DNA of 64,000 nucleotides from positions 1,364,001-1,428,000 of the forward strand of contig OZ374558.1 in assembly GCA_977862235.1 (NCBI GenBank), in the 5' to 3' direction. The stretch comes from Dudresnaya verticillata (taxonomy: Eukaryota). Under the pieces are notes generated by a model. That model ran no database searches and was not told the origin of the DNA. It saw only the letters and a list, made by a program, of their open reading frames with translations. The position numbers were made by a program, and so were the translations under genes. This document shows, piece after piece, positions 1 through 64,000 of the stretch (within the stretch, counting starts at the first letter, position 1; every line of letters begins with the position of its first letter).

Positions 1-1260
1 AGCGGGATACTCCGAGTAGGTATAATCCGATGGAGATTCAATCGACAGAACGCCAGAGCGTCGTGACTGACTCTTAGGTTTTCCGTCGAAGACGTGCACC
101 GCTGAGGTTTGGCATCTGGTTGCCCGATGGGATTCTCCAAGCCCTTTAGCGTAGCGGGTGATGGCTTGGAAATCCATGTGGGGGTGTGTTGCCAGATAAT
201 TTCTCATCTGCTGACACGTTCCCGGTAGGAGTCCTTCCACAAACAGCGACTTGAGGGACCTGTCGGAGAATACTGTACCGCATCGGAGTGCCGTAGTCCA
301 AAGTTGGTTAGAGAATTGCTCTTCCGTTAAGGCCGACGTTTGTCGAAATGAAGTTACGTCCGAATACCCTTCGGCAATCACCTCATCGGTAGCATAAGTC
401 CTTAGCAAAACGTTCACCACTTCGGTATAGGTGCGAAGCATCTCTGCTTGCTCCTCGTCAACCGCCATGGTGCCACCAGCGAGACGGGCCTGAAGCAAAG
501 CTTCAGCCTGTCCACTTAAGAAAAACTGGAAACACCACAGTGCGGTTCCTTCCGAAATTGAGTTGATGTTACACGCATCCTTGAACTTCGCGAGAAATCC
601 AAGGACCGTGATGGGGTCTGTACCGTTGAAGGAGTGGGAGTTCATTTGCACCTCCAGCTTTTTGCGGATACGACCCATATTCTGGGACAAGCTAGAGCTG
701 TAGTATGAACTCCTTTTCTCCAGTCGGTATGTTCGGAAATCCAGCGCCTTCACGAACCTGTCGTTCAGGGGCCGGATCACCTTTGGGAGTGGCCTGTCGA
801 CCTCTCGGTGTTTGGCGTCGTTTTTTCTGGCCCGACGCCGCTCGTCCCTATCCGTATCGGAGTAGCTCGTATCAGAGCCAGAGGAATGGGAGGAGTCATG
901 CCCTTTTCGTCGCCTATGGCGTGACTTGCGCTTATTCTTCTTCCTATTGCGGTGTTGGCTATCATCAGATTCCGTACCGGAGTATTCTTTGTCCCGTCGC
1001 GAAGCGCGTTTGCTCCGTTGCGAACGGTCACGTTCCTTATCGGAGTGGGAGTCCTTGGCCTTTCTGTCAGCACTGTCTCTACCACTCCGGTCTTGGTTTT
1101 TTTTGGAGTCACCATCGGAGTGCTCACTGCCTCTACGCGAAGCCACCGGCACGGTGATACGTTCCCCCGCAGGCACTTCTGCGGGTCCAGGGACCGTACT
1201 CCGATTCGGTTGGGGTTGGTGTGTTGGATCCAATTCGGTTATTGAGTTTGGGTAGGTAAC
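1..1260 (-). CDS. gag: Gypsy A Gag (partial; no ATG seen at its 5' end, 5' limit approximate)
   Basis: Translates KVIRPLNDRFVKALDFRTYRLEKRS...FNGTDPITVLGFLAKFKDACN...LWCFQFFL, closely matching ORF 54283-55659. Confidence 0.8.
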
Positions 1261-1919
1261 CCAGGGGCTGCCGCTGTCCTTACCGGATCGGGCGGAAACA
1301 CCTGAGTGGGGATTTCTGGCATATACGTCGTTTCTCCCTTGACCGGGAAGTTGTTCCGTATCGGTGTAGGTCCAGAAAAGGGCGGCTCCTTGGGTCCCGG
1401 TAGGGGTTGTCCGGGGATGAGCATCTGCTCGATCTCCGACGCCTGACGCTCCTGACGGATGAGCGTCTGTACCAACTCCGGAAGGTGTTTCTCCAAGTAG
1501 GACCTAACAATGACCGGAACGGTGTCGGCGAGCGTGGTCTCAACCTCCTTGACCATGTTGGGCTGCACCTCTATTCGGAGATGCTCCAACACCCGTGGGA
1601 TGACCTCCGAAAGTATCCAATGGACACGATTGGAGTCACCTGGCTTGGATACACCCTTGCGGGAAGTGTCTGAACCAGGTCGGGATCTAGCGAGCTTACT
1701 GGCTACACCTTTAAGGAGTTCTTCGGGGTTCTCCATACCGGGGTTCAGGTCGGCAGCATCGCCACGGCGTGTTCTCGTGGCTGAGGCTACCTCCGGTTCG
1801 GTGGGCTCACTGCGGCGTGTTCTCGCAGTAGAGGGCACCTCCGGGATGGTGTTATCGTCACCGCGGCGTGCTCTCGCGGTTGACGGCACCTCACCTTGAT
1901 CCGATACGGTAGGGTCCAT
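1239..1919 (-). CDS. Gypsy A ORF1 (N-terminal segment upstream of gag, 226 aa)
   Basis: ATG after the 5' UTR; RVHWILSEVIPRVLEHLRIEVQP...YLEKHLP matches 53609-54202. Confidence 0.75.
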   Translation of the reverse strand: MDPTVSDQGEVPSTARARRGDDNTIPEVPSTARTRRSEPTEPEVASATRTRRGDAADLNPGMENPEELLKGVASKLARSRPGSDTSRKGVSKPGDSNRVHWILSEVIPRVLEHLRIEVQPNMVKEVETTLADTVPVIVRSYLEKHLPELVQTLIRQERQASEIEQMLIPGQPLPGPKEPPFSGPTPIRNNFPVKGETTYMPEIPTQVFPPDPVRTAAAPGLPTQTQ

Positions 1920-2061
1920 GTGTTCTTCTATTCTTAGGTTACCAAAATGGAGTCAACGAATGTTTTGCCTTGTCCTGCCTTTACACCAATACGGAGTTGT
2001 CACGAAGCTGACCTCCTACCGAAGCGGAGTCCAACGGAGATTCTTCTACCTTGACGGCCTT

Positions 2062-2077
2062 CTAGGTCGGGAGACCA
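2062..2077 (-). promoter_or_regulatory. Primer-binding site TGGTCTCCCGACCTAG
   Basis: Starts with TGG a few nt after the LTR end; identical 16-mer at 50231-50246 and 53466-53481. Confidence 0.85.
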
Positions 2078-2083
2078 AAAAGA

Positions 2084-2564
2084 TGTGGTGAAGTGAAAGG
2101 CACACCTGTAAGGAGAGCTGATCAGGCAATCCCAATAAGGAGTGATCTCACACGGCACCGGGGTGGTAGAGCTTAGTTCGTAGACCGAAGGGAGTACCTC
2201 GAGCGGCAACACCTGTCAGGAGTAAAGGGACGCAACAGACAAGGGGGACGGTACAGTGCCAGGGCAGCTACACCGGGACGGAGGTAGGAGGAATCCGTGC
2301 ACGGGGCTGGCGAGGGGAAACCGTAAAGGAGTATGAGGGTAAGGCTTAGGGTAAGTCACTTTGCCCAGGGTTGCGTACCCGTTTACTGTAGGACTCGCGG
2401 TGGCCACCCATTAATATACTGGGAGATACGCCCCGCGGTCCGGACCGTGTGGGCCAGACCCCAATGGGTCTGGGCCACCAGGTGGGTCCGGCCCTACTGG
2501 TCCCGGTCACCGTTGCGGACATGCTCGGCATTCTCATTGGCCGGCTGACACTACGTACTGTACA
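2084..2564 (-). repeat. 5' LTR of Gypsy A (481 bp)
   Basis: TG...CA termini; start aligns with LTR 52988-53460 (TGTACAGTAyGTAG...GCCAATGAGAATGC). Confidence 0.85.
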
Positions 2565-2918
2565 GCATCATTACAATTACCTAATTACAAATAAATCAAC
2601 TACTTGAATCTTATTGGTGGTGCGCGCAGACTCCAGCAAGGCGTACAGTGCTACTGTGTCGCTGCACTCCGCTTCGGCTTTTGGCGCCAGCACACCAATG
2701 CGCCGGGCGCGAGTCGGCTCAACCGTCGTCCGCACTCCGAAACGGCCGCTTCACCACACCAAGGCTGAAAATTATCGCCGTCTTGGCCTTAATCATTTGT
2801 TCGAGCCACTTCTTTCTCACACTTGCGGAAGATGATTCGGGTTCTGTAGAAAACCCTAGAAGTTCGACATCGTTGCGACAAATATAGGCGTACATGTGGC
2901 GCACGGGGGCCCGGGCTT

Positions 2919-2935
2919 CACTACAAGTCCATTTC
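2919..2935 (+). repeat. Left TIR of the CACTA element
   Basis: CACTACAAGTCCATTTC; CAATAAA follows at offset 28 at both ends. Confidence 0.93.
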
Positions 2936-4959
2936 CGGGCCAGATCAATAAAGTCCCATAAATGTTATTCAGGGCCGGGCCATACAATTACTGCTGCGGC
3001 GTGATGAAAATTCTGTACAGAAATTATATCCGTATCGGGCCAGACCTAGAAAACAGGACTTAAGCCCCCGATAGATTTGGCGCCACGGCGCAGCCCGTTT
3101 AATCATCTTTGTGCGCCACGTACGTTGCGCTTGCACGATGAAGGAGGTGATCCGGACAGTTAAACCCGTTGTCTCACGTTAACACGTCTACGCCTTTACG
3201 ACATCAGTTGCTCAGTACTGAGACCACCTCAAGCGTTTATCGTATACACCGACTTGACTTTGCTCAGACCAGTAGTATTGCTGTTCTGAACAATTACTGT
3301 GAAGTTCGAGACGCGCTTACATGACATTCTGAAACATGAGCAGTACTGCTCCTGCCCAACGAAGCAGTCGTTCTACAACAATACTGGCATCACTATTCTA
3401 CGATACAATGAATGCGTCAGGTCACCGTTACCATCGTCCGCGCGCGTTGCGTTTGTAGCTCCAGAGTAATGAAAAGTTATAGTTTGCTTTACTTGTAAAC
3501 ATTGGTCATAGTATCCTACCTACGCTAATCGTCAGAATATTCCCGGTACGAAACCGGAAAGATTCGAACAATTGTTCGAACGTTCACGCATGCCCACCTG
3601 ATACCTTTACGGTAGAAGAAACTTTCAACGCTTCATCATCAACACAGATATATGTGCCGTACGGCTCCTTGAAAGCTGCCATGCTCGCGTACGCAAATCG
3701 ATTTTCATCAACTTGAGATTCACATGGTGACGAGACCTCTCAGAGAATGTCAGAGAATGAGGCGGACCGTGGGGTGAAGCTCACTTCGCCGCGCTCGGCT
3801 TGTAGTACGACAGGCTAGCGAGATTGAGCGCAAAGAAAATTTGTCAGATGCGTGGGGTCAGACGCATACGCACGACGATCGTCGTCAATGCGTACGCGTC
3901 TGACCCGTCGCGATCGAACGCTGCATCAGCAAATCTGCCGAAAAGGCGGACTTTCGACATTTCTGTCATCTGATCCTCGAGAACCGCACGTACGTGCGCG
4001 TGCATCGCACAATGCATGCAGCCATAGCAATGGAGAACGCCACGCAAAATGCATAATACGAGCATGCGGTGGCCACGGTTGGGGGTTGTTCTGTCAGTAT
4101 CGATTATTTCTGGACCGTCATTGGCCAGATTTGTATTTCTGAAACGAGCTGCGGTACTGTATGTCCACTGAGCCAGTATAGTGAACTGTACATATCTGTA
4201 AGACGAGATCCCATGATCTCACAGTGTCGAGACTTGAAAAAGATATTTAAATGTCCCATTGCCCAATCAGAGCTCAATGGATTGACATCATTTCAACGCT
4301 TATTGGTCTTCGTGATGCAATGAATATACGCACAGTCAAACGGGGTCTTCCATGTTTAATAAGGGTAAAAACAGTTTGCAGTACTGCACTGTAATCCATG
4401 GTCCCATGCCCACGTGGAGCTCGACTATGCTACCACCATTCGGGGTCTGTATGACCTATACCCTGCACGCGCCTACCATATCAATGAATTTGCTCGTACC
4501 AGCGCTCGTTTTTTTCTCTTCTGAACATCTTTCCTGTACTTTCGAAACTCTCTATTTGTTGGTACAGGCCATACCCCCTTGTAAGTCTCGTCCGATACGT
4601 CTAATGATCTGGAACTGCAGTGGGAGTAAATATCGAAGCTTTTACAGAATAGCTATTGTTCGACTTCCAGTACTGGTCAAGAACAAATACGCATATCTGA
4701 TTTAAATTCCACAGAGCAGAAGAGGTATTAAATTGATATTTATTGAAATACCATGACACCGTGCTTTCGATAGTAATACTGGTAGCTTGCCAAGCTGTAC
4801 AGCTGAGCACAACTTAAGTTACTGAATGCATTCACTGCATGCAGTAACGAGGTACGGATCCGAGGTAAAGAATATTCTCTAAACGAAATGAAATAGCTAC
4901 GCATTAATATTAAGGGGTTGCGCAGCAGATTTACTAGAAACAAATATTTAAGGTTAGCG

Positions 4960-7900
4960 TCAAGCAATTCTTGGTGGGTACCCATTAACGCGTCTTTGGA
5001 AGAACATTTTCCCGCCTTGTAATAAAGTTTCGCAGTGTCTGACCTCCCCTTTATCTGCATCGAACACACAACTCCGTACGGAGTTCTCCCCGTTCTGACA
5101 AAAGTGATACAACGCAACCCTTCGTACGCTGGGATGCAATTGGAGAACACGAAACGACTGAGAACTTAAAGGTTCTTCTATATGAAGAATAGAGTTTCCA
5201 GATGGTTTGCAACGCACGCAAAGCACCCACACACTATCTGGTACCAGAAGTGCACATAAAACAACAAAAAGGTAAGGTTTCGCATCAGGGCTGGTATATG
5301 GTACCAGAAAGGGTCTTCCAATATCTTCAGGACTGAGATATGCTTGAATAACAGTGTTGAAGTAAATGCAATCGAACGCGGCAGGGGTTCCTATTTGCAC
5401 GCCATTGTTTCCAACCCTAATTCTGTTCACCAACTTATAAAGTTGAGGGATAGAACTATCTCCTCGACTGAGCCGTTCAGTGGAAGGATAAAATGCATTC
5501 AGGCTTTTCCAGGTTGATGTAAGGGCGTCCTCTACATCCCTCTCCGGAAGGCAAAGAGCTTTGGCTACATCCTGCGCTGTCGTACGACTTTTGCATATCC
5601 ATTTCGATGATTTCTGTACAGAAAAGTTTCCGGCTCTTCCTTGCTTCCCTATCTGCTTTTCTAGAATGCGGTTAATTTGTCCGCTAATGGCCGCGTCAGC
5701 TTTTGCCAGAATGTCGGAATCCTTCTCCTCGTCGAGCAAATGCACTTCTTCTCCGAGCAGCAGCCTTCGTTCGAAGCGCTTCTTTTGGATTTCGTGTTCA
5801 GGAGAACCGGAAAGTGCTAGCAGTACTGCTAGTCTTCCTTGCCAATCATTCCCCACACAATGATCTATCGCCGAAAGGTGGGAATTTTTCTGGTTGCTTC
5901 TTTGAAGACATCGTTTCAGAGGTTGGTGCGCATACTCAAACACCAACTCCACAAACTCTCTAACATGTCCGAAGGCAGGTATGGAGTGTTCATAGAGTTC
6001 AATTAGACGGTGGAGGTTTGGTTTATCCAGCAGTTTCCTCTTCTCTTCAACCTCTGTACAGAGCTTTTCGACACCTTCCACGTACCGTTTGGAGAGTACT
6101 CTCAACTCCGATATATAACTCATATTACTACCCCGGACGGTATCATAGGCCTTAAACCCATCCAGTTCTTGCTCTGGCCACCAATAAGTGAATGCCACAA
6201 GCCGCTGGAAAAGTTTGAGAAGCTCCAGAGTTCGGTCGTATTCAGTACGGTTTGATCGAATGAAAGCTCTTACTATTGTGAACGCCGGTACCGACACAAC
6301 TAAGACACAGAATGTTCCCGAAAGGCTCATTGTGTTCAGCTTCTTGACATCCTCATTAAATATTCGCTTCTGTTTTATAAGTCTATTTTTAGTGAGACCA
6401 GCACATATTCTGGCGTCCGCCTGTATTCTTAGTTCCTTTGTTGGGAGGCTGAGAAACATCGCTAGCATAATGTTTTTAGACAGTCCTGTCAAGAGATGAT
6501 CTGGTGCCACGAGATTGGAACAGTACGCGTCGAACAGTCCTGTCACGACGGGTTCTCCTTGAACATTCTTCTGAATGCCTTGTCGTGCGTCTTGCAAGGA
6601 GTTTTGGAAATATAGTAGAGGACAGTTACTGTCTGAGGCTTTGGATTGTCGTACGAGTCCAAGGAAGCTTGCATCTGCGTCCGCAATGCCATTTTCTCTA
6701 ATAGACGTATGTCTCTCGCCGTGTCGAAGGAAAGCGGAATTCCTTGCGTGAACCTGTGTTGTATACCCATACCTCGTCCCATCAGCCTGTGATTTAGGGA
6801 GTCTTCGGAAGGAACACAAAGTGCACGGAGCATTTCCAACATGACCGACGACGTCAATCGTGCCCGCGGATGCTGGGTAGTCCGCAACGTACCCAACGAC
6901 GTCGATAAATATTTTGACTGCCACACCGTCCGGTGTGAATCCATCTACTCCTTCTGAAGCTGCCTTAACCAAGTCTGCAACTATGAATCTCAATACCTCA
7001 TTGGATGACACTCCGGGAGGTGTTAAGCTAACTATCCGTACGGATGAAGCTGACCTTCGTGCCTCTGGGGGTAACGAAATGGGGAGCATGTAACAACCTC
7101 CAGCTGACCCTTGAGAGCTCATTGTAACAGACGTTTGAAATTCATCACAATATAAGAGTACTCTATATACAACGTATGGTTGCCCTCCCTTCTGAAGGAT
7201 TCCATGCTTTTTGTTACTGCTCCGACTGGAAGGGAGATTGGGGAACAAACTGGTTCCGGGCACATAGCAGACCCACTCAACAACATGTTGTATTAATTTG
7301 TCCGGCTCTATTGTTACTATCCTGCAATTGGTCTCAGTAAAACTCCGTACGGAGTCCCATCTTATCCAAATGACTGTCTTGGAAGCCTCTCCGTCCTCAT
7401 TTCTCCAGAACCGATGCACAAGAATAGGGAAGACAGATGAGGGCGATTCACACGTATTTTGCTTTGTATTGCGTAGAAGACAACATATGTCTGAAGGGAG
7501 TACCCCCAAGGCAGAATACTCAGTATCACTTCTTGTTCCGGGTCCGGATGCAGAATCTTTTAAACATTCCATCACTTTCTTCTCGCGTTTAGATAAGTGT
7601 GCAAGCTTTACGGACCTTTCAAAGCTTTTTGTTGTCTTTCCATTTGCTCCAACGGACCAGACAGTGACAATGAAAGCTTTAAAGCTGTAACAACTGCCAG
7701 TACTGGACAGCGAGAATCCTGTTTTAAAGGCCGGCCGGGTGTCTGAACAGTTGATATAGACCTTGTCTCCTGGGACGCATCGTACGACGTGCCCATCATG
7801 TTCTGCATATACTTGGTCACATGAAAGTAGAACAGCTTCTCTTCTCTGCACCATATCGGAGTACTCCAATTCATTATCCCTCACATTTTCTTGCGGCACC

Positions 7901-8919
7901 GTACTGCAACTAGGTTGCCTCTCTCGGCTTATAAAGTTGGGGAACATCTGTTCGAACAGAGAAGGCGTGCAAACATCCAGCTTTGCCCAAGAACTCGGTA
8001 GGACAATGCGGACGTCTTCTTTCTGTACAGAATTACACGTAAAAATATTACCTTGTGGCCGTCCGACATCATCAGAATCAATAGGTATGGAAGGTATGGA
8101 GTACTCCAGGGTTCCTGGAAGGGTCCCGGATATACCGCTCGGTAGATCCATGGAAACCTGATTCTTGCGAGGCAAGGAGACCAGCAAGCTTTTGGGGAAG
8201 CAGTTTTTCACAATGGTCATGAAGTATCCATGTGCGCGCTTGTAAGGGGGAAGAACAAGTCCGTTCTCACCTGGACATTCAGTACTGAATTCTTCTATGA
8301 GATCCTTCAAAAAATCATACTGTTCAACTGTGAATCGTACGCTTCCTACTACACACAATATAGCAGTAAGATGAAGAGGGCTCTTCCATAAGGAAAGAAG
8401 CTTTTTCATTTTTCTCAGATATATTGTCCTGTTAGTAAAAGACTCGACGTTCAGAGAATGAAGTACTTCTGTCTCAGGTAGCGTGCTCTCTATGTCGTCA
8501 GACGGAAACGAGGGGTACTCGACCTCATGCTCAGGGGCTGTGGTGAACATCTCCTCTGCAAGGTTCTCAAAACGACTGAAAGTCGTACCATGGTTTGTGG
8601 TGGAGTCCTCCTGAAAAACACTTTCCCTATCGCCTCCAGCTCGCAATTCATTTGAGGAAGCCCGTACGGGTTCTCCTGTAAGTCCTTCATGCCATGGTAT
8701 GTTATCGCGATCTGCAGATGTGGGTTCTTGTTCGCGAACGTCGCAAACATCCAAGTTCGTCGTTGCGTCCAATTCACGTCGCGGTCCACTACGCCGATCG
8801 GAACTTTGAGAGTAGTGTTGCCTTGTTTGAAGGATAGAGGACATCTGCCGATGTTGCTGTTCCCATGAAGACTGTACAGTTCTTCTTCTTCTCTTCTTTG
8901 AATTTGGAGAGGGATTCAT
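4960..8919 (-). CDS. CACTA-type DDE transposase, 1319 aa, uninterrupted
   Basis: Motifs LLYCDEF, VADYPA, GHVGNAPCTLC, APDHLLTGL, KPNLHRL...IPAFG...FEYAHQPLK in the order typical of CACTA/Plavaka-like transposases; N-terminal basic NLS-like stretch. Confidence 0.88.
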   Translation of the reverse strand: MNPSPNSKKRRRRTVQSSWEQQHRQMSSILQTRQHYSQSSDRRSGPRRELDATTNLDVCDVREQEPTSADRDNIPWHEGLTGEPVRASSNELRAGGDRESVFQEDSTTNHGTTFSRFENLAEEMFTTAPEHEVEYPSFPSDDIESTLPETEVLHSLNVESFTNRTIYLRKMKKLLSLWKSPLHLTAILCVVGSVRFTVEQYDFLKDLIEEFSTECPGENGLVLPPYKRAHGYFMTIVKNCFPKSLLVSLPRKNQVSMDLPSGISGTLPGTLEYSIPSIPIDSDDVGRPQGNIFTCNSVQKEDVRIVLPSSWAKLDVCTPSLFEQMFPNFISRERQPSCSTVPQENVRDNELEYSDMVQRREAVLLSCDQVYAEHDGHVVRCVPGDKVYINCSDTRPAFKTGFSLSSTGSCYSFKAFIVTVWSVGANGKTTKSFERSVKLAHLSKREKKVMECLKDSASGPGTRSDTEYSALGVLPSDICCLLRNTKQNTCESPSSVFPILVHRFWRNEDGEASKTVIWIRWDSVRSFTETNCRIVTIEPDKLIQHVVEWVCYVPGTSLFPNLPSSRSSNKKHGILQKGGQPYVVYRVLLYCDEFQTSVTMSSQGSAGGCYMLPISLPPEARRSASSVRIVSLTPPGVSSNEVLRFIVADLVKAASEGVDGFTPDGVAVKIFIDVVGYVADYPASAGTIDVVGHVGNAPCTLCSFRRLPKSQADGTRYGYTTQVHARNSAFLRHGERHTSIRENGIADADASFLGLVRQSKASDSNCPLLYFQNSLQDARQGIQKNVQGEPVVTGLFDAYCSNLVAPDHLLTGLSKNIMLAMFLSLPTKELRIQADARICAGLTKNRLIKQKRIFNEDVKKLNTMSLSGTFCVLVVSVPAFTIVRAFIRSNRTEYDRTLELLKLFQRLVAFTYWWPEQELDGFKAYDTVRGSNMSYISELRVLSKRYVEGVEKLCTEVEEKRKLLDKPNLHRLIELYEHSIPAFGHVREFVELVFEYAHQPLKRCLQRSNQKNSHLSAIDHCVGNDWQGRLAVLLALSGSPEHEIQKKRFERRLLLGEEVHLLDEEKDSDILAKADAAISGQINRILEKQIGKQGRAGNFSVQKSSKWICKSRTTAQDVAKALCLPERDVEDALTSTWKSLNAFYPSTERLSRGDSSIPQLYKLVNRIRVGNNGVQIGTPAAFDCIYFNTVIQAYLSPEDIGRPFLVPYTSPDAKPYLFVVLCALLVPDSVWVLCVRCKPSGNSILHIEEPLSSQSFRVLQLHPSVRRVALYHFCQNGENSVRSCVFDADKGEVRHCETLLQGGKMFFQRRVNGYPPRIA

Positions 8920-11061
8920 TGTGAATACTTCCCACTTAGTGTGTTTAGAAATTTAGAAAGGGATTACTTAGGAATTGAGTGCATAAGTGGACAGTGTTTG
9001 ATATTCAGCACGTCTCACTCAATTCAATAACCTTCGTACGAAGATGTGCAGTATTGCAAGCATAATTTTCCTTGTGAACAAATATAGAGTTAAGATCCGT
9101 TTGAAGTTGTTCTCCTGACTGGGACAGTGCTGTACCCTGTTGCGTAATCGGCGTGTCGTGTTCGTAAACACTACTACTATTGTCAAGATCTGAGCCACAC
9201 ATATGTATGTGTTTTTAGTATGAACAATAGATTATGCTTCTAATTTATGAACTATGTTACATTTGAATGGGATGAAGCAGGATCTAATGCAATTTACCTA
9301 GATCTATGGTATGTTTGTACTGTGATAATACCGAGTATCGATTGGATTCTTTGTTCTCGTTTCAGAATTTGCGAACGTACGTTGCTGTGTGTTTAAATAG
9401 GAAGTCCTATTTATTAGTAAAACAATTTCAGTCTGTTATCATAGCCCAAGGTACAAATAGAGAGAGTGTCAATCAAGAGTTCTATCCATTAAGTTTAGTG
9501 GTTCAGATATATATATCTGGCAGTTTTGAAACGGTGCAGCAGGGTACCCTACACATCGAGTCCTCGGGTCGGGCCAGCAACAGGTCCGACCTGTGGATAT
9601 ATATCCAAATGCACTATTGTATTGAGCTGTACAGCTTCTTCAAAGATGAATGGATTATTCATTAAAAATAAGCACTTAGATCCTCATCATGCCGTTAACA
9701 AGAAATATTTCGCACGAGGATGTCTCTGTGATGTACAGCGTAGTCCCTGTGCATCACGGGACAGGACTGTGGCGGAGGCAAGTTTCGAAACAATAGTTAC
9801 ACTGGCGTTCAGTACTGCAGTGCTGGGCTATTATATTTGAACGTTCATGAACGTTCAAATATAATAGCCCAGTGGGATAATGAAGGCACAAAAGTATCGC
9901 TCTGGAGCAATAGGATTAATGGTCCGCGACGACATGTCGCTCACGACAATTGCCGTTATGCAGCCGGAAAGGATCTCGAGATTGTGATGCTATTACATGG
10001 CTACAAGATGATGACCGTACGGCTCAATCAGCCGTTGCGAGCACTCGCATGTAATTTGATTGGCCGGCCTTAGGAAAAATCTTCTTTGTGCCCTTGTGCA
10101 ACGTGCATCACAGATCTCCATATTCGGCTCGAGTAGCGTTCGCAGCTGCCCAGATATATGTACATACGTGTCAATAAGCATATGCTCATATGTTCAGTGT
10201 GTGGGCCCAGGCCGACTGAACTGGAATTGATTCCTTCCGTCACCTTCGCAGTGGCCCGAACAACAGTACTGCTGCTATTGGGCCAGATCCAGCGGCCCAC
10301 TCCGACGCACCGCGGTGCGAGATCTCGCTGCGGAAACGTGCACACTTCTGGCCCTAGTGGCGCCATGGCCATGTATATTTTGTTTATTATTCTCGCGGAT
10401 TGGTACTGCTATGAGCCGAACATGTGAGCCGCACGGCCACGCACGCGACCTCGTATCTTTCGAGGACCATGTGGCCTGGGAAACCGCAGAGGGTGCCTGA
10501 AGCTGCAGCTCGCCATGCGCCATGGCGCCAGCATGCACTGCTGAACCGGCTCCGGAAGCCGCGATAGACGTTCAACGTCCGGAGTTCCGAACCTCGCCAA
10601 GCGACCCGCTACGGCGCTGCTGCGAAACATGTTTCGCCGCCGCTATCATATGATAGCCGATATCGGCGCTCAGCGCCGCAGCCTGTGGCGGCATGTCGAG
10701 CGCGACATGCGTGCACGCGCGGTCGCTCGGGCCAGACCGCCAGTACTGGCGCGATCAGTGTGTCATCGTCGGTCCAAGTGTTCTGGGGCAATTTGATGGC
10801 CTATTTCGGTTTGGCGCGCAATCATGTGTGAGTCTGGGTATTTATCGGATCGACCGGCGCGCTCGCCCCCCTCTCCCTCCCCCAGCATCCACACCACCAC
10901 AACCTGTCGGCTCCCTTGGAGCCCTTCCCTCCCTCGCTACACACTCCTTTCGCTCCTCCCTTACCCTACCGCGGCTGGCCGTGTGTACACGGCCCTGTGT
11001 GCGCGCGCGACGAGACTACTGCGCGCCCCATTCCCGCTGTGTGCCTTCCTGCGCTCTCGCC

Positions 11062-13938
11062 ATGCGCACGCGCTCATCCGAAAAGGCTGACGGGGCGGCG
11101 CCTGCAGCACATGGGACCGGTACCGGTACCCCGTCTGCGCAACCCGCTGGACAGGTACCTGTCGTGACGACACCACAGCAGGATCCTGCACCGCCGCCGT
11201 CTACCTCAGCCTCAGCTCCACGTGCTGCGGACAATCATGCTCATGGAAGCGATGAAATCTCTCCCGCAGTCGCCTTGCAGAGTGGTCCTTCTCAGACACC
11301 TGCCGGTACCGGCGAGGCAGATCAGTTTTTTTCTTCGGGCGCTGTGTTCAAGTTGCAGCCGGCTCTCCTGTCCGGGAAGCACGACTGGAACCTAGAGCCT
11401 TCGACCAATAACAGCTACTGGCAGTTGGTGGAGTCGTCTATCCCTTCCTCTAGACGGGGTGATATGAACGCGTACGCGTACAGTGCTGCGAATAAGGGGG
11501 TCGCCATTGCGAAGGATGCCTTCGCGAAGCTGAACAGCATCCGTTCGCTGTTCGCTTGTCCGCAAACCCTGAAATGCGACCGTACGTTCGCCAAGGAAGC
11601 GAAGGATGTGCCGTACCTCGATGAAATGGACATCTACCTTAGCGATGAGAGCTTGGATGACGGGGCCCTGTCCGCATCAATGGTGCCGATTACCAAACAC
11701 AGGTTTGGGGGAAGATGGTTCCACGCTTTCAATTGCCGTCCGGCGCTATGTCGTGAGAACTACTATCGCCGTCGCTTCAATCTTTGGATCCCACTGGGCC
11801 GTTGCGAGGGTCCATATCTCAGTGTTGAAGAAAAGAAGGACACATACCCTACGGCCCAAGGCAAGGTCGCTCACATGCAGCACCCAGCGGCGTTACCGGT
11901 ACCGGTTCCTTTTGCTGTGTTCTACTTCTTCAAGGAGCTAAAGGCTGCTGGAGAGGAGTAAAACACGAGTCGCCTCAAGCGTTTGCTGTTTGCTATTCAG
12001 GTCGAGTACTCGACGCTTGTACTTCATGTGTGGTGCAGCGAGGCTCTGCGTGGTTCTCGGATGTATATCATGAATGACAGTACTGTCGACCGCATTGAGG
12101 AGACGATGCAAGGTGTCGAGACGATCGACGATGTCCCTACCAAGGGCATCGTCGAGATGATTCGCGAGGTGAACAAGTTTGCGGCTGGTTGGCACAACGA
12201 AATGGTCTTCTCAGAAGAGCCCCGAGATGACCCTTCCTTCTTTGTTTGGTCTGAGCGTGGAAAGGTGGGTATCGACAAAAGCCGTCCATCTGGCCAGAAG
12301 TACATCATGAGTTACTACAACAGAAAAATTGTAACCAGTACTGGTGCAATTGTTCCGGACGAATACAATCGTTCGACGCGAGCTGGAATAGGCGTCGGAA
12401 GCTCGCGAGGTGCCGGTGCAGCAAACCCAGGAGGGAGGGATTATGGAGGAGGAGATCGCGGAGGCTACAATAGAGGCTACAATAGAGACGTCATGGATAG
12501 GCGTATCTCCGAGTATGAGCTTCGTCAGTTTCCGGGTCTCCAAGACACCCTAAGGGAACATAATGCATTCAGTCATGGCCAGCCGACCGTACGGTCCGTC
12601 ATCAACATCCTTATCCAGGACTACACCTACCTGCGCGGAAGGGTGTCAGAGCTGGAAGGGCGCCCGCGTGAGTACTCAGCTCAAGGCCTCCTCAACTCTA
12701 TCGTGGAAAGGTTTGTTCCGCCCACCACTCGCGGGCGACTGCCAGCTCCCTCAGCAAACAGGGACAGTGAGCAGCATGGATACGATCGCGGTTACGGAAG
12801 TGGCAGAACTGGCGAGGATATAGGTGGCTATCATGGTTACAGTGGACCTGCAGATGGCTATAGAGGATCGTACGATCGTCATTATGGGGAGCGTCATGGG
12901 ACCCAGCAGCCGTATCGCAGTCAAGGTTACTACAATTCTGGAGACTACAACTCCAGAGGTTATAAGTACGATGACGGGTACAATGCCGGTACCGGCGACG
13001 GATATGGTTACAGTGGTGGATACAATGGTGACGAAAACCGCATGGACCCGTATCACTCGCACAAAGATTACGGGAGTTCTTCGCGAGCTGTTACTGGTCA
13101 ATACGGTCACGCAGGTTCCTCGTACGAAGAACCGACGCAATATCACGCGCCGCAGGAACAGCCGATGGATACCAGTGATCCTTACCGAAGCTCGCGTTAT
13201 CCTGCTTCCCGTGCCCCAGCTGTCCGTGCGCCTACCTTTCAGGAGGCTTTCAAGCGTAACGGCACATCTCAAGCAGGACCTAGTGGCTCAGATGAAGCCG
13301 GTCCGAGCAGCTCAGCTCAAGTTGCTCCCAGTACTGGGACGCATGTCGAGGAGGAAGTGCTAGACCTTCGTCCCCCGGAGACCCGCACTCGCCCAGGCAC
13401 GCCGATTCGAGAGCCCGAGCGTGGCCCTGGCAGAAATGGTCCTGTACAGGAATCTGAATTGCGCCGCACAATTACGCCGTACGTTGAGAAGGTTTCGGAA
13501 CGGGAGAATGGTGGTGCCGGTACCTGCAAGGGACCTAAGCAAACTTCCACGCCTAGTCAGCCGTCTCCCTTCGCCCCAACCTCGCACCAGAAAGCCTTGA
13601 GGGATCGCCTTGCTCGGGAGAGTGCGAGCGCTGAAAAGTCTCGAGGCAATGAAGCCGTACGGCATGTGAAGGAGGGCTCGGGCGTGCCCGGCCCTGCCCG
13701 CGTGCAGTCTTCAATTGATGATGGAGAGGTTGCATCCAAAGAGCTGGCTTCCAGCACCGCTGCAAATAAGAAGAGTAGTCGTCTGTCTGGCTCCCCCGCT
13801 ACGAAGAAGCTCCGGTCCGACGAGGGTCCATCAGCCTCCTTATGTGCTGATGGACCCGGCGCTGCTCCGCCTACCGACAAGACTAAAGCGAACCGTACGG
13901 TTGGCAAGGGAAGGACAGAGGAATCTGATGAGAGTTGA
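11062..13938 (+). pseudogene. CACTA cargo ORF2, ~958 codons with one in-frame TAA (11959-11961); globular domain, coiled coil, G/Y/R-rich and S/P-rich tails
   Basis: Listed ORFs 10693-11961 and 11983-13938 are in the same frame, separated by one stop; ATG 11062 follows a pyrimidine-rich leader. Confidence 0.75.
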
Positions 13939-14225
13939 GTACCAATTCTGTGCTTGAGCTTGTGGAATCGTTCGCTACTCGAGTGGCAAGTACAAGGTCT
14001 TGTGTGCTACATGGAGCTCATTCTAGAATTCATGTAGGATATAGGTCTCCCCGGTGCCAGAAAGTGAACTGTGACCTTGAGTGGCACCATAGTTGCAATA
14101 TTGCTGTTGTAGTACAGCTATTGGTATGGACCAATGGTAGTAAATGTACGAGATTGATGTGTTTTGTGTTTGAAAATTATCTTTTTATTAACACGAAGCG
14201 TGCGTTTCAGCAAGCAGCCAGAACG

Positions 14226-14665
14226 TGCGGGCGTACGCCATTACTTGCATACAACCTAACACAATTATGTTTACCGTGTTGTATCGTATCTATCCCTGCT
14301 GACGAATGTAAACTTCGTAGTACTACGTTTGTCTCCAGATTCAATCTGCAACTGCAATCTGTATAGTTGCATCTGTATAAGCATTGAATACATCACTAAA
14401 ATCGCGTAGGATTGTTGTAGCACATCGTTGACGTATGTTAACATAGTAGTACTATAGTAAATGTATATACTTTTGGATCCAGAATCCACGGTTGTATCTG
14501 CATGAACATGCAGATAACTCACGCTTCGTGAGTTTAAGAATACAGCCAGCACTTGCGGGCGTACGCCATTACTTTAAGTTGCGTACAACCTAACACAGCT
14601 ATGTTTGTCCCGTTGTGTCGTACCTATCCCCGGTGACGTATGTAAAAATCGTAGTACTACGTTTC
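14226..14665. repeat. Diverged ~110-bp direct repeat (14226-14330 and 14554-14663) in the ORF2/ORF3 convergent intergenic region
   Basis: Both copies read TGCGGGCGTACGCCATTACTT...TACAACCTAACACA...TCGTAGTACTACGTTT. Confidence 0.85.
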
Positions 14666-16050
14666 TTGCGTGAAGCAATTTTATTCATCGCACGGGACTG
14701 CGCTAGGTCGTCGTCGATGTACATATATGTAAACATCGTAGTTTGTCGGAAGAATGCGAAGAACAGCACGTTCGCGCTTGTTGGGAGGGAGCAGTACATG
14801 TACAGATCCGCTAGTTTTCCATCAAGTTGAGATGATTGGTTTAGGAATGATCCTACCAAGATGCATATGCATCTTAGATCATATGATCTGTCCACTCCAC
14901 AAGACCCTCAAGAAGGAGTATACTCAGATGAGTGTCTTCATAACACGCATAACCTGCTTGCATAAGCACGAATGCAAAACGCATTACATTTGACAGACAC
15001 GCGTTACACAGAACAGCTTTTGTGCTCGCAGAGCCCGTAGCATTTCGCGCAGATCGGGGTCCTGCTGCATTCCACCAGTCTTGATGACGACTGCGACATG
15101 GGCGTCGCGGTATCTCACAAAATCCTGCGGGACAGGGGGAGCTCGCCACCAGGTTGCCGCTTCACGGTTGCCATCTCTACACGCGCTAGCCGTGCTACGG
15201 TCATGCCCGCGCTATAGCGCGCTATATATATATCGGTTATAGCGACCTATAGGTTTGTCTTCCACTCGACCGACATCCCAACCTGTGGGGCTTGGCAAAA
15301 GGATTTCCCGGCGACGAACTGCGCGCTTGGCCGACGATAGCGATGGGAAGAGGTGCAGAAAGTGGACGTGTTACGGACTTCGTACGAAGTAAATGCCAAT
15401 CTACAACAATGGCACATTTGAATAGAAGTGGATAAATAGCAAACGGGAATATCCAATTAATGTACAACTGAAACTTCTTTCCCTAACGTGCGTACGCACT
15501 GACCCATTTCTGTGAGACCCAAATAGTTCAACAGACAACAGATAAATAATCCTATGTATGATACTAGCATCCTTACGGATTACATCCTTACGGATAATGG
15601 CATATGCCATTCTAGAATTTAGAAAGCCCTGTCGCAGTGCTATGTAGATGTAGTGAGAACTTCAGAAATACATGTAAGAACAGCAATTGACTGCTGCGGC
15701 TGCAGCTCTGCAGTCGGTCAATTTCTGTTCTTCTAAAGTTATTAATAATCACATAAAACTCCGTACGGATGGGTATCGATCGGTCTTCGAAGGCAACCAT
15801 CAAACTGGAATGCGTGTATATAGCATTATTATATGATTACTTTTAAATCGAATAAAACTAGAGATGTTGAAAAGGTCCAGTAGGAAACCATACGCGCGAA
15901 GTAGCGCTACTTATCAGCTTGAGGGTTTTAGGGATCGCTAACTTTGAAAGTATTTAATGGTACCATTCCTCGCATGTGTGCGTACGCGACTGATTGTGTA
16001 TACGTATCCAATTAAAGTACTTTACCTGTTGAGTATCAATATATTTATTG

Positions 16051-18681
16051 TTATAGACTGGCTATTCCATTGTCCCATTGCTCCTCAATATTATTGCCAG
16101 AGTTACATTCCCCCATATCCGCCTCCCTGTCCTCCTCCCTTAAATCCACTCCAACTTCTTCCTCGTTCAGCCTTTTGAACTCCTTTTCGTGCATGCGTAC
16201 GCATTTTCTTTCCAAAATATTCTTCTGGTTGTACGTTCCAGGGAGCAAATCCTGCAAAGAGAGGCTGTCCAGCACAATCTTGCATGGGTCGCAGAATCGA
16301 TTACTCACAAAGCTTGTTGAGTCCAGATTCTTTTGCACTATCTCCTTGATGGTGTGACCCAGAATAACAACACATCGCAATGCAGACTTCTGCGTACGCA
16401 TGAAAGCAGTTTCACCGGATACCCGGCAATATTCGACACAAATGTTCATTGCGACCTGTACCATGTGAAAAGAGCGACGGATTGTTCTTTTCTCTCCACC
16501 AGAGTGCTTCCTGTTGTTCCCGGTACCGGAAACAACATAAACGTCATACTCGCTCAGCAGAACGAAATCCTCATACTCTTCTAAAATGTTTGAGAAGAGC
16601 TTGGAGTTGTAGCTATCAGCCTGCAGGATTTTGGATTCGTCCGAATCTATTGAGCAAATCTCAGTGTCGGGGATTGCACTGATTTGCAGATCAGTACGAA
16701 CAGAGCCTTTCCCACTGTTATCCGTACGGATAGCTTCAGAGAGTGCACCATTTTCCCTCGCCTTGCCCTCCGAACTGGGTCCATTCCAAAATGCAATACT
16801 GGATTGCTGGTCTTGTAACTCAGTACTGAGTGCTTTCCAGTTCACAAGCATGAACCCGATGTTTTGGAAGAAGGACAATTTCACAGCATCACGGGATGAA
16901 TGCAGCTGGGTACCCAGTTTCCGATAGACCCTAAGTGCCCCGTGGATTGCCACTTCGTCGGAAGTTGGGTTCTCCGAAGGGATGAGTTCACGAGATGCCC
17001 TGGACTTCTCCAACTGTGCCCTGGCGTGTAGAATGTGGTCCACATTCACAGCTCCAGACTTCAACCAATCCGGACGGATTATTTTTGCCTGTGGATGCCC
17101 TTGCAGGTGTTCACCTCCAGAATAATCAGAAGGGCCTTCCAATTTGACTTGAGATGTTAAAGACGGATTAGCAGCGGAGGATCAAGTTTGGTCTTTGGCT
17201 CGTACGAGACTAAATGGACCATTGGATTTCGGGTCACAAGTTTGGTCTTTGGCTCGTACGAGACCAAATGGACCATTGGACTTCGGGTCACGCCCAGACG
17301 TCTGTCCGGAACCCTTTCCTCCTGGACAGGACCCTTTTGTGACCGGCGACTCCATAAAGATCCCGAACGGGTCTCGAAATATGTTGAAGAATAGGTTTTG
17401 AACAACAGTAAACTTGAACTGGCCATGATGCCTGCCTATTCCTTCCTCCCATTGCTTTCTCGTGGCAGCAGGCTGCAAACTGAACATCAAGGCTCCCAGA
17501 CCAGCTGCACCACGGCTTCCCACTGAAAGTTTCGTGGAGGGCACCGTATCGTTACAGTTTGTACGGGATCCATCAGGTTTCGAAGAACTTCGAAACAAAT
17601 TGCAGACCAGTACTGGTACATTAAACGACATAATACGAGAAATAAGCATTGGATTGACAACAATATCAATGGAAGGCGTCAATGCATCTAGTTTCTTCTT
17701 CATATCAGACTTTGTTGACTTTCGGAAGGTTTTGCCGGTACCGGTTGCACCTTGGCTTCTGGACAGCAGCTGAACATGCCCACGAAGATCTTTCACTTGA
17801 TCCTGAAGGGAACTTACAAGTGATACAATATTTTGGTTTGCGTGCAGGACCTTGTCAGTGGAATCAGCCAGATCCTTCTTCAACTCCGTACGGAGTGCCT
17901 CCAGAAGTCTAGACTGCGCGTTCGACAATGCTGTGACGATTTCAATATCATCGCCTGCTATTCCCTTCTTCGAAACCGTAGCTCTTCTCTTCACGGCTTC
18001 CATCTGTGCCTGTACAGGCCCTTTGAGTGGTGCGTAGTAGTCATCAGGGCGTGGAGGTCCAAGCGGTGCTTTGACAAAAAGGTCTATTTCTTCAAGCTCT
18101 TCGTCTTGATTCACACCGGACGGTGTGATTCTAGAATCAGGATTCCCTTCTTTAGAAAGCTGAGCTCTCGGCCTGAAAGGAGGACTTAAAAGAGGAGTCT
18201 TGGTGTTGTACAACAACCTTCTCTTCTTTGACGGCAACGGTCTTCCATCTGTGTCCCGAGATGCAGTACTGCCTGGGCTTCTGTTAGGTCGTTCCGCAGA
18301 CACTCTTTTGCGATAAGCGAGGAGAGGTGCTACTGGAGTATCCAGATTGGAAGAGTCCGGGCTATTCTTCTCGTTGGAAAGGGCTGCCGAATGACGGGGA
18401 GGCGTCTCCGGAATTTTCTCAAGTGCTTCGAGACCAAGTTTTTCCTTGCTCCGTCCGGAGTCGTCTAATCCTTCTCGATTAGTGCCCTTCAGTTTCCTCG
18501 CTGTTCGAGGAGAAGTGCGGGTACCCTTGACCGTGGATCGGGGTGATACAGTGGATGCATCAGGGGCTGCAGACGCAGTCTCCCTCCTTCTCGATTCAGC
18601 ACGAGCCATTGCCTGAGCCTGAGACGCGGCCTTGTACCTAGCCATTTTGTCAGACGTACGTCTTTTCCGTGAAGGAGCCAT
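16051..18681 (-). pseudogene. CACTA cargo ORF3, ~876 codons with one in-frame TGA (17182-17184); basic NLS-like motifs, coiled coil, unknown function
   Basis: Listed ORFs 17182-18744 and 16051-17142 are in one frame with only that stop between them; ATG 18681 gives MAPSRKRR. Confidence 0.72.
17184..17291. repeat. 54-bp in-frame tandem duplication in ORF3
   Basis: Two copies of AAGTTTGGTCTTTGGCTCGTACGAGAC...CGGGTCAC with 2 mismatches. Confidence 0.95.
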
Positions 18682-19723
18682 AATGCTAGAATGAGTTGTG
18701 TGCGCGTCTGATTCACAGTCTGTAACCCCGTTGTCGTCCGTCACAGCGGAGCCAGAACATACACAAAGGTAAGGAAGACTGTATTTGACTATGAACGTCT
18801 TCCCGTATGAATGATCCAGACAGGCGCAGTGGGCATCCAGTACGGGTCCAGAATCTTATACATGATTGAGAGGAAGATATTGGTGCATGCAGAGCGCGCC
18901 AATAAAGAAAATCCAGTTCACACCTAATAGACAAGCGCTGATCTTCGTGTTTCACAAACCGTTTCGCTTTTGCGCGAGCACATAGTTAGTAAAGCAGTAC
19001 TGATTTCGATCTGAACAGACACAATGGCGGGAAAGCATATGCAGACGTAGGTCTATGGGCAATGCTGTGGTATCGCAATACTATGTTTACATTGGAGAGC
19101 TTCACTTGAGCCACCCGTACGGGTGGTTCAGAGCGTATGGGATACCCGGAGATGATCCAATGAGTTTCAGTTCCTCGGTTATAATGCGACAGTGTCTGCA
19201 ATAGATTCATGTATAGGCCCAAGAACAATGATATGGCAGATTTACAAGGAATATAATTATTGTTTTACAATCCTGAAAAGGCTGTTCGGGAACAACGTGT
19301 CTGTAGGAGCGGGAGAAGAGGGTGTAACTCACGCTGTTACCGAGGCTTCTGTACAGAAATATCTCCTAATGAAACCAATGAAACCAACGAATCACTGGTC
19401 TGGCCCGATAAAATCATTCTTTGAGGAAAAGGTGAGCGAGACACTTGCAATTACGTGTCACTATCTCTTTCCATCCGGAGCTCCTGCAGGAAATGCGTAC
19501 GCAATGCTTTGCTAATGTGTTAGTGTAGCACAGTAATGTACATTAGAATACCCGTCGCGAGAGCGCAGGGCTCCATGGAGCGACTGCAGTCGCGCGACTC
19601 TGGCGTGTATCTTATGCACGCCCACAATCTACTCAACGCACTAGCAGAAGCAATTGTCGACCGTACGGTCATTCGCGAGCAACACCTGATCAAGTATCAT
19701 CCCATCGAGGCAACTTTCTCAAG

Positions 19724-21381
19724 ATGAGTTAAAGGCCTCGGCGAACCACATCCTCTGACCCCTTTGTGGTACCACGGAGAGGGGAGTTTATTGAAGTCCT
19801 TTGGACACTTGACCAGATCCCCGAATCCCCGGAATCCTGGTGCATTGCTGAGGTTCTGCACATATTTGAAGACTACGCGAACGGTTGCATTGGAAGGGGT
19901 TTAATCAGATATACGAGGACCCAGTACTGGGAGGAGCAAGTTCAGAACGTCACATTCCATTGCGACTACATCCTTCGGGTCTTCGACGAGGACGCGAACA
20001 CGTCCGACCAAATCAACGGTACCGTTGAACTAAACAAAGGTTCGTGCGGAAGAGAGATTCGGGAGGGGCATATGAGGCGGAGGAGGACCCAAGATTGTTT
20101 TGGAGGTACACTGCGCGTACCTATCCGTCTGATGAGCAGGATGCTGATGAATCCGACGAGGACTGGTACGAGACAAGGACTTCTGTACAGAAGTCAAAAT
20201 GTGGATCCATGCTTCGAAGCGTCCGCGGCACAAAGCTCAATGCAGGCATACTAGACAGTGGCACTGAAGTGAAGAGGCTTCGGGAAGCATATGCTACAAT
20301 TGCTGTACAGCAAGAAAAGTTGAAAGTGATGATGTTGGACCATTCCAAGAGACTTCATGATATTGAAAGCGCCCATGGGCAGGATAAGTACCTGTACAGG
20401 TCTAGTATTGCTCCGAGCCCATCGCAGCTCCGTTCGCGAGTACTCGCGCACTTACGACATAAACTCGCAGTAAGACTACAAGCTCCAATCAAACCGCTCC
20501 CACACGTACTGGGAAAGCGGTCTCTAAAGATGAAGGATAGTTGCGAGGAAAGGTTGCCATTCAGCGCCTCTTTTGTTGACGGAGTACTCCGTGGTGTAAT
20601 TAAGGTAAGGGTGGAATGTGAGCTTGCTGAATTCGAAGTCATCGCCCGCAGTATGAGATCGAGAGGCGAAGGCGTTCGTCTTCGATTCTACCCTGCATTT
20701 TCCGAGACACAGGTTCCATTGCTGAATAGCGAATGGTTTTCCATTGTCTTTCCGTGTTTCGCAGATCTATGTGCACAAATTGGAATCGAATCCGTCTCGG
20801 ATAGATTGGAGATGCTCCGTAAGTGCGGTACCGCATCCGGGAAGGACCTGCTTCGAATTCTCCGAAGTTACTTCTACCATGAAGACCGCAAAAAGCCAGC
20901 GATATTATATGTTGCTGCATCACTGCCACCGAGGGATTCGGACGCTTCCCCGGTACCGGGGAGTGACGGAAGCGCCAGGGCTATCCTCAGCGATGACGGG
21001 CAAAACAGTCCTATGTATGAGTCGTACGACATACCTGTGCTTCACCGCGAAACCCGTCAGTGGAATAAGGAAGAAGGACGCTTTCTTTCCAGATTAACTT
21101 TGCATATGGAGAAGGAGCAGAGGCCGTCCGGAAAACTCATCCGTACGGAAAGAGCAGAGGAGGCTTTCATGGTTACTTGGCGACGCTCTCCTGAAGCGTC
21201 GGCAAGAGTATGGTCTCGAACACTTGTCAGTACTGACTGTGTATTAGGAACGCTGGAGATATCTCTTCCTTTTGTACAAACTACCGGAATCAAGCTCTGT
21301 GCTGAGTTTGGAGGGCTCGCAAACGATGACGTGCTACGCGGCGCGTGCTGCCTACACAGCTCAGCGACGTCGCTGCACTAG
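19724..21381 (+). pseudogene. CACTA cargo ORF4: Tudor/Agenet-like N-terminus, coiled coil, unknown C-terminal domain; TAA at codon 3 and a frameshift near 20045
   Basis: ATG AGT TAA in frame with ORF 19766-20254 (RGEFIEVLW...WCIAEV...LIRY), which overlaps ORF 20044-21381. Confidence 0.65.
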
Positions 21382-21669
21382 TACTAGATTAGTATAGCAG
21401 TAGCTGTAAAGCTCTTACAAACATGTCCAACATGCATGTTGCGTAAATCAGCGTACCCTTGCGAGTGAATTTGTGCGCGCATGCCCACGCGCGTACGCGC
21501 ATGGGCCCCATGGGGGCGTCCAGTACTACAGCAGGTGATATTGGTCTGGCACGGGTCGAGTATTGTTCCCGCAGCACATTTCTTGCTGGGCCAGACCAAT
21601 GCCCAGTAATGAGAAAATTTTAGAAATAAATGTATTGCCCCAGCGCAGCATTTTTATTGGGGTTTTCCA

Positions 21670-21686
21670 GAAATGGACTTGTAGTG
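21670..21686 (-). repeat. Right TIR of the CACTA element
   Basis: GAAATGGACTTGTAGTG is the exact reverse complement of the left TIR. Confidence 0.93.
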
Positions 21687-22520
21687 TTTTATTTCCTCGC
21701 CATGGGCGTCGATAACCTCGTCGACCGACGGACGGTCGCCTGGAACGGCTCAATCGCCGTTGGCACGAACACGTCATCGACGATTGGTTACAGACGCGCG
21801 CGTGCCACAATGCAGCGCCGCGCACGCCCGACGCACTGTACGGCGCGACGCTGCAGAGCGGATCTGGATGATGCATCGGGATTAACGAGGTGTAAGGGAA
21901 TTTACTGTCAGGTTGGCCCGAATCCCGATCAAATCCGGATCCGACATCCAGATCGAACATCGGGATCCGCTGAAAGGGAAATACACTTGTAATACGGTGC
22001 CAATCGCGATCCGAATCCGCATCGCCTACAGCACCGGACGAGTACGTCTGCAAGACGTACGCCCCGGCGCACGGCGGCTGCATTGTCCCGGGACGTGTCA
22101 GACGCACGCCCAAGCGACACGCGTCCCGGGTTTCCGCGCACTACGTCATGCAGCCGCCGCACCGCGGCAACACAGCATTACTTAGCTACCCCGTCTAGGA
22201 CGTAACAGTAAAGCCCCGGCAAGCCGGTTTGGGTCTAGACGTCCCTTCCGCGACAGCGCGCACCCTACCGCTGCCCGGAAGCATAAGCGTCTACCTATCC
22301 GTGTTTCCACGTTCCTAACCGTTGTTAACGTGTTTCCTTTTGGGTTTTTTGCCCCTTTTATCCACTCGCTCTGGGTATTTACAGTCCGCCCTAGGCGTGT
22401 TCAACCTGCTCTACCAAGTTCGCTATTAGCGGCTACCCACCGGGCTCCCGAACGGCCCTGAGGTGTTCTCCGTCTTCAGCACGACGTTTGCACGACAGTA
22501 CACGCGGCGTCGCTAGTTAA

Positions 22521-23330
22521 TGTAGTCGGCAGATCCGTTTAGCTTTGGAAGCTTTGTGATGGGGTCTTGATCCCCAGACATGATCCTTGGCTCTGATGGT
22601 TTTCTAACTTGGCGATGCTACCATGAAACGAGATACTCCCCCGATGCCTCCGCATCCCTGCCTCGGCCCTCTCGGCCTCTCCCTTTATTCAACTACCTAC
22701 TCGTAGTAGCCCTGATATTTCCAGGGTGACCTCGGGAGATTACTCTCTTACAGTACAATTTCGTAAGTAACCTCAGAACAACAACCCCTCTCGGGTCATT
22801 GCTGGCGGTGCATATGGATAAGGCCTCACATACTCCGCCTTACTCACGCGCCCCGGGGCGCTCACGGCTATAGTTAATCGACCAATTATCAGGGGCCATC
22901 TCATTGGTACTGTGTCCAGCAATGCGTGCGGGCTTACGCGCTGTTGCGCAGGGCGCATTACACGCGCCCGTGCTCGCGCGCCAATTACAGGCGTATGGCA
23001 CGTGTATGGCTTACAGCCCCTAGCGGCCCACACGGCTCATTGTACCTGTGAGGCACCCGACGGAAGAGGGCGGCAGTAATGCGATTAGTAGCCGATAATG
23101 GCTAGGGCGCAGCGAATGGCGAAGGAAGGTTGAAGGGGAGGTTGTCTCGAGTTGTTGACAAGCGCGGTTGGCGAAGTAGAAAGGGTAACAACTCGGTACC
23201 CCCGAGGGAGTTGGAGCAGGCAGCTCCCTCGCTACAGATTTAGGGTCACTCCGAAAAGTAACCGTGAAATAAATTCCACTCCAGCCGTCCAACGTACACC
23301 GTGTCACAGGACCACAAGTGGGCGACTGGG
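22521..23330. repeat. Probable old LTR-like repeat, boundaries uncertain
   Basis: Patchy similarity to 37420-37450 and 52205-52570 (ATATGGnnAAGGCC, ACTCCGCC, CACGTGTA...GCTTACAGCCCCTrGCGGC); no TSD found. Confidence 0.35.
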
Positions 23331-23524
23331 AGTGTGCCAAGTATGGCCAATGGGAGAGCAGGGCTTGTCACCCCTCTCACCCACGGGGCCACGTGTAAGG
23401 CTTACACGGCTGGCGGGTGTGTGGCGCGCACTTGGTGCAAGATGGTTGGACGGGTTGGACAACCTTCGGTTCGCCTTTTACGGAATAACAACAACAACAA
23501 CAACTACTACGACTACTCGGTCAC

Positions 23525-24199
23525 TCACGCCTTGGGCTTCCACGGCGCAAGACATCCCGCCGCGCCGCCGCCGCCGCCCTCGCCGCTCTTCTTCGTCTTC
23601 TTCTTCTTCTTCTCCGCAACGCGTTGCCACAGCCCGGCGAACACCACCTGCTGCCCGAGCGTGTCGGACCCCACCACCAGCGCGCTCGACACCACCACAT
23701 CCACCGTCCACACGCACAGGTTGTTCACAAACAGCCTCACATCATCGCTCGTCACCAGACACCCCACCTTGACAACCTCCCCGCCCACGCCCTCGCCCGT
23801 CACCACGCCGCGCCGCGCGTGCCGCGCCCCGCCGCCGCGCACCTCGAACCACAGCGCGTGCCGCTGCTCGCGGTACGGCCGCACCACCACGCGAATCTCG
23901 TCTCCACCGCCGCGCGCCGCGCGCAGCTCCGCCGCCGCCCCGTGTCCGCTCACGCGCAGCACAGCCTCGAAGTACGGCTGCCGCACGCCGCGCGACCGCG
24001 AAGACCCGCCCACGCGCTCCCACTGCGCGTGCGCGCCCACCGCGGCAGGCACGTCGCGCGTCGTCGACGTCGCGTGGAACGACCCCGCCAGCGCCGGGAT
24101 GTGCGCGTGCAGCGCCTGCGGCGGGGGCAGCGCCGCGGCCGTCGCCGTCGCCGTCGCGTCGTTGTCGTCGCTGCGCGCGCTTGGCGTTCCGGGAGACAT
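23525..24199 (-). CDS. Host hypothetical protein, 224 aa
   Basis: ATG-to-stop ORF with strong GC3 bias, beta-rich core and poly-K tail; TATA-like TATATAA about 80 nt upstream. Confidence 0.6.
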   Translation of the reverse strand: MSPGTPSARSDDNDATATATAAALPPPQALHAHIPALAGSFHATSTTRDVPAAVGAHAQWERVGGSSRSRGVRQPYFEAVLRVSGHGAAAELRAARGGGDEIRVVVRPYREQRHALWFEVRGGGARHARRGVVTGEGVGGEVVKVGCLVTSDDVRLFVNNLCVWTVDVVVSSALVVGSDTLGQQVVFAGLWQRVAEKKKKKTKKSGEGGGGGAAGCLAPWKPKA

Positions 24200-24787
24200 C
24201 GTGCCTTGCCTAGCTAGCTAGCTGTGCTCGTGCCACCGCCAAGACGCCGGCGGAGCCGCGCCCCGCCGCGCAGCCGCTCTTATATACTCGTCTCCGTCCG
24301 CGCCGAGGCAGCCGAGCCGACGCGGCCGACGCGGCCCGCGCCGCGCCGCCGCGCTTGCGGGCACATTGCGCGCCGCCACATCACGCCGAGCGCGCCGCGG
24401 AGGAGCGGGCCCGCTATCATAGCCGCGCCGAACGTCAAGTCAAAGTCCAGACACTCGGGGCAAATGCAAACACCAAAAGAGCAACACGACTTGCGCACTG
24501 TTCCCGCACTTTGCCAAACCACCGCTCTCTGCCCGTCTGCTGCTTTGCATTCACGCCGCCGCCGCCGCTGCCTGCGCCACCACCACCGCCCCCGCCTCAA
24601 ATGCACCCGTCCCCGCCTCCTCCGTCGCCGTCGCCGCCGTGTCGAATGCAACCACCGCTGCCGCCGCCTCCGCCGCCATGCCCGCCATGACTGCGCCCTG
24701 CTCCGCGCCACGCCTCGCGCTGCTTGCTCGCCCGTCGCGCCGCCGCCGCCGCCGCCGCCGCATAAAGACCCGCAGCCGCCGCTCCTC

Positions 24788-24878
24788 CCACCACCACAAC
24801 CACCACCACAACCACCACCACAACCACCACCACAACCACCACCACAACCACCACCACAACCACAACCACAACCACCAC
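24788..24878. repeat. (CCACCACCACAA)n / (CCACAA)n simple repeat just upstream of ATG 24886
   Basis: Directly visible. Confidence 0.95.
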
Positions 24879-24885
24879 CCGCGCC

Positions 24886-26235
24886 ATGCCGTCCCCACCC
24901 GTCCTCCTCCTCGCCCTGCACCTCGTGCTCCTCCCGCTCTCCATCGCCCTCACGCCCGAAACACGGCTCACAAACCTAACACTGGCAACCCAGGCCACCT
25001 CGCACGCCTACACCCACACCTTTGCTTCCCGCACCCGTGCCACCCTGTACCTCAACGGCCACCGCATCGCCGCCCTGCCCGCGTCAGGCGGTCGCGTTGT
25101 CATAACCCCGTCGCGCCCGCCGCGCCGCGGCGACGTCTACACAATCGTCGCCTCCCAACCCACCTCCTCCAAGTCCATCCGCCCTGGCGTCTTCTTCTCC
25201 TGCCCCGCCGCCCGCACCGGCCCCGCCTGGCGTGCCGCCTTTTCCACCGCCCGCGCCGCCCGCGCCACCCCCTGGCGCCGCCGCTTCTTCTACGTCCCCG
25301 TCTGCCGCTGGAGACGCGCCCGTGCCCGCGCCAACGCCTTCATCTGGCCGCGCAGCGCCTCCGCCGCCTCAGCAAACCAGCTTGCCCGCTTCCGCTTCGT
25401 CGTCGGCGCCGCAGATGACAAGACGTGCAAGGGCAAGCCCGCCACGCTCTTCGTCGCCGCCACCGACCGCGCCTGGGTCTTCCTCAACGGCCGCCACGTC
25501 GAAGACGTCCTGTCCAAGCGCCGCGCGCGAAAGGTCGAGCTCCGCCTTTCCAAGGGCGACGTGATCGCCGTCAAGGCCATGGACGTCGTGCCCGTCCGCC
25601 GCACGCCGCACGAGTATGGCTTTGCTGCAGACCTGCTTGTCGGTGGCCGCCATTTCACCACGCGCCCCGGGCGCGGCCCGTGGCGGATGGTCGCCATGTA
25701 CGACGCGCCCGACGCCGCCTCCAAATTTGCCTTTATGCGCAGCGGCTTTGATGACTGCGCGTGGCCCCGCCCCGTGGCCCCGCGCCACGCGCCGAGGTCC
25801 CGTGCCGCCGGCTTTCCGTTCCGCTACGGTGCCAAGTACGTCTGGGCGAGCGATGCGCAGCGCCCAAGGAGCGTCGTCTTTGCCAGAATGGTTGTTGGCG
25901 GCGGTGCAAATCGCTGCCGCAAGGTTGATGGGCAGGGCGATGACCCGTTGCCGGAGACGTGTCCGTGTGAAATGGTGCAATCGGCAAAGGGCTCGGTGTG
26001 CTACTACTTTAAGGACACCAGGAAGCATGTGTGCGACATGCGGCAGTGCGAACCCAAGTATGTTTGCACCGGCAAGGACATTTCGTCGTCTGGTGCACTC
26101 ATTTGTGTGCGAAAAGAGGTTGTCAACCGAATTGTTCGAAAGGAGGGTTACCAAGAGCCTGGCACGTTTTGCAAGCTCAAACACGACCCGCACCACATCT
26201 ATGTGCCGTACGGCAACGGCGCTTCGCAGTGGTAG
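24886..26235 (+). CDS. Secreted protein, 449 aa; putative carbohydrate-binding beta-sandwich module(s) plus Cys-rich C-terminal domain
   Basis: Hydrophobic signal peptide; two L-x-LNG...GDV units, FDDxxW motif; C-terminal CPC...CYYF...C..RQC..KYVC. Confidence 0.75.
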   Translation: MPSPPVLLLALHLVLLPLSIALTPETRLTNLTLATQATSHAYTHTFASRTRATLYLNGHRIAALPASGGRVVITPSRPPRRGDVYTIVASQPTSSKSIRPGVFFSCPAARTGPAWRAAFSTARAARATPWRRRFFYVPVCRWRRARARANAFIWPRSASAASANQLARFRFVVGAADDKTCKGKPATLFVAATDRAWVFLNGRHVEDVLSKRRARKVELRLSKGDVIAVKAMDVVPVRRTPHEYGFAADLLVGGRHFTTRPGRGPWRMVAMYDAPDAASKFAFMRSGFDDCAWPRPVAPRHAPRSRAAGFPFRYGAKYVWASDAQRPRSVVFARMVVGGGANRCRKVDGQGDDPLPETCPCEMVQSAKGSVCYYFKDTRKHVCDMRQCEPKYVCTGKDISSSGALICVRKEVVNRIVRKEGYQEPGTFCKLKHDPHHIYVPYGNGASQW

Positions 26236-26441
26236 AGGCCCACATGGTATTGGCAGACCTCAATGCTATACGACTTTATGAAGTCGCGTCATCGCTCTGC
26301 CAAGCATGCTAGGAGCTGTGCCCGTGTCTGCCCCGTTGCTTTGTTCCGTGCGACACAATAGGATAAAACAATCGACTTACAACCGTCCCATTAGGCTCTT
26401 GTCCCGTGCCTTGTTTCTAGGACGATGCCTGGAAAATCAAT

Positions 26442-26490
26442 GCACACACACACACACACACTCTCTCTCTCTTTCTCTCTCCCTCCCTCG
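26442..26490. repeat. (CA)n(CT)n compound microsatellite
   Basis: Directly visible. Confidence 0.9.
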
Positions 26491-27139
26491 CTCGCTTACG
26501 TGTACCCTCTCCTCCACTCAGGATCCCAGTAGTAAACGACACAAAAACTCTCAATCCAGGGGATCTCTTCGTGCTTCACACGCGTGGCAAATAGCAATCA
26601 TGCATTTGCAGTGCTCCTTCCAAGGGTTCAACGCGTTACGGCAGGCCATGTCAGGGGCTACATCTGTTTATGGTTGAATTGTGAAGCAAGAGAATAGACA
26701 ATTACGGCAGAATACCGCATTTGGTTAGTAGCCTACTACATTTGCTCGTGTGGTGTGTATTACTTGAAGGCGAGAGGAGAGTTGAAGTCCAAAGTCGGGA
26801 TATGTCAAACATGAGCCGGCGTTGATTTCGAGCAGAAATCAGAAGGTTTGCAAAGGCAGCGAGCTTTCCTCGCCGCCGACTCTTTCTTGGTCTCTCCCTT
26901 GAAGCTGACGCTTGACTGGATTGCTGACCGGCCCCTTATGGCGGCAGTCGCCATTTGGAAGAAATAAAGTGACGCTCTCCGACATGCGTCCCGCACGGCT
27001 GTCAAGGCAAGAGTGAAAAAATCCTCAGCGTCCGGGCACAGCCTGTACGTAAAACAAGTCAACCGCAGTTTCAGTGTCACAGTTTTCAAACTTCGAAGAC
27101 TGCTCTACTCTTCTCGATGCTTTTTCCATTGTACTCACT

Positions 27140-28711
27140 ATGACCTCTTTTTCCCCATTCCACTCCCGATACACAGCCATTGTGCTTCTCTGCGTTGTGG
27201 CATCTTCCCAGAGTTGCACCTCTGCGCACAAGACGGGAACGCTGACGGAGACCAAGTTTTCAATCAATGAAGAATTCATTCTTACAAACGAAGCCATCGA
27301 CGTTGCAGAGCTTATTGAGAAGGTGATTAAAGAAGAGCCCCCTTCTATGGATGGAGTTGATGCAAGGGGCGATGCAAGCGATAGATCTCTGTTAGTACAA
27401 ACTAGGCAAGAGCAAGCCTTGAGCAAGCAGAAAAAGATGAGAAGAAGGTTGAGGAGAAAGTTCCGGAATTGGGCAAGGAAATATCGTAGAGCAGAAAGGC
27501 GGAAGATTAAGAGAGGAAAAGTAGATCAGGCTTGTCTTATCAACGACTACGAAGAGCGTCATGGTTGCTGCGAATTGAAAATTCGTGTCGAGGACGAAAG
27601 GTATGAAAGGAAGACAGGGAAGGCGCCGTTGGTGAAGTTTGGGAAAAAGGTTGCCTTCTGTGAGAAAGTTACTGAGGAGCTGTTCAACTCGTTGACAGAG
27701 GAGAGCATCCATCTGCCGGCTGACGACGAGAATAAACTCGTCTGTGACCTGAAGGAAATGGTAGCTCTGTTCCCACCAGATCTTCAGCCTGTCGCCGCGT
27801 TTTCTGTGAAGGCGTCTGCGCTCAGCTCCGGAAATGTTACGACACAAGTCGAATCGACGACGCGAAAGTCAGTAGAAGAGAAAAGGCAGCGCTACAAGGC
27901 CAAGCTGAAGAAATCGCAGAAGCGCAGCGAAGCGAGAGCGAAAAGGAGGGAACAAGCTCGTCGCGAGCATAGGGAATACAGGATACATCGTATCCACAAT
28001 AGTAGGCTGGCAGGGTTCTTGAGTACCATGACAAAACGATCGAAGCTAAAGCATAGAAAGGCGTCTCGACTGGGCGTGGACGTTTTTGACAAGTTTATAG
28101 TCGAGATGAAGAAATTGTACAAAGCCAAGAAGACTGCGGTCTACTTCCATGCTGCAGGGAAGAAATGGAAGACGTGTGCGTTTGTTGAATATAAGACAGC
28201 GTTATCCTCGACATGTTTGGACCTAGAAATCATTGATCCTAATGCCGCAGAGATGTCCCGCCCTCCTATTTGGGGCTGGGAATCTGGAAGAGCAGCCACT
28301 TACAAAACCACCAGTCCAGAAGAGAAGATGGATGCCGTTGATCGCTGGGATTGGTTATTCAATACGTTCAATAATGGCGGTGGCGATGACGGCGGCGACG
28401 GCGCTGACGGCGCTGACGGCGCTGACGGCGTTGACGGCGAAGACGACTATTACGACGAAGACGAAGATGAAGATGAAGATGATGAAGATGATGAAGGTGA
28501 TGATGACGAAGATGACGACGACGACGACGACAACGATGACGACGATGACGACGACGGGACGTCTTCTTCTTACACAAGCATCTACCTTTTCGGATCGCCG
28601 TCTCAATGCTTCACAGTTGATCTGTCGTTCTCGTGCTTCGCAGTGTGTTGCGATACATTGTATTCGTACAGCATATTTTGTTCTACACCTAATCTAAGCT
28701 GCTTCGCATAG
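27140..28711 (+). CDS. Secreted precursor paralog 1 (523 aa, intronless): K/R-rich body, Asp-rich spacer, C-terminal 6-Cys peptide
   Basis: Signal-like AIVLLCVVASS; W-x2-C-(A/G)-(F/W)-(V/I) motif shared with paralogs; ends CFTVDLSFSCFAVCCDTLYSYSIFCSTPNLSCFA. Confidence 0.8.
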   Translation: MTSFSPFHSRYTAIVLLCVVASSQSCTSAHKTGTLTETKFSINEEFILTNEAIDVAELIEKVIKEEPPSMDGVDARGDASDRSLLVQTRQEQALSKQKKMRRRLRRKFRNWARKYRRAERRKIKRGKVDQACLINDYEERHGCCELKIRVEDERYERKTGKAPLVKFGKKVAFCEKVTEELFNSLTEESIHLPADDENKLVCDLKEMVALFPPDLQPVAAFSVKASALSSGNVTTQVESTTRKSVEEKRQRYKAKLKKSQKRSEARAKRREQARREHREYRIHRIHNSRLAGFLSTMTKRSKLKHRKASRLGVDVFDKFIVEMKKLYKAKKTAVYFHAAGKKWKTCAFVEYKTALSSTCLDLEIIDPNAAEMSRPPIWGWESGRAATYKTTSPEEKMDAVDRWDWLFNTFNNGGGDDGGDGADGADGADGVDGEDDYYDEDEDEDEDDEDDEGDDDEDDDDDDDNDDDDDDDGTSSSYTSIYLFGSPSQCFTVDLSFSCFAVCCDTLYSYSIFCSTPNLSCFA

Positions 28712-29466
28712 TTCGATGCCAACCTTCTTTCTATGTCTCACAGTAAATTGCAATCAGCACAGCAAATGTTTTCACCACCTTGTTAGCTAAGAAGCTCTAC
28801 GCTATTTCTACTCACATTGCGCTCTTTTGTAGTCCATTAAGGATCGGGAGGAACCGTCTATTGTACAAAACTTGTAGGAGAATCAACCACCGAACGCTTG
28901 CTTTCGAGATGCCCATTGATGTGCAAGACGATGCGGTAGGTTTAGAACGTGAGCACGTGATGGGGAACAGCTGCTCTTGCAGGCATGACCCGCTCGCAAA
29001 GTGGCCTACATGCGTCAAAGCGTTTCAGCTGGCCTATGTCCAAACCTATCAGCGCTTCACCCATGACATTTGAAAGGAAGACCCCTCCCGCAAAGATTCA
29101 GGTCAACGTGAAAGGTGGTAGGTAATGTTGTCAGTGTATCTTGTCTCAGAGAGGGCATACAGGCCCTCTCTGAGACAAGATCAGCCTGCACAGGAGCAAT
29201 TATGTTGACTTGCTTCGAATAGCGCCCCCGCGCAGAGAGATGCGACCCAACTCGCCGAAATATTGTTTGCGAGAGAGATCGCAAGGTCTCTGTCTTGTTG
29301 TGCGGAAACGTCCTTCTTAAGAGCTGCATGCGTCAAGTCCTTCCAGAACAAAACAACCTATACCATTGCGGAACCCACAACCTTCTCTCTCTTTCCTGCC
29401 CTAAAGAGACCTGCTCCTATCCGGATACCCTCACGGAACCACCCACCACCCTTCACCCAACCCAAT

Positions 29467-30096
29467 ATGTCGCTCCGAATTGTCCCCCTTGTGTGCGCAC
29501 TCTTTGCATCACTCCTCATCGTTAGTCGTTTTGCAGTAGCAGCTCCAACAGATGAGAAAATGTCTCAGTCGACATTGTACAAACCAACCAGATTATTTTC
29601 CGCCTTTCAGCACATTGTCGAAAGCGTGGATTGGGTTGGTCTTCTCAACTCTGTTTCTCAATACAACTCTGGAAACTACCACAACTTCTTGCACAACGAC
29701 GCCTTCGGAAACTTTTCTGAGCAAATACCCGTCTACAATCCCCCAAGCACAGAGCAAGCGAATGCATTGAAGACCAAGCTGGAAGCATTGGAGCTTCTCG
29801 CCCTCAACGCCTCACTCTCTCCGCAAAACAAAACAGACTGGCAACCATTTGCTTCGGGACTAGTCTTTTCTTTCGGCAATGAAACTGCTGCCATGGCTTA
29901 CCACTGGGAGAGACAGCGGTGGATAACATGTGGCTTTGTCAATCTTACTAGCACTGTCGTAGACAAAAATGAGTCTGTCCGAATGTGTGCTTCAATGCAA
30001 TCTGTTGGTCTCTCACCTCCGACCAGGGCACCTATTGAGGGTCTTGACTACATTCTCCCAGCCTCAGGTTCTTCCTCCAATGACGGTGATGACGAT

Positions 30097-30139
<43 letters not shown>

Positions 30140-30311
30140 ATGACGAAGAAGAAACCTCCAATCGAGACTATTATAGCGACTACTACTACAACACAAGTGA
30201 CGCCACCGAGGTTAACTTGGCATCACCCCAGGTAGTTTGTACGTATCCAACAGTTGCGCACGATGAACTTTCCATTCCGTTGCATGAGCAATAATGCGAC
30301 AACTAACCAAG

Positions 30312-30351
<40 letters not shown>

Positions 30352-30471
30352 TAACACGCACATTGCGCAGGTACCACCGACAGAGTGTACGACGCGTGTT
30401 TCTCGTTCTGCTGTCTGAGCTCTTACGAATACGCCGAGTTTTGCAATGGCCAATACGGGATGTGCTACTAA
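29467..30471 (+). CDS. Secreted precursor paralog 2 (290 aa); exons 29467-30238 and 30371-30471
   Basis: Signal peptide; intron 30239-30370 GTACGT...TACTAAC...CAG; spliced end CTTDRVYDACFSFCCLSSYEYAEFCNGQYGMCY. Confidence 0.88.
30313..30348. repeat. (CT)n microsatellite in the paralog 2 intron
   Basis: Directly visible, abuts the branch point. Confidence 0.95.
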
Positions 30472-33400
30472 CCGACAAGAGCAGCAGCGTGTCTGTCTGT
30501 CTCCAGACACCTGCAAGCTTTGTCTGTACCGCAATCTTGTTCCGCAACGGCGGGAAACTCCGGAAGATCTTGAACGATCAAAGACACCTGCCCAGTTGGT
30601 GGTCTCCTTCCCGCCGCGCAGCGGAAGCTTCTTCTTCCCACGGAAGCGGAGAAAGGACTCTTACGACATGAAAAGAAATGGAAGCCTTTACTTGTAAATA
30701 GAACTCCATTCGACAAACCGATGACAACTAAGATAAGAGGATAGAAGCACTTCTAGGCGCTCTTGTCAAGGTATAGGAAGGAGGAGGAAAAGGATGAACT
30801 TGTGAGTGTCAAATCCTTAGGGAGGGAGGGCGGGAAAAGGATGAACTTGCGGAACTCTCTACGAAGAGTTTCCGGCTCCCTTAAGTACAGCCTAGATGTC
30901 CCCGAGAGTAGCGTACAAGGCATTGTGGAGTATCGCCCGGGAGTCTTAATGGGAGTCACTGTTCCTGCATTTGCGAACCATCTTGAGTCGGCGTCAATCC
31001 TGGTGACAACTATTCGGTGGACCATATACAGTACCCTAGATACCCCTTCGGGACGCTCAGCGAAGTTCGCTGTTCTTGGTCAGTCTTTTCATACCTGTAA
31101 AGCGGCATCTTTGACACAACATGAAAATGCGCAATCCGGCACTTAATACGACTTGTAAGCCTTGTCCCTTCGCGATGTGATAGGACTAAACTGATGTTGA
31201 GCGTGACTTACATTTACAAACAAACACTCTTGTGAACAGGAGGTCCGCGCAGACATGCTGCTGCAACGTACGATATGCGTGGTACTGGACATGGGTTGTG
31301 CTCGATGCATCACGTATCGAATCAGTCAAGAGCTTCTTCCTCTTCTTCATATTCTCAACACGTCGGTTTGCACGCGGAGGCGAGCGGAGAGCTAGCTCCA
31401 GCTTCGCGGGGATATTTTCGTTATCCGGAGTCGAAGAAAACTGCTGGTGCGCGTGAACTCATAGAGTAAGCGCAGCAAGCAGGCGGCTCGTCCTTATACC
31501 ACTCGAGCGCTCGGCAAAAGTTGCCTGCGGGATGCGCGGCGCTCATTGTGAGCTGTGTGCGATCCCATCTCACAGTAGCCCCACGGCAGAGCCGTGGAAT
31601 GCCAGTCAGAGTTCAAGCGGAAAGCCTGGCGAGGCGTGCGCGGCGGCGCTGAGCAGTCTCCTCAAAGCGCAGCAGAATAGATCGACTTGGCCACGAGGCG
31701 TCGTGACAAACATGCCATCCGACTTGCGACGGTGCGACGACGCCTCCGCATGACGAATGCTTGTTCACGTTCGGGGCATTCTGCGTGCAATGCTGTTTGA
31801 GTGGCCTCGGCCGGACGCGGGGCGCAGCGAGAGTCCAGCGAGGCAGCCGGGAACGCGCTCAGCGGAGAGCTTGCAGCGAGCAGGCGGTGCAGACCAGCGC
31901 GTGCTAACCGACGGCGATGCTTGCTTCGTTGCAGGCGTTGTGCCCCGGCGCGCGTCGCCCGGGCTTCCCCGCGATGGCTGCCGCCTGCAGCACCAGGGGA
32001 GAGGGCGGTGGGGCGGAGAGAGAGCGCGGCGGAGTGGAGCGGCGCGAAAAGCGCGGGAAGGGACGGACGGAAGCATCGAAAGAACACCTTTTTTCGGGCC
32101 CCGTCTGTGGAGCTCCGACGCTTCAAACTCCATCCGCTGATGCTCAGCTCCGCAGCTCCTCCCGCGTCGCTGCCGCCCGCGAGCGGTCTTCGCCACCGCC
32201 CCGCGCTCACCAACTCCGCCCGATCCGCCTCACCTGCGCGGGCGTCTTGACTGCTCCGCTCCAGGCCCCGCGTCGATCCGCGGTTTCGGTCTTCGCGGGT
32301 GGCTACTCCGCTTCTGCTGCTCTCCCGAACTCTTCAACGAGTTGCGTCGAGATTTGCTGCCGCCGCTCTCAATGTCGCAGAATAGCATCCCAACGAATGA
32401 AGGGCCATGGCAAAGGCGGCCCCGGCCGACATGCGCGCTACGCTGTCGAGGAAAGCAGCTCGAGATGAAAGTGGCAGCACACGTCGTGGTCCAGGCAGTG
32501 CCGCTGTGAACATTTCTGTGAGGGCTCTGTCGGCACGCGTCGCTACAGCGCTGTTGGGATGTATCAGCCACAACAAGGCCTTTGTCCAGATCACCGTGTG
32601 TTCCGCAAAGAAATACCGCAGGAGTACGGTGGATGTCGTACAAGGCGCCAAGAGGTGGCGCATTCGTCGGCTTTGCTCCAACGCAAGTCCCCGTAGGGTC
32701 TTTCTCATTGGATTCAAGTTCAGACAGGCTTAGTCATGATGATATCGGGTACCGCCGCGCCCTCACGGGTTCGAAATGGTGCTTGCAGACGAGATCCCCG
32801 ACCATGCATGGTTGCGATACGATTCTTCTGGGGCTCCATGGAGCGAAACAGTCTCCACCGGCTCGCCCGCGGGCACAGTTCAAGCCATCATGAGCATGCC
32901 CCGCCGTCGCATACACCGTCGCAACCACTTCTGCAAAACGTCGCGGCTGGCAAGCTACACCCCCGCGAACGTCCGTTGCAAGTTCCGATGCTGCGCAGGC
33001 GCCCGTCGGCTTCGCTCTTCTCTCTCGGCAAGGCTGCACTGGTGGCCACTCTCGCATCCCACTTTACAAGCCGCCTGCTGTGCCCGCGCTTGCTCGCTGC
33101 TTGCCTTCCCGCAGAAGCAGGAACTGGAATTGTGAGCTGCGGCCCTGCGCGGTTCGACAAGCTTGCTGCTCAATTTTCGCCTTCGCGGGTCCCCAATGCG
33201 CTTGCGATTATAGCCCCCGGGCTCTTTGCCCCAACTCTTCGGGAGCTGCTTTTGCCGTCAATTGTCGCGCGCGGGAGAGGGTCAACGCTCGCAGGGTCGC
33301 CACGAAGGCAACGAGACCAACTTGCGCGCTGCGCTGGCGTTGTCGCGACTGCTGTTTTTCAAACCTGCCCGCCTGCAAGTGACTAGATCACAGGCGATTG

Positions 33401-34546
33401 CCTACGCGGCACCACGCCACCTTCCGAGGTACTCTGCCCTGCACGGGGTGCAAACACGCCCCAACAGACTGCTTACTCAGCCATACGAGCTTGCTCGATG
33501 AGTTCAAGTTGAGGCGCGCCCGACACGATGACGTTGGCCGCTGCCGCGCTCGCGCTCGCACATTTTCGGATTATCCTTTATTGCCGACGCTTCGGACACT
33601 ATGAGTGTCGACCAACGTCCCAGCTGCTTTCCGTGCCCAAAGGTGAATCGACATCACCAACATGGAATGCAAGTTGTTTGTTCAGACCACTCTCAGTCTC
33701 CACGTTGAAGGAAAGTGGGAAAACGCTTCCACTCCATTCAGAGTATCCCCGGCAATCCTGCCTTCCTGCCGCCAACTTGCTACGTCTTGCAATAGCTGAG
33801 CTCGGTATTCTATGCATCGTACTGGAACCTGTCGTGCCCCGTTTGTATGGAATGTATCGGTCGGCTGTTTAGCACTGGCGCGTTTCTTTCTTTCAGGGTG
33901 ACATCCTGATAGCCTGGTTCACGAGTATTAGCGACACTTCGCCAGGTCCTACCAACGCTGTGCGGTGAGTATGATGCATGCGCTGGGCAATGTCGATGCG
34001 GAAGAAGGACGCTTTCGTCTGCATGTAATTAAGAAGCACAGGAGGCTTTGTGGCGTTCAGCTTCCTTGGCTGAAGTTTCTGGAAGGCAGCTATGCGAATT
34101 GGATGGAATTACGCCTGAGCACAAGTTGTCGATGATGGGAGACGTCTGTACCAGAGGTCATGCTGTCCTGCTCGCGCTCGAATTTGTTGTCGCCATATCC
34201 AGAAGCTTGCAAGGCATGTCGTGTTTGCGTCGCCATTCGAGCAACAGCCGGCTTCTCTTTCCAAGTTCTGACGCCGTCGGGCAATCTGCACTTTCGCCCT
34301 CGTTGGAACCGTGTGGATGGGTGTATCTGGCAGTCGAAACCGGCGAGGTGCTCTTCGAATTATTGTCACAACTGTGCGAGAGATACGCATTGGACGATGC
34401 ACACAGAGAATTGTGCGAGCTCGTTCAAATGCCATGTGTAACACGAATACAGCAGCGCAACGAGTCAAGAGAGCTTGTCTCAGTTCGCCAAGGAGTCACC
34501 GGAACAAACCTAGAGAACGCCAGGTTACACTCTTCTTTCAGCTACA

Positions 34547-35643
34547 ATGTGCGCCAGGGGTATTGCTCTTGCTGTACTGCTTGCCTCAATGCTTTCAGTT
34601 AGCATTGCCAGCAACCAGCAAACTAAAGCCGAGTTTGTTAGTTGCAAATTGCTGGAAAACGACGAGGACCTCATGTTGATAGAGCATGTCGAGGAGCTAG
34701 ACTCAGTGGACTGGGTCGGGAAATGCAAGTCGAAGTCCAAGCTCAATACTCGAAACTTGAAAGAGTTTGTTTACAACGACTACTTCAGCATTGCGCAACA
34801 GCCAAAAACCATATGTAGCGCAGAGTCAGCAGCAGTGAAAGAAGTGCGAATTGTGCTATCTGAACTCGAACAGCTAGCACTGAACGGGAGCCTCACTGCC
34901 GAAAACAAGACATACTGGCAGGCGTTTGCGCATGAAGCGGTAAACGCACTTGTCAACGAAACTGCAGCGTTTGTTTACCATGAGAAGAAGGTTCAGTGGG
35001 TGGCGTGCGGGTGGATTAATCTGCAGAAGATTCCTAGGATTGATGAAGATTGTTCAATAAGGATGTGCGCTTCGCTGCTTGCGCTTGGGCTGGCGCCACC
35101 GGACCGCCTGCCGGAAGAGGGCAAGGATTACGTCCCCAGGAAGCCAACTTCCAAGGGACCAGCTGGGCCGATTCCTCCTCCCCCCAGACACAGGCGGCTC
35201 GAGCTGACCGAAGATGCGCAGAAGGAAGCCATCCATGAAGAACGCAATGTTGTCAATTCGAAGACGCCGAATAGATATGCTCGGGACGCACAGTCTGGGC
35301 GAGTTTCAAATACCCGCACAGTGCCGTGGCACCGCAACCGCGAAAGCATCGAGGGGGCTGTGCGGTATGACTACGACCCAAACAGCATGACCGATGTGAA
35401 TCTATTCGGTGACATCAATAGTGGATGTAAGTGAACTTTGAATAGCGTTGCACGCGATCGTTGTGCCTTCGCGCAAGCAGTTTGACGCGACGAATGCAAC
35501 ATCTGACACCGACTTTTGACTCTTGTTTGATTTTTGAGTTTGTAGGTGGGTTTGCGGATGAAAGCAGTAGCTGCTCGGCTTTCTGTTGCTTCAGCATGTA
35601 TTCCATGTCGACGTTTTGTTATGGATTCTACGGGGAATGCTAG
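34547..35643 (+). CDS. Secreted precursor paralog 3 (325 aa); exons 34547-35426 and 35546-35643
   Basis: Signal peptide; shares SVDWVG, LExLALNxSL, NKTxWQxFA, NETAA, RMCAS, EGxDY with paralog 2; intron 35427-35545 GTAAGT...CTGAC...TAG; spliced end CGFADESSSCSAFCCFSMYSMSTFCYGFYGEC. Confidence 0.88.
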
Positions 35644-36154
35644 GAATGTGGCGTTCCATTGCAGATTCACAGTCAAAGAGCGCGGTCGCAGTCTGGTCGG
35701 CCTTGGTTGTGCAGCTGCGGAGGGCGCTACCCAGCTGGTTAAGATAGCTCGGGGTACTAGGTTAGTCATGCTCGGCCTGTGTCAGATCGGGGACATCGGG
35801 CGCAGATGCAGCAGCTAGGCGCAAGACGCGTTTGGTGTGTAGTTTTCAATCATAAGATAAGCGAGAAGCAGGGAAAAGAGTTTGTCGGTTGCCATGATAC
35901 TGGCGAGGCCACAGGGAAGGAGATGTGATGTTAAAAGCACAGGGCGGCTTTGGGACGTTTTATCTTTGCGGGAAAGCGGCGGACCCGAAGCGGACGAATA
36001 TCGAACACTAAAAGTACAAACGCTGGGCACGGGCGGGTACGCATGCCGACAGGAGTCGAGTATAAATCAGCGGCTTGACGGTCGCAACAGGCCGCAGTTA
36101 CTCCGTGCGCATGGACAGGCGCGAGCGCAGCGAAGAAGACGGGTTGCTGATGGG

Positions 36155-36928
36155 TCATAGTCTGAAGACCTCGTCGACAAGCCAGGCGGCGCCGTCGCGC
36201 TGGCGCGAGAGCTGAAAGTCGAAGACGGCGACCTCCTGGTTGGCGACGAGGCGGGCGCCGACGACGCAGCGGTGGCCGCTTTGCTCGAAGCGCGGGTCGT
36301 GCACGCGGAAGGCGTCCAAGTGCAGCAGGATGCGGTAGCTGTCGTTGTCGCCCACAAACAGCACGAGGCTCTGCGGGGTGGCGCGGCGGACGTGGTTGCA
36401 CGGGCTCGCCAGACGGATGAAGGCCTTTGCGCCTTGCAGGACGTCATCGCGGAAGGCCTGCAGTAGCACGGACACAACCTTGTTGGGCGGGCGGTCGCCG
36501 TCGGGGCCGGACGCGGCGGCAGCGGCAGCGGCAGCAGCAGACGTGTCGACCTCAGTATGATCATCGTCGTTGTCCTTCTCCTCCTCCACGCCGACCTTGT
36601 CCGCGCCACCACTGTAGCCCGGGGCGACGTACATGAGGGCGCTGACGCCGGACGCGACGGGTGACTCTGGGACGAGGCCCTGCAGCTTGCGCTTGAGCGA
36701 GGCGTGGATGACAGCGTTCCACGTTGCCATGGCGTGGGTGGCGTCTGCGTCGTCCAGGCCCTCGTCGCGGGCGTACTGCGGGGCGGCGCCGCCCGACCCG
36801 CTCTCGCCGAGCAGCGCGCGCGGGGCCGGCACGGCGCGACGGCGCGCGCGCGGCGAGCAGCGCTGCGGCGCGGGGGCGGACAGCGACGGGCGCACGGGGG
36901 CCGGCGGTTGCAGGAAGAGCGGCGGCAT
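36155..36928 (-). CDS. Putative plastid-targeted protein with DUF4864-like C-terminal domain, 257 aa
   Basis: P/A/R/S-rich transit-like N-terminus MPPLF...; PNKVVSVLLQAF...ASPCN...YRILL...FQLSRQRDGAAWLVDEV resembles my recollection of DUF4864. Confidence 0.65.
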   Translation of the reverse strand: MPPLFLQPPAPVRPSLSAPAPQRCSPRARRRAVPAPRALLGESGSGGAAPQYARDEGLDDADATHAMATWNAVIHASLKRKLQGLVPESPVASGVSALMYVAPGYSGGADKVGVEEEKDNDDDHTEVDTSAAAAAAAAASGPDGDRPPNKVVSVLLQAFRDDVLQGAKAFIRLASPCNHVRRATPQSLVLFVGDNDSYRILLHLDAFRVHDPRFEQSGHRCVVGARLVANQEVAVFDFQLSRQRDGAAWLVDEVFRL

Positions 36929-37203
36929 TGTCGGGGGCGAAGGGACGGGAGGTGGGCGGGTGGGGGAGTGGCGTTGCGGTGGGATGGGGCGGTGTTCCGG
37001 GGAGGCGGAGTGCCTCCACCTCATCGGCACTGCCTGTGCCGAGGCGTTTGCTTTCGCGTTGCGCTTTGCGCGTGCGAAGTGCCAGTACGGCGCGTGTCAT
37101 TGGTCGGTGACGCGGGATTCGCCGCAGATCTTTCCACCTCGATTGCATGCAAATCGTTGGGCCACGGCGAGCCCTACCGCGTTGCGACACGTGGCACAGC
37201 AAA

Positions 37204-37774
37204 TGTAAGACGGACTGTAAGACACTGTAATTAGGTACTGTAACCCTAGACGATAGCCGACGGCCGTCCGTACGACGTGACCGATTCCTGCGGGATACTT
37301 AACCGGCTGGCCACCGCGGTCATCCCCTCGACCGTCTTTCCGGATCATCATTCAATACAGTAAACCTCGTGTCTCCCACATCGTAGCATCGACTGGTCAA
37401 CGTTTCTCCTTCTAGCCGCTGTAGATTCCTTGGCTGAGATATTGCTCACTTTCGTAACAGCTCACTGCCGTCGGCGTTGAGTCACAAGAATCTGAGCTAC
37501 CGCTCGGGACTTGTTCACCCGCTTCACCGCACCCTCCCAGCTTCTCACTAGGGCAGAGTCTCACCACCCCGCCGGTCCGATGTTGAACCGCCCGGTAGTA
37601 GTATGGCGCAACGAGTCAGTAGCCCGCTAAACGGAAAGGACAACTGTCCCGTACGCGCACTGACCCTAACGAGGGTATCTCAATGGGGCGTTGGTAGATC
37701 CTGGAGGGAAAAGGGTAAAAAGGGCTAGCGTCCCTGAAAGAAAGGGCAAAAGGAGCGGCGCCACCCTAACACTC
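37204..37774. repeat. Probable LTR-like repeat, left part; continues at 52064-52987
   Basis: Non-coding, begins TGTAAG, similarity patches to 22521-23330; both sides joined by TSD GTAGA. Confidence 0.35.
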
Positions 37775-37788
37775 GTAGATATAGTGCA

Positions 37789-38698
37789 AGTGGTGCAAAA
37801 CGTCTGACACGATAGACCGCCGAGCAGTTCGGGGCTCGGTGGGTAGCTGCACCCTTGGCGAGAGGTGGTCCTGCCGTGGGCGACTTGGTGGTAGAGCAAA
37901 GGAACACGCCTTGGGCGGACTGTAGACGACCGCGGCGGAAGGTGTGAAGGAAGGGAAAAGGAAACAGAAAGGGGACACGTCAAGGACGATGGTAGACGTG
38001 GAAGCACGGGAGGTAGACGCTTAGCCGTGGGCAGCGGTAGGATACGCGCGTGCGGAACGGGGAAGTCTGGACCAAGGCCGGCTTGCCCGGGCGTTTACTG
38101 TTACGTCTGGGACGGCTTACCTAAGTATAGTACGGCGTTGCGGCGGCGGCGGTGCGTGTGCGTAGCGCGGGAACTCGGGACACGTGTCGTCCCGAGGCGC
38201 GTCTGACAGATCACCGGTTGCATGCAGCCGCGCGCCTGACAGGTTGCCGTGCAACCCCCTGTATAGGTGCTTACACACACACGTGGACGCGTGGGCCTTT
38301 CAGCCGTGCGTGCGCGCGCACTGTAGAGCGTGCGCCTTGGATCTAATCCGATACTTGTCTGATCCCGATCCCATCCGGATCGGGCCAGCAATGCGAATAC
38401 CCGCAGCCTTACAGGCGCGTATCTTACAGCTTAGGCGATCCGGATAACCAATCTGGATACCGGATCCGGATCCCATCTGGATCCGTATTACAGTGCCCCG
38501 GGGCGCCACGTCGGGCCATCACCGTACAGTGCCCGCGTGGCGCGCGGCGCGCAGTGTGCACGCGCGCCCCAGTGAGCCGGCGATGACGTGTTCGCGTGCC
38601 AACGGCGGTGGTGAGCGCCGGTGGCGGTTTCTCCGTCGGTTGACGTATTTGGTCCGCCCACTTTCAGCGAAAAAGGGCTCACCTCCCCTTGCACCACA
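37789..38698 (-). repeat. 3' LTR of Gypsy B
   Basis: Direct repeat of 50249-51158; polypurine tract GGAGGGGGG adjacent at 38702-38710 on the minus strand. Confidence 0.96.
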
Positions 38699-38853
38699 CG
38701 ACCCCCCTCCAAAACGCGAACACGACCCGACCCTCAACCTGCTGTCGTGCGCTCTCCCGTCGTGTGCCTGCCAACTTCCGCGCCTTGCCAGCGAGTCCCC
38801 GCGCCTTCGCGTATTGTGTCGGTGCGCCCGCGTTTACGCTGCCCCGACATCAT

Positions 38854-39236
38854 CGCCCGTGGCGCATAACGTTGTCCGTCGTTGACGTCTATCGTATATC
38901 CCTCGCCTGGGGCGTTGCAACTTAATCGTCATCGGCGTCGTTTGTCTTTGGCATCGCCATTGGCGCAGCAGCCGAACGTCGTTGACGCGGGTTCCCTTTT
39001 CTCGCCTAAGGCGTCGCAACAGTAGTCGTCTTCGACGTCGTTTGCTTTTGGCATCGCCATTGGCGCAGCAGCTGAACGTCGTTGACGTGGGTTTCGTTTC
39101 CTCGCCTAAGGCCTTACAACAGTAATCGTCTTCGACGCACGCTTCTTGAAGCTTTCGCCAGTGGCGCAGAACACGAGTCGTCTTTGACGTTTGTACAAGC
39201 ATCACCTTTGGCGTTAACATATTCTCGTCGTTGACG
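38854..39236. repeat. Degenerate 50-bp tandem array (8 units), each with CGCC-N3-GGCG and CGTC-N3-GACG palindromes
   Basis: Motif starts at 38854, 38877, 38904, 38927, 38955, 38977, 39003, 39027, 39055, 39077, 39103, 39127, 39156, 39179, 39203, 39226. Confidence 0.9.
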
Positions 39237-39238
39237 TC

Positions 39239-41540
39239 ATGCCGATGTTCAATGGCATGCAGGTGGCGGCGCCCTCGGCTGCGCCGGTGTACGCTTCGCC
39301 GGTCGACTTCGTCGGAAATAATCCTCGCGATCACGCGCATTTCTTCGCGCGGGCCCCCTGGTTTGACCAGGAGGCCCTGCGCGAGGAAGAATTGGTTGCC
39401 CATCACGCTACTAGCGGTTTCTTGCCGGCGGCCTGCCCCTCGGCGTCGTCTGGACGTTGGAATGGAAGTTACGCTGCGCCGTTCCTGCGGAATGGCTTTG
39501 GGTGCGAGTGGGACAGTCGCGTGCGGACGTCCACGCGCAGTTCGTCTCAGACGTGTATCGTCGCTTCACGCGGTATCCGGGGTCGACGTTAACGCCGCCC
39601 TTGTTCAATTATGATGCGGGACAGTATCGCACAGCCGGCGAAGCCGAATATGGTGCTCGTCTTGGGACGTTATCGCTCAAACACGTGAGTGTGTCGATTG
39701 AGCCTCGCGTGTTGGGAGAGGCCTACCTGTTAGGCGTACGCTTGAAAGCGGATTTTCGTTACTTGCATCGTACGGGTACGTTCTTTTGGGAGCGTTGTAT
39801 CCGGTGGGAGTGCGAGACGCGTCGCCGAAAGGGCGTATTCGTACCTTACCAGGACATGCAGGTCGATCGCATTGAGCGTAGTAAGTTACCGTTTTGTTTC
39901 GTGAAGGTACCGCCTGTATGGCGAGAGTTTGAGATATGCGAGGGTTTCTCCGTAGAGCTTCCTCCGTGTGTCACGTATCGAGCTGATGACCGACCCCTAT
40001 TCAAGGTATTGGATCGTGTTTTACACGGAGTGGGTCGCCAATGTGGCGTATGCGTGGTTATGGGAGGCGTATGACACCTTCCGTATGTACCACTTGCCTC
40101 CGCGTGTGGTGGCTCAGCTTGGCAGCCTCGACTTGGTCGAAATATTTGGCGGGTCCCGGAACGCCGAGGAGTTCTGGAACCTGCGCGCTGTGGCGGATGA
40201 GATCGACTGGAACGACCCGGCAATGGTGCCGTATGCGAACAACCGCCGTAAGGCGAATCGTCCGCGCTTCGCGATGAGTCGGACTCACTCCGCCTGTGGC
40301 GATTGGGTCCATTATAACCCGTAGACTAAGCGTCGTACGACGAAGAACATTGCGGAGCGCCATCGCAAAACGGACCGCTTCACCCCGGGTAATCACCCGC
40401 GTGGTTTGCGTAAGAGCTGCGACTTTGTCGGTGATTTTCCTCCGCATTTGAGCGCCTTAATGGCCGAGGAGGATGCGTTTAACGCCGATGGCGGACCGGA
40501 GAACCCGTCTGGGACGGACATTGCTGCGCCTATGGCGGTTGAGTCGACTGCCGAGCCTGCGCCCGCGTCTTCGGCTTTGCCCGGAGGCGCTGTCGGTGGC
40601 GGTGGAGTGCCAGCTGGCCTGCCAGCTGTTTCTCCTCTGGACCTTGCGGCTCCCGTCGCTGACGATGATGGCGATGCCGTTATGGCGACGCCAATATTGG
40701 AGTCGGCTCCGCCGACCGTGACGCCTCAAGGCGAAGCATCAAACGTCGCAGACGGTTCTGGGGGTCCAGCTTCGGTGCCGGTTTGGACCGAAGAACAGCG
40801 CCGCACCGTGCTTGCGTTATTGCAAGCGGCAGGCGTCGCTACTAGCGGTCTGAGCGGCTCACCCACTGAGTGGATGAGCCAATCTTTGTCGGCTGGGGTC
40901 CCACCTCAGGGTGGGCCCACGCCGAAGTCGACTAGTGTCGTAGGTTCTGCGTCGAAGGACGGTGTGGCAGAGAAGCCTTCGTCGCCTAAGGCGAATGGTC
41001 CGGCGTCTAAAGACGTGAGTATGACTGTACCGCCTGTAGCGAGCGAAGCGAATGCCGCTATAGCGTCGTTGACGGTTCCAAAGGGGCCAGGGGCTCCTGC
41101 GTCATTGACTGGTGTTGGTTGGTTGGTTAACAGCACCGAAGGCGAGTGAAGAAGCGACGACAATCAAGGCGGTTTCTGAACTGACGCCAAAGGCGGTCGA
41201 CGAGTCGTTGATTACGCTTAAAGCGGATGGGGCTATGCCCGCGCCTAAGGCGAACGATGGCTTGAGCTCTGCGCCCGTGGCGGTTGTTATTGCTTCATCG
41301 CCTTTGGCGGATATTGTCGCGACGACGCCGAAGGCGATTGATGAGTCGCCCATCTCGCCTGCGGCGCCTGTTATAGTCACTCCGGCGGTTGCGGTGGCAA
41401 GGGCTTTGCGGTCCGCCCCGGCTCCTGCCGTGAGTGTACCGTCGAGGACGGAGGACGACCTCTATGAAGAGGCATTGCGTGAGTCCGCCGAAGGCGCCGT
41501 GGCTGTACCACCCGATTCGTCTGCGACGAAAGAGTCTTGA
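39239..41540 (+). pseudogene. Antisense extra ORF of Gypsy B (~765 codons; frameshifts near 39440, 39975 and 41130; TAG 40322-40324)
   Basis: Chain of overlapping ORFs 39239/39457/39968/40406/41112; W/Y-rich globular part similar to CACTA ORF2, then A/P/S-rich tail. Confidence 0.75.
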
Positions 41541-42845
41541 TGTCGTTTGAGCAACGGATAGCGGACGCGAGGTGCGTATTGTGTTGCCCTTCGGCTCCCT
41601 TGCGGGACGGATGAGCGGGGTATTCCCCTTCGTCTTTGACGATTAATGTAGCTGTAGTGGTCGATTGCTAGGGCGTGGGGTTGTCCCCATTTGCTTTTAG
41701 CCCAGTAACCTTCGGCCATTGTCAGCGTCTTTGTGTGTCGCGTTTCGCGTTGGCCTTAGGGTGTGACTTGTGATCCACTTTCTACTTTGCGTCGTGTTCT
41801 TGGTTGCCCGCTACAGTAGCGTTGGCGTTTGGTGCCATTGGCCTTAGCCGTGCGTTGGCACTTGGCTTTGTTTGCCCAGTAGGGTCCGCTGTAGTAGCGT
41901 TGTTCTTTGTGTTTCACGCGCGGCGTTGGCGTATTTCCGCTTACTTAGCGTTTTGTTTTTGTAGTTCATGTGTCGCACTGCGCCTTGGGCGTGGTTTGTT
42001 GGGTCACTGCGCCTTGGGCGTGGTTTTTCGGCGTCCTCGACGACGGTCGCGAAGGCGGTGAGGTAGGTTTTGACGCCTCGGAGTTGCCGCCCCTTTCGTC
42101 TTCGACGTTTCTCGTTGTGGGTAGGGTAGAGTTGTCGGTCGCGCTCGCGCGACTGCGCGGCGGCCGCAGGCAGCGGCGGAGTCGTTGGCGATTTGTTGGC
42201 GCGTCGTGCACGGAACCCGCAGCAACTGCGTCTTCGGCCACGTTCCCCCCCCCTTCGGGGGTGGGTTTGTCGGTGCGCCCCTTCTCGGAGAGTTACGTCG
42301 GAGACGTTCGATGGGTCTGGCTCGCGAGACCGTGGCCGGCAGGGTGGCGGTCCCAGGTACTTGGCCGTAGGGCGAGGCACGTCTCGACGTCGGAGACGGT
42401 TGTTGTGCGCTGCCACTTTGCACCTGTCGTCGCTGGTGCTCGTAGCACCTGCTCAGCAACTTGGCATAATTGCGTTCGTCGTGCGTTGACGGCGGGGTGG
42501 TGCGCGCTGCCGTGTTTGGAAATTAAAATTGGACCCATGTCTGCCTCCTATTACCCGAGGGGCGCCGGTGGCGGATCTCGATTTGCAATCTGGATCACTG
42601 TCAACAGCGCACCCATCCAGAGGTTCCGTATGGGGGCTGCTGCGAGGTGGCGTGCGCGAGGCTGTCTATGACGCAACGACTTGCGTCCGCGTTCGTCCAT
42701 GGCGTGCACACGTGGTTGGCGCTGTCGATCTGGCGACCGCGTCTACAGGCTATGGGTTGAGCTTCCGCGCCTTTGGTGATCGTAGGTCGAGCACGCGGTC
42801 TCGATCGTCCGTCCATTCGCTTCCAGCGGTATTTCCGGATTAGGG

Positions 42846-43058
42846 TTAGCCGCGCTGCGCGTCGTCGACGTTTGGCGGCAGCTGCGTACGTTTTCGACGG
42901 TGGTATCGTGTGACGTGGGAGCGCGGCAAACTGGAGACTGGCTCCCAGGTGTTCGCTGAAGCGGGGTATCCAAACCACTTGACGCGGTAGAGGATCTCAT
43001 CATCATCCGCGTATGCGTGCGACTCTATGCGTTCAATCACGTATTCTTTTCCGCTCAC
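42846..43058 (-). other. Chromodomain at the integrase C-terminus
   Basis: YVIERIESH...YRVKWFGYPASANTWEPVSSL; same frame as the integrase, beyond TGA 43224-43226. Confidence 0.92.
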
Positions 43059-46000
43059 AGCGTTCGGCTTGGACGTGGGCCTGTCCAGCGCCTTTGGCGG
43101 TTTGTCTCGTTGCGTGATGGGCGTCTGTTCCGGCTCGGCGAAGCGTACTCGACGAGTTGATCGCCGGAGGCGTTGGCCTTGGGCCTTGGACGCTCGATCA
43201 GCGGTCAGTGGATTGTTGCGTCTTCAGACGAGTTCATCGCTTGCAGCGCCTTGCTTTGTGCTTGCACGGTTAACGTCTTCGTTATCGGACGCGCTTTCAG
43301 CGGAGTCATTGTTCTGATTCGGCGGTGCCGTAGCGACGTGTTCCAAACGGGTGCGAACCCCTGGGGTACTGTCGTCGTTGGAGACGGATTGTGAAGCGCG
43401 GTCGTTGGGATCGGCGGGGAAGGGCGAAAGCTCTGCCAACCCACGGCTGCGTGACGCGGTGATCGTACGCTCTTGCGGATCTGCCGCAGTATGCGAAGTG
43501 TCTGCGTCCTCTTCCGGGTCCGCTGGTGGTGTGCTTGGGGTAGTCATCCCTTCGTCGTGTGACGTGGGGGCGACTGCTCCCTGCTCCTCAGGCGGGCCTG
43601 GTGGTACGACGATTGGAGGGGCCGCCTGACCCGGTGGGGTCGGCGCCCAGACCACGCGGTCTCGGGACAAACGTTCCCGCTCATCACGTCCCTTGTCGAC
43701 GGTTACTGTTTCGTTATCAACGTGAGTTACCCGGTATGGCCCGTCCGCCACTGGCGCCAGCTTATGCTTACGCTCTGCGCGATCCGTGCTCCCGCCTCGG
43801 GCGAAGCATTCCTTACGTACGAATACGAAGTCGCCTACGGCGATTGTTTCCTTCGATTTCCTTAATCGGGTATCGAAGTTTCGTTTGTAACGTGCTTGAG
43901 TTTTCTCTAACGACGCTTTAGCGGTTCCCATCAGTGCGGCCAGCCAGGTTCGCCACTTGGTGTAGTATTGCCCCGCGGTGGGTACGCTTTCGAGCGACGG
44001 TTCCGCTTCGAGCGACAATGGTCGTGGTGGCTTCAACAGCACCAATTCAAACGGAGCGAGATGCGTAGACGAATGCAACTGTGTGTTGTATGCGAACGTC
44101 AAGGCATCCGTGAACAGGTCCCAGTATCTCGGATGATCCGCAACGTAGTGACGCAGCGAGGCCAGGATGGTTCGATTGAATCGTTCTACCTGGCCATTGC
44201 ATTGCGGATGGTACGTCGTGGTGAAGAGGTTCTCCACTCCCAAAAGACGGCAGATATCCTGAAACAGCTTAGCCACGAACTGTGGTCCGTTATCGGACAA
44301 CAGTTTCTTGGGGGGGCCGTACACGAAGACCCAATGTCGTACAAACGCCTTAGCGGTTTCCAATGCCGTAATACCACGCAGTGGGACCGTCCGGACCAGC
44401 TTCGAGAAGCGGTCCACAATGACGAGTAGGAACTTGTTTCCTCGCTTCGTGCGTATGAGTTCGCCCAGGATGTCGATCGATACAAATTCGAGAAGCTCGG
44501 TTGCCGGGAACAACTTCAATTGCTTGGTGTTCTTTCGTAGTAATACTCGATTCTTAGCGCAAGTTACGCAGTTGCGGACGGTCGCATAGCAGTCCACTGG
44601 CATCGATGGCCAATAGTATTCGCGTCGAAGCGTATGATACAACTTACGCCCCCCTGGGTGCCCTGCCAACTTGGCGTGGTGCCGGAGGTGGAGTAAGCGA
44701 GCGCGTAACGCGGAGGGTACGACCACTTGCGGACGGACTTCCACTGTTCGGACCAACAGGCCCTGTTCATCCGTTGCGAACGGTAATATGATTCCGTCAT
44801 CCAGACGCTTCTTGACATCATTACAGTACTTGTCATCGCCTTGGGTGTGTACCAACTCCTCATGCGTCACTTGACGAAGGAGTACCTCATCCGCCGGTGG
44901 CGTGTTGTTGATCAACACTTGGTCGAACTCTTCGAACTCTCGCTCGGCGAAGGCGACCTCGCCTTCGGCGTCTGACAGATCTTCCTGTGACGTTTGATGG
45001 CCGTCTTCGACGTAGCTTCCGTGATAGCACGGTATATCATCGTCAATGGGCTCGACGGTTTCTCCCTTCGTCTGTAGACGCGAAAGGGCATCTGCCTGGG
45101 TATTGAGGTACCCCTTTTTGTACTTCACGACAAAGTCGAACTCGGAAAGGCGAAGGCGCCACCGCATTAACCGTCCAGAGGGGTCGCTGATTTCCATCAG
45201 CCACCTCAACGACTAATGGTCCGTATGGACTGTGAACGACTCCATCTGGAGGTAAGGTCGCAGCGTCATGACGGACCTACTGCGAGGCACTCCTTTTCGG
45301 AGACCGAGTAGTTACGCTCTGGAGCGGTGAGCGAGCGGGACCAGAAGCCGAGCGGCTTACGTTCCCCGTCGGGATGCGTCTGAAAGAGAGCGCAGCCGAC
45401 CTGATACTCGCTTGCGTCACAATCGACGGAATTGGGGAGACCCTGCTGTGGTAAAGCCAATATAGGCGGATGATTCACGGCCTCGACGAGCGTACTGAAC
45501 GCTTTGGCTTGTGTCTCATCAAACGGTTGTAACCGGAAGTCCTGTTCCTTCCTCAGCAACTTGTTGAGGGGGGCAGCGACATGCGCGTATCGCGAGACGA
45601 ACCGTCTGTAGACGTTACAAAGACCGAGGAAACTCCGTAGCTCCTTCTGATCCCGTGGATGCTTGGCTTCGCGTAGCGCGGCAGTGACAGTTCGGTCAAC
45701 TTCTAACCGTCCTGGACGTATGACGTGTCCTAAGTAGTTGACGGTCGGGGTGAAGAAGTCACACTTGATCAACTTCAGAGTCACCCCGGCGCGGTGCAAT
45801 GTCGAAAGGATCTCGTCAACATGACGGAAGTGACTATCGATGTCGTTGGAGAAGATTATTACGTCATCGAGGTAGACGAGGCACGAACGCCACTTGTAAC
45901 CAGCGAGTATTATGTCCAACGTTCGTTGAAACGTAGCGGGTGCGTTCGTGAGACCGAATGGCATACGCTTATAGCGGAACAGTCCGGCGTGGCACGTGAA

Positions 46001-47560
46001 CGCAGTCTTGTCGCGGTCTCGCGGATTGATCGGCACTTGCCAGTACCCACTGTTACAGTCTAGGGTGGTGAAGACGTTTGCTTCCCCTAGACTGTCGATG
46101 CATTCGTCGATACGCGGCAGGGGTACGTGTCCCGTATGGTTACTGCGTTTAAGCGACGGTAGTCCACGCAAAAGCGGAGGGTCCCGTCCTTCTTGGGGGC
46201 GAAGACCACTGGTGACACCCACGGCGATTGTGCGGGCTCGATAACCCCTTGACGCAGCATGCGGTCCACTTCCGCTTGAGCGAGTTCTCTTTGCTTCGGG
46301 CCCGCTCGGTAGGGCGGGGACGATATTGGTCTAGAGCCGGGAAGCAAGTCGATGTAGTGCTCCGTGGTTGAGATTTCTCCCAACGAACCGTCCCACATAG
46401 ACGAATACTTGCGCAACATCTCCTTAAGCCGGCCTTGATGCTCGGCGGGGAGATGTCCCAGGTCCAAATCGTCTACTGACGGAGGTTTGGCAGTGGTTGC
46501 CTCGATAGACTTCGTGAAAGTATCCGGCTGTGCCGCAGTGTTATCATTCGTTTGAAAACGGAAATCTTGGTTTGCCTTCTCTTCCTCGGCTTGTTCCTCG
46601 GTGAGGCCCAAAACATCGGCTAGACTTACGTGACTGGGGAACACTGCTGTCGGATGTGGTAACGCCGTCGCGACGACTTGGGCCTTGGCCAGCGCCTGCG
46701 GGCGGGGAGAGAAGTTGGCAACCAGAATGCGAAACGCTTTTAGCGGCTCCACTTGAGCAATCCCGTTCGTAACGGCCAGAACTTGTTTGTCGTACAGCGT
46801 TACGAGCGGTTGAATCGTGATGATGCCGGCGCGCTCGGTGGTCACCGATACCCATTGCTGCGCCTTAGGCGGGATGATCGCGCGCTCGGCGACTCGGATC
46901 TTGGGTGACGTCCTCCCTTCGGCCTTGCCGTATTCCTGTTCCGTTGGTACCGGAGGGTACGACGGGGGTCGGCGCAGCGGGCGGCGCGTTATAGGGACGC
47001 GAGTCCCGTCATCCAATTCAACCTCGCGACTTCGCGGATATATTGCTTCGACGAAGCGGTCGCAAAAGTCGCAGCCGAGTATAACCGGCGCAGCGAGTCG
47101 TTCGCAAACGATCAGTTCCAACTTGACGACTCTCCGTCCTAGACGAACGACCAGGTCGATGGTGCCTCTTGTCTGGATCGCCTTATTGTTGGCGTCGGCT
47201 ATGACGGGGAGGCTCTTTGCCACGATGCACGATCGCGCTTCCAGCGGAATGTCGTTAATGCGAATGAAATTCGGACCAGCTCCGTGTCGAGAACAGTGAG
47301 TTTACGTGCCAAGGTACTAACGGTTGCGCCCAAATCGGCGTACACCTTATAGTTCCTCTTGGCCATTACGAACAACTGCCCTCGCGTTTGGGGGGCTGGT
47401 ACCTTCGCCATGGGCGTTTTAATGACGTCTGTGACGACTCTATCCGCCCGTTGGCGTCATCGGTAACTAACTTCGGGCCCTCCTTCCGTGTCAGCACCTG
47501 AGGCCTAGGCCTCTCGTCGTGGTGCGACACCCCAGTGTCAGGAGTTGGTGCCCGAGTTAG
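42846..47560 (-). pseudogene. pol: Gypsy B pol (protease, RT, RNase H, integrase, chromodomain) with several frameshifts and a stop
   Basis: [51 protein letters not shown]...CVTC, IDILG, SDNG, ERFNRT. Confidence 0.95.
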
Positions 47561-50121
47561 TTTTTCGCCTGCGGCGGTGGTTGTGGCGCTTCATAGCGAT
47601 TGATCATCGTCGGATGACGTTCTGCCGCGTGCGGCATGGGTCCGCCTCGTGGCGATTGTGGTCGTGCAGCACGGCGAGCAGCGTCGCGGGTCGCGCGTTC
47701 CTTGCAACGTACATACGCATCAGCGCGGACACCAGCCTTCTCGGCTTCGGTTAGTCCTTCATAGTTGGTAATAACCTTTATGAAGTCGCTCATGCAGAGG
47801 AAGCAGTCCGGCGCGATGTGTCCGCGGGCGTAGCATTGGTGGCATACCAGCTGCCGACGCGAGTCTTGACGGGGCGGGCCTCTGTCCTGACATCCGGGCC
47901 TTTCTCGGTGGACGTGAGGAGCATACTCGGAATAGGGGACGCGTGGCGCTGGTACGACCGAGCGCCCAAAGGCGAGAGCAGGGTCTATATCCCTTTCGTC
48001 TTCGTCATCGACGCAACTGTCCGTCGGTAGAGCCGAGGTTGGCACCGACGCTTGCTCGTCTGCCAAGTACAGATCGCCTTCGGCGTGTGTTTCCATGTCA
48101 TCGAAAGGGCGACTAACGTCTCGAAACTCGACGGAGGGCTCCGCTATCATAGCGCGCGCTCCAGGCTTGGTGCCTCTAGTCTGTGGACGCAGTAACCCTC
48201 GGGCATCGCCGATGGCGGATCGCGGTGTGCGTACGGCTTGAGCCGGTGTCAATAGGTCACGTCGGGCTGACGCGGAACCGGCCCTGCCGTGTCGTGCGCG
48301 GTTGGCATCCCCTTCGTCTTGTGCGAAATGGACCAGCCGCTCAAATGACAACTCCGCCCTTGGCGTTTCTTCTCGGAAGCGAGCGACCAGGGACCTGATC
48401 GACGGGTCTAACCCGTCGATGTACAGCGTCATCTTTTCCCAATCGGGATATACGTTACCGCAACGAATACACGCACCGGCTAGCCGCATCCCATAGGTCG
48501 TCTTGTCCTCGCCTTGTTTTTGGGCAGTCGACCGTAGGGCGAGGACAGCGTCCCTGATCGCCGCTGGCGTAGTATACGTACGGAGGAGGTACTGTACCGC
48601 CTCCGGATACGAAGACACACGGCCGCGATGGCGAGAAGACGTCGACTTAACGGAGCGGAATTGCGTGGCTGCCGTACCTCGCAAGAATTACGGCAGCGCG
48701 ACGAACGCTTGGGCTTCGCTCATCTCCAGCGTATCGGCTTCATCCGCGTAACGCGTCAGAAACTCGAGGACCATGACGGGGTCGCTGCCGTTGAAGGCGG
48801 CGTCCTTCATGGTCAGCTCCAAACGCTTGATATGGTCCTTGACCTTACCCGTATCGCGCCCTGAGCGTTTTTGCCCTACGTCTTTGAGACGGTACGTCCT
48901 GTACGATAATAACTGATCGAAAAGGGGGTTGGAGGGGCGTAGCTCCTTCAACCCCTTGAACCGCTTTCCGCGAGGTCTTGAGGCACTGCCGAGAGTTGGA
49001 AAGTCGTCGTCTTCAGACGAAGAGTCTGATAACTCTCCGTCACTTGACGAGTCCGAAGAGGACGAGGATGAGTCCCCTCGTCGATGACGATCCTTCTTCC
49101 GTCTCTGACGCAGCTTGCGTCGGCGTTTCTTCCGATCCTTTCGTCTGTGACGATCTTCGCATGAGCTCTCGTCACCCGACGGTGGACCATTGCGCCACTT
49201 GGCGGTTTCGAGACGCTCTAAGCGAGTCCTAAGTCGCTGAAAGCGTTCGCGTGAGCTAAGCTCGGAATGCGAATGAACCGTTACTGCCGGCGGTGGTTGT
49301 GTACCCTCGCCTTGGGCGTTTTGGTTCGTCAATAGACGGTCGAGGTCGGATCGAAGTCCTTGTAGGGCGCCGTTTCGATCCTCTTCCAACGTCTGTAGAC
49401 GACTTGCGATTCCTCCGACACTGTCGTCCAGCAACCCGGCGAATCGAGCGAGCATCGCATCGTCCTCTAAGACGCACACCTCTCGGATCCGTTCGCGTGG
49501 TATCGTTACGTTACTCACGCGGACGGCCGAGGGTGACGCCGTTGGCGGTTGGCTTTCGCGGTTTGACCGGTCGGGCGTCCCTTGCGCCCTTTGACTTGGC
49601 GACTTCGGCTTAGCCGGCGAACACCCGGCACTGCCGTGGGGAGTGGGGCAACATGCCCCTTGTGTCAATGGTTCGTCAGCGACGTTGCGCTCCGCGGAGC
49701 GCCCTTGATCGTCGTTGACGTGGTTGGTTGGTTGATCCGAAAGTTCCGGTTGTCCCTCGACGATGTCGGCTTGTGTTCCGTCTACGACGTCCTGTTGCTC
49801 GGCTTGTACTGTATCAGCCGAGTCAACATAGGAGCGGTAGGTGCGGAGGGCCGATCCCTCGGGGACTGAGGTGCGGACGACGACGGGGTTGTGGCGCGTC
49901 GGCGGGGGAGGTAACTCTCCTCCGTTGAGCGACGCGTGGGAGCCTGCGTGGCCGTGGCCCGGGGGTAGCGTTGGGAACGCCGACGCGATCTCGGGGCTCA
50001 CGAGGCGCCCAGACCTCGTTGTCATCCGCTGTAGCGACCGTTCTGACGCGGGTACACTCCGAGGCGTCGAAGACGGTCTTCTTGAACTTGGGCCTCGCGA
50101 CAGCGGCGGTCGTGAGGCCAT
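47557..50121 (-). pseudogene. gag: Gypsy B gag with one in-frame TAA (48688-48690)
   Basis: Two same-frame ORFs; YRTYRL motif; zinc knuckle CHQCYARGHIAPDC; ends G AAA AAC TAA. Confidence 0.9.
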
Positions 50122-50230
50122 GATACAATCGTAGAGTTGCTTGAACGTCGTGGATGATTAGCGACAAACGTCTGAAGACGGAGGGTCGGACGTCGCACGA
50201 CGGAGTAACTCGTTGAAACGTAGCACAATT

Positions 50231-50246
50231 CTAGGTCGGGAGACCA
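50231..50246 (-). promoter_or_regulatory. Primer-binding site of Gypsy B
   Basis: TGGTCTCCCGACCTAG 2 nt after the 5' LTR. Confidence 0.9.
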
Positions 50247-50248
50247 GA

Positions 50249-51158
50249 TGTGGTGCAAAACGTCTGAGACGATAGACCGCCGAGCAGTTCGGGGCTCGGT
50301 GGGTAGCTGCGCCCTTGGCGAGAGGTGGTCCCGCCGTGGGCGACTTGTTGGTAGAGCAAAGGAACACGCCTTGGGCGGACTGTACACGCCCGAGGCGGAA
50401 GGTGTGAAGGAAGGGAAAAGAAAACAGAAAGGGGACACGTCAAGGACGATGGTAGACGTGGAAGCACGGGAGGTAGACGCTTAGCCGTGGGCAGCGGTAG
50501 GATACGCGCGTGCGGAACGGGGAAGTCTGGACCAAGGCCGGCTTGCCCGGGCGTTTACTGTTACGTCTGGGACGGCTTACCTAAGTATAGTACGGCGGTG
50601 CGGCGGCGGCGGTGCGTGTGCGTAGCGCGGGAACTCGGGACACGTGTCGTCCCGAGGCGCGTCTGACAGATCACTCATCGCATGCAGCCGCGCGCCTGAC
50701 AGGTTGCCGTGCAACCCCCTGTATAGGTGCTTACAGACACACGTGGACGCGTGGGCCTTTCAGCCGTGCGTGCGCGCGCACTGTAGAGCGTGCGCCTTGG
50801 ATCTAATCCGATACTTGTCTGATCCCGATCCCATCCGGATCGGGCCAGCAATGCGAATACCCGCAGCCTTACAGGCGCGTATCTTACAGCTTAGGCGATC
50901 CGGATAACCAATCTGGATACCGGATCCGGATCCCATCTGGATCCGTATTACAGTGCCCCGGGGCGCCACGTCGGGCCATCACCGTACAGTGCCCGCGTGG
51001 CGCGCGGCGCGCAGTGTGCACGCGCGCCCCAGTGAGCCGGCGATGACGTGTTCGCGTGCCAACGGCGGTGGTGAGCGCCGGTGGCGGTTTCTCCGTCGGT
51101 CGACGTATTTGGTCCGCCCGCTTTCAGCGAAAATGGGCTCACCTCCCCTTGCACCACA
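50249..51158 (-). repeat. 5' LTR of Gypsy B
   Basis: TGTGGTGCAA...TTGCACCACA inverted termini. Confidence 0.96.
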
Positions 51159-52987
51159 CGTCGTTGACGGAACACCGCCGAGCAGTTCGGGGCTCGGTGG
51201 GTAGCGACGCCCGTGGGGATGAGTAGCCTCGCTTTGGGCGACTTGCGGTAGAGCAGTTGACTCGCCTTGGGCGGACTGTAAACGCCCGAGGCGGAAAGGA
51301 AGAACAGGAGAAACAAAAAGGGAACACGTCGAAGACGGGTAGAGACGTGGAAGCACGGGAGGTAGACGCTTAGCCGTAGGCAGCGGTAGGGTACGCGCGT
51401 GCTGAACGGGGAAGTCTGGACCAAGGCCGGCTTGCCGGGGTTTACTGTAACGTCTGAGACGGATCAACTAAGTATAGAATTACCTAGCGGCGGCGACGCG
51501 GGTGTACGCGTCACGCGGGAACTCGGGACACGTGTTGTCCCGAGGCGCGTCTGACAGATCCGTCCGTCATGCAGCCGCGCTCCTGACAGATCACGCGTAG
51601 CTTCCCCGCTCGAGTCCTTACACCTACACGTGGATTACTTCCTTACAGCCGCATGCGCCCCATGGCGAGTGCGATCTCGATCCGCACCAATCCAGATCCA
51701 GTCCGGATTCGGGCCAGCCATGCGGATGCGCCAGGCTTACAGGCGCGTGCCTTACACCCCTTAATCGCGATGTCTGATCCCGATGTGGGATCCCGATTGG
51801 ATCCGGATTCGGGCCACGCTTACAGCGAACGTTCCCGCCACTGCGCCATGCGCGTACGCGTGGCGCCGTACAGTGCCCGGGTCCAGGCGTGCGGTCTGCA
51901 TTCCAAGCGAGCCGTTCTGGCCCAAGTGGCCAGCGGCATGCGTCGGTGACGTGTTTGCGCCGCGGGCGGGTTGAGCGCGCCGTTGGCGGTCGTCCGTCGG
52001 TAGACGAAGAATATCAACCCGCTTGAAAGCGAAAAAGGGGGACCCCCCTGGCACTACAGTAGAGTACAAAGCCGTACGAGGCTAAAGCTTTTAAAGCACC
52101 TGGAAGGGGAGTACGGTGAGCCCGTGTAGACCAAAGAAAGGGTACAGACCCGAAACCCACCGTAGGGTTCTATTCAGCAGACCCCTGCTAGTCAGGGGCG
52201 CAATAAATATGGCGAAGGCCGAAAGCGCCTTCGCCGCTATTCCTATTCTAAGCTATCGTAGTTAGCGTTAATACTTACAATGAGGTAGTGAGCGGTCTGA
52301 CTCCGCCCTGCGCACGTCAGGTACTCATGACTCGGGCACGCTCCTGCGCGTAAGGCCATGATAAATCAGCCAATCACGGCAAGCCATCTCATTTGCGCCG
52401 TTCTGTTCCCAGCAATGAAATTTGGAGTGGCCAGGAATGCCCTGGGTCTTACAGTGCGTCCGTACGGGCGGCACCTTACAGGCGCATGCCACGCGCAATA
52501 TTACCCGAGCATTGTGGCACACGCATGACAGGCGCAAAACACGTGTACGTGCTTACAGCCCCTGGCGGCGTATTGTACCGCACGGCCCTCTCTCTAAAGC
52601 TGAGAGACCCGCGAAGCCAGCAAGGCTGTTTCCATTGGCCCGGTTGGGGCGGACGTGCAGTGGACGTCCCAAACGGCCCGTTGAGGGCAGTTATAACCGC
52701 CACCAAAACGCCCGTCTCACGACGCGCGAGGGCGACAAATCATTGCACGCCCGTCCGGCGTCGGTGTGGTGAAATGAGCTGTTGCGCGCATGCCGCACGC
52801 CGACGGTGAGTCAACCGTAACGGGTGATGTGGCAATACGCCACGCTGATGATCTGGCAACGTGTAGCCGTGTCGGGTGTGTGCGCATTACTGTGCACTGG
52901 TACGCATCGCTGTACTGTAAGCGGAGCGCACCAACCGTAGCGGAGTATTTGTATTGTAGTATTTATTCTTTATTTTTAGTGAGCATA

Positions 52988-53460
52988 TGTACAGTATGTA
53001 GAGTAGCGCGCCAGCCAATGAGAATGCTGCGCATGTCCGTGTCGGAGATACCAGCAGGGCCGATTCCACCATAGGACCAGACCACTAGGGTCTGGCCCCC
53101 ACGGACCGGACCGCTCGGTGCCACCCTGACTTGTATATCAGGGCGGCACCGCAGCGGCTCCTAGGGTAAACGGACAAGCAACCCTTGAGCCTCAATCCCA
53201 CTGTAGCTCTTTCCTTTATGTTTTTCCCCGCGCCGAGCCCGTTGCGGTCCACCACCACCACCGTTACGGGGTCCGTCCCGGCACTTGTACCACCCCCTTG
53301 TCTGTTGCTTCCCAATATCCGTTTCGGTTAGCCGCTTGCTGTTCTCCCGTCTCGGTGCGAACTGCTCTACCACCCCGTGGAGGTAGTGTCGCTCTCGTCC
53401 CGTGTAGGAAAGTTAGGCCAGCTGTCCGGTACGGAGTTCGTGGGTTTTCACTGCACCACA
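52988..53460 (+). repeat. 5' LTR of Gypsy C (473 bp)
   Basis: TGTACAG...CACCACA, followed by the PBS. Confidence 0.85.
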
Positions 53461-53608
53461 TATTTTGGTCTCCCGACCTAGAACACCGTCACGGTTGGAA
53501 GAAACAGCCGTCGAAATCCGCTACGGTACGAATTCGGCTGTACCGACAACCTGTTACGGAATATTGTAAAGACAAGCAAGAACAACCGTTGTGTTCCGTT
53601 AAGGCATC

Positions 53609-54202
53609 ATGCAGAACGAAGAACACGCAGACCCTCCCGTTACGGAACCTAAAGCGGGTGACACTACCCCCGCTGCGCGCAGTCTGCGCAGTGAAGGAGG
53701 TGAAATCCGTTCCGGAGTGGAGAACCCAGAAGACATCCTTAAGGGTGCTGCTGGTAAAGCTCCCCGTTCCCGTGTCGGATCAGACGCCTCGAAGAAGGTA
53801 GCTCCGCAACCCAAACCGGAATCCCATCGGGTCCACTGGGTCCTGTAGGAGGTCATTCCTAGGGTGTTAGAGCATCTCCGATTGGAAGTACAACCTGGAA
53901 TGGTAAAAGAGGTGGAGATATTCCTCTCGGGAACTGTTCCGTCTTTGGTTAATTCCTATCTGGAGAAGCACCTTCCTCGGATAGTGCAAGCTTTGATTCT
54001 ACAGGAAAAGGTGGCCGCCGAGCTCGAGAGCCAGATTGCTCCCGGTATGGCAAGGCCTCCCGCTACGGAAGCTTTTACTGAGCAACCACCGTTACGGAAT
54101 GACTTCCCGGTCGAGGGAAAAACGCAGCAGCCGCAACAACCGCCCGTTATGGGATTACAGCCGGGTACAGTACCCTCAGGGCAACTGCCACCGGCTCCCT
54201 AA
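53609..54202 (+). pseudogene. Gypsy C ORF1 with in-frame TAG (53846-53848)
   Basis: Homologous to 1239-1919, where this codon is TCG. Confidence 0.75.
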
Positions 54203-54282
54203 CGGATTCTCAACATCAATACGCCCCTACGGGACCAACGCACACTCAGCCACCGTCACGGTATTCTCCTGGACACGTAGCT

Positions 54283-55659
54283 GTGCCTACGCCAGGGCGC
54301 TATCAGCAAGAGCACTATACCGTTTCAGTTCGATCAGGTGGAGGCAGCGACCATCTCAGCGATGCGTCCAGCTCACCCCATCCGAGTCGGAGGACCGGTC
54401 GAGGTCAGCATAATCGAGATGCCCGACACTCCCGCTCTGACCCGCCCCGTCGGTCGCACATGGGCGCCCACACCCAGCGACGACGCAATCAATCCGGTAC
54501 GGAATCTAATGAGAGCAGCTCAGAGGATAGCCAACACCGCCGCCGAAAGAGGAGAAACAGAAAATCGCGGAAACGCGGAAAAAGGCATGACTCCTCTTCC
54601 TCTACGGATTCAGACTCAGAGAGTTCTTCCGTAACGGATAGAGAGAACAGGCACCGGTCCAGAAAACACGGTGCGAAATCCGGAAAGGTGAAGGTAATCC
54701 GGCCGCTACATGACAAGTTTGTCAAGGCGCTGGACTACCGCACCTACCGATTGGAGAACAGAAGTAAGACGTACGGCTCTACGTTCTCACAGAACATGAG
54801 CCGTATACGAAAGAAACTCGACGTCCAGATGTCGTCCCATACATTCGATAGGACGGCCCCTATTATCGTCTTGGGATTTCTCGCCAAGTTCCGTGACGGT
54901 TGTAATATCAATGGCATCGCCGAAGGGGTTTCCTTCTGGTGCTTCCAGTTGTTCCTAAAAGGACAAGCCGAAGCCCTTCTACAGGCTAGGCTTGCTGGAG
55001 GTACCATGGCGGTTGATGTGGAGCAGGCTGAGATGCTCCGCTCTTACTCCGAGGTGGTGAGTTTCCTACTGAGGATTTACGCTGCGGATGAAGTAATCGC
55101 TGAAGCCTATATAGATGTCAGTAATTTCAGGCAAACATCCGCCATGGCGGAAGAGCAGTTCTCTAACCAACTCTGGGCAAAGGCTCTCCGCTGCGGTACT
55201 GTATTTTCCGATCGGGCATTGAAGTCACTGTTCGTCCAGGGGCTCCTACCTGGGACGCGTCAACAGATGCGAAATTATCTCGCAACGCATTCCCAGCTGG
55301 ATTACCAGGCCATCACTTGCTACGCGGCTGGCCTGGGGCAGTCCCATCGGGCATCTCGACGCCAAACCGTTCCGGCCCACGTCTTTGATGGGCGCACTAA
55401 AGCGCGCCCGTCTAAGGTTTTATCACTGGATTCCGTATCAGATGTACACTACGAGCCGCAAGGGAATCTTTCCGCTACGGATGCTCAAGTGCTAGCCGTC
55501 GAGGGAGGCCACGGTACCGCTACGGGAACAAGTACGGGGGTTACCTTTTCAACCCCGTACTCTTCACCCCCGCAAAGCGTGCACCCTACACCACCCAGGA
55601 TGCCACGCGAGCAAGGCCCCCCCTATGGTGGATCTCGCCCGGCTCCTGGCACCCAATAG
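54283..55659 (+). pseudogene. gag: Gypsy C gag (premature TAG; remainder to ~57180 split by a solo LTR)
   Basis: KALDYRTYRLEN...LGFLAKFRDGCN...WCFQLFL. Confidence 0.82.
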
Positions 55660-55957
55660 CAGCCGAGTCACCGTTACGGAAATAATGTCCACGATGGGAG
55701 AGGACAGCAGCAACCAGTACCTCCGCTACGGGATAAGTCGGATCCTCGGGTCCGACGCCTTTACGGAAGTGGAAATTGCCGCATCTTCCTTTCCGCCGAA
55801 CATTTCGTTTGCCCGTGGATAAACGACGCCGATCGGGGTAAGCTCATGGAAGAGCGTGAGCGCAACTTCCAGAGGCACTGCCCTGTAGGCCACAGGTTTG
55901 TCGTCGGAACCAGTTCGAATCCGCAAGGTAATCGGGGCAAGCCGCAAACGCCCCCTC

Positions 55958-57061
55958 TATGGTGCAAATTATCCCACGCCACTGGCGCTCTGTACCGTCC
56001 TAGACGGATACCTCCCGTCTTTGACGTTTCTACCGCCTTTGGCGACTGGGATCGAGCTCGAGGCGCGAACCCGCTCGTGATCCCTGTTTCCGCCGATGGC
56101 GCTAGTCATTCGACTTTGTCGGGCAACTTGGCCAAGAACCAGACCTCCCGCTCACAGCGGATAGTGACGGCAATGTCGGGTTGAGAGAACGCGTGAGGTG
56201 TAGTTACTGGGTCACGCTGCCGCGCCCCGTGACGTACTTGCACACGTGGCACGTGTCACTGGGCAGCGGAGGACAATGGGACCAAGAGTCTGTAAGCGCG
56301 GTGCGTGAACACGTGTAGGTGTAAGCAATAGCGCGGCGCGCGCGGTGGCGTGGGCAAATGTGTCAGGCGCGCGGCTGCATTAAGAGGGCGCTTGTCAGAC
56401 GCACGACGGAACGACACGTTTCCTGAGCTCCCGCGCGCCGCAGCGCCACCACCGTCGCCCACGCAGCAGTAGTAATACTTAGGTAACCCGTCTAGGACGT
56501 CACAGTAAACCCCGGCAAGCCGGTCTGCCTTCACAATTCGCCCCTTCGCTCGATAGCGCCACTGCCGCTACCGACGTTGGCTACGCGTTGTGACGATCAC
56601 GCTTCCGCGTCAATGTCCGTCTTTGATGTGTATCCCCTTTTGTTTTCCCCCCAAGAAGCTCGGTAGTTCTTCACCCCCAGCGCTCAAGAGCGGACATCAC
56701 CGCTATTAGCGTGGGCTACGTGCCGGACTACCACGCACTCATCCACTCCGTCGTGGACGTGTGTTTCCCCTTTATGGCCTTGGTAGCCGAATGCCCCTTC
56801 CCGCTAGTGGGTGCGTCGCCACCGCTTCCGTTGGGCAAAGCGTCGGTACCCCCGTCCCTCCACGTTCAACACCGTCATTGACGTGTTTCCATTTCCGTCT
56901 TGTTTCGTTTCTTTGGTTTCGACCTACCTACCGCCCAGGGCGTTTACAGTCCGCCTTGTGGCGTTGTCCATGCTCTACCACCCCTACCGTCTCTGACGTG
57001 CTACCCGCCGGGTCTCGAACTGCCCGGGCATTCTTTTCCGTCCTAGACGTTTTGCACCACA
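55958..57061 (+). mobile_element. Gypsy solo LTR (1104 bp) inserted in Gypsy C gag
   Basis: TATGGTGCAA (TG mutated)...TTGCACCACA; TSD CCCTC at 55953-55957 and 57062-57066; shares CCGTCTAGGACGTnACAGTAAA with LTR 21687-22497. Confidence 0.88.
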
Positions 57062-57241
57062 CCCTCCGCAACGGAATGCCCCGATATTATCAGTGGAGGA
57101 CCATGACGGAGTGGAATACGCGGAATTGCGCGAGCCCATGGAGGCGGATCCGACTGGTGCACCCTTGATTTCGGAAAACTCAAGGGGGGACGCGTAAGGG
57201 CGCCGCCATCCCCGCCTCACGGCGTTCCACTTCTCGTTAGT

Positions 57242-57818
57242 GTGGACTCGCCCGGGGATCGGCGAGATACCGTTACGGAACTCCCGTTGGCTTTTCAGAC
57301 CAATGATCCTATATGTGTTATGCAACAACAAAATTATAGGATTCAAATTACCGTGGGACGGACAGATAGAGTGATGCTTCCTATAATCTCCGTATTGGAC
57401 TCTGGCGCGGGGCCAAATCTCATTAGTGCCAGGCGACTTCCCCGTGAATGGCTACCCCTCATTCGCGCCGCCACCAGTCCTCCGCTACGGGATGCATCTA
57501 ATCGCGATATCCGCCCCCTTGGTCAGATCCAGCTTTTCGTCCGCATTGGAGAGCTCCGTGCTTTCGTCCACTTCCTCGTGGTCGCGAATTAGCTCCTCCG
57601 TGTATTTTGGGAACTACCTTCATCGACCGCTATGCGAAGGCCATCCTTCCCCCGTTACAGAAAGTTGTTTTTCACCATTACCCCCCAGTATCCCTTGTTG
57701 ATCAAGCCAAAATTCCGAAGAAGGGTACCGCCGCAACCCTACAGCCCTCATCTTTATCCACCGCTACGGTTTCTCAGAAAATTCGTTTAGCAATATCTAC
57801 CCTTATTCCCCCAACACA
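57242..57818 (+). pseudogene. pol: Gypsy C aspartic protease fragment
   Basis: VLDSGAGPNLIS...ILGTTFIDR, with a stop between the two segments. Confidence 0.85.
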
Positions 57819-58469
57819 GATTTCCGGGTTTTCAGAATCTGTGTTCCGAATCAGTCTGAAAAAATGTTAATGGAATGAAGATTTCTATATCGCGTTAGAC
57901 TGGGGAGAGGGAGCTGAGAAGAATGGTTAAATCCGTTTTGGGATAGCATGCACGGTTGCGGAGTTACAGCATGCCGCATATACGGGTAAATGTCCCCGAA
58001 ACTTTCGTGAAAGTTTCGAAACTTTCGGAATTTCCGAGTTAAAATTTATCCAGAAATTGCACTGCCGCCTGCTGCCCTCCCGGGCGCGCCTGGCAGCGCA
58101 CCGACGCTCGTGCTTCAGCACGCTTGGCCCCGCCCGCCGCATCCCCGGCCCGCCCTGAGCTGCGACCAAGGGCGCAGTGTCGCCCCGCACGACTGGTACT
58201 GCTTGGCCGCCAGGGTAAATCTGGGGTAACCCAGCCGTGCGCGGCCATCATTCCACTCTGGGTGCTGGTACCAGTACCACCCCTTCCCATGCCCATCATT
58301 CCACTCCAAGGTCCACTGCGGCGCGCTCCTCGCACAGCACCTCCTCCCCGCATGCCCTATCAAATTTCACCTGCGCCTGAAGCTCACCACTTCCCGCCGC
58401 TGCCAACATCCCCACCCCGCCGCGCACCTCGCGCAGAAACTCTACTGCGCATCATCGCGCATCAACCCC

Positions 58470-58976
58470 AACACGCCCCGCCACCAGAAGTCCCTCGAGT
58501 TGCGCAACTGATGCATTGGCATGGGGAGACCAAAACGCGATGCAGGTACAGGTGTGACATCATAACGGCATGTTGTATTGTTCTGCGTAAGTTAGCCACG
58601 CCCTGTCGATGGTATTGTCTCGAGCACAGGTTTGGAATGAGGGCTAGTAAGATGAGTGAGATCTTCTGGGAACAGGTTGAGTGCTTCATAGAAGCCGAAG
58701 GGCATTTGCTAACAGCGTTCAGGATGGGGCTGTTAGCGACAAAGGAACCCGTTTACGCGGCTGCAATTACAGCAAAAGGTGCCCCTCTGCCGAGCTGCGT
58801 GAGTTCCATAGATTGCACAAACATAGACATGTACAGGCCAGGAGGAGATGGAAGCTTGCAGTGTTGCTGCTATTCTGGTCCACAAGCGCAAGCATTGCTT
58901 GTCTTATCAGACCACAGCAACCCCTGATGGGTTGATCTCTCACCTACATTGTCCTGAAGAAGGACGCCGTCACGAT
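58470..58976 (+). pseudogene. PIF/Harbinger-like (DDE_Tnp_4-type) transposase fragment, frameshifted and cut by the Copia insertion
   Basis: CIVLRKLATPCRW...FG...SEIF, IDCT...RPGG...YSG/HKRKHCLSYQT...PDGLI...GRRHD. Confidence 0.85.
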
Positions 58977-59968
58977 TGTTGAGGACATGGTCGCTGGCGC
59001 CTCACGTCACGGGTCAGGTACCCCAGATGGTACCCTGGCACGCTTTCACCAAACCTTCCGGAGACGACAGCCCTTTTTCCGGGCTTCCAAAATCACGGCG
59101 CATTTAGGCCGTTTGCAAAAGCAACGTGAAACGGGCTTCTGATTGGTTGTTATAAACCGCCCCAATGGTCTATATGGCTTACAAGTGTTGTGCTGGAATT
59201 GGCGGTTATAACAGGAACGGCCAAGTGGAACGATCTGATTGGACCACATGGATGCACGTGGTATGGCATGGAATGGTACTGGTATGACGCGCACTGTACT
59301 CCACAAGTACATATGAACGTGCCATGCAATGTGCTGATGGCGTCTGAGTTGGTACTGCAGGGACTTGCGCTACGTGGAGCCTGGCTTGTGATATCAGCAG
59401 ATGCAGTTGTCGTGCGGCCGACACGTTGGTTTACAGTCGCCACGTAGGTGTCGTGCGGCCGACACGTTGGTTTACAGCTGCCACGTAGGCAAATCTGGGT
59501 GATTACGTGGTCAATGATCCAAGTTGGATATTCATGGACGGACTTCAGCTCGTAAGTGCGGCCACGTGGTGTGCAGTGTTGTCCGACAGCAGCCATGCGG
59601 GGACACTCGATACTTTCGAGTTCCCGCCCAAAGTTGGAGTACATATGGATGGCAGGAAATGCGGTCGCAAGAGGGATTGCTGATGTCAGCAGTTAGCAAC
59701 ACTGGTGTGCAAGTTCCCGCCCATTTTGGTGGCGGATGTGAGTGTGCTGAGAGTATGATTTGGTAGATTTAATTGCTTTACTTTTTCCCGCCCATTTGAT
59801 GATAGGGATTTTGGGCGTTTCTTTAATGATTTGTTTTGTTTGTGTTCACGCAGCAACTCATCCGAAAAGCTGATATAAGCCATGTCGGATGGTCGACTGC
59901 AGTAAACGAAGTCAAGCGACTTCCATTTCTCATCTTGTTCAACTCCAACCTCTCCATATTCCTTTTCA
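58977..59968 (+). repeat. Copia 5' LTR (992 bp), with a 41-bp tandem duplication at 59408-59489
   Basis: TGTTG start exactly where the Harbinger frame breaks; ends CA directly before the PBS. Confidence 0.8.
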
Positions 59969-59982
59969 GGTTATGGGCCCAG
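59969..59982 (+). promoter_or_regulatory. Copia PBS GGTTATGGGCCCAG (half-tRNAiMet type)
   Basis: Same sequence as the Drosophila copia-type PBS, complementary to the initiator tRNA anticodon region. Confidence 0.85.
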
Positions 59983-60908
59983 AAGGTCGACCTACGCAGA
60001 CTTCATCGCTTCGCTGCAACCTTCTTCCTTTTTCTTTTCATTCTTGATACTGTCCGGTCCCGTCCTGGCCTGTCCTGTCTGCTTGTGTCCTGTCCTGTCG
60101 GCTTGTGTCCCGTCCTGTCTGCTTGTTGTCTGTTGAAAGTGGTCCCTATCCCACTGTGTCGGCTTGTGTCTCTGATTTTGTGAGAGAGTTCTCGAGGCTC
60201 TCGTCCGCTGTTGTCTTGGTCCGTGAGCTTGCTGAGAGGTTGAGTGTTGTGCGTGGTGACTCTCGTTAAGTCAGGACCTCGTTGGCCTAGGGGAGCAGCC
60301 TCCAGTAAGATCCAGAATCTTGACACGGTTGGGCCTAGTTCCATTCCTGCAAGAGACTGGACCTGTTCGTGTGGTGAACACTCGTTTTGAGTTAGTACCC
60401 ATAAGGTGGACGTCTCGTAAGGATTGCATACTTCGTGTCTGTGTGCGCACGACACGACAGAAAGGGCTGCTGAAAGACGCATTTCACCCGGAGAATCATA
60501 TCCGGGGGCCAGGAGTCCGACTCCTAGGGGTGACTAGGTAGAACCTGGTGCCAGAACATCCCGCGTCAAAAAGACGTTCAACTATCAAGAATCAACTTTT
60601 CAACTTCAAGTTTCAACTTTTCTTCTTCAGTCCAGGTGATCCCATCATCACCTGAGAGTTTGATTACTCCAAGCGTGGGAGCTACTTGGCAAAGTGTGCT
60701 CCGCTTGTGACTGTATTATATTACCGACGTGTTCGACACATTTCTCAGTTTCGTCGTCACGTCTTCGTTGTGTGAGCTGCACTGCTCTGCTTAACACGAC
60801 TATTACCCTCTGGGCATCGACACTGTTGCGCTAACAGCACTGCCCCAAGTTTACCAAGTTTTCTAAAACTATTCAAGTTATCTCTTCTCACCACCAGTCG
60901 CAACAGCG

Positions 60909-63900
60909 ATGACTGATACCGAAGCCGAGATGGATACTTCGAGCGGGGTCAAGATACCCCGTTTCCACGGCAGGAGAGGTGACGACTACAGTCTCTGGCG
61001 TCATCGCCTTCGTGCCGCATGCCGCATCAAAGGGGTTTGGAATGTTTTCCACACCTCAAACGACACACCGAGCAGCTCACAGTCAACTGGAGAGGCCTCA
61101 GCGGATACTTCCATTCTTCACGCCAGAACCTTGGCCAAACGTGAGAAGGCTTGCGGGATCATTATCTCCGCACTTGGTGATGCTCCGCTTCGTGTCGTTA
61201 TGGAGGTTGATGATGACCCCAAACGCATGCTGGAGCTATTGGACTCGCGCTATGCGTCCAGTCGAACCGTATCCCGTATCGCCGTACAGACCAAGCTATT
61301 CCGTATGACGTACACCGGTCAGAATATGTCCAGCTATGTCGACCAGTACACGTCACTGTTCGCCCAACTCGACCGCATGGGCAACGACTCGGCGATACCG
61401 GAGACACATAAGGCACCTATGCTGCTTGCTTCCATTGATCCGTCCTGCCACCTGGAGTCAACAGCTGCAGCTCTTCGCACCAAAGATGCTGCTGAGCTGA
61501 CTTGGGACTACGTCGCAACCACGCTGATCGATGAGTACAACGCCAAAGATTCTCATGGATCAAACGCAGGTGGGAGATCCAGTAAGTCGAAGAGTCGTCG
61601 GAAGAAGAAAAAGAAGTCCGCGTTGTCAGGTTCTCGCCAGCAACACAACCCGCTGGATGACAACGACGACTCCGATGACTCTTCTGATATTGAATCCACC
61701 GTCCGTGCGTTGGCGGTTGCACTCAAGTCCGCCAAGCAGGTTCACTCCACCCCGAACCAGCACCTTCACTGTGATGTTTGCGACAAGGATGGACACACCG
61801 CGGATCGATGCTATCTAAATCCGGAAAATCCTAACAACAAGCTTCCTCCAAAGGTGCGACAGATGTTCACCAACCAGGGCAAAAAGGGCAACGCCAACTC
61901 GGCGGTAGCTGCATCTGGTAAGAATAATGGTAAATCTGCAAAGGTAGAAATCGCCGGTGCATCGGTTGAGATGACTACTGTTGTTCCTCCGAACGACCAA
62001 GGAACGTATGCCGACAGTGGAGCAACTGTGCATTGCTTCCACTCAATGACTTCTTTTGTACCGAGCTCAGTATCGCGCTGCGAAAAGCGTACTGTAGTGC
62101 TTGCGGACAAGTCGTCTGTCACCTCAGACCTATGTGGAGATGTGATTCTGCCGTTTGAGCATGCCAATATTCGGCTCAAGAAGGCCCTCTTCATCCCGCA
62201 GATGGGATACAATCTTGTCTCTACTGGGCGTTTGGCAGATAAAGGAATTGAATCCCACTTTCGCCGCTTGGACGTGCGCTTGGTACTCGACTCTAATGGG
62301 TACTATATTGGATCCGGTGTTCGCGATGCGAGTTCTGGAATGTACATGCTACCAGAACCCGAGCTGCACACTTCGGAGGAGCAAGTACTGGCTGTCCCCA
62401 GCACGCAGCAAACTACTGAGCTCTGGCATCGACGTCTTGCCCACATTAATTTTCGGGACTTGGCCAAAGTGCACGAGCATGTTGAGGGTGTTCCGGAGTT
62501 GGGCTCCACTCATGAAGTGTGTCGGGCTTGTAGACTTGGGAAAGCACACAAACAATCATTCCCAGGGCACTTCCGCCCGGCCAAAGCTGTCGGTGATCTC
62601 GTGCATTCCGACATTGTGGGTCCAATCCAGATCTCCTTTCCCGATCGTTTCCGGTATGCCACGACGTTTCTGGATGACAAATCCCGTTTCTTGGTCGGCG
62701 CATGTATGAGAAGTCGCCGTATGTTGAGTGCAGCATTTGATCAAGCTTCAGCAAAGTTTATCGAGCTTGGAGGAGCAGAAATAACAAAACTCCACTCAGA
62801 CGGGGCTCAGGAGTATTTGGCTTTGCAGAAAGATTTGGGAGGAGTTGGAGACAGTGGCAAATCCTTCTCCCCACCTTATACTCCGGAGCTCAATGGAATC
62901 GCGGAAAGGGTGAACCGAACCATGGTGGAAGCTGCCCTGACTTTGCTGATCCAGGCTGATCTACCGGGATGTTTGTGGCCGTTTGCACTGAAGCATGTCA
63001 ACTACGTGCGCAATCGGGTACCACACTCAACCGTTGGGGCTACGCCATACTCGGTCATGACAGGTGATGTTCCTGATTTAAAACATTTAAGAGTGTTTGG
63101 ATGTGCTGCATATGTCCTAAGGCTCCCACGCGGATCCAAGTTCGAGTCTCGTGCACTTGAGGGGGTGCACTTGGAGACTCTAGAGCATGGGATCTACAGG
63201 ATATTGGTCACTGGCGGTGACGGTATACCTCGTGTGGTTGAGTCGCGGCATGTCACATTCGACGAGTCCAAATTCCCGGGTGCTCCAAGCCTGTTGGAAT
63301 ATGGGCACGACGAGGCAGATTCGGATGAAGATTACGAGTCTAACTCAGAGGCCTCTATTTTCAACTCGGACTCTGATGACGATGTGTCGCTGGGTAACTT
63401 TGAGGATGAAGAGGATGCAATTGAAGTTGACACACCTTCTTCACCTCCACTACCTCCATCAGAACCCAGCTCATTCGAATCTGATGACACGGCTGAGGAA
63501 GAAAACGTCTCTGACAATCCTCCGGCTGGTGTGAGTTCAGATCCAGAACGCCACCAACAGAGTCGATATCCTCGTCGCCAACGTCGCCAGACGTCGAAAT
63601 GGTTTATGGCAAGCTCTGCACAAGCTGAACAACAGGTTGCCCTCACAACGGGAGATGGGCCCACTCTTCGAGAGGCCATGTCTGCCACTCCGGAGGAGCG
63701 CGGGTTGTGGCAATCTGCCATTGATGATGAGTTCGCATCCTTGGAATCCAAAGGCACTTGGGTCCGTGATGACAGTCCCGGTGCACAGCCGCTTCCAACG
63801 CACGCCGTGCTGAAAGTTAAACGCAAGTCCGACGGGACGGTCGAGCGCTTCAAAGCGCGGGTCGTCGCTGGTGGAAACTTCCAGACGTATGGTGAAGACT

Positions 63901-64000
63901 ACATGGAAACATACGCCCCAGTTGTGTCGTTCTCGCTGGTGCGCATGTTCCTATACTTGGTACTGTGTTTGAACCTGTTTGTTGCACAGCTAGACGTGAA
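60909..64000 (+). CDS. Copia Gag-Pol polyprotein, open to the window end
   Basis: IPRFHG..DDYSLW, CDVCDKDGHTADRC, ADSGATVH, LWHRRLAH, VHSDIVGP, LHSDG, ELNGIAERVNRT, FKARVVAGG, QLDV; first and last motifs share a frame and the ORF track lists no closed ORF from this ATG. Confidence 0.93.
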   Translation, partial: MTDTEAEMDTSSGVKIPRFHGRRGDDYSLWRHRLRAACRIKGVWNVFHTSNDTPSSSQSTGEASADTSILHARTLAKREKACGIIISALGDAPLRVVMEVDDDPKRMLELLDSRYASSRTVSRIAVQTKLFRMTYTGQNMSSYVDQYTSLFAQLDRMGNDSAIPETHKAPMLLASIDPSCHLESTAAALRTKDAAELTWDYVATTLIDEYNAKDSHGSNAGGRSSKSKSRRKKKKKSALSGSRQQHNPLDDNDDSDDSSDIESTVRALAVALKSAKQVHSTPNQHLHCDVCDKDGHTADRCYLNPENPNNKLPPKVRQMFTNQGKKGNANSAVAASGKNNGKSAKVEIAGASVEMTTVVPPNDQGTYADSGATVHCFHSMTSFVPSSVSRCEKRTVVLADKSSVTSDLCGDVILPFEHANIRLKKALFIPQMGYNLVSTGRLADKGIESHFRRLDVRLVLDSNGYYIGSGVRDASSGMYMLPEPELHTSEEQVLAVPSTQQTTELWHRRLAHINFRDLAKVHEHVEGVPELGSTHEVCRACRLGKAHKQSFPGHFRPAKAVGDLVHSDIVGPIQISFPDRFRYATTFLDDKSRFLVGACMRSRRMLSAAFDQASAKFIELGGAEITKLHSDGAQEYLALQKDLGGVGDSGKSFSPPYTPELNGIAERVNRTMVEAALTLLIQADLPGCLWPFALKHVNYVRNRVPHSTVGATPYSVMTGDVPDLKHLRVFGCAAYVLRLPRGSKFESRALEGVHLETLEHGIYRILVTGGDGIPRVVESRHVTFDESKFPGAPSLLEYGHDEADSDEDYESNSEASIFNSDSDDDVSLGNFEDEEDAIEVDTPSSPPLPPSEPSSFESDDTAEEENVSDNPPAGVSSDPERHQQSRYPRRQRRQTSKWFMASSAQAEQQVALTTGDGPTLREAMSATPEERGLWQSAIDDEFASLESKGTWVRDDSPGAQPLPTHAVLKVKRKSDGTVERFKARVVAGGNFQTYGEDYMETYAPVVSFSLVRMFLYLVLCLNLFVAQLDV

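Follow-up and report, generated by a model that had tools for sequence, protein, structure and literature searches.

A giant CMC/EnSpm-type transposon of Dudresnaya verticillata with three accessory genes and dispersed GTAC-centred palindromes

A DDE transposase binds the terminal inverted repeats (TIRs) of its element, which moves by cut and paste; in plants, CACTA/En-Spm elements encode TnpD and TnpA. Florideophyte red algae have giant Plavaka elements, which measure 17.4–19.1 kb and combine an EnSpm-superfamily transposase with three accessory genes, PAG1–3 (Petroll et al., bioRxiv 10.1101/2025.02.11.637652). That preprint, which concerns Bostrychia, leaves open by what means such giant elements avoid being silenced in red algae.

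Here we describe an element within a window of 64,000 nt, the whole stretch of D. verticillata DNA that was analysed. It resembles the giant red-algal Plavaka, as the preprint describes them, in size, in its EnSpm-superfamily transposase, in having three accessory genes and in inverted repeats that are proposed to be bound by an accessory protein. In contrast, its ORF2 and ORF3 belong to other families than PAG2 and PAG3, and its variable-arm palindromes are scattered across coding DNA, whereas the Plavaka inverted repeats form tandem arrays beside PAG3. An earlier note on this DNA had called three long cargo genes unusual; elements of 17–19 kb with three accessory genes are in fact already published for red algae in the same preprint. 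The four-gene giant plan is known; the cargo and the cis-sites appear to be new.

Ends, insertion site and transposase

The element occupies positions 2919–21686 (18,768 bp) and interrupts a solo LTR. Its ends, insertion site and transposase are as follows.

2919..2935, plus strand: left TIR, 17 bp, perfect, 5' start CACTAC
21670..21686, minus strand: right TIR, 17 bp, perfect
2917..2918, plus strand: TT, left copy of the element's 2-bp target duplication (right copy at 21687-21688)
2895..2918, plus strand: first 24 bp of the solo LTR that hosts the insertion; related LTRs start TGTGGTGC
21689..22497, plus strand: rest of the solo LTR, terminating in CA
2890..2894, plus strand: GTACA, left target duplication of the solo LTR
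22498..22502, plus strand: GTACA, right target duplication of the solo LTR
4960..8919, minus strand: CMC/EnSpm-type (Plavaka-like) DDE transposase, 1319 aa, intact, in a single open frame

The TIRs are perfect across 17 bp and 79% identical across 34 bp, giving the termini CACTAC..GTAGTG. The flanks of the element are CTT and TTT; TT alone is duplicated, so there is no 3-bp target site duplication (TSD). The right part of the LTR can be aligned with further LTRs of the window. The TIRs, the TT duplication and the solo-LTR flanks together confirm the giant CMC/EnSpm-type element that the earlier note had proposed, including its view that the flanks are two parts of one LTR (2895–2918 and 21689–22497) with GTACA on either side.

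CMC/CMCT elements of the EnSpm superfamily are recognised by CA..TG termini with TIRs and a TSD of 2–5 bp (Kojima, PMC12730594), a definition that covers the CACTAC..GTAGTG termini, 17-bp TIRs and TT duplication observed here. The fungal Plavaka A/B and CMCT clade described in that paper shares the CA..TG termini, the 2-bp TSD and the C(2)C motif, and the present transposase has a weak match to PF18759 (E 0.021, under the cut-off). The clade has TGT..ACA or CATCA..TGATG termini rather than CACTAC..GTAGTG, and its TET/JBP gene has no counterpart here. The likeness to classical plant CACTA elements extends to the CACTA termini, the short TIRs and a DDE transposase with C(2)C. The differences are the 2-bp TSD, the lack of a TnpA-family match or subterminal repeat arrays, and the four separate genes on both strands. 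No 9-mer reaches three occurrences in the terminal 400 bp at the two ends, and no TnpA-type Pfam match was found in the window's ORFs, in 72 rows of the ORF4 family or in 6 rows of the ORF3 family. The original label of a CACTA element therefore holds for the CMC/EnSpm type and fails for classical CACTA, given the 2-bp TSD and missing subterminal arrays, while the reported absence of a recognisable TnpA is borne out at the sequence level.

Residues D592, D680, E995 and C699xxC702 are invariant across 47 aligned transposases, and by analogy we assign to them the probable catalytic roles of a DDE triad whose second D is followed by C(2)C. Ahead of the catalytic E, a possible H(3-4)H motif is spaced non-canonically, with H970 invariant, E974 at +4 and H978 present in 45 of 47 proteins. 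Transposase_21 is matched weakly by 2 of 16 aligned transposases. One relative was found in genome contigs and none in viral contigs. The protein is up to 38% identical to transposases adjoining PAG2-like genes. In trees built without curated Plavaka or CACTA reference sequences, a branch with support 99 separates the ORF3-bearing loci from those bearing PAG2.

Accessory genes and their lesions

Around the transposase, three accessory genes complete the element.

11062..13938, plus strand: ORF2, 958 codons, with an in-frame TAA at 11959-11961 within a conserved domain
16051..18681, minus strand: ORF3, 876 codons, with an in-frame TGA at 17182-17184 adjoining a 54-bp tandem duplication
19724..21381, plus strand: ORF4, frameshifted near 20030 and with TAA as its codon 3 (19730-32)

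The four genes, on both strands, are ordered as transposase(-)/ORF2(+) and ORF3(-)/ORF4(+), as first noted. Gene order and orientation differ among relatives, so the two divergent pairs are no fixed layout. The genes had also been described as apparently intronless. The transposase alone is one open frame; ORF2, ORF3 and ORF4 are each broken, a point that the earlier note overlooked together with the palindromes described below. The stops in ORF2 and ORF3 and the ORF4 frameshift are, on sequence comparison, lesions or sequence errors of this copy, because homologues are open across the ORF2 stop, the ORF3 stop and the position of the ORF4 frameshift. Alignments with homologues fit intronless genes; for an intron excising the ORF3 stop, the best GT..AG candidates shift the reading frame, as judged by eye. 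Stop-codon recoding was likewise rejected, since the stops differ (TAA, TGA and TAA here; TAG elsewhere, in locus L011). All four lesions fall within ORF2–4 and none in the transposase. Preferential decay of the accessory genes is not significant (lesion placement by length alone, P=0.17).

Homologues of the accessory genes flank related transposases, so that the one-off capture envisaged in the earlier note is not what we find. An ORF3 homologue is present in 6 and an ORF4 homologue in 9 of 47 loci; ORF2 has one in L009 alone, most other contigs being too short to exclude it. Pfam and other profile searches gave neither a family match nor a recognisable DNA-binding motif for ORF2, and ORF3 has no family match. 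Protein database searches with ORF2 and ORF3 returned no match among the top candidates and near lengths, the Atlas no usable match, and PDB sequence, NCBIfam, PHROGs and Rfam nothing useful. The ORF3 and ORF4 profiles are unrelated to each other.

ORF4, with 74 family representatives, is predicted to consist of a Tudor/SH3-like barrel, a coiled coil and an alpha/beta domain without a clear structural match. The best structural match of the family model (pLDDT 85) is the RDM15 Tudor (Z 6.1, rmsd 2.1, 57 aligned), a middling match of the predicted N-terminus that is tied with non-histone SH3-like barrels. The Tudor-like domain has conserved aromatics (W34, W46, W47, Y71 and F86) and is apparently absent from several homologues. 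For the C-terminal domain (predicted pLDDT 86), Foldseek gave no match at E<=0.001 and the best VIA Z is 4.5, which is no proof of a new fold. This domain, ORF2 and ORF3 represent protein families without a Pfam or clear PDB match.

The window has no match to PF01555 or SET, the N6-methylase and SET domains of PAG2, and a four-protein PAG2-like profile found nothing in 391 six-frame pieces. For PAG3 (ParB-like, 2OG oxygenase), a shallow profile of two proteins, which we take to be PAG3-like from their motifs, was equally empty, and there is no adjacent tandem inverted-repeat array. ORF4 may be PAG1; in L004, its homologue is the third accessory gene, next to PAG2- and PAG3-like genes.

Palindromes centred on GTAC and GGCC

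The whole element is studded with short palindromes sharing a GTAC centre.

3011..21500, no strand: 94 perfect palindromes, GTAC-centred, 10-18 bp long and with arms that vary, about 1 per 200 bp, 64 of them coding
9823..9872, no strand: perfect 50-bp palindrome in a divergent intergenic region

Sites of at least 10 bp number 94, compared with a mean of 0.98 and a maximum of 5 in 200 dinucleotide shuffles; permuting arms among the element's 167 GTACs gives 4.0. The other 45 kb of the window contain 4 such sites, and GTACs on the host side are unaffected. The arms vary yet stay symmetric, with 47 distinct 12-mers among 64, and pairing falls with distance from the centre (0.73, 0.74, 0.66, 0.56, then near chance). 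The sites run from TIR to TIR, ending there, at an even spacing (median gap 164 bp). Gaps below 70 bp are rarer than expected (9 against 24.1), indicating mutual avoidance; we see this short-range avoidance alone and no periodicity of 10–11 bp or nucleosome length.

The 64 coding sites compare with about 2.5 after synonymous shuffling, and of 89 places where a site could be encoded, 61 have one. In the transposase itself such places number 23.5 per 1000 aa, compared with 12.5 +/- 3.2 in 19 homologues, and some sites lie in conserved codons without an indel (RVLL 586, NGYP 1312). Its residues 628–940 contain no site of at least 10 bp. A search for the imprint in protein sequence only, across 61 transposases, gave z 4.5 for the window's own protein, the others being too noisy. 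The non-coding DNA of the element has, in addition, more palindromes with different centres than expected (52, compared with about 7.5).

A counterpart with another centre is found in L009, the one locus with an ORF2 homologue, which has 64 GGCC-centred palindromes of at least 8 bp at a median gap of 163. The arms extend 2 bp here and 4 bp in the GTAC family, and the flanks are symmetric (CGGCCG 50, TGGCCA 33, mixed just 6). In a third family, synonymous positions preserve the pattern: comparing L009 with L024 (about 63–67% DNA identity), site codons are identical in 18 of 20 cases, against 98 of 234 elsewhere (P=2e-5). None of 31 other loci of at least 3 kb has a comparable core-centred excess.

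Cyanobacterial HIP1 and DNA uptake sequences are abundant short motifs in coding DNA, fixed and genome-wide; the GTAC sites are equally abundant in coding DNA but vary, are symmetric and are restricted to one element. Our literature search found no description of a variable-arm palindrome pattern, and the term 'palindrom' does not occur in the main text of the Bostrychia preprint (bioRxiv 10.1101/2025.02.11.637652).

Possible roles of the palindromes

We give even chances to the reading that the GTAC palindromes are family-specific sites bound by a protein that the element encodes, most likely ORF2, whose link to the sites is drawn from two elements. Selection would then maintain the sites, and because the arms are free to vary but must match, the reader would be two-fold symmetric or would recognise a small hairpin or cruciform. 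Symmetric, variable sites whose centre switches between families (GTAC, GGCC) and which reshape the amino-acid sequence of the transposase point to an unusual DNA-reading protein or to a site-directed fold-back mutation process; within the reach of our literature searches, either would be without precedent in eukaryotic transposons. The main alternative, which is mutational and which we regard as rather unlikely, holds that the palindromes are scars of templated repair: the transposase or ORF2 would nick or stall at GT^AC (or, in the L009 family, at GG^CC), one arm would fold back and overwrite the other, and purifying selection would remove only events that damage a protein. CMC-type transposases make hairpins, symmetry with free arms would be explained directly, and the decay of pairing resembles a tract length. 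The roughly 7-fold excess of other-centre palindromes in non-coding DNA indicates a general fold-back process, PAG-type relatives also have a surplus of long palindromes, and the site-free residues 628–940 fit as well. However, GTACs elsewhere in the window, on the host side, show no such effect, sites lie within conserved codons without insertion, and neither the even spacing nor the synonymous conservation between families is expected from scars; nor is a two-arm change seen at the 5 sites common to L009 and L024, which are few and coding-constrained.

A role in transposition, with the transposase or an accessory protein compacting the 19-kb element and joining its ends as TnpA and subterminal repeats do in plant CACTA, seems improbable to us. 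It would suit a very long element with short TIRs, sites from TIR to TIR and no TnpA or subterminal array, but similarly built relatives do without such sites, and an accessory gene with a Tudor-like domain, like the cargo of sister elements that modifies chromatin, indicates chromatin instead. We consider it very improbable that ORF2–4 were captured passively or are nested inserts and that the palindromes represent compositional noise: the confinement of lesions to ORF2–4 and the lack of database matches for ORF2 and ORF3 would agree with capture, whereas the recurrence of homologues beside related transposases (1, 6 and 9 of 47 loci), the size of the ORF4 family and the unremarkable lesion placement argue against it, and the palindromes exceed every shuffle.

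Taking the palindromes as binding sites, the element would be coated at roughly nucleosome spacing and, with ORF4 as a predicted Tudor reader, its copies might be kept from silent chromatin; ORF2 and the dispersed sites would replace PAG3, which is ParB-like, and the inverted repeats clustered beside it. Such self-marking against silencing is proposed by analogy with VANC acting on VANDAL in Arabidopsis (PMC5735166), likewise an accessory gene on a DNA transposon, where short motifs specific to the family are numerous and mark the element by their density. The VANC motifs, as that paper describes them, have a fixed sequence without palindromic symmetry, lie mainly in non-coding DNA and spread through tandem repeats, and binding in the present element is putative. 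We tentatively propose, at less than even likelihood, a lineage of giant red-algal transposons with a self-marking code of a new kind: about 100 evenly spaced sites per element, set by a family-specific 4-bp centre and mirror symmetry instead of a particular sequence, would be embedded in all four genes, at a price in amino-acid changes. Their reader would be the new family ORF2 with a Tudor-bearing partner, evading silencing. The sites make the escape of giant red-algal elements from silencing open to test. Among the relatives, the transposases of L001–L004 adjoin PAG2-like methylases (PF01555).

The 18.8-kb element and its classification

The element has perfectly matching 17-bp termini, each flanked by TT, and lies 24 bp inside a solo LTR (2895-22497). 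GTACA borders the LTR on both sides, and the right part of this interrupted LTR can be aligned to other LTRs in the window. The main features are:

2919-21686, transposon, delimited by terminal match and duplication
4960-8919, minus strand, transposase gene (1319 aa), the sole open frame among the element's four genes

The gene map of the window confirms the two divergent pairs described in an earlier note, transposase(-)/ORF2(+) and ORF3(-)/ORF4(+). Of these four genes, however, three are interrupted: ORF2 by a TAA at 11959, ORF3 by a TGA at 17182 next to a 54-bp duplication, and ORF4 by a third-codon TAA and a frameshift close to 20030. Homologues read uninterrupted across the two internal stops and the frameshift, and the interruptions may represent either mutation or assembly error of this copy. 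The convergent intergenic region contains a duplicated block (14192-14345 and 14520-14679, ~80% identical), both copies of which retain the same two GTAC palindromes.

The sole Pfam match of the transposase is a sub-threshold one to Plavaka (E 0.021). Homologues numbered 64 from 7990 scored candidates, one of them named (Gracilariopsis chorda), which suggests a florideophyte red alga as the host. Across 47 aligned proteins D592, D680, C699xxC702, and E995 are invariant, and the H(3-4)H motif departs from the usual form. Judged by criteria taken in part from PMC12730594, the element falls outside the classical CACTA type. The earlier note saw no recognisable TnpA, and Pfam likewise gives ORF2, ORF3, and ORF4 no match to a TnpA family. 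The preprint of Petroll et al. (bioRxiv 10.1101/2025.02.11.637652) describes giant red-algal Plavaka elements of 17.4-19.1 kb with three accessory genes: PAG1, listed as unknown, PAG2, a methylase with SET, and PAG3, ParB-like with a 2OG oxygenase. From that description, the size and gene number of our element are already known, and its three cargo genes are not the peculiarity they had been taken for. Supplementary table 6 of that preprint and the Chondrus entries it cites may already contain elements of this type. Profiles of PAG2-like and PAG3-like proteins match nowhere in the window element. We regard it as a variant among the giant Plavaka/EnSpm-like elements known from red algae, distinct from the PAG2/PAG3 type.

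Accessory genes in related loci

Cargo was compared across 47 related loci, mostly short. Homologues of ORF4, ORF3, and ORF2 adjoin the transposase in nine, six, and one of these, respectively. The ORF4 profile already contained six rows and the ORF3 profile five loci; L004, L028, and L047 match ORF4 independently. The transposase/ORF2/ORF3 part of the layout is repeated in locus L009 at ~25% protein identity, while gene order and orientation are rearranged among the other loci.

PAG2-like methylases occur in L001-L004 (three by Pfam test, L003 by similarity). Those at L001 7421-10324, L002 6630-9590, and L004 4364-7276 carry a ParB-like N-terminal segment resembling that of PAG3 and gave no match to a SET domain. 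L004 also contains an ORF4 homologue and a gene that we take, by its motifs, to be PAG3-like; on this co-occurrence, ORF4 may be PAG1. The ten loci with known cargo, six bearing ORF3 and four bearing PAG2, fall into these two groups on either side of a branch with support 99 in a quick, unrooted tree of 39 of 100 rows.

The ORF4 family comprises 74 representatives, and the predicted fold of one homologue combines a Tudor/SH3-like barrel, a coiled coil, and an alpha/beta domain. One bacterial-MAG contig (L047, JBCDHL010000159.1, 1-5652) carries a window-type transposase gene and, after it, a homologue of ORF4 (E 1e-73), and is likely algal DNA binned with a bacterium.

Palindromic sites and their possible origin

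The element contains 167 GTACs, of which 94 form the centres of perfect palindromes of at least 10 bp and 64 those of at least 12 bp, against 0.98 and 0.2 expected from dinucleotide shuffles. The remaining 45 kb of the window has four of at least 10 bp. Arm pairing is 0.73, 0.74, 0.66, and 0.56 at positions 1-4 and near chance further out. Of the 64 12-mers, 47 differ in sequence, and permuting arms among sites leaves 4.0 matches instead of 94, indicating that symmetry itself is the rule. GTACs outside palindromes occur at roughly background frequency, meaning that sites were added rather than spared. Coding DNA holds 64 sites in all three frames (~2.5 under synonymous shuffling), and 61 of 89 encodable places are realised. 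The transposase has about twice the encodable places of 19 homologues, and amino acids were thus altered too. Sites avoid one another (nine gaps below 70 bp, 24.1 expected; median 164), with no periodicity seen in their spacing within the element. Inner centres with a single mismatch are likewise in excess (14 versus 1.7).

Among 32 related loci of at least 3 kb, the pattern is present in L009 only, centred on GGCC and with the same spacing. L009 has 105 GGCCs, 3.8 times the expectation, 64 of them in palindromes of at least 8 bp (permutation mean 14, maximum 30). Eleven other loci sharing its record prefix have three such sites in a total of 75 GGCCs, so the pattern is not a trait of the whole assembly. 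The sister-family fragment L024 (1.5 kb) has five of its seven GGCCs in such sites. Codons within L009 sites are identical in L024 at 18 of 20 positions, compared with 98 of 234 elsewhere (8/9 and 40/98 in a one-frame version).

PAG-type loci have, in place of dispersed sites, long palindromes clustered upstream of PAG3, resembling the arrays described by Petroll et al. (bioRxiv 10.1101/2025.02.11.637652). Such clusters lie at L001 10690-11081, immediately upstream of a PAG3-like gene, and L002 9930-10091, with centres CATTAATTAATG. In L038 (490-4740), ACTGTA/TACAGT occurs 17 times against three expected, dispersed and non-palindromic, and is perhaps another family-specific motif. Degenerate AT-rich repeats without GGCC sites, downstream of the L009 transposase (13500-14300), are possibly a subterminal array.

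The reading we favour, with about even confidence, is that the sites are maintained by selection as binding sites for a reader, most likely ORF2, and mark the element against silencing. The reader would be encoded by the element itself, because the pattern does not extend past the TIRs and changes from family to family. ORF2 is the leading candidate, as sites are present in both of the elements in which it is known (n=2). Self-marking is suggested by analogy with VANC (PMC5735166) and by the chromatin-type cargo of sister elements. Palindromes with other centres are in excess: the non-coding DNA (7.7 kb) has 52 where ~7.5 are expected, and coding DNA has 19 (~11), which counts against a pure binding reading. 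The palindromes might instead be scars of templated fold-back, a less probable alternative, and such an origin could be combined with selection keeping the sites. A structural role in transposition appears improbable. No description of variable-arm palindromes was found in the literature listings covered, which lie outside subscription journals and Repbase.

Other features of the window

Two paralogous host genes (29209-30294 and 34514-35434; 38% identical across 199 aa, E 3e-38) have signal-peptide-like starts and no match in Pfam. The similar-looking 27053-28711 does not align significantly with them. A Gypsy-type LTR retrotransposon occupies 37790-51160 on the minus strand, with 911-bp LTRs (98.1% identical) and disrupted reading frames for the RT, RNase H, and integrase domains. 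Related LTR pieces lie near 51158-51825 and 56310-56982. A gag-like region is present as two decayed copies in opposite orientation, ~70% identical, at 83-2564 and 52988-55391.

Follow-up and report, generated by a model that had tools for sequence, protein, structure and literature searches.

A probable shared accessory domain in a CACTA transposon and a Gypsy retrotransposon of Dudresnaya verticillata, and the palindromes that it may read

Introduction

A CACTA DNA transposon and a Gypsy LTR retrotransposon lying in the same 64-kb stretch of Dudresnaya verticillata DNA (here called the window) very probably carry homologous accessory proteins, and each element is strewn with short palindromes of its own type. 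We propose, with a probability of roughly 0.4, that the domain shared by these proteins reads the palindromes of the element that encodes it and keeps that element active, by analogy with VANC. Our interest lies in the motifs as much as in the shared gene. A preprint on Bostrychia treats the evasion of silencing by red-algal transposons as an open question (10.1101/2025.02.11.637652), and what antisense ORFs do in LTR elements is described as not established (PMC11963269). Here, an unnamed domain with a confident structural model and no fold match in our searches occurs in class I and class II elements alike, and specific sites that it may bind can be named, so that a direct binding test is possible. 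The motifs delimit the elements to their termini and differ by family, and they could help in sorting the transposons of these genomes into families and in locating their ends. If they are read by symmetry, nucleic acids would be recognised here in an unusual way.

Two transposons of different classes in one window

The window consists of nested transposons and a few host genes. The CACTA/EnSpm (Plavaka-like) element occupies positions 2919-21686 (18.8 kb, no strand assigned), contains four long ORFs and ends in 34-bp inverted repeats that start CACTACAAG (2919-2952 and 21653-21686). Its flanks are CTT on the left and TTT on the right, matching at two of three bases; the target duplication expected of CACTA/EnSpm elements is 3 bp. 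In its size, its four ORFs and its CACTA ends it is similar to the giant Plavaka/EnSpm elements of red algae (10.1101/2025.02.11.637652; PMC6431247); those of the EnSpm type in Chondrus are reported to be 16-20 kb long with 4-5 ORFs (PMC6431247).

The ORF at 4963-8952 (minus strand, 1330 stop-free codons, 19 palindromes) likely encodes the transposase, as suggested by a sub-threshold match to the Plavaka family PF18759 (E=0.021; 14.5 bits, under the cut-off of 26.3), which is the sole Pfam match among the long ORFs of this element. ORF2 (11062-13938, plus strand) has 958 codons, one TAA (11959-11961) and 16 CACTA-type palindromes, and runs from an N-terminal low-complexity part through the shared domain and a Gly/Tyr/Arg-rich stretch to a Ser/Pro/Ala-rich tail. 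The GC-rich region 5' of it (10300-10750, no strand assigned), likely a promoter, holds a cluster of about ten palindromes, most of them not centred on GTAC. ORF3 (16054-18855, minus strand, one internal stop) and ORF4 (19733-21378, plus strand, two overlapping frames) are candidate palindrome readers, and neither has a credible family in Pfam, PHROGs or the PDB sequences. The PAG2 domains, methylase PF01555 and SET PF00856, are absent from all long ORFs of the CACTA element in Pfam searches at E up to 10.

The retrotransposon, Gypsy B (37789-51158, minus strand), has gag-like ORFs, RT, RNase H and integrase in Ty3/Gypsy order between two LTRs (37789-38698 and 50249-51158) that are 98% identical. 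No target duplication was seen around it; its 5' LTR adjoins another LTR at 51159. Both host elements had been named as such in a preliminary description of the window, and we agree with these assignments. On the strand opposite to gag-pol, between integrase and the 3' LTR, lies an antisense ORF (39239-41540, plus strand), in which the shared domain (about 39410-40430) is followed by a low-complexity tail. This copy is broken by frame changes near 39518 and 39979 and by stops at 40322 and 41147. Its leader (38901-39238, plus strand) contains a 100-bp tandem repeat and, with 11 motif copies, is where motifs are densest in the element.

Several further features of the CACTA element were observed. 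A perfect 50-base palindrome lies between the transposase ORF and ORF2 (9823-9872), and directly 3' of ORF2 a sequence is duplicated at an interval of about 330 bases (14192-14345 and 14520-14679), with a GTAC palindrome in each copy. The start of ORF4 (19733-20098) has no match in Pfam, the PDB or PHROGs; by eye, it resembles a Tudor-type barrel. The element lies close to the beginning of an LTR that is related to the Gypsy B LTRs, and its flanks (2896-2918 and 21687-22417) align in order with that LTR.

Comparison of ORF2 with the Gypsy antisense ORF

The preliminary description had aligned the two proteins by eye in three blocks. The blocks are indeed found where it placed them (starting at 11755, 11893 and 12001 in ORF2 and at 39808, 39946 and 40025 in the Gypsy ORF), and the spacing from the block 1 Pro to the block 2 Pro is 39 residues in both proteins, as it had counted. 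Low-complexity tails are present in both, although that of ORF2 differs by its Gly/Tyr/Arg-rich stretch. The pairwise alignment itself does not exceed chance: its score was reached by 115 of 2000 shuffles for the region originally picked and, when the whole domain was compared, by 158 of 1000; in these shuffles the second Gypsy frame change was placed at about 40020, some 40 bases too far.

To the family profile, ORF2 is visible. A 160-residue piece of the Gypsy ORF has at least 174 relatives at E up to 0.001 in a full HMMER search; family analyses use 150 of them, and the profile contains no window sequence. ORF2 scores 15.1 bits against it (0/3000 shuffles), in the register of the original alignment. 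The match covers residues 88-430, and when the window was cut into 750 six-frame pieces, only those of the Gypsy ORF scored better (E=4e-4). Profiles made from half of the family all found it (8/8, each at 0/1000 shuffles), with the signal in columns upstream of the seed.

The core of the shared domain in ORF2 (11488-12096, plus strand; residues 143-345) contains an N block (143-190), blocks 1-2 (231-293) and block 3 (307-345), and these ungapped blocks are collinear with the family. The N block, which had escaped the preliminary description, scores 20.8 bits (0/2000 shuffles), and among about 127,700 placements its position in ORF2 is second only to that in the Gypsy ORF. Residues 231-293 form a 63-residue ungapped run that scores 30.1 bits, where shuffles average -8.8 (0/2000), so that blocks 1 and 2 of the original alignment are strong; block 3 keeps its register, is weak alone (21/2000) and falls outside the top six placements in the window. 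Two more C-terminal blocks are not significant, and the C-terminal part of ORF2 alone scores -0.3 bits (125/1000 shuffles). At 34 conserved columns ORF2 is identical in 12 and conservative in 6, with an overall identity of 12-19%. A structural model of ORF2 shows the same helix order as the family, with block pLDDT values of 84-93 over most of residues 61-260 of the modelled piece, and is partly circular because the family alignment was supplied, with no control. The TAA of ORF2 falls between blocks 2 and 3. An intron spanning this stop was considered and rejected: the GT-AG candidate (11958-12000) is 43 bases long, out of frame and deletes the start of block 3.

Could the match be a coincidence that the eye selected and that a profile, built from the same family, then simply recovered? 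The pairwise scores are not significant, none of the 150 relatives matches ORF2 singly (best E=0.12), HHalign of ORF2 against the family gives a probability of just 2-3% (E=0.015-0.023; 1/120 shuffles), and unrelated PDB chains reach 13-15 bits with the family profile. Set against this are the three collinear blocks, one of them new, the 30.1 bits of the 63-residue run and the agreement of all eight half-profiles, and we regard chance as very improbable. Judged on these sequence comparisons, CACTA ORF2 and the Gypsy antisense ORF are very probably homologous. The domain is the only coding similarity that we found between the two elements; none was found for gag or pol.

Family and predicted fold of the shared domain

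The domain is spanned by 51 of the 150 relatives, with a median identity of 31%. It is about 340 residues long and predicted to be all helical, is basic in 36 of the 51 members and has near-invariant Arg, Trp and Tyr residues. Among 30 relatives that we looked up, one is named, BWQ96_10156 of Gracilariopsis chorda; with three further near-identical copies, it makes four copies in total, on four contigs of differing size. Our provisional label of a Gypsy family is based on the sequences of Gypsy B in this window and these four copies. Word-based protein searches found no close relatives of ORF2, and locus searches of metagenomes, viral contigs and prokaryote genomes yielded no DNA; the same word-based search was also empty for the first Gypsy piece, though the next piece has 174 relatives, a known miss.

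An AlphaFold2 model of the family is helical and confident (pLDDT 92.8, pTM 0.90). Foldseek searches against the PDB and viral sets returned no match at E up to 0.001, and the best hits of fold searches with VIA had Z scores of 2.1 (rmsd 5.2, 117 residues aligned) and 3.7 (rmsd 5.4, 114 aligned). The absence of a fold match is not proof of a new fold. Neither Pfam, PHROGs nor the PDB sequences offered a credible family for the domain, and all 51 spanning relatives lack a credible Pfam family, in line with the preliminary description, which had recognised none. A match to UHRF1 (E=0.09-0.26) was taken as chance, and the ESM Atlas gave scores below 0.9 or no result. The family is not described in the literature that we searched; Repbase Reports and the Bostrychia Table S6 and journal version, which lay outside this search, could list its ORFs.

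Only six of 39 family tails match a nuclear-signal pattern. Residues 556-700 of ORF2 (12727-13161) contain 16 YG/GY pairs, with Gly at 20% and Tyr at 15%, compared with at most 8% Tyr in the family tails (n=39); this composition is like that of RNA-binding low-complexity regions.

Age and route of the sharing

The preliminary description had inferred an exchange of the gene between class I and class II elements. The homology fits this, provided that the event was an old one. Family members share 17-57% identity among themselves and 12-19% with ORF2, and in a quick tree the ORF2 branch has a length of 6.4 changes per column and is not sister to the Gypsy B ORF; this tree carries a long-branch warning and names no donor. 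So distant a sequence points to old sharing rather than a recent Gypsy insert. A Gypsy fragment within the CACTA element was sought with tblastn, blastn and tblastx, all of which were empty, and ORF2 contains 16 CACTA motifs and no Gypsy motifs. Since it bears the CACTA motif at the density of the element as a whole, ORF2 is a long-term resident, and this residency removes what we regard as the main refuter named in the preliminary description, namely that a Gypsy fragment had simply been inserted; no Gypsy remnant was found there. Its other refuters did not apply either, as the profile match is significant and Pfam searches gave no family.

The third-position GC of the ORF2 domain (63.5%) is higher than that of the transposase (43.5%) and nearer to the Gypsy genes, which hints at a foreign origin or at different expression. 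The domain may also have reached the elements by way of a host gene, as in the case of the plant mobile domain. At its most extreme, the domain would be a host gene family captured separately by both elements, ORF2 deriving from a host paralogue, with no exchange between transposons. ORF2 does lie far outside the sampled family and within a GC-rich island, and the capture of the plant mobile domain by MULEs is a described precedent (PMC5418596). The four near-identical G. chorda copies on four contigs are what is expected of a repeat, however, and separate capture seems to us quite improbable. It concerns origin only and can coexist with our preferred reading of function.

Element-wide palindromic motifs

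The CACTA element contains 94 GTAC-centred perfect palindromes of at least 10 bp, distributed from end to end, where about 1.0 is expected. Gypsy B contains 138 sites of the form CG-XY-NNN-Y'X'-CG, compared with about 12 expected, and the count is unchanged between LTR ends set at 38675/51135 and the true ends at 38698/51158. There are no Gypsy-type sites in the CACTA element and one CACTA-type site in Gypsy B. Both motif classes were picked after viewing the data, but they are 10- to 90-fold in excess and also come out on top when classes are scanned without bias.

Arm sequences differ from site to site, while the two arms of a site remain complementary. Perfect 12-mer palindromes number 96 in the CACTA element against 4.8 expected. 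Of its 167 GTAC sites, 94 have at least three paired flanking bases; arm positions 1-4 are paired at 122, 124, 111 and 93 sites, compared with 43-50 expected from position frequencies, and chance level is reached from position 7. Similarly, among 280 CG-N7-CG sites in Gypsy B, the inner positions are paired at 180 and 175 sites versus 80 and 93 expected. In both motifs pairing drops sharply past four positions. The 94 CACTA sites use 43 different 3-base arms, and their eight commonest halves occur in 42 symmetric and 2 mixed combinations. Controls with non-complementary mirror symmetry gave 1 and 6 sites, and G-T wobble pairs show no excess.

The motifs run through genes. Compared with synonymous-codon shuffles, the CACTA motif occurs 19 times versus 0.5 in the transposase and 16 times versus 0.7 in ORF2, with an excess in every ORF, and in the main ORFs both motifs exceed 500 such shuffles, which rules out codon periodicity as their source. 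Motif density is alike in coding and non-coding DNA, length is fixed at 11-12 bp, and the CACTA motif ceases at the element termini. CACTA sites are more evenly spaced than random (mean 199 bases, CV 0.74 versus 0.98, p=0.002); those of Gypsy B are not (p=0.20). A Copia piece (3.2 kb, cut by the window end) and the three host ORFs tested show no motif excess, and both motifs are nearly absent from the Copia piece. In related LTRs the arms are kept where the spacer has changed, with two compensatory changes. Our literature search, with the exclusions given above for the family, found no report of element-wide palindromes with variable arms; in maize Sirevirus LTRs, palindromes are described as restricted to the cis-regulatory region (PMC4728375).

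From these observations, selection for a protein probably maintains the sites. An alternative is that they are a mutational footprint, with one arm copied onto the other at a nicked or modified core, perhaps by an enzyme of the element, in which case the shared gene would be an unrelated accessory or that very enzyme. Strict symmetry combined with free sequence (43 arms among 94 sites; 42 symmetric versus 2 mixed) is not what a simple dimer would select, and 5 of 17 differences between the two Gypsy B LTRs fall in motif arms (p=0.016, a post hoc test). The like density in coding and non-coding DNA, the even CACTA spacing and the fixed length nevertheless argue for selection, as do arms conserved at homologous places in diverged LTRs, and we consider a footprint unlikely.

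Other symmetric sequences were seen alongside the two main motifs. The CACTA element has 71 further perfect 10-mers, centred on ATAT, CATG and other sequences, and these cluster in inter-ORF spacers that are poor in GTAC sites. The partial, related elements Gypsy A (1-2918) and Gypsy C (52101-56250), whose 3' regions lie outside the window, carry a third motif, CCG-NNN-CGG, at 15 versus 1.3 and 29 versus 2.4 expected sites. Both Gypsy B LTRs contain a cluster of GATCCGGAT-like palindromes (38430-38490 and 50890-50950), and related LTRs carry the cluster too. Five of the 11 motifs in the 5' LTR of Gypsy B are broken in the 3' LTR and none in reverse; three of the breaks are CpG transitions. These sites may mutate faster or be methylated.

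A candidate reader of the palindromes

We predict that the reader of the palindromes is the shared domain, for which we see a little short of an even chance. The preliminary description had suggested a role in countering host silencing; the motifs, on which it is silent, are circumstantial support for such a role and provide possible targets for an accessory protein that acts on its own element. In the proposed mechanism, the domain would bind the symmetric sites of its own element, probably as small hairpins; each site would be read as one hairpin or symmetric unit, the two halves not being recognised independently. The element would thereby mark itself as self, and the disordered tail of the protein would recruit host factors so that the element stays expressed. 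The outcome would be anti-silencing, more likely directed against a histone mark or RNA decay than against CG methylation. A role in CG demethylation of the VANC kind is doubtful because neither element is CpG-depleted (observed/expected 0.99 and 1.31). H3K27me3 is cited as the transposon silencing mark in Cyanidioschyzon (10.1101/2025.02.11.637652).

The link between domain and motif comes from two elements in one window, and the geometries of their motifs differ. While it is conceivable that the homology is real and something else reads the palindromes, we think this somewhat unlikely. The reader could then be the transposase, ORF3 or ORF4 in the CACTA element, where three other proteins are candidates, Gag or integrase in Gypsy B, or a host protein, and the domain would have another job such as RNA handling or the binding of host proteins. 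In favour of this, the motifs differ between the elements. On the gag-pol strand, the spacers of Gypsy B sites are rich in A (163/396 bases compared with 108/396 in non-symmetric controls, p=5e-5), which hints at single-strand reading and fits hairpins in genomic RNA. There are also described parallels: Spm TnpA and transposases act on motifs of their own elements (10.64898/2026.08.24.746577), and Plavaka PAG3 has been proposed to bind inverted repeats (10.1101/2025.02.11.637652). Yet a different reader would require a rare feature to arise twice, in exactly the two elements that share a gene. The densest motif cluster in Gypsy B is the tandem repeat immediately 5' of the antisense ORF, at its start, and plain RNA stability would favour the G-T wobble pairs that are not in excess.

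It is tempting to speculate further that the shared domain provides portable self-marking to red-algal transposons of both classes, a protein of new fold reading a symmetry code. Such a code, equally tentative, would consist of palindromes across the whole element, genes included, whose arms may have any sequence as long as they pair, and whose geometry is set per family so that each protein serves its own family. If so, an element recognised by symmetry could carry sites along its whole length without any repeated sequence that the host could target, and with its coding capacity intact.

Comparison with known systems

The closest likeness is to VANC of the Arabidopsis VANDAL elements, which are Mutator-like: an accessory transposon gene acts on family-specific short motifs in its own element, with tandem repeats (PMC5735166; PMC10398659). 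Self-directed action is likely here as well. The VANC target motif lies in tandem repeats (PMC5735166), as in the leader of the antisense ORF. VANC motifs are, however, described as fixed 8-9-mers in non-coding DNA (PMC5735166), in contrast to variable-arm palindromes through all ORFs, and VANC is reported from DNA transposons, whereas the domain described here occurs in both classes. Pfam searches found neither of the VANC domains, DUF1985 and DUF287, in ORF2 or in any of 51 relatives.

TnpA of plant Spm/CACTA elements offers another parallel: it is the second protein of a CACTA element, and it activates elements of its own family by way of a motif specific to that family (10.64898/2026.08.24.746577). 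It is described as having a tandem HTH and fixed terminal motifs (10.64898/2026.08.24.746577); our sites are internal, and the fold matches of our domain include none above Z 3.7, in a list that could miss an HTH. The shared domain likely works in the manner of VANC or TnpA and does not appear to belong to either, as their domains were not found in these searches.

The plant mobile domain and the PAG genes are precedents for accessory genes that are shared across classes. The plant mobile domain (MAIN/MAIL1) occurs in extra ORFs of Gypsy elements and in DNA transposons, and an anti-silencing use has been suggested for it (PMC5418596); it is also present in host genes and in fusions with MULE transposases, and that account describes no dispersed motif (PMC5418596). 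The TRP28 (PF04195) ORFs of plant Retand Gypsy elements are also antisense; they lie between pol and the 3' LTR with tandem repeats close by, are predicted to bind DNA, and are described as limited to flowering plants (PMC11963269). Pfam gave no match to the plant mobile domain or PF04195 in ORF2 or 51 family members. In red algae, the accessory genes PAG1-3 are reported to move among transposon families, and Plavaka elements have tandem inverted-repeat arrays beside PAG3 (10.1101/2025.02.11.637652), as opposed to the element-wide sites seen here. Accessory genes are also shared among retroelements in bdelloids (PMC5408684), and extra enzymes are known in Gypsy elements (PMC9289625).

Elsewhere in the window, the ORFs at 29209-30291 and 34514-35431 are apparent paralogues with signal-peptide-like starts and no Pfam family, and the ORF at 27053-28708, which has no assigned family, ends in an acidic tail.

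Follow-up and report, generated by a model that had tools for sequence, protein, structure and literature searches.

Predicted secreted red algal proteins with a conserved six-cysteine C-terminal module, a candidate tethered domain of the extracellular matrix

Three tandem genes on the plus strand of a 64 kb window, the whole stretch of Dudresnaya verticillata DNA analyzed here, encode predicted secreted proteins that all close with a six-cysteine module. The genes, which we refer to as G1, G2, and G3, belong to an undescribed family with no catalogued sequence or fold relative. Our preferred reading, to which we assign a probability of roughly 40%, is that these are predicted secreted proteins of a multigene family with named relatives in red algae, in which the module would by analogy stay attached and serve for binding or anchoring in the extracellular matrix rather than be freed as a peptide. 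The features of the locus, in window coordinates, are as follows:

27140..28711, plus strand: G1, a single exon encoding 523 amino acids, long (G1-type) subfamily, from the open reading frame and its translation
27140..27211, plus strand: predicted signal peptide of G1, approximately residues 1 to 24, a hydrophobic stretch with a Kyte-Doolittle value of 2.66, called heuristically
28079..28288, plus strand: conserved core segment of G1, W-x2-C ... C ... R-P-P-x-W-G-W-E, from an hhalign comparison with the family profile
28376..28558, plus strand: acidic (Asp/Glu/Gly) spacer of G1, 61 amino acids
28577..28708, plus strand: anchor motif (S-I-Y-L-F-G) and six-cysteine module of G1, the cysteine pattern alone at 28607-28702
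29467..30238, plus strand: G2 exon 1, with predicted signal peptide, core domain, poly-Asp spacer, anchor motif, and base 1 of the first cysteine codon
30085..30153, plus strand: poly-Asp/Glu run of G2, 23 amino acids
30239..30370, plus strand: G2 intron, 132 nucleotides, phase 1, with GTACGT donor, (CT)n run, TACTAAC branch-like site, and CAG acceptor, predicted from the sequence
30371..30471, plus strand: G2 exon 2, with the remainder of the module and the stop codon, matched in tblastn by the family protein P0001 (E 3.1e-5)
34547..35426, plus strand: G3 exon 1, with predicted signal peptide, core domain, Pro/basic spacer, anchor motif V-N-L-F-G, and base 1 of the first cysteine codon
35427..35545, plus strand: G3 intron, 119 nucleotides, phase 1, with GTAAGT donor and TAG acceptor, predicted from the sequence
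35546..35643, plus strand: G3 exon 2, with the remainder of the module and the stop codon

The module follows the pattern C-x8-C-x3-CC-x9-C-x6-C in all three proteins, with 0 to 2 residues between the pattern and the stop codon. The core of the pattern, C-x3-CC-x9-C-x6-C, had exactly 3 matches in the six reading frames of the 64 kb, each of them ending one of the three genes, compared with a chance expectation of 0.005 matches on average and 1 at most in 200 mononucleotide shuffles, which bears out the identical cysteine spacing described in the earlier note. Every cysteine of the module has been retained in the 3 proteins, despite a sequence identity of no more than about 37% between them. 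In an alignment of 26 module sequences, five cysteines were invariant and one was at least 90% conserved, aromatic residues flanked the second cysteine, the CC pair, and the fifth cysteine, and a Ser or Thr was kept after the CC pair. The number of cysteines is even in each of the three mature window proteins, and all of them are predicted to be disulfide-bonded. A hydrophobic motif, h-x-V-[DN]-L-h, was conserved upstream of the first cysteine and extends the module, which measures about 35 to 45 amino acids; this suggests that the functional unit reaches beyond the minimal peptide. As judged from this conservation, the C-terminal six-cysteine unit is a discrete conserved module. A GPI anchor was rejected by inspection, as the last 20 residues include polar and charged ones as well as four cysteines, and the proteins end 0 to 2 residues past the last cysteine, with no hydrophobic tail of about 15 to 20 residues behind a small-residue omega site.

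It had been proposed that the module becomes visible only after splicing in two of the genes, and the gene models agree with this. A predicted GT-AG intron divides the first cysteine codon of the module in both G2 and G3 (T|GT), such that the donor follows the T and the acceptor supplies the GT. The predicted splicing restores the first cysteine and leaves the frame open to a stop codon located 0 to 1 residues past the last cysteine. The G1 gene is without the phase-1 intron, as is its subfamily, and was placed as sister to P0025 in a quick tree with an SH-aLRT value of 96. All three reading frames are intact. The window is also rich in LTR retrotransposons, and the named sequences among the 120 listed relatives of a gypsy integrase in the window were 12 from Chondrus crispus, 2 from Agarophyton chilense, and 1 labeled as a bacterial metagenome-assembled genome; the copies closest to this integrase are from Chondrus and Agarophyton.

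A profile of the window proteins and P0001 was searched against 1.84 billion representative proteins, a type of search that the earlier note had put forward. It retrieved 64 relatives, counted as clusters at 50% identity, with E-values of 1e-3 or less, 28 of which were at 1e-10 or less and 8 at 1e-30 or less. The module was contained within a single open reading frame in 24 of the 64 relatives (16 with a strict and 8 with a loose cysteine pattern), and was always located 1 to 4 residues from the C-terminus. By eye, 29 of the 40 relatives without the pattern stop right after the first cysteine, with the endings CK (15), CT (9), CE (3), and CG (2); Lys, Thr, and Glu each constitute about 6% of the residues in the family proteins. 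These endings fit a putative read-through of a GTAAG, GTAC., or GTGAG donor of a shared intron. It was also noted that the NCBI model PXF47962.1 of Gracilariopsis chorda (P0017) contains the full module, whereas P0065, its sibling in the same 90% cluster, ends with ...NCK. On this sequence evidence, the phase-1 intron in the first cysteine codon is conserved, and an exon of its own encodes the module in most family members.

The family is divided into two deep clades, both of which contain sequences from Gracilariales. Organism names were available for 3 of the 30 relatives that were looked up, all of them Gracilariales (Agarophyton chilense, Gracilariopsis chorda, and Gracilaria domingensis). 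The family appears to be lineage-restricted, as judged from the 3 named relatives among the 64, each of them a red alga. The named relatives are PXF47962.1 (UniProt A0A2V3J0M1, "hypothetical protein BWQ96_02348"; E 2.9e-13), CAN8072161.1 from A. chilense ("unnamed protein product"; E 6.7e-14), and KAI0560746.1 from G. domingensis (E 4.7e-4), which is of the long G1 type and carries the automatic name "protamine" that reflects only its Lys/Arg-rich insert. These three resemble the window genes in their core motifs, in the module at the C-terminus, and in where the intron lies; they are 17% to 23% identical to P0001, and are hypothetical or automatically named only. In Pfam, no match was obtained for the three window proteins at E-values of 1 or less, nor for 26 family members at 0.01 or less; the PDB sequences and a Foldseek fold search likewise gave no match to the family, and we found no paper describing it, in line with the earlier statement that the pattern matches no nameable family.

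The N-termini of the three proteins each contain an 11-residue hydrophobic stretch with Kyte-Doolittle values of 2.66 to 2.95, which upholds the proposed signal peptides as predictions; the calls were made with our own hydrophobicity heuristic and not with SignalP. Three N-x-[ST] sequons are located at matching places in G2 and G3, and secretion of the three proteins is predicted from these features. The G2 and G3 proteins are clear paralogs, with 37.7% identity over 199 amino acids (E 2.7e-35), and align throughout the middle domain that all three had been said to share. No link from G1 to G2 or G3 was detected by BLAST, and a profile of the 3 sequences recovered the module alone and no shared core. 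However, a family profile of 51 sequences aligned to residues 314 to 522 of G1 over 157 columns (hhalign probability 96.6%, E 6.2e-10), a region that comprises the second half of the core and the module, so that for G1 the shared domain stands for this half of the core. The core motifs that mark membership were present, namely W-x2-C, a second cysteine two strands on, and R-x6-D/E; the W, C, C, and D are invariant and the R is near-invariant.

The spacer between the core and the module was confirmed to be variable, with acidic runs in G1 and G2 and a Pro- and basic-rich sequence in G3. Across the family, this linker spans 48 to 114 amino acids (median 66), and its acidic fraction is 0.44 in G2 compared with 0.05 to 0.26 in the relatives. 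Within the family, poly-Asp linkers occurred only in genes of the window (G1 and G2), with runs such as 20 Asp. Such variability is the probable behavior of a tether and not of a conserved functional segment.

An AlphaFold2 model of P0001 (291 amino acids, 43% identical to G2; alignment of 51 sequences) had a mean pLDDT of 81.4 and a pTM of 0.75. The core, residues 35 to 200, was modeled as alpha+beta with pLDDT values of 84 to 97, the linker at residues 223 to 243 had values below 50, about 60 residues were disordered overall, and the module had values of 65 to 92 (also given as 78 to 92). The predicted structure thus has three parts, of which the alpha+beta core is confidently modeled, the linker is disordered, and the module is of moderate confidence. 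Folding of the peptide, as the earlier note had suggested, gave a model of low confidence: the G1 module alone (alignment of 26 sequences) reached a pLDDT of only 63 (60 to 69) and a pTM of 0.34, mostly as helix or coil with two short helices, whereas the module in full-length P0001 reached up to 92. Taken with the pTM of 0.75 for the whole chain, the difference is a hint of packing of the module against the core rather than floating on a tether, in a weak comparison across two different proteins and alignments.

Resemblance of the CxxxC core to CS-alpha-beta defensins, raised previously, failed on sequence, since the module contains C-x3-CC but lacks the C-x-C strand that partners the C-x3-C helix in these defensins, and no PDB sequence matched. 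Conotoxins of framework VI/VII are inhibitor-cystine-knot peptides with a C-C-CC-C-C framework, in which the disulfides I-IV, II-V, and III-VI form a knot. The module resembles these knottins in the order of its six cysteines, its small size, its predicted secretion, and its C-terminal position, but it has loops of 8, 3, 0, 9, and 6 residues, two predicted short helices in place of the beta-hairpin of knottins, no match by sequence or fold, and no conserved processing site. Hevein/CBM18 (PF00187) and CBM1 are likewise small disulfide-locked modules that a low-complexity linker connects with a larger domain, and hevein/CBM18 also has conserved aromatics and a Ser around the CC pair in common with the module. 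The hevein spacing is C-x8-C-x4-CC-x5-C-x6-C. Membership in hevein/CBM18 was rejected, with no PF00187 match for G1 (E-value of 1 or less) or for 26 members (0.01 or less), and the module lacks both the S-x-aromatic-G-x-C-G signature and the conserved Gly residues of hevein. Unlike hevein and CBM1, the module is C-terminal and found in a red alga, the wall of which is not known to contain chitin.

Under the preferred reading, the folded core, the variable disordered linker, and the C-terminal module would together form an extracellular-matrix glycoprotein. By analogy with the linker-borne modules CBM1 of fungi and hevein/CBM18 of plants, the module, which is small, rich in aromatic residues, and locked by predicted disulfides, would sit on a flexible tether and bind a carbohydrate or a partner, and would either retain the core domain in the sulfated-galactan/cellulose wall or cross-link it in place; the family had no match to a CBM, lectin, or other family by sequence (Pfam, PDB) or fold. 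A possible, if less probable, alternative is a single globular unit, in which the module docks on the core, the linker is a long surface loop, and the C-terminal cysteines merely staple the fold of a single-domain secreted lectin, inhibitor, or small enzyme. The pTM of the whole P0001 model despite its disordered residues argues for such a unit, as do the module pLDDT values of 78 to 92 in context versus 60 to 69 alone, which come from different proteins and alignments, and the invariant and near-invariant core residues, which suggest a defined site; but linkers that vary so much in length and contain such Asp runs would be unusual inside one domain, and the module has a separate exon. We regard it as highly improbable that the genes are decaying duplicates with the cysteine pattern as a frozen relic, although their surroundings are transposon-rich, as the reading frames are intact, both introns have canonical sites and restore the frame and the cysteine codon, the diverged copies have kept all module cysteines, and the same features recur in the 64 relatives.

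The earlier note had regarded the genes as encoding prepro-proteins that free a disulfide-rich signaling, recognition, or defense peptide. The cut would then lie in the linker and the peptide would measure about 35 to 45 amino acids, and the folded core could be a chaperone or latency domain, as in Spaetzle or TGF-beta-type pro-proteins. This is unlikely, although the layout of a signal peptide, a large N-terminal part, a variable spacer, and a small cysteine-rich C-terminus just before the stop codon is in its favor, as are the own exon of the module in most members and a cysteine framework seen in many secreted toxins and antimicrobial peptides. The three Arg residues that had been taken to precede the terminal region are present, but they do not align with each other: the one in G1 is located upstream of the acidic spacer, and those in G2 and G3 about 22 to 27 residues before the first cysteine. 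No conserved basic column or other cleavage site was found before the module in an alignment of 25 sequences. By eye, about 11 of the 25 had a single basic residue at a distance of 4 to 8 residues upstream of the anchor motif, a point for cleavage, whereas at least 5 of the 25, G1 included, had no Lys or Arg within the 12 residues before it; some members may still be cut by a monobasic-site protease. Moreover, no part of the protein is better conserved or more confidently folded than the supposed pro-region, unlike typical pro-regions, and the h-x-V-[DN]-L-h motif is conserved upstream of the first cysteine. Cleavage that sets the module free is thus not supported, because a conserved basic site is lacking and the pro-region is the best folded and conserved part, although processing may still occur. 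The pro-proteins of Spaetzle, TGF-beta, and NGF share a signal peptide, a folded or semi-folded pro-domain, and a cysteine-rich C-terminal part with the proteins described here. Their ligands are dimers of about 100 amino acids preceded by a conserved protease site, whereas the module is far smaller and has no conserved site. A more speculative and decidedly unlikely version holds that the module is a new, red-alga-specific cystine-stabilized fold that a protease would detach from its folded carrier, and that would act as a diffusible peptide ligand when, for instance, gametes or cells of florideophytes recognize each other; this group is not known to have peptide signals. If so, the tandem, deeply diverged paralogs would represent a ligand repertoire.

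The walls of red seaweeds, with their agars and carrageenans, carry ecological and industrial weight, and to our knowledge the extracellular proteins of these algae are almost uncharacterized. The analysis defines a sizeable family with a confidently predicted core without detectable fold relative and a new six-cysteine C-terminal domain on its own exon. It also provides an annotation rule, in that allowing for a phase-1 intron in the first cysteine codon recovers the module for at least 29 database entries that are cut short. Experimenters gain a defined small domain for expression, disulfide mapping, and tests of wall binding or release.

The three genes G1, G2, and G3 encode predicted secreted proteins, each ending in a module of 6 cysteines with the spacing C-x8-C-x3-CC-x9-C-x6-C. 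The finding extends from the start of G1 to the stop codon of G3 (27140 to 35643), with the following features.

27140 to 28711, + strand: G1, a single open reading frame (ORF) of 523 amino acids, from translation
28376 to 28558, + strand: poly-Asp/Glu spacer in G1
29467 to 30238 and 30371 to 30471, + strand: G2, 2 exons, from translation
30085 to 30153, + strand: poly-Asp/Glu spacer in G2
between 30238 and 30371, + strand: G2 intron of 132 nucleotides, with GTACGT at the donor, a (CT)n run, a branch-like TACTAAC, and CAG at the acceptor
34547 to 35426 and 35546 to 35643, + strand: G3, 2 exons, from translation
between 35426 and 35546, + strand: G3 intron of 119 nucleotides, beginning with GTAAGT and ending with TAG

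The claim of the earlier note that the 3 genes end in the same cysteine pattern was upheld: in six-frame translation of the 64 kb, the sequence C-x3-CC-x9-C-x6-C occurred exactly 3 times, once at each gene end, as compared to a mean of 0.005 over 200 shuffles. In both G2 and G3, the intron interrupts a TGT codon behind its T, and GT is contributed from the acceptor side, so that the first cysteine of the module is restored by splicing, and the spliced frame stops 0 to 1 residues past the last cysteine. The signal peptides proposed for all 3 proteins agree with their hydrophobic N-termini, as judged by our own Kyte-Doolittle heuristic rather than by SignalP, and entry into the secretory pathway is predicted. 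The number of cysteines past the predicted signal peptide is even in each protein (14 in G1, 2 + 6 in G2, and 6 + 6 in G3). It was also noted that (CT)n/(TC)n microsatellites are present at about 26470 to 26500 and at 30316 to 30350, the latter within the G2 intron, directly 5' of the yeast-like TACTAAC motif.

On sequence similarity, G2 and G3 are clear paralogs (37.7% identity over 199 amino acids, BLAST E 2.7e-35), with 3 N-x-[ST] sequons at matching places. No BLAST link was obtained from G1 to either of them, and a three-sequence profile matched G1 in the module alone (46 columns, E 5.7e-9). A 51-sequence family profile matched residues 314 to 522 of G1 (157 columns, probability 96.6%, E 6.2e-10), which correspond to the second half of the N-terminal core plus the module. 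The middle domain described previously as common to all 3 proteins is thus evident in G2 and G3, and is recognized in G1 only through the family profile. The spacer between core and module is variable, as had been observed, with acidic runs in G1 and G2 and a segment rich in proline and basic residues in G3. Poly-Asp was rejected as a trait of the family, being confined to G1 and G2; in the relatives with a module, the linker composition spans acidic to basic and its length ranges from 48 to 114 amino acids (median 66), as measured in the 19 of 25 module-bearing proteins in which the search pattern located both landmarks.

A word-index search with the first exon of G2 identified a single relative among 460 candidates, here called P0001 (43% identity, 291 amino acids), in which a single ORF spans signal peptide, core, and full module. 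The same type of search with the 51-sequence alignment yielded 3 relatives among 5217 candidates. The wider search proposed in the earlier note was more productive: a family profile, built from an alignment of the window pieces and P0001 and scored against 1.84 billion cluster representatives, recovered 64 relatives at E ≤ 1e-3, of which 28 scored at E ≤ 1e-10 and 8 at E ≤ 1e-30. The G1, G2, and G3 proteins themselves were not found in the protein collections covered by the word-index and profile searches. The cysteine spacing was strict in 16 and loose in 8 of the 64 relatives, and in all 24 the module ended 1 to 4 residues from the C-terminus. An alignment of 26 rows revealed 5 invariant cysteines, a sixth conserved in at least 90%, and conserved aromatic residues after the second cysteine, before the CC pair, 4 residues past the CC pair, and before the fifth cysteine. 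Furthermore, a hydrophobic motif, h-x-V-[DN]-L-h, here called the anchor motif, was located 5 to 17 residues upstream of the first cysteine in the family alignments.

Among 30 of the 64 relatives that were looked up, 3 carried an organism name, all from red algae of the order Gracilariales: CAN8072161.1 from Agarophyton chilense, PXF47962.1 (P0017) from Gracilariopsis chorda, and KAI0560746.1 from Gracilaria domingensis, which was automatically named "protamine" because of a Lys/Arg-rich insert. With these 3 named among the 30, the family is likely specific to red algae. Two pairs of relatives had the same longest contig size, P0005 and P0008 (5940 bp) and P0037 and P0059 (57484 bp), which suggests that the family is clustered in tandem in other genomes too.

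The remaining 40 relatives lacked the pattern, and 29 of these, as counted by eye, were normal up to the first cysteine and then continued into unrelated sequence. The residue following that cysteine was K in 15, T in 9, E in 3, and G in 2 of them, against a background of about 6% each for K, T, and E in these proteins. An ORF caller that failed to splice at a donor of the form GTAAG, GTACx, or GTGAG would read the codon AAG, ACx, or GAG behind TGT if the donor were placed exactly as in G2 and G3. The other relatives without the pattern consisted of 10 with a partial or variant module and 1 with no cysteine at this position. The best single case for a shared intron is G. chorda, where the NCBI model P0017 contains the full module and its sibling in the same 90% cluster, the unspliced ORF P0065, ends in NCK. 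The splice models for G2 and G3 rest on this comparative break signature, which supports the claim that their modules are complete only after splicing. The comparison indicates that an intron in the first cysteine codon is a feature of the family, and the G1-type proteins have the module without an intron. In a separate branch (P0032, P0034, P0041, P0050, and P0063), with at least P0032 derived from JGI metagenome data, the ORFs break within the module after C-x3-CC-x-S-x-Y-x-T-V, which may point to another intron position there. Scans of metagenome contigs for the DNA of relatives returned 260 pattern matches for alignment A4 and 28 for P0032, with no relative in either set.

A quick maximum-likelihood tree was inferred from 63 relatives and the 3 window proteins, after removal of P0019, which at 110 amino acids fell below 180. 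The tree was divided into 2 clades with an SH-aLRT support of 98. The first contained 11 long G1-type rows, including the G. domingensis protein, and 13 others, with G1 as the sister of P0025 (support 96). The second contained 11 G2/G3-type rows and 31 others, among them the proteins of G. chorda and A. chilense. Since G2 and G3 were placed on separate sub-branches among proteins of other species (support 85 to 90), the tandem array looks old rather than recent.

The AlphaFold2 model of P0001, based on a 51-row alignment, had a mean pLDDT of 81.4 and a pTM of 0.75. The core (residues about 35 to 200, pLDDT 84 to 97) is predicted to form 3 longer helices and, after them, a three-stranded sheet with the invariant W-x2-C and a second invariant cysteine; the linker (residues 223 to 243) was below 50 and the module at 65 to 92. 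A structure prediction of the terminal peptide, as proposed in the earlier note, was run on the G1 module alone and gave 2 short helices, one of them across C-x3-CC, at poor confidence (pLDDT 63, pTM 0.34).

The earlier statement that the pattern matches no nameable family held in every search. The P0001 model had a best Foldseek E of 0.79, with none of 253 matches at E ≤ 1e-3, and VIA-align gave no chain with Z ≥ 2 among 48,161 in the wide search and none among 253 in a second look; according to the tools' own notes, a complete blank is unusual and is no proof of a new or different fold. The G1 module model had no Foldseek matches, and the ESM Atlas offered no usable match for P0001 or the G1 module. 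Pfam returned nothing above noise for the window proteins and for 26 family members, and of 2 sequence searches against the PDB, one had a best E of 0.8 and the other no match. Knottins share the cysteine order C-C-CC-C-C with the module, but the predicted helices and loop lengths fit them poorly. The module lacks the defining sequence feature of hevein/CBM18 domains and has no Pfam match, and the resemblance to CS-alpha-beta defensins that had been suggested was not borne out, as C-x-C is missing. A GPI signal was ruled out, the C-terminal tail not being hydrophobic.

The earlier note had interpreted the genes as prepro-proteins that release a small disulfide-rich peptide after an arginine. 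The proteins are indeed predicted to be secreted, modular, and outside catalogued families, and the 3 arginines exist, but their positions are not homologous: in G1 the residue lies ahead of the acidic spacer, at a distance of over 100 residues from the module, and in G2 and G3 about 22 to 27 residues before the first cysteine. No conserved basic column preceded the module in an alignment of 25 module sequences; by eye, K or R was located 4 to 8 residues before the anchor motif in about 11 of the 25, and at least 5, including G1, had neither within 12 residues. With no conserved cleavage site, release of the module is unsupported and seems improbable.

In architecture, the proteins have a core joined through a variable tether to a C-terminal cysteine module, which a separate exon encodes in most family members. 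CBM1 and hevein modules are small modules borne on linkers. By analogy, we tentatively favor, at a probability of about 0.4, that the module stays attached to the core and would bind or anchor within the wall as a small, aromatic-rich unit locked by disulfides. A doubtful alternative, slightly less improbable than release, is that the module docks back onto the core to form one globule, which would be consistent with the pTM of the full-length P0001 model and with the higher confidence of the module there than in the G1 module alone. It is very improbable that the 3 are dead genes.

The window is rich in transposons and its genes contain 0 to 1 short introns. The ORFs neighboring G1 to G3 had Pfam matches to retrotransposon domains only. 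Two retrotransposons were annotated.

43224 to 50157, - strand: Ty3/gypsy LTR retrotransposon, frames broken across several ORFs
47557 to 50157, - strand: gag-like ORF of the gypsy element
45266 to 47301, - strand: protease/RT of the gypsy element
43224 to 45212, - strand: integrase of the gypsy element (Pfam Integrase_H2C2 and rve)
60867 to 63998, continuing past the window end, + strand: Ty1/copia polyprotein with gag, pre-integrase, integrase, and the start of RVT_2, 1044 amino acids open

The gypsy integrase had 746 relatives at E ≤ 1e-20, and among the 120 listed, those named were 12 from Chondrus crispus, 2 from A. chilense, and 1 labeled as a bacterial MAG. Among the matches listed, it was most similar to the C. 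crispus and A. chilense copies; the best-scoring Chondrus copy was 56% identical, and the highest identities, about 69%, applied to part of the query. These matches and the named relatives of G1 to G3 indicate that the window most likely derives from a florideophyte red alga. Two gag-like ORFs in opposite orientation (1 to 1503, - strand; 54103 to 55659, + strand) share long, clearly similar stretches, with a Ser/Arg-rich N-terminal part followed by a conserved C-terminal part, and are probably 2 copies of one further retroelement family. An uninterrupted ORF of 1330 amino acids (4960 to 8952, - strand), located in an AT-richer part of the window and unmatched in Pfam at E ≤ 0.01, may encode an uncatalogued mobile-element protein or be a large host gene. 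Just upstream of G1, an ORF in a stretch of 70% GC (24766 to 26235, + strand) combines a run of Thr with a hydrophobic segment resembling a signal peptide and a cysteine-rich C-terminus of a different kind. Pfam gave no match for this ORF, which may represent a further gene for a secreted protein adjoining the cluster.

A literature search by accession gave no paper, and among the papers listed by topic (red alga, secreted, cysteine-rich, knottin, hevein) none dealt with the family, although supplementary tables might list members. It is not mentioned in passages of a study of the Chondrus cuticle and its VWA proteins (bioRxiv 10.64898/2026.01.12.698930), a review of the macroalgal extracellular matrix (PMC8307928), or a study of the Asparagopsis secretome with 332 predicted proteins and a VWA family (PMC12115072). 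By membership, G1 to G3 fall within a family of hypothetical proteins from red algae that has no name. The three-gene pattern noticed at the outset is confirmed and widened to a whole family, an undescribed one of predicted secreted proteins with a new C-terminal six-cysteine domain.

Follow-up and report, generated by a model that had tools for sequence, protein, structure and literature searches.

A row of palindromes that stops beside the start codon of an antisense gene, inside a Ty3/Gypsy element, raises the question of whether these palindromes are control sites of that one gene or part of a larger pattern. An earlier note on this DNA had described 16 CGYC-N3-GRCG sites, three of them off by one base, with CGCC and CGTC subtypes alternating at a pitch of about 25 bp in a 50-bp unit present eight times. 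It had proposed that they are binding sites for a dimeric protein, arranged either as an operator/enhancer array for the antisense gene or as a loading platform for an element-encoded factor. In this work, we read the array over positions 38600-39500 of the window, that is, of the whole 64-kb stretch of DNA analysed, to which all coordinates refer, and we combined this reading with a regex scan. The description of the array proved accurate: 13 of the 16 sites are perfect for the CGCC or the CGTC subtype (starts at 38854, 38877, 38904, 38955, 38977, 39003, 39027, 39055, 39077, 39127, 39156, 39179 and 39226), and the other three deviate by one base (38927, CGTCATCGGCG; 39103, CGCCTAAGGCC; 39203, CACCTTTGGCG). 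The two subtypes alternate along the array with start-to-start spacings of 23, 27, 23, 28, 22, 26, 24, 28, 22, 26, 24, 29, 23, 24 and 23 bp, a pitch of 22 to 29 bp, and the sites fall into eight units that can be aligned with one another.

The element that carries the array (Table 1) is a minus-strand Ty3/Gypsy chromovirus, with Pfam domains in the order RVT_1, RT_RNaseH_2, Integrase_H2C2, rve and Chromo on the minus strand. The TG...CA ends are present in the 5' LTR, and the first base of the 3' LTR copy differs. No target-site duplication was found, the sequences flanking the element (...GTGCA and CGTCG...) being different; as the right flank is itself a related LTR, nesting or recombination is likely. 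About 4.1 kb separate the chromodomain (42846) from the 3' LTR (38698). Read in sense orientation, the array follows the last coding region and precedes the polypurine tract, from which it is about 140 nt away.

Table 1. Position of the element, its parts, the palindrome array and related features within the 64-kb window.
Feature	Positions	Strand	Description
Whole element	37789..51158	no strand	CGNN-N3/4-NNCG module in 193 perfect copies, of which 138 have a 3-nt loop
3' LTR	37789..38698	minus	911-bp repeat, 98.1% identical to 5' LTR; element sense is the minus strand
ATG-free stretch	38584..39238	plus	from within 3' LTR, through the array, to the aORF start codon
Polypurine tract	38701..38712	minus	GGAGGGGGG (minus strand), just upstream of 3' LTR; read by eye
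Palindrome array	38854..39236	no strand	16 CGYC-N3-GRCG sites, 8 units of about 50 bp
Youngest array core	38901..39137	no strand	period-100 tandem repeat, 2.4 copies, 85% matches; also a direct repeat
Antisense extra gene (aORF)	39239..41149	plus	conserved core about 39248-40430, then low-complexity tail
Phased run of 7 modules	41185..41366	no strand	pitch 27-30 bp
gag-pol	42846..50157	minus	broken by stops and frameshifts
Chromodomain	42846-43223	minus	
Integrase	43224-45212	minus	
PR-RT-RNase H	45266-47301	minus	
gag	47557-50157	minus	zinc knuckle CX2CX4HX4C in translation
Phased run of 6 modules	49109..49245	no strand	inside the gag frame
Primer-binding site	50232..50248	minus	TGGTCTCCCGACC..., directly after 5' LTR; putative, read by eye
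5' LTR	50249..51158	minus	reads TGTGGTGCAA...TTGCACCACA
Diverged LTR relative	51158..51756	no strand	77% identical; abuts the element

The array bears the marks of tandem duplication. Tandem Repeats Finder returned a repeat of period 100 in its core (Table 1) and one of period 50 at 38936-39088 (3.1 copies, 62%), the latter being the older of the two. Since a two-site unit was duplicated, the 16 sites do not represent 16 independent events, and both the phasing and the alternation of subtypes can be traced to the duplication of this 50-bp unit. In an alignment of the eight units that was anchored on the stems, pairwise identity was 88% in stems, 55% in loops and 43% in spacers, and the columns that do not vary numbered 11 of 16, 2 of 6 and 2 of 31, respectively. 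Within the three youngest pairs of units, 2 of 48 stem positions differ, as do 24 of 85 spacer positions. The claim that the sequence between the palindromes has diverged more than the palindromes themselves was thus borne out within the array, as it was in a comparison of LTRs discussed below.

Strict CGCC or CGTC sites are by no means confined to the array. The window holds 109 of them, against 3.84 expected per 64 kb under a first-order Markov model of the window (maximum of 9 in 50 simulations), and only 13 of these lie within the 383-bp array. The element accounts for 81 (6.06 per kb); three stretches with diverged LTR relatives hold 7, 11 and 8, and the remaining 43.7 kb of the window only 2. 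When the inner stem positions are left open, so that the site becomes the module CGNN-N3/4-NNCG, 193 perfect copies are found in the element. Per kb, 12-16 of them occur in gag, RT-PR, integrase, the antisense-gene region, the stretch 41150-42845 and the 5' LTR, 8.8 in the 3' LTR and 34 in the array. Across the LTRs, gag, pol and the pol-3'LTR region, the excess amounts to about 17- to 30-fold. Within gag and pol, the modules occupy every codon phase (14, 23 and 30 copies). Outside the array, 37 of 178 distances between neighbouring modules measure 18-23 bp, compared with about 12 as read from the bins of a random placement, and phased runs of three to seven modules occur, including within gag (Table 1). 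No common motif was found in the linkers between modules. A rule of alternation for neighbouring stems outside the array was also considered and rejected (same stem in 16 of 70 cases, 11.6 expected). Neither CpG methylation nor CpG decay finds support as a source of the pattern, the observed/expected ratio of CpG being 1.31 in the element and about 1.0 in other elements.

The array is, then, the densest patch of an element-wide set of modules and is not different in kind from the rest. A module that fills the whole element, at 8.8 to 16 copies per kb against 34 in the array, argues against the proposal that the array is a dedicated operator or enhancer of the antisense gene.

Which property of the module is maintained can be read from its variation. 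The element has 280 CG-N7-CG 11-mers, and in 138 of them (49%) the two inner pairs are both complementary; the share is 31% for N8 and 4-6% for N4, N5 and N11. At least six stems are enriched (CGCC 42, CGTC 36, CGCT 13, CGCG 10, CGGC 9 and CGAC 7 copies, with about 1 expected each), and the two arms of a site depend on one another: CGCC and CGTC half-sites are combined in 81 matched and only 2 mixed sites. The only enriched arrangement is the inverted one at a gap of 3, plus a gap of 4 for CGTC, and everted and direct arrangements of half-sites showed no enrichment in the element. Pairing stops after the fourth pair. A fifth complementary (Watson-Crick) pair occurs in 23 sites, with 47.1 expected, and pairable flanks, G-T included, in 47, with 81.1 expected (n=185 sites for both). 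Stems with a single mismatch are about as frequent as chance predicts (172 vs 147), and those with one G-U/G-T pair are barely enriched (43 vs 29.3 on the plus strand and 23 vs 19.1 on the minus strand). The loop, or central spacer, is free in sequence and AT-rich, being T-rich on the plus strand. There are also marginal hints of the plus strand as the folded one, namely the G-T stems just mentioned (43 vs 29.3) and the G-T flank pairs (24 vs 34 expected, each figure being the sum of two table cells).

Matched arms, six stem types and flanks that avoid pairing indicate that self-complementarity is what is kept, and not a fixed word. As judged from these sequences, what is conserved is a stem that is self-complementary, has four pairs, no more and no fewer, and carries CG at its base. 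The third and fourth stem positions are nevertheless biased (Y in 85% and C in 70%), a bias which implies that some sequence is read besides the pairing. The same three features, that is, the dependence of the half-sites (81 vs 2), the variety of stems and the anti-complementary flanks, tell against a single sequence-specific dimer as the dimeric protein of the earlier note.

Conservation of the modules was assessed on the LTR relatives at 51158-51756, 21700-22440 and 56290-57075. Compared with these three, the stems of the 5' LTR agree at 189 of 224 positions (84%), the eight nucleotides beside them at 236 of 400 (59%, Fisher 2e-11 vs stems) and the loops at 54 of 88 (61%), in three comparisons that share history and are not independent, the comparative set consisting of one element copy and three LTR relatives from a single window. 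Sites still perfect in the relatives number 7 of 10, 5 of 8 and 3 of 7; several loops have been replaced altogether, and in one site a compensatory change had occurred twice over (CGTC..GACG to CGTT..AACG). The LTR pair of this copy presents the opposite picture: they differ at 17 positions, five of which fall in stems, all five breaking sites in the 3' LTR, so that between them the stems decayed faster than the remaining positions. Stems kept in the relatives and broken between the element's own LTRs point to maintenance in the replicating lineage and decay after insertion. Taken together, these comparisons suggest that the element carries one self-complementary module some 190 times, protein-coding sequence included, that selection appears to keep in the active lineage and that seems to be lost once a copy has inserted.

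The excess is confined to this lineage. It was absent from six short metagenome contigs with an integrase 51-68% identical (1-2 sites each, 0.6-1.2 expected) and from the other retroelement fragments of the window, which are more distant and gag- and protease-like, and on both counts the modules are private to this element lineage. No integrase relatives were found among the viral contigs or the genome contigs searched, and relatives in the protein library are at most 58% identical. A pattern scan for three phased sites returned nothing beyond isolated chance matches, all in prokaryote and viral contigs rich in GC, with high site densities only at short loci of 70-80% GC. Apart from this element, a neighbouring unrelated DNA element in the window was seen to have GTAC-centred palindromes of its own, with arms that vary and are perfectly complementary; a sequence-specific dimer cannot explain palindromes whose arms vary in this way.

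The gene behind the array (aORF) withstood closer study, as did its position, the final array site ending at 39236 and leaving a gap of 2 nt before the ATG at 39239. Its middle piece (219 residues) has 109 homologues at E <= 1e-3 and 40 at E <= 1e-10 among 1.84 billion representatives, and in tblastn 40 homologues are colinear with the window, from 39248 to about 40430, in three pieces in frames 1, 0 and 1. A match in three pieces and two frames means that this copy has suffered two frameshifts, in addition to an in-frame stop within the core at 40322-40324. To judge from homologues compared as proteins, the aORF represents a real and conserved antisense protein family, broken in this copy. 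The plus strand before it is free of ATG for 656 bp (38584-39238), the longest such gap in the element, in which ATG occurs 10.4 times per kb and the next longest gap measures 380 bp. This stretch is a candidate for the promoter and 5' leader of a predicted antisense mRNA.

No Pfam family was found in the window pieces of the antisense protein or in the 54 family members scanned, a word-based search with the protein gave no match, the ESM Atlas yielded nothing of use, and the best hit of a PDB sequence profile, UHRF1, was not significant (E = 0.57). The predicted fold of an intact homologue is a confident one (pLDDT 91, pTM 0.89); Foldseek returned no match to it at E <= 0.001 in PDB or BFVD, and the best Z in the wide VIA-align comparison was only 2.2. 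Neither sequence nor structure comparison thus recognised a DNA-binding family or fold in this protein.

The reading that we prefer, a serious possibility that we stop short of calling probable, is that the array is a tandem-duplicated cluster of an element-wide palindrome whose copies act as 4-bp mini-hairpins in the RNA or cDNA of the element, are read by an element-encoded protein and do not form a duplex operator of the antisense gene. As to the modules themselves, their most likely function, we infer, is that of mini-hairpins in element RNA or cDNA. The modules would fold as hairpins in single strands of the element, the candidates being the genomic RNA (with the array in its 3' UTR), the first-strand cDNA and the leader of the antisense mRNA. 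An element-encoded protein, perhaps the zinc-knuckle domain of Gag or the product of the antisense gene, would then bind them as a multivalent platform, and the array, where duplication packed 16 modules into 383 bp, would be the strongest platform. Packaging, reverse transcription, protection of single strands and translation of the antisense mRNA are the steps of the life cycle that might be served. Of the two roles proposed earlier for the array, a loading platform for an element-encoded factor may still hold, and a dedicated operator of a single gene is unsupported in the form proposed.

Arms that co-vary, a loop free in sequence and flanks that avoid pairing favour a hairpin in a single strand over a site for a dimer on duplex DNA. 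The predicted energy of a module hairpin averages -3.8 kcal/mol as RNA and -3.0 as DNA, which makes it marginally stable. Other results count against the hairpins, as does the faster decay of stems between the two LTRs of this copy. The mini-hairpins do not dominate the minimum-energy fold of the array. The whole array folds no better than shuffled sequences (z = -1.05 for the minus strand as RNA and -0.86 for the plus strand as DNA), and Rfam gave no matches at the gathering score on either strand of 37000-52000. The missing fold signal and Rfam match, together with the intolerance of wobble pairs, the stem bias and a spacing of about two helical turns, keep a duplex reading alive.

According to this duplex alternative, which we consider unlikely, one or several homodimeric factors, encoded by the host or by the antisense gene, bind the palindromes in double-stranded form, and the array is either the promoter, operator or enhancer of that gene or the principal zone for loading a chromatin platform with which the element is coated. 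It has several points in its favor. Symmetry is strictly Watson-Crick, with wobble pairs little tolerated, and strict symmetry of this kind also fits recognition of duplex DNA. Arm length and CG ends are fixed, with a preference for Y and C at the third and fourth stem positions, the spacer in the centre is AT-rich, and the preferred spacing of 18-23 bp comes close to two turns of the helix. In addition, the array abuts the antisense ATG inside the 656-bp ATG-free stretch, the gene is real and family-specific, and Drosophila gypsy, with 12 Su(Hw) sites in its 5' UTR, offers an analogy. The half-sites, however, speak against it. Mixed sites are nearly absent (2 vs 81) although both subtypes are common, and at least six stem types are enriched, so that several homodimers that never mix would be needed. 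Moreover, a symmetric reader would give symmetric flanks and those observed are anti-complementary, the sites are spread evenly through coding regions, the array pitch of 22-29 bp strays from one face of the helix, and searches with the antisense protein recognised no fold or family that binds DNA.

Less likely still is that the modules are a by-product of mutation, made and repaired as perfect short inverted repeats by template switches or hairpin-templated correction in the course of reverse transcription or replication and multiplied by tandem duplication in the spacer between pol and the 3' LTR, with no function of their own. As far as the account in PMC8794818 goes, template switching has been reported to make perfect hairpins and apparent compensatory changes, and both the decay of modules once a copy has inserted and the lack of a thermodynamic signal over the whole array would agree with such an origin. 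A copying error, on the other hand, would explain neither the constant CG at the two ends nor an arm length of exactly 4 bp, and it would leave a fifth pair at chance frequency, when it was observed at half of it. Nor does it account for stems that, beyond mere pairing, are identical in sequence in relatives 61-72% identical elsewhere, or for related Gypsy elements that have a like reverse transcriptase and are without modules.

Some retroviruses carry a constitutive transport element or direct repeats before the 3' LTR. That the array alone is a repeated cis element of this sort in the 3' UTR of the genomic RNA, serving export, stability or packaging, with the dispersed modules as unrelated background, would suit its place about 140 nt from the polypurine tract, its repetition and its conserved stems, yet we think it very unlikely, since there is neither a significant overall fold of the array nor a match to an Rfam family and since the identical module is conserved in the LTRs, gag and pol, so that the array does not stand apart as an element of its own kind.

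If the mini-hairpin reading holds, its consequences reach beyond this locus. A module spread over the whole element calls for a reader that recognises nucleic-acid shape and acts on the element as a whole, and the module itself offers an experimental handle, in the form of matched against mixed arms and of four against five pairs. Should the reader be the antisense protein, with its confidently predicted fold and no known relatives, this would be a first function for such extra genes. The second class of palindromes, in the neighbouring element, hints that mobile DNA may use such a strategy more widely, in a way comparable to the iterated palindromes of cyanobacteria. It is tempting to go further and to speculate that some 190 CG-clamped mini-hairpins of 4 bp and 3 nt, about 20 nt apart in genes, LTRs and the array and maintained by selection, constitute a private "hairpin code" read by Gag or by an antisense product of undescribed fold, and that, with the GTAC-centred code of the neighbour, iterated palindromes are a general self-recognition device of the mobile elements in this genome; we regard this extended proposal as rather unlikely to hold in full.

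In the open-access literature searched, no paper on palindromes of this kind in a retrotransposon came to light, and the closest parallels come from several quarters. In Drosophila gypsy, the 5' UTR contains an insulator array of 12 Su(Hw) binding sites. As in that array, a few hundred base pairs of a Gypsy-type element hold about a dozen spaced copies of a motif, with less conserved spacers. Su(Hw) sites, however, occur in one region only and form an asymmetric word read by a zinc-finger protein, whereas the motif described here is self-complementary, has arms that co-vary and is spread over the whole element. Single-stranded RNA viruses possess dispersed packaging signals, stem-loops with a common loop motif and variable stems. 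The resemblance lies in many short and weak stem-loops distributed over a whole genome, genes included, with stems that vary, and those of the viruses are thought to act as multivalent protein-binding sites. In the present case, by contrast, it is the loop that is free and the stem that has CG ends and a fixed length, and Gag is a candidate binder only.

A further parallel is HIP1 (GCGATCGC), described in PMC4390886 as a highly iterated palindrome of cyanobacteria. Like HIP1 as presented in that account, the module is a short palindrome over-represented many-fold throughout a replicon, coding regions included, for which selection or biased repair may be responsible. As a word, HIP1 is fixed; it is linked to DNA methyltransferases and occurs genome-wide in a prokaryote. 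The arms of our module, unlike those of HIP1, vary while staying complementary around a free 3-nt centre, no methyltransferase was seen in this case, and the excess belongs to a single lineage of retrotransposons in a eukaryote.

The nearest relatives in architecture are the plant Retand/Tat Gypsy elements (Retand, Grande and RIRE2), for which antisense extra ORFs and tandem-repeat arrays in the region between pol and the 3' LTR are described in PMC11963269; the two have been known together in plant Gypsy elements and have gone unexplained. The element studied here shares the main traits of that description, namely a pol-3'LTR region that is long, here of about 4.1 kb, an antisense ORF within it and a short tandem-repeat array (periods 100 and 50), conservation of the antisense gene among relatives being judged on protein homologues. 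It differs in being a chromovirus with a chromodomain, and its antisense protein has neither TRP28 (PF04195) nor any other Pfam family in the window pieces and the 54 members scanned. Its repeats also differ from those of the Retand/Tat elements, as far as these are described in PMC11963269, in that they derive from a palindrome that pervades the coding regions and the LTRs, so that the array in this element is only the tip of an element-wide pattern.

The antisense gene of the Ty3/Gypsy chromovirus (39239-41149, plus strand) is a member of an uncharacterised protein family, of which 109 cluster representatives (P0121-P0229) were collected. No Pfam family was found for it, and the predicted fold, a confident one (pLDDT 91), had no match in the PDB or BFVD, the best Z being 2.2. 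Several residues are near-invariant across the family, among them D112, R117, E121, E175, R176, R179 and E216 (P0121 numbering); they are possible constituents of an active site or a binding site.

A further stretch of CG-type modules, the short CGNN-N3/4-NNCG palindromes of the element, lies in an open frame (see table). Its pitch runs in multiples of 3 and the modules match a repeated peptide T/A-P-K-A, CGCC-AAA-GGCG giving ..PKA.. on translation. This is either a coding repeat built on the palindrome or a palindrome run that mimics a coding repeat. Five differences between the LTRs break stems in the 3' LTR (37789-38698) and none do so in the 5' LTR (50249-51158); three of the five are CpG transitions, and the skew could be due to chance, unequal decay or conversion. 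Around the element lie diverged LTR relatives that belong to its lineage. One of them directly adjoins the 5' LTR of the element, and no target-site duplication was seen, which suggests a nested insertion or recombination between related elements.

Other features of the window
Feature	Position	Strand	Remarks
Separate element with GTAC-centred palindromes	2558-21495	ORFs on both	~19 kb
Diverged LTR relatives	51158-51756; 21700-22440 (rc); 56290-57075 (rc); 55961-56100		71-77% identical
Run of 7 CG-type modules	41185-41540	+ (open frame)	27-30 bp pitch
Ty1/Copia polyprotein fragment	60867-63998	+	open; gag, integrase, start of RVT_2; continues past window end
GAC/GAT-rich repeats	28373-28572; 30070-30179	+	9-12 bp

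In the separate GTAC element the perfect palindromes number 112 and measure 8-18 bp, most often 12. Their arms vary in sequence with complete complementarity; they lie some 80-200 bp apart and run through large ORFs on both strands. Their excess breaks off abruptly at 21495, the point at which the CG-type modules set in. All six large ORFs tested from this element were without a Pfam family, and the minus-strand ORF 4960-8952 within it resembles Plavaka/KDZ transposase clusters solely by language-model features. The GAC/GAT-rich repeats encode Asp/Glu-rich tracts in two ORFs, neither of which gave a Pfam family, and no CG-type modules were present in the Ty1/Copia fragment.

Directly before the antisense gene, the final module of the 16-site CGYC-N3-GRCG array (38854-39236) and the bases that follow it form TGACGTCA at 39232-39239, an octamer that overlaps the antisense start codon at its A. 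Two further CGTC-type sites of the array are likewise followed by GACGTC. TGACGTCA is a perfect octamer of the CRE/bZIP type.

Follow-up and report, generated by a model that had tools for sequence, protein, structure and literature searches.

A Ty3/Gypsy retrotransposon in the window (the whole 64,000-nucleotide stretch of Dudresnaya verticillata DNA) carries an additional gene, antisense to gag-pol, in the interval that separates pol from the 3' LTR; the encoded protein has a folded core and a disordered tail, is soluble by hydropathy, and its reading frame is open across many divergent elements. Very probably the gene moves together with this Gypsy lineage, and selection acts on it at the protein level. 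The copy in the window is most likely no longer functional and would have been complemented in trans; its intact relatives are tentatively regarded as soluble nuclear accessory proteins which keep element copies transcribed against host silencing.

The Chromodomain Gypsy Element

The element is 13.4 kb in length, lies on the minus strand, and is bordered by LTRs of 910 bp each (3' LTR, 37789–38698; 5' LTR, 50249–51158, both −) that show 18 differences, the outermost base of the 3' LTR being unlike that of the 5' LTR. The primer-binding site (PBS; 50230–50248, −) starts with TGG two bases inside the LTR end, and the polypurine tract (PPT) occupies 38699–38712 (−); two LTRs, a PBS, a PPT and the pol order RT-RNase H-integrase together identify a Ty3/Gypsy element. 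Pol (43224–47400, −) contains a protease region followed by RT, RNase H and integrase, the latter three recognized by Pfam, and terminates in a chromodomain (42846–43223, −; PF00385, E 2.3e-10) that shares a frame with the integrase behind one in-frame stop. This fusion is intact in relatives, and a chromodomain fused to integrase is one feature used to define chromoviruses, the other being an RT that clusters with Chlamyvir/Tcn1/Tekay/Reina/Galadriel/CRM; as in group I chromodomains, the three aromatic-cage residues, as defined in PMC3350952, are present as Y/W/Y when judged by eye. Brown-algal Gypsy elements that carry a chromodomain have been reported not to be chromoviruses (PMC12477816), so the window element is a candidate chromovirus. 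Damage to pol amounts to three frame switches and two stops, one of which precedes the chromodomain (five breaks in ~4.5 kb). A gag-like frame at 47557–50157 (−), with one in-frame stop at 48688–48690, is named from position and layout similarity only and has no Pfam match above the cut-off.

An RT tree, proposed in the original prediction as the means of placing the lineage, was built from the 120 best pol matches and the window RT alone; 115 of the 120 join the window RT in one clade (116 leaves, support 0.935). Within it a single member, Agarophyton chilense, is named, while all five named matches from non-algal organisms lie outside the clade; this grouping with Agarophyton makes a red-algal origin of the lineage likely. 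A search of a viral contig collection with the integrase found no relative.

No target-site duplication belongs to the element alone (window 37780–52058). It begins ~9 bp within the terminus of a related solo LTR (77%), and a 5-bp duplication, GTAGA, bounds the whole composite, which may have formed when the element inserted into a similar LTR end or recombined with one. Two further Gypsy-like remnants (1–2564 and 52988–57061) are related, ~70% alike, in opposite orientation, and contain gag-like frames, with LTR-like pieces at 21719–22416 and 56310–57061; a profile of the extra gene finds no match in either remnant.

The Antisense Gene and Its Decay

Between the end of the chromodomain ORF (42846) and the PPT (~38712) lie 4134 bp, in agreement with the gap of 4.1 kb originally noted, and the decayed antisense ORF, originally put at ~765 codons, spans 767 codons on the plus strand from the ATG at 39239 to the stop ending at 41540. 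Its size (at least 250 codons), place and strand are those of an antisense 3' extra ORF (eORF-3'R), present here as a decayed gene. The frame is not open; it consists of four plus-strand pieces and a tail piece, separated by frame switches near 39430–39460, 39980 and 41110–41135 and by an in-frame stop at 40322–40324. Piece A (39239–39450, +) starts at the ATG and encodes the N-terminal part of the core (profile E 1.9e-10; 24 of 91 homologues); piece B (39430–39980, +), in the next frame, encodes the middle of the core (profile E 1.9e-56) and was the query in the homologue searches; piece C (39980–40324, +) encodes the C-terminal part and ends in the in-frame stop (profile E 3.1e-34), through which 36 of the 91 homologues align. 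Piece D (40325–41135, +) contains the end of the core and then a tail rich in Ala, Pro and Ser, in which a short helical motif lies near 40808, and piece E (41109–41540, +; stop 41538–41540) is aligned by a single homologue.

The coverage of piece B (88/91) is circular, because the 91 homologues were found with that piece. Both sides of the first switch are bridged by 24 of the 91 and both sides of the second by 50, while 19 cover all three pieces; since unbroken homologues run across the breaks between them, pieces A to D are, on these alignments, one ancestral frame. Piece E is likely a continuation of the low-complexity tail, as its base periodicity is of the coding type and like that of the remaining pieces (G at the three codon positions 0.48/0.08/0.45) and PK[AG] motifs change frame at the break before it; if piece E is left out, the gene has 637 codons and is still inside the range of its relatives. 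Short introns were considered behind the frame switches and rejected, as a crude scan found no fitting GT..AG pair at three of the four breaks and the homologues are contiguous there. A reading as two separate genes, the core and a second gene from an ATG near 40460, was likewise rejected because homologues carry core and tail in one frame.

The protein was originally described as not env-like, and this description holds: env-like genes are in sense orientation and encode a transmembrane segment, whereas this gene is antisense and, as judged from hydropathy values, encodes in this copy neither a hydrophobic N-terminus nor a transmembrane segment. The highest 19-residue hydropathy is 0.83–1.17 in the first four pieces and 1.62 in the Ala/Val-rich piece E.

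Upstream of the gene is a tandem repeat with a 100-bp unit in 2.4–3 copies (38901–39190, no strand assigned). Each unit carries the 11-base motif CGTCGTTGACG, and a further copy at 39226–39236 directly precedes the ATG; four copies thus lie within 360 bp of the ATG, three of which stem from one tandem duplication. The motif, picked after the fact, occurs seven times in 64 kb against 0.05 expected, with six copies inside the Gypsy element and one in the adjoining related LTR. A bacterial promoter scan, a method not apt for a eukaryote, found nothing. On the other side of the gene, the spacer at 41541–42845 (no strand assigned) is likely non-coding; its longest plus-strand frame has no codon periodicity, and it has no Pfam or Rfam match. 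A 240-codon plus-strand frame at 41949–42671 was rejected as coding, and an Rfam scan of 37700–43000 returned no match.

Protein Family

An exhaustive HMMER search with piece B recovered 91 homologues, each representing a cluster at 50% identity, at E≤0.001 (24 at E≤1e-10); these are 25–43% identical. A word-indexed search with the same piece gave zero matches, and one with the family alignment gave only three. The unbroken homologues, of which there are dozens, span 372–893 residues. The whole core of ~370 residues is present in 37 of 90 profile-matched members and is followed by tails of 3–305 residues; the tails are of low complexity and rich in A/P/S/G/T/E/D/Q. The short helical tail motif is found in 11 of the 37 by a strict pattern and in 24 of 35 tails by profile.

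The family alignment includes 76 of the 91 homologues, 15 short or doubtful matches being left out. Conserved columns are of W, R, E, Y, P, G and D, and the nearly invariant residues are R117, E121, F159, E175, R179, G183, Y231 and D343 in the numbering of the intact homologue P0122; among the 76 aligned members there is no invariant column and no conserved Cys or His. The net charge of the core ranges from -14 to +9 in 40 members and is not clearly basic; basic clusters resembling an NLS occur in only 14 of 37 members, and hydropathy exceeds 1.6 in only 11 of 76.

The only named members among the 30 of 91 clusters looked up are four near-identical hypothetical proteins from four scaffolds of Gracilariopsis chorda, which form one cluster; no named cellular homologue was found in these 30. 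PXF40140.1 is an example of an intact natural member. Some "hypothetical proteins" in red-algal genomes can now be assigned to transposons. Pfam gave no credible match for the 76 members (four families, each with one member, at E 0.017–0.041), and a sequence search of the PDB gave one match, to UHRF1 (6vee; E 0.15), which was not accepted. PHROGs had no match to four family members and the ESM Atlas no usable match to P0122 or to a further member, P0139. According to reviews, nothing similar to the antisense extra ORFs is known from outside their elements. The family was not found described in the literature searched, which did not extend to Repbase entries and subscription journals.

Predicted Fold

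AlphaFold2 predicts P0122 to form a single compact domain of 385 residues with a disordered tail (pLDDT 91.1, pTM 0.89, order up to residue 385). Foldseek found zero matches at E≤0.001 in the PDB or among predicted viral folds (BFVD), and rows for p38 kinases (TM ~0.1) were dismissed as noise. A VIA-align comparison of a 411-residue model with 48,161 chains reached a best Z of 2.4, where models without a match typically reach 7–8. Within the scope of the PDB, BFVD and the VIA-align chains, and for a model of more than 400 residues, the prediction suggests that the core fold is undescribed. A domain or motif that would point to DNA or chromatin binding was found in none of the Pfam, PDB-sequence or fold searches.

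Linkage to pol

Contigs with homologues of the extra gene were compared by length with those of pol relatives, an indirect approach that gives no orientation. Of 16 homologue contigs of at least 7 kb, six equal a pol-relative contig to the base pair (0.13 expected), and among all 48 recorded member contigs seven equal one among 115 pol matches (0.27 expected); of these seven, the short one (2844 bp) is likely chance, as it has no room for both genes. The six matched pols sit on several branches of the RT clade.

Orientation is seen in loci fetched with the integrase, where two of 37 show the antisense layout and most are short or distant. Downstream of its integrase and chromodomain, locus L036 carries a decayed family member (E 3e-12) on the other strand; L032 has a weak match (E 0.01) with the same arrangement. 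The former is a metagenome contig in which an RT frame (35–1564, +) is fused to the end of the integrase by an internal deletion and is followed by the chromodomain, the family member occupying 2744–3292 (−).

Distances in the extra gene do not correlate with those in RT-RH over seven pairs (rho 0.16, p 0.31; low power), and mean identity is ~34% in the extra-gene core versus 63% in the RT-RH of the matched pols; strict co-descent of the two has no support from these seven pairs, a sample of low power.

A Possible Relative in a CACTA/Plavaka DNA Transposon

The same window contains a CACTA/Plavaka-type element of 18.8 kb (2919–21686). Its terminal inverted repeats begin CACTACAAGTCCATTTC; a transposase-like frame of 1330 codons (4960–8952, −) has a weak match to PF18759 (E 0.02), the three to four accessory ORFs have zero matches in Pfam or PHROGs, and the element also holds a perfect 50-bp palindrome (9823–9872) and an imperfect one of 52 bp (3855–3906). 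Giant CACTA families with 4–5 ORFs are described from Chondrus (PMC6431247).

One accessory ORF (10657–13938, +; in-frame stop 11959–11961), first spotted by eye, may be a remote relative of the extra gene. It matches the family weakly, at 7.4–7.8 bits, and by hhalign at E 0.009. The 7.8-bit score compares with at most 4.3 among 2000 shuffles, and the hhalign score of 24.2 with 18.7 in 60 hhalign shuffles. Among the 41 window frames of at least 200 codons it ranks best after the extra gene itself (p 1.1e-4, ~0.005 corrected; next 0.022), and its alignment to the family is nearly gap-free over ~150 columns at 11–17% identity. When folded with the family alignment the ORF shows the same helix order (pLDDT 73, pTM 0.72), an outcome that is alignment-driven and has no control; the helical tail motif of the family is absent from its tail, which shows no similarity. 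On balance these comparisons lean slightly toward homology between the CACTA ORF and the extra-gene family.

If the CACTA link is true, the gene's origin lies in exchange between transposon classes and its function is directed at the host, in a group whose chromatin silencing has barely been studied. It is doubtful, as the broadest form of this idea would have it, that the Gypsy and giant CACTA/Plavaka elements of red algae share an ancient anti-silencing protein of new fold, which in Gypsy would be driven separately in antisense beside a chromodomain that reads histone methylation.

Comparison with Known Systems

Where the antisense extra ORFs of LTR retrotransposons come from and what they do is an open question, to which the window element adds an independent case from a chromodomain lineage. 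The extra gene of the original prediction, placed in a chromodomain Gypsy between its pol and 3' LTR, proved real, whereas the predicted link to the plant Retand/Tat lineages is supported no further than by analogy. The likeness is one of layout, as Tat/Retand elements also carry antisense 3' extra ORFs (TRP28, PF04195; Grande gene23; RIRE2) (PMC11963269). Retand elements, however, are non-chromoviruses, occur in flowering plants and possess an additional RNase H, whereas the window element has a chromodomain and an RT that groups with red-algal ones. No Pfam match to an additional RNase H was found in the window pol pieces or in the domain lists of the best 120 pol matches, with which the window pol is colinear, and profiles of TRP28 (at E≤0.05) and of the plant mobile domain PMD (PF10536) matched 0 of 76 family members. 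Identification of the gene as Retand/TRP28, PMD or env was rejected on the chromodomain, these profile results, the antisense orientation and the low hydropathy. Extra ORFs and large non-coding regions are described mainly for the non-chromovirus OTA superclade in the portion of PMC6317226 drawn on here, from which red algae are absent.

Grande GENE23 is nuclear and has its own antisense promoter (PMC7264820). VANC, encoded by the VANDAL DNA transposons of Arabidopsis, is an anti-silencing protein whose targets lie in tandemly repeated non-coding DNA of the element itself (PMC5735166). VANC serves as a model of mechanism only, by analogy, in that an element-encoded protein would have tandem-repeat targets in non-coding DNA; the searches found no sequence or fold link between it and the extra-gene family, it belongs to a DNA transposon, and DNA binding and demethylation are known for VANC whereas any such activity of the extra-gene protein is hypothetical.

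Within red algae, transposons carry chromatin-related accessory genes, and the TEs of Cyanidioschyzon are silenced by H3K27me3; the Plavaka accessory genes PAG1–3, described from Bostrychia, are mobile, and PAG1 has no known domain (preprint, 10.1101/2025.02.11.637652). PAG1–3 resemble the extra gene as accessory genes of red-algal transposons that move between families, and a possible relative is present here in the 18.8-kb CACTA/Plavaka element; they differ in that the portion of the preprint drawn on reports them in DNA transposons and Fanzor-encoding elements, not as Gypsy antisense genes, a comparison made by description only. The present case, likely red-algal, is directly testable, since the family is deep (91 clusters), natural members are available intact and the unmatched fold has been modelled with confidence.

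Proposed Role and Alternatives

A nuclear anti-silencing role is tentatively considered the most likely because the possible CACTA relative has no retroelement partners and VANC provides a precedent; the CACTA relative, if real, has no Gag, RT or integrase to serve and would therefore have a host-directed role. Being antisense to gag-pol, the gene would need its own transcript, from a promoter in the vicinity of either the tandem repeats or the 3' LTR; the protein would enter the nucleus and target DNA or chromatin of the element, possibly the CGTCGTTGACG repeats upstream of its start, and element copies would stay active against host silencing in the manner of VANC. The cage-type chromodomain would be expected to steer insertions into H3K27me3-silenced chromatin. 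Nuclear location, an antisense promoter of its own and VANC-like action on DNA or chromatin are drawn by analogy and are put forward with some reserve. Counting against such a role are the failure of the searches to turn up a domain, fold or motif for DNA or chromatin binding, the core charge that is not clearly basic, and the small share of members with NLS-like clusters.

It is fairly unlikely that the protein is instead a retrotransposition cofactor, binding Gag, integrase or genomic RNA and aiding particle assembly, nuclear import or target choice in the way of retroviral accessory proteins. Linkage to a Gypsy lineage would suit such a role, which has been proposed for plant antisense ORFs (PMC7264820), and the Arg- and aromatic-rich core could bind RNA; however, the CACTA relative, if real, lacks such partners, and co-divergence with RT was not seen in seven pairs, at low power. 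The nearly invariant residues between R117 and D343, together with the single compact domain predicted for the core, could also belong to an enzyme of new fold whose substrate would be nucleic acid, chromatin or some component of host defence, with conserved Arg, Glu, Asp and Tyr forming the active site. Enzymatic extra ORFs are shared between types of retroelement in rotifers (PMC5408684), and putative domains of a methylase and an oxygenase are among those encoded by Plavaka genes of red algae (10.1101/2025.02.11.637652). This is judged quite unlikely given the absence of an invariant column, of a conserved Cys/His metal site and of a fold match, and it would overlap the anti-silencing role if the target were the element's own chromatin.

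A captured host gene, a passenger from a nested transposon, or a locus in which the antisense RNA alone matters would fit the damage to this copy, whose four breaks within 2.3 kb are no sparser than those of pol; genomic context is known for only a minority of the 91 homologues, and the CACTA similarity could reflect an old nested insertion. Dozens of unbroken members of 400–900 codons that retain conserved columns at 25–40% identity, their spread over several branches of the RT tree, and the lack of a named cellular homologue in the 30 clusters looked up make these explanations very unlikely. Pit connections are a route of passage between cells, and a non-env factor for movement or spread through them would occupy a position like that of env-like and movement genes; PMC7264820 leaves the role of such ORFs open. 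The gene is antisense, however, the window copy has no signal or transmembrane segment, high hydropathy is confined to the few members noted above, and BFVD gave no match, so that a movement factor is extremely unlikely.

Other Features of the Window

Three ORFs (27053–28711, 29209–30294 and 34514–35434) have signal-like hydrophobic starts and zero Pfam matches; long runs of Asp/Glu close two of them, and by eye the second resembles the third. The GC-rich ORF at 24766–26235, also without a Pfam match, has a signal-like start, repeated β-rich segments and a Cys-rich end. A frame of at least 1044 codons (60867–64000) runs off the window and resembles a Copia gag-pol by eye.
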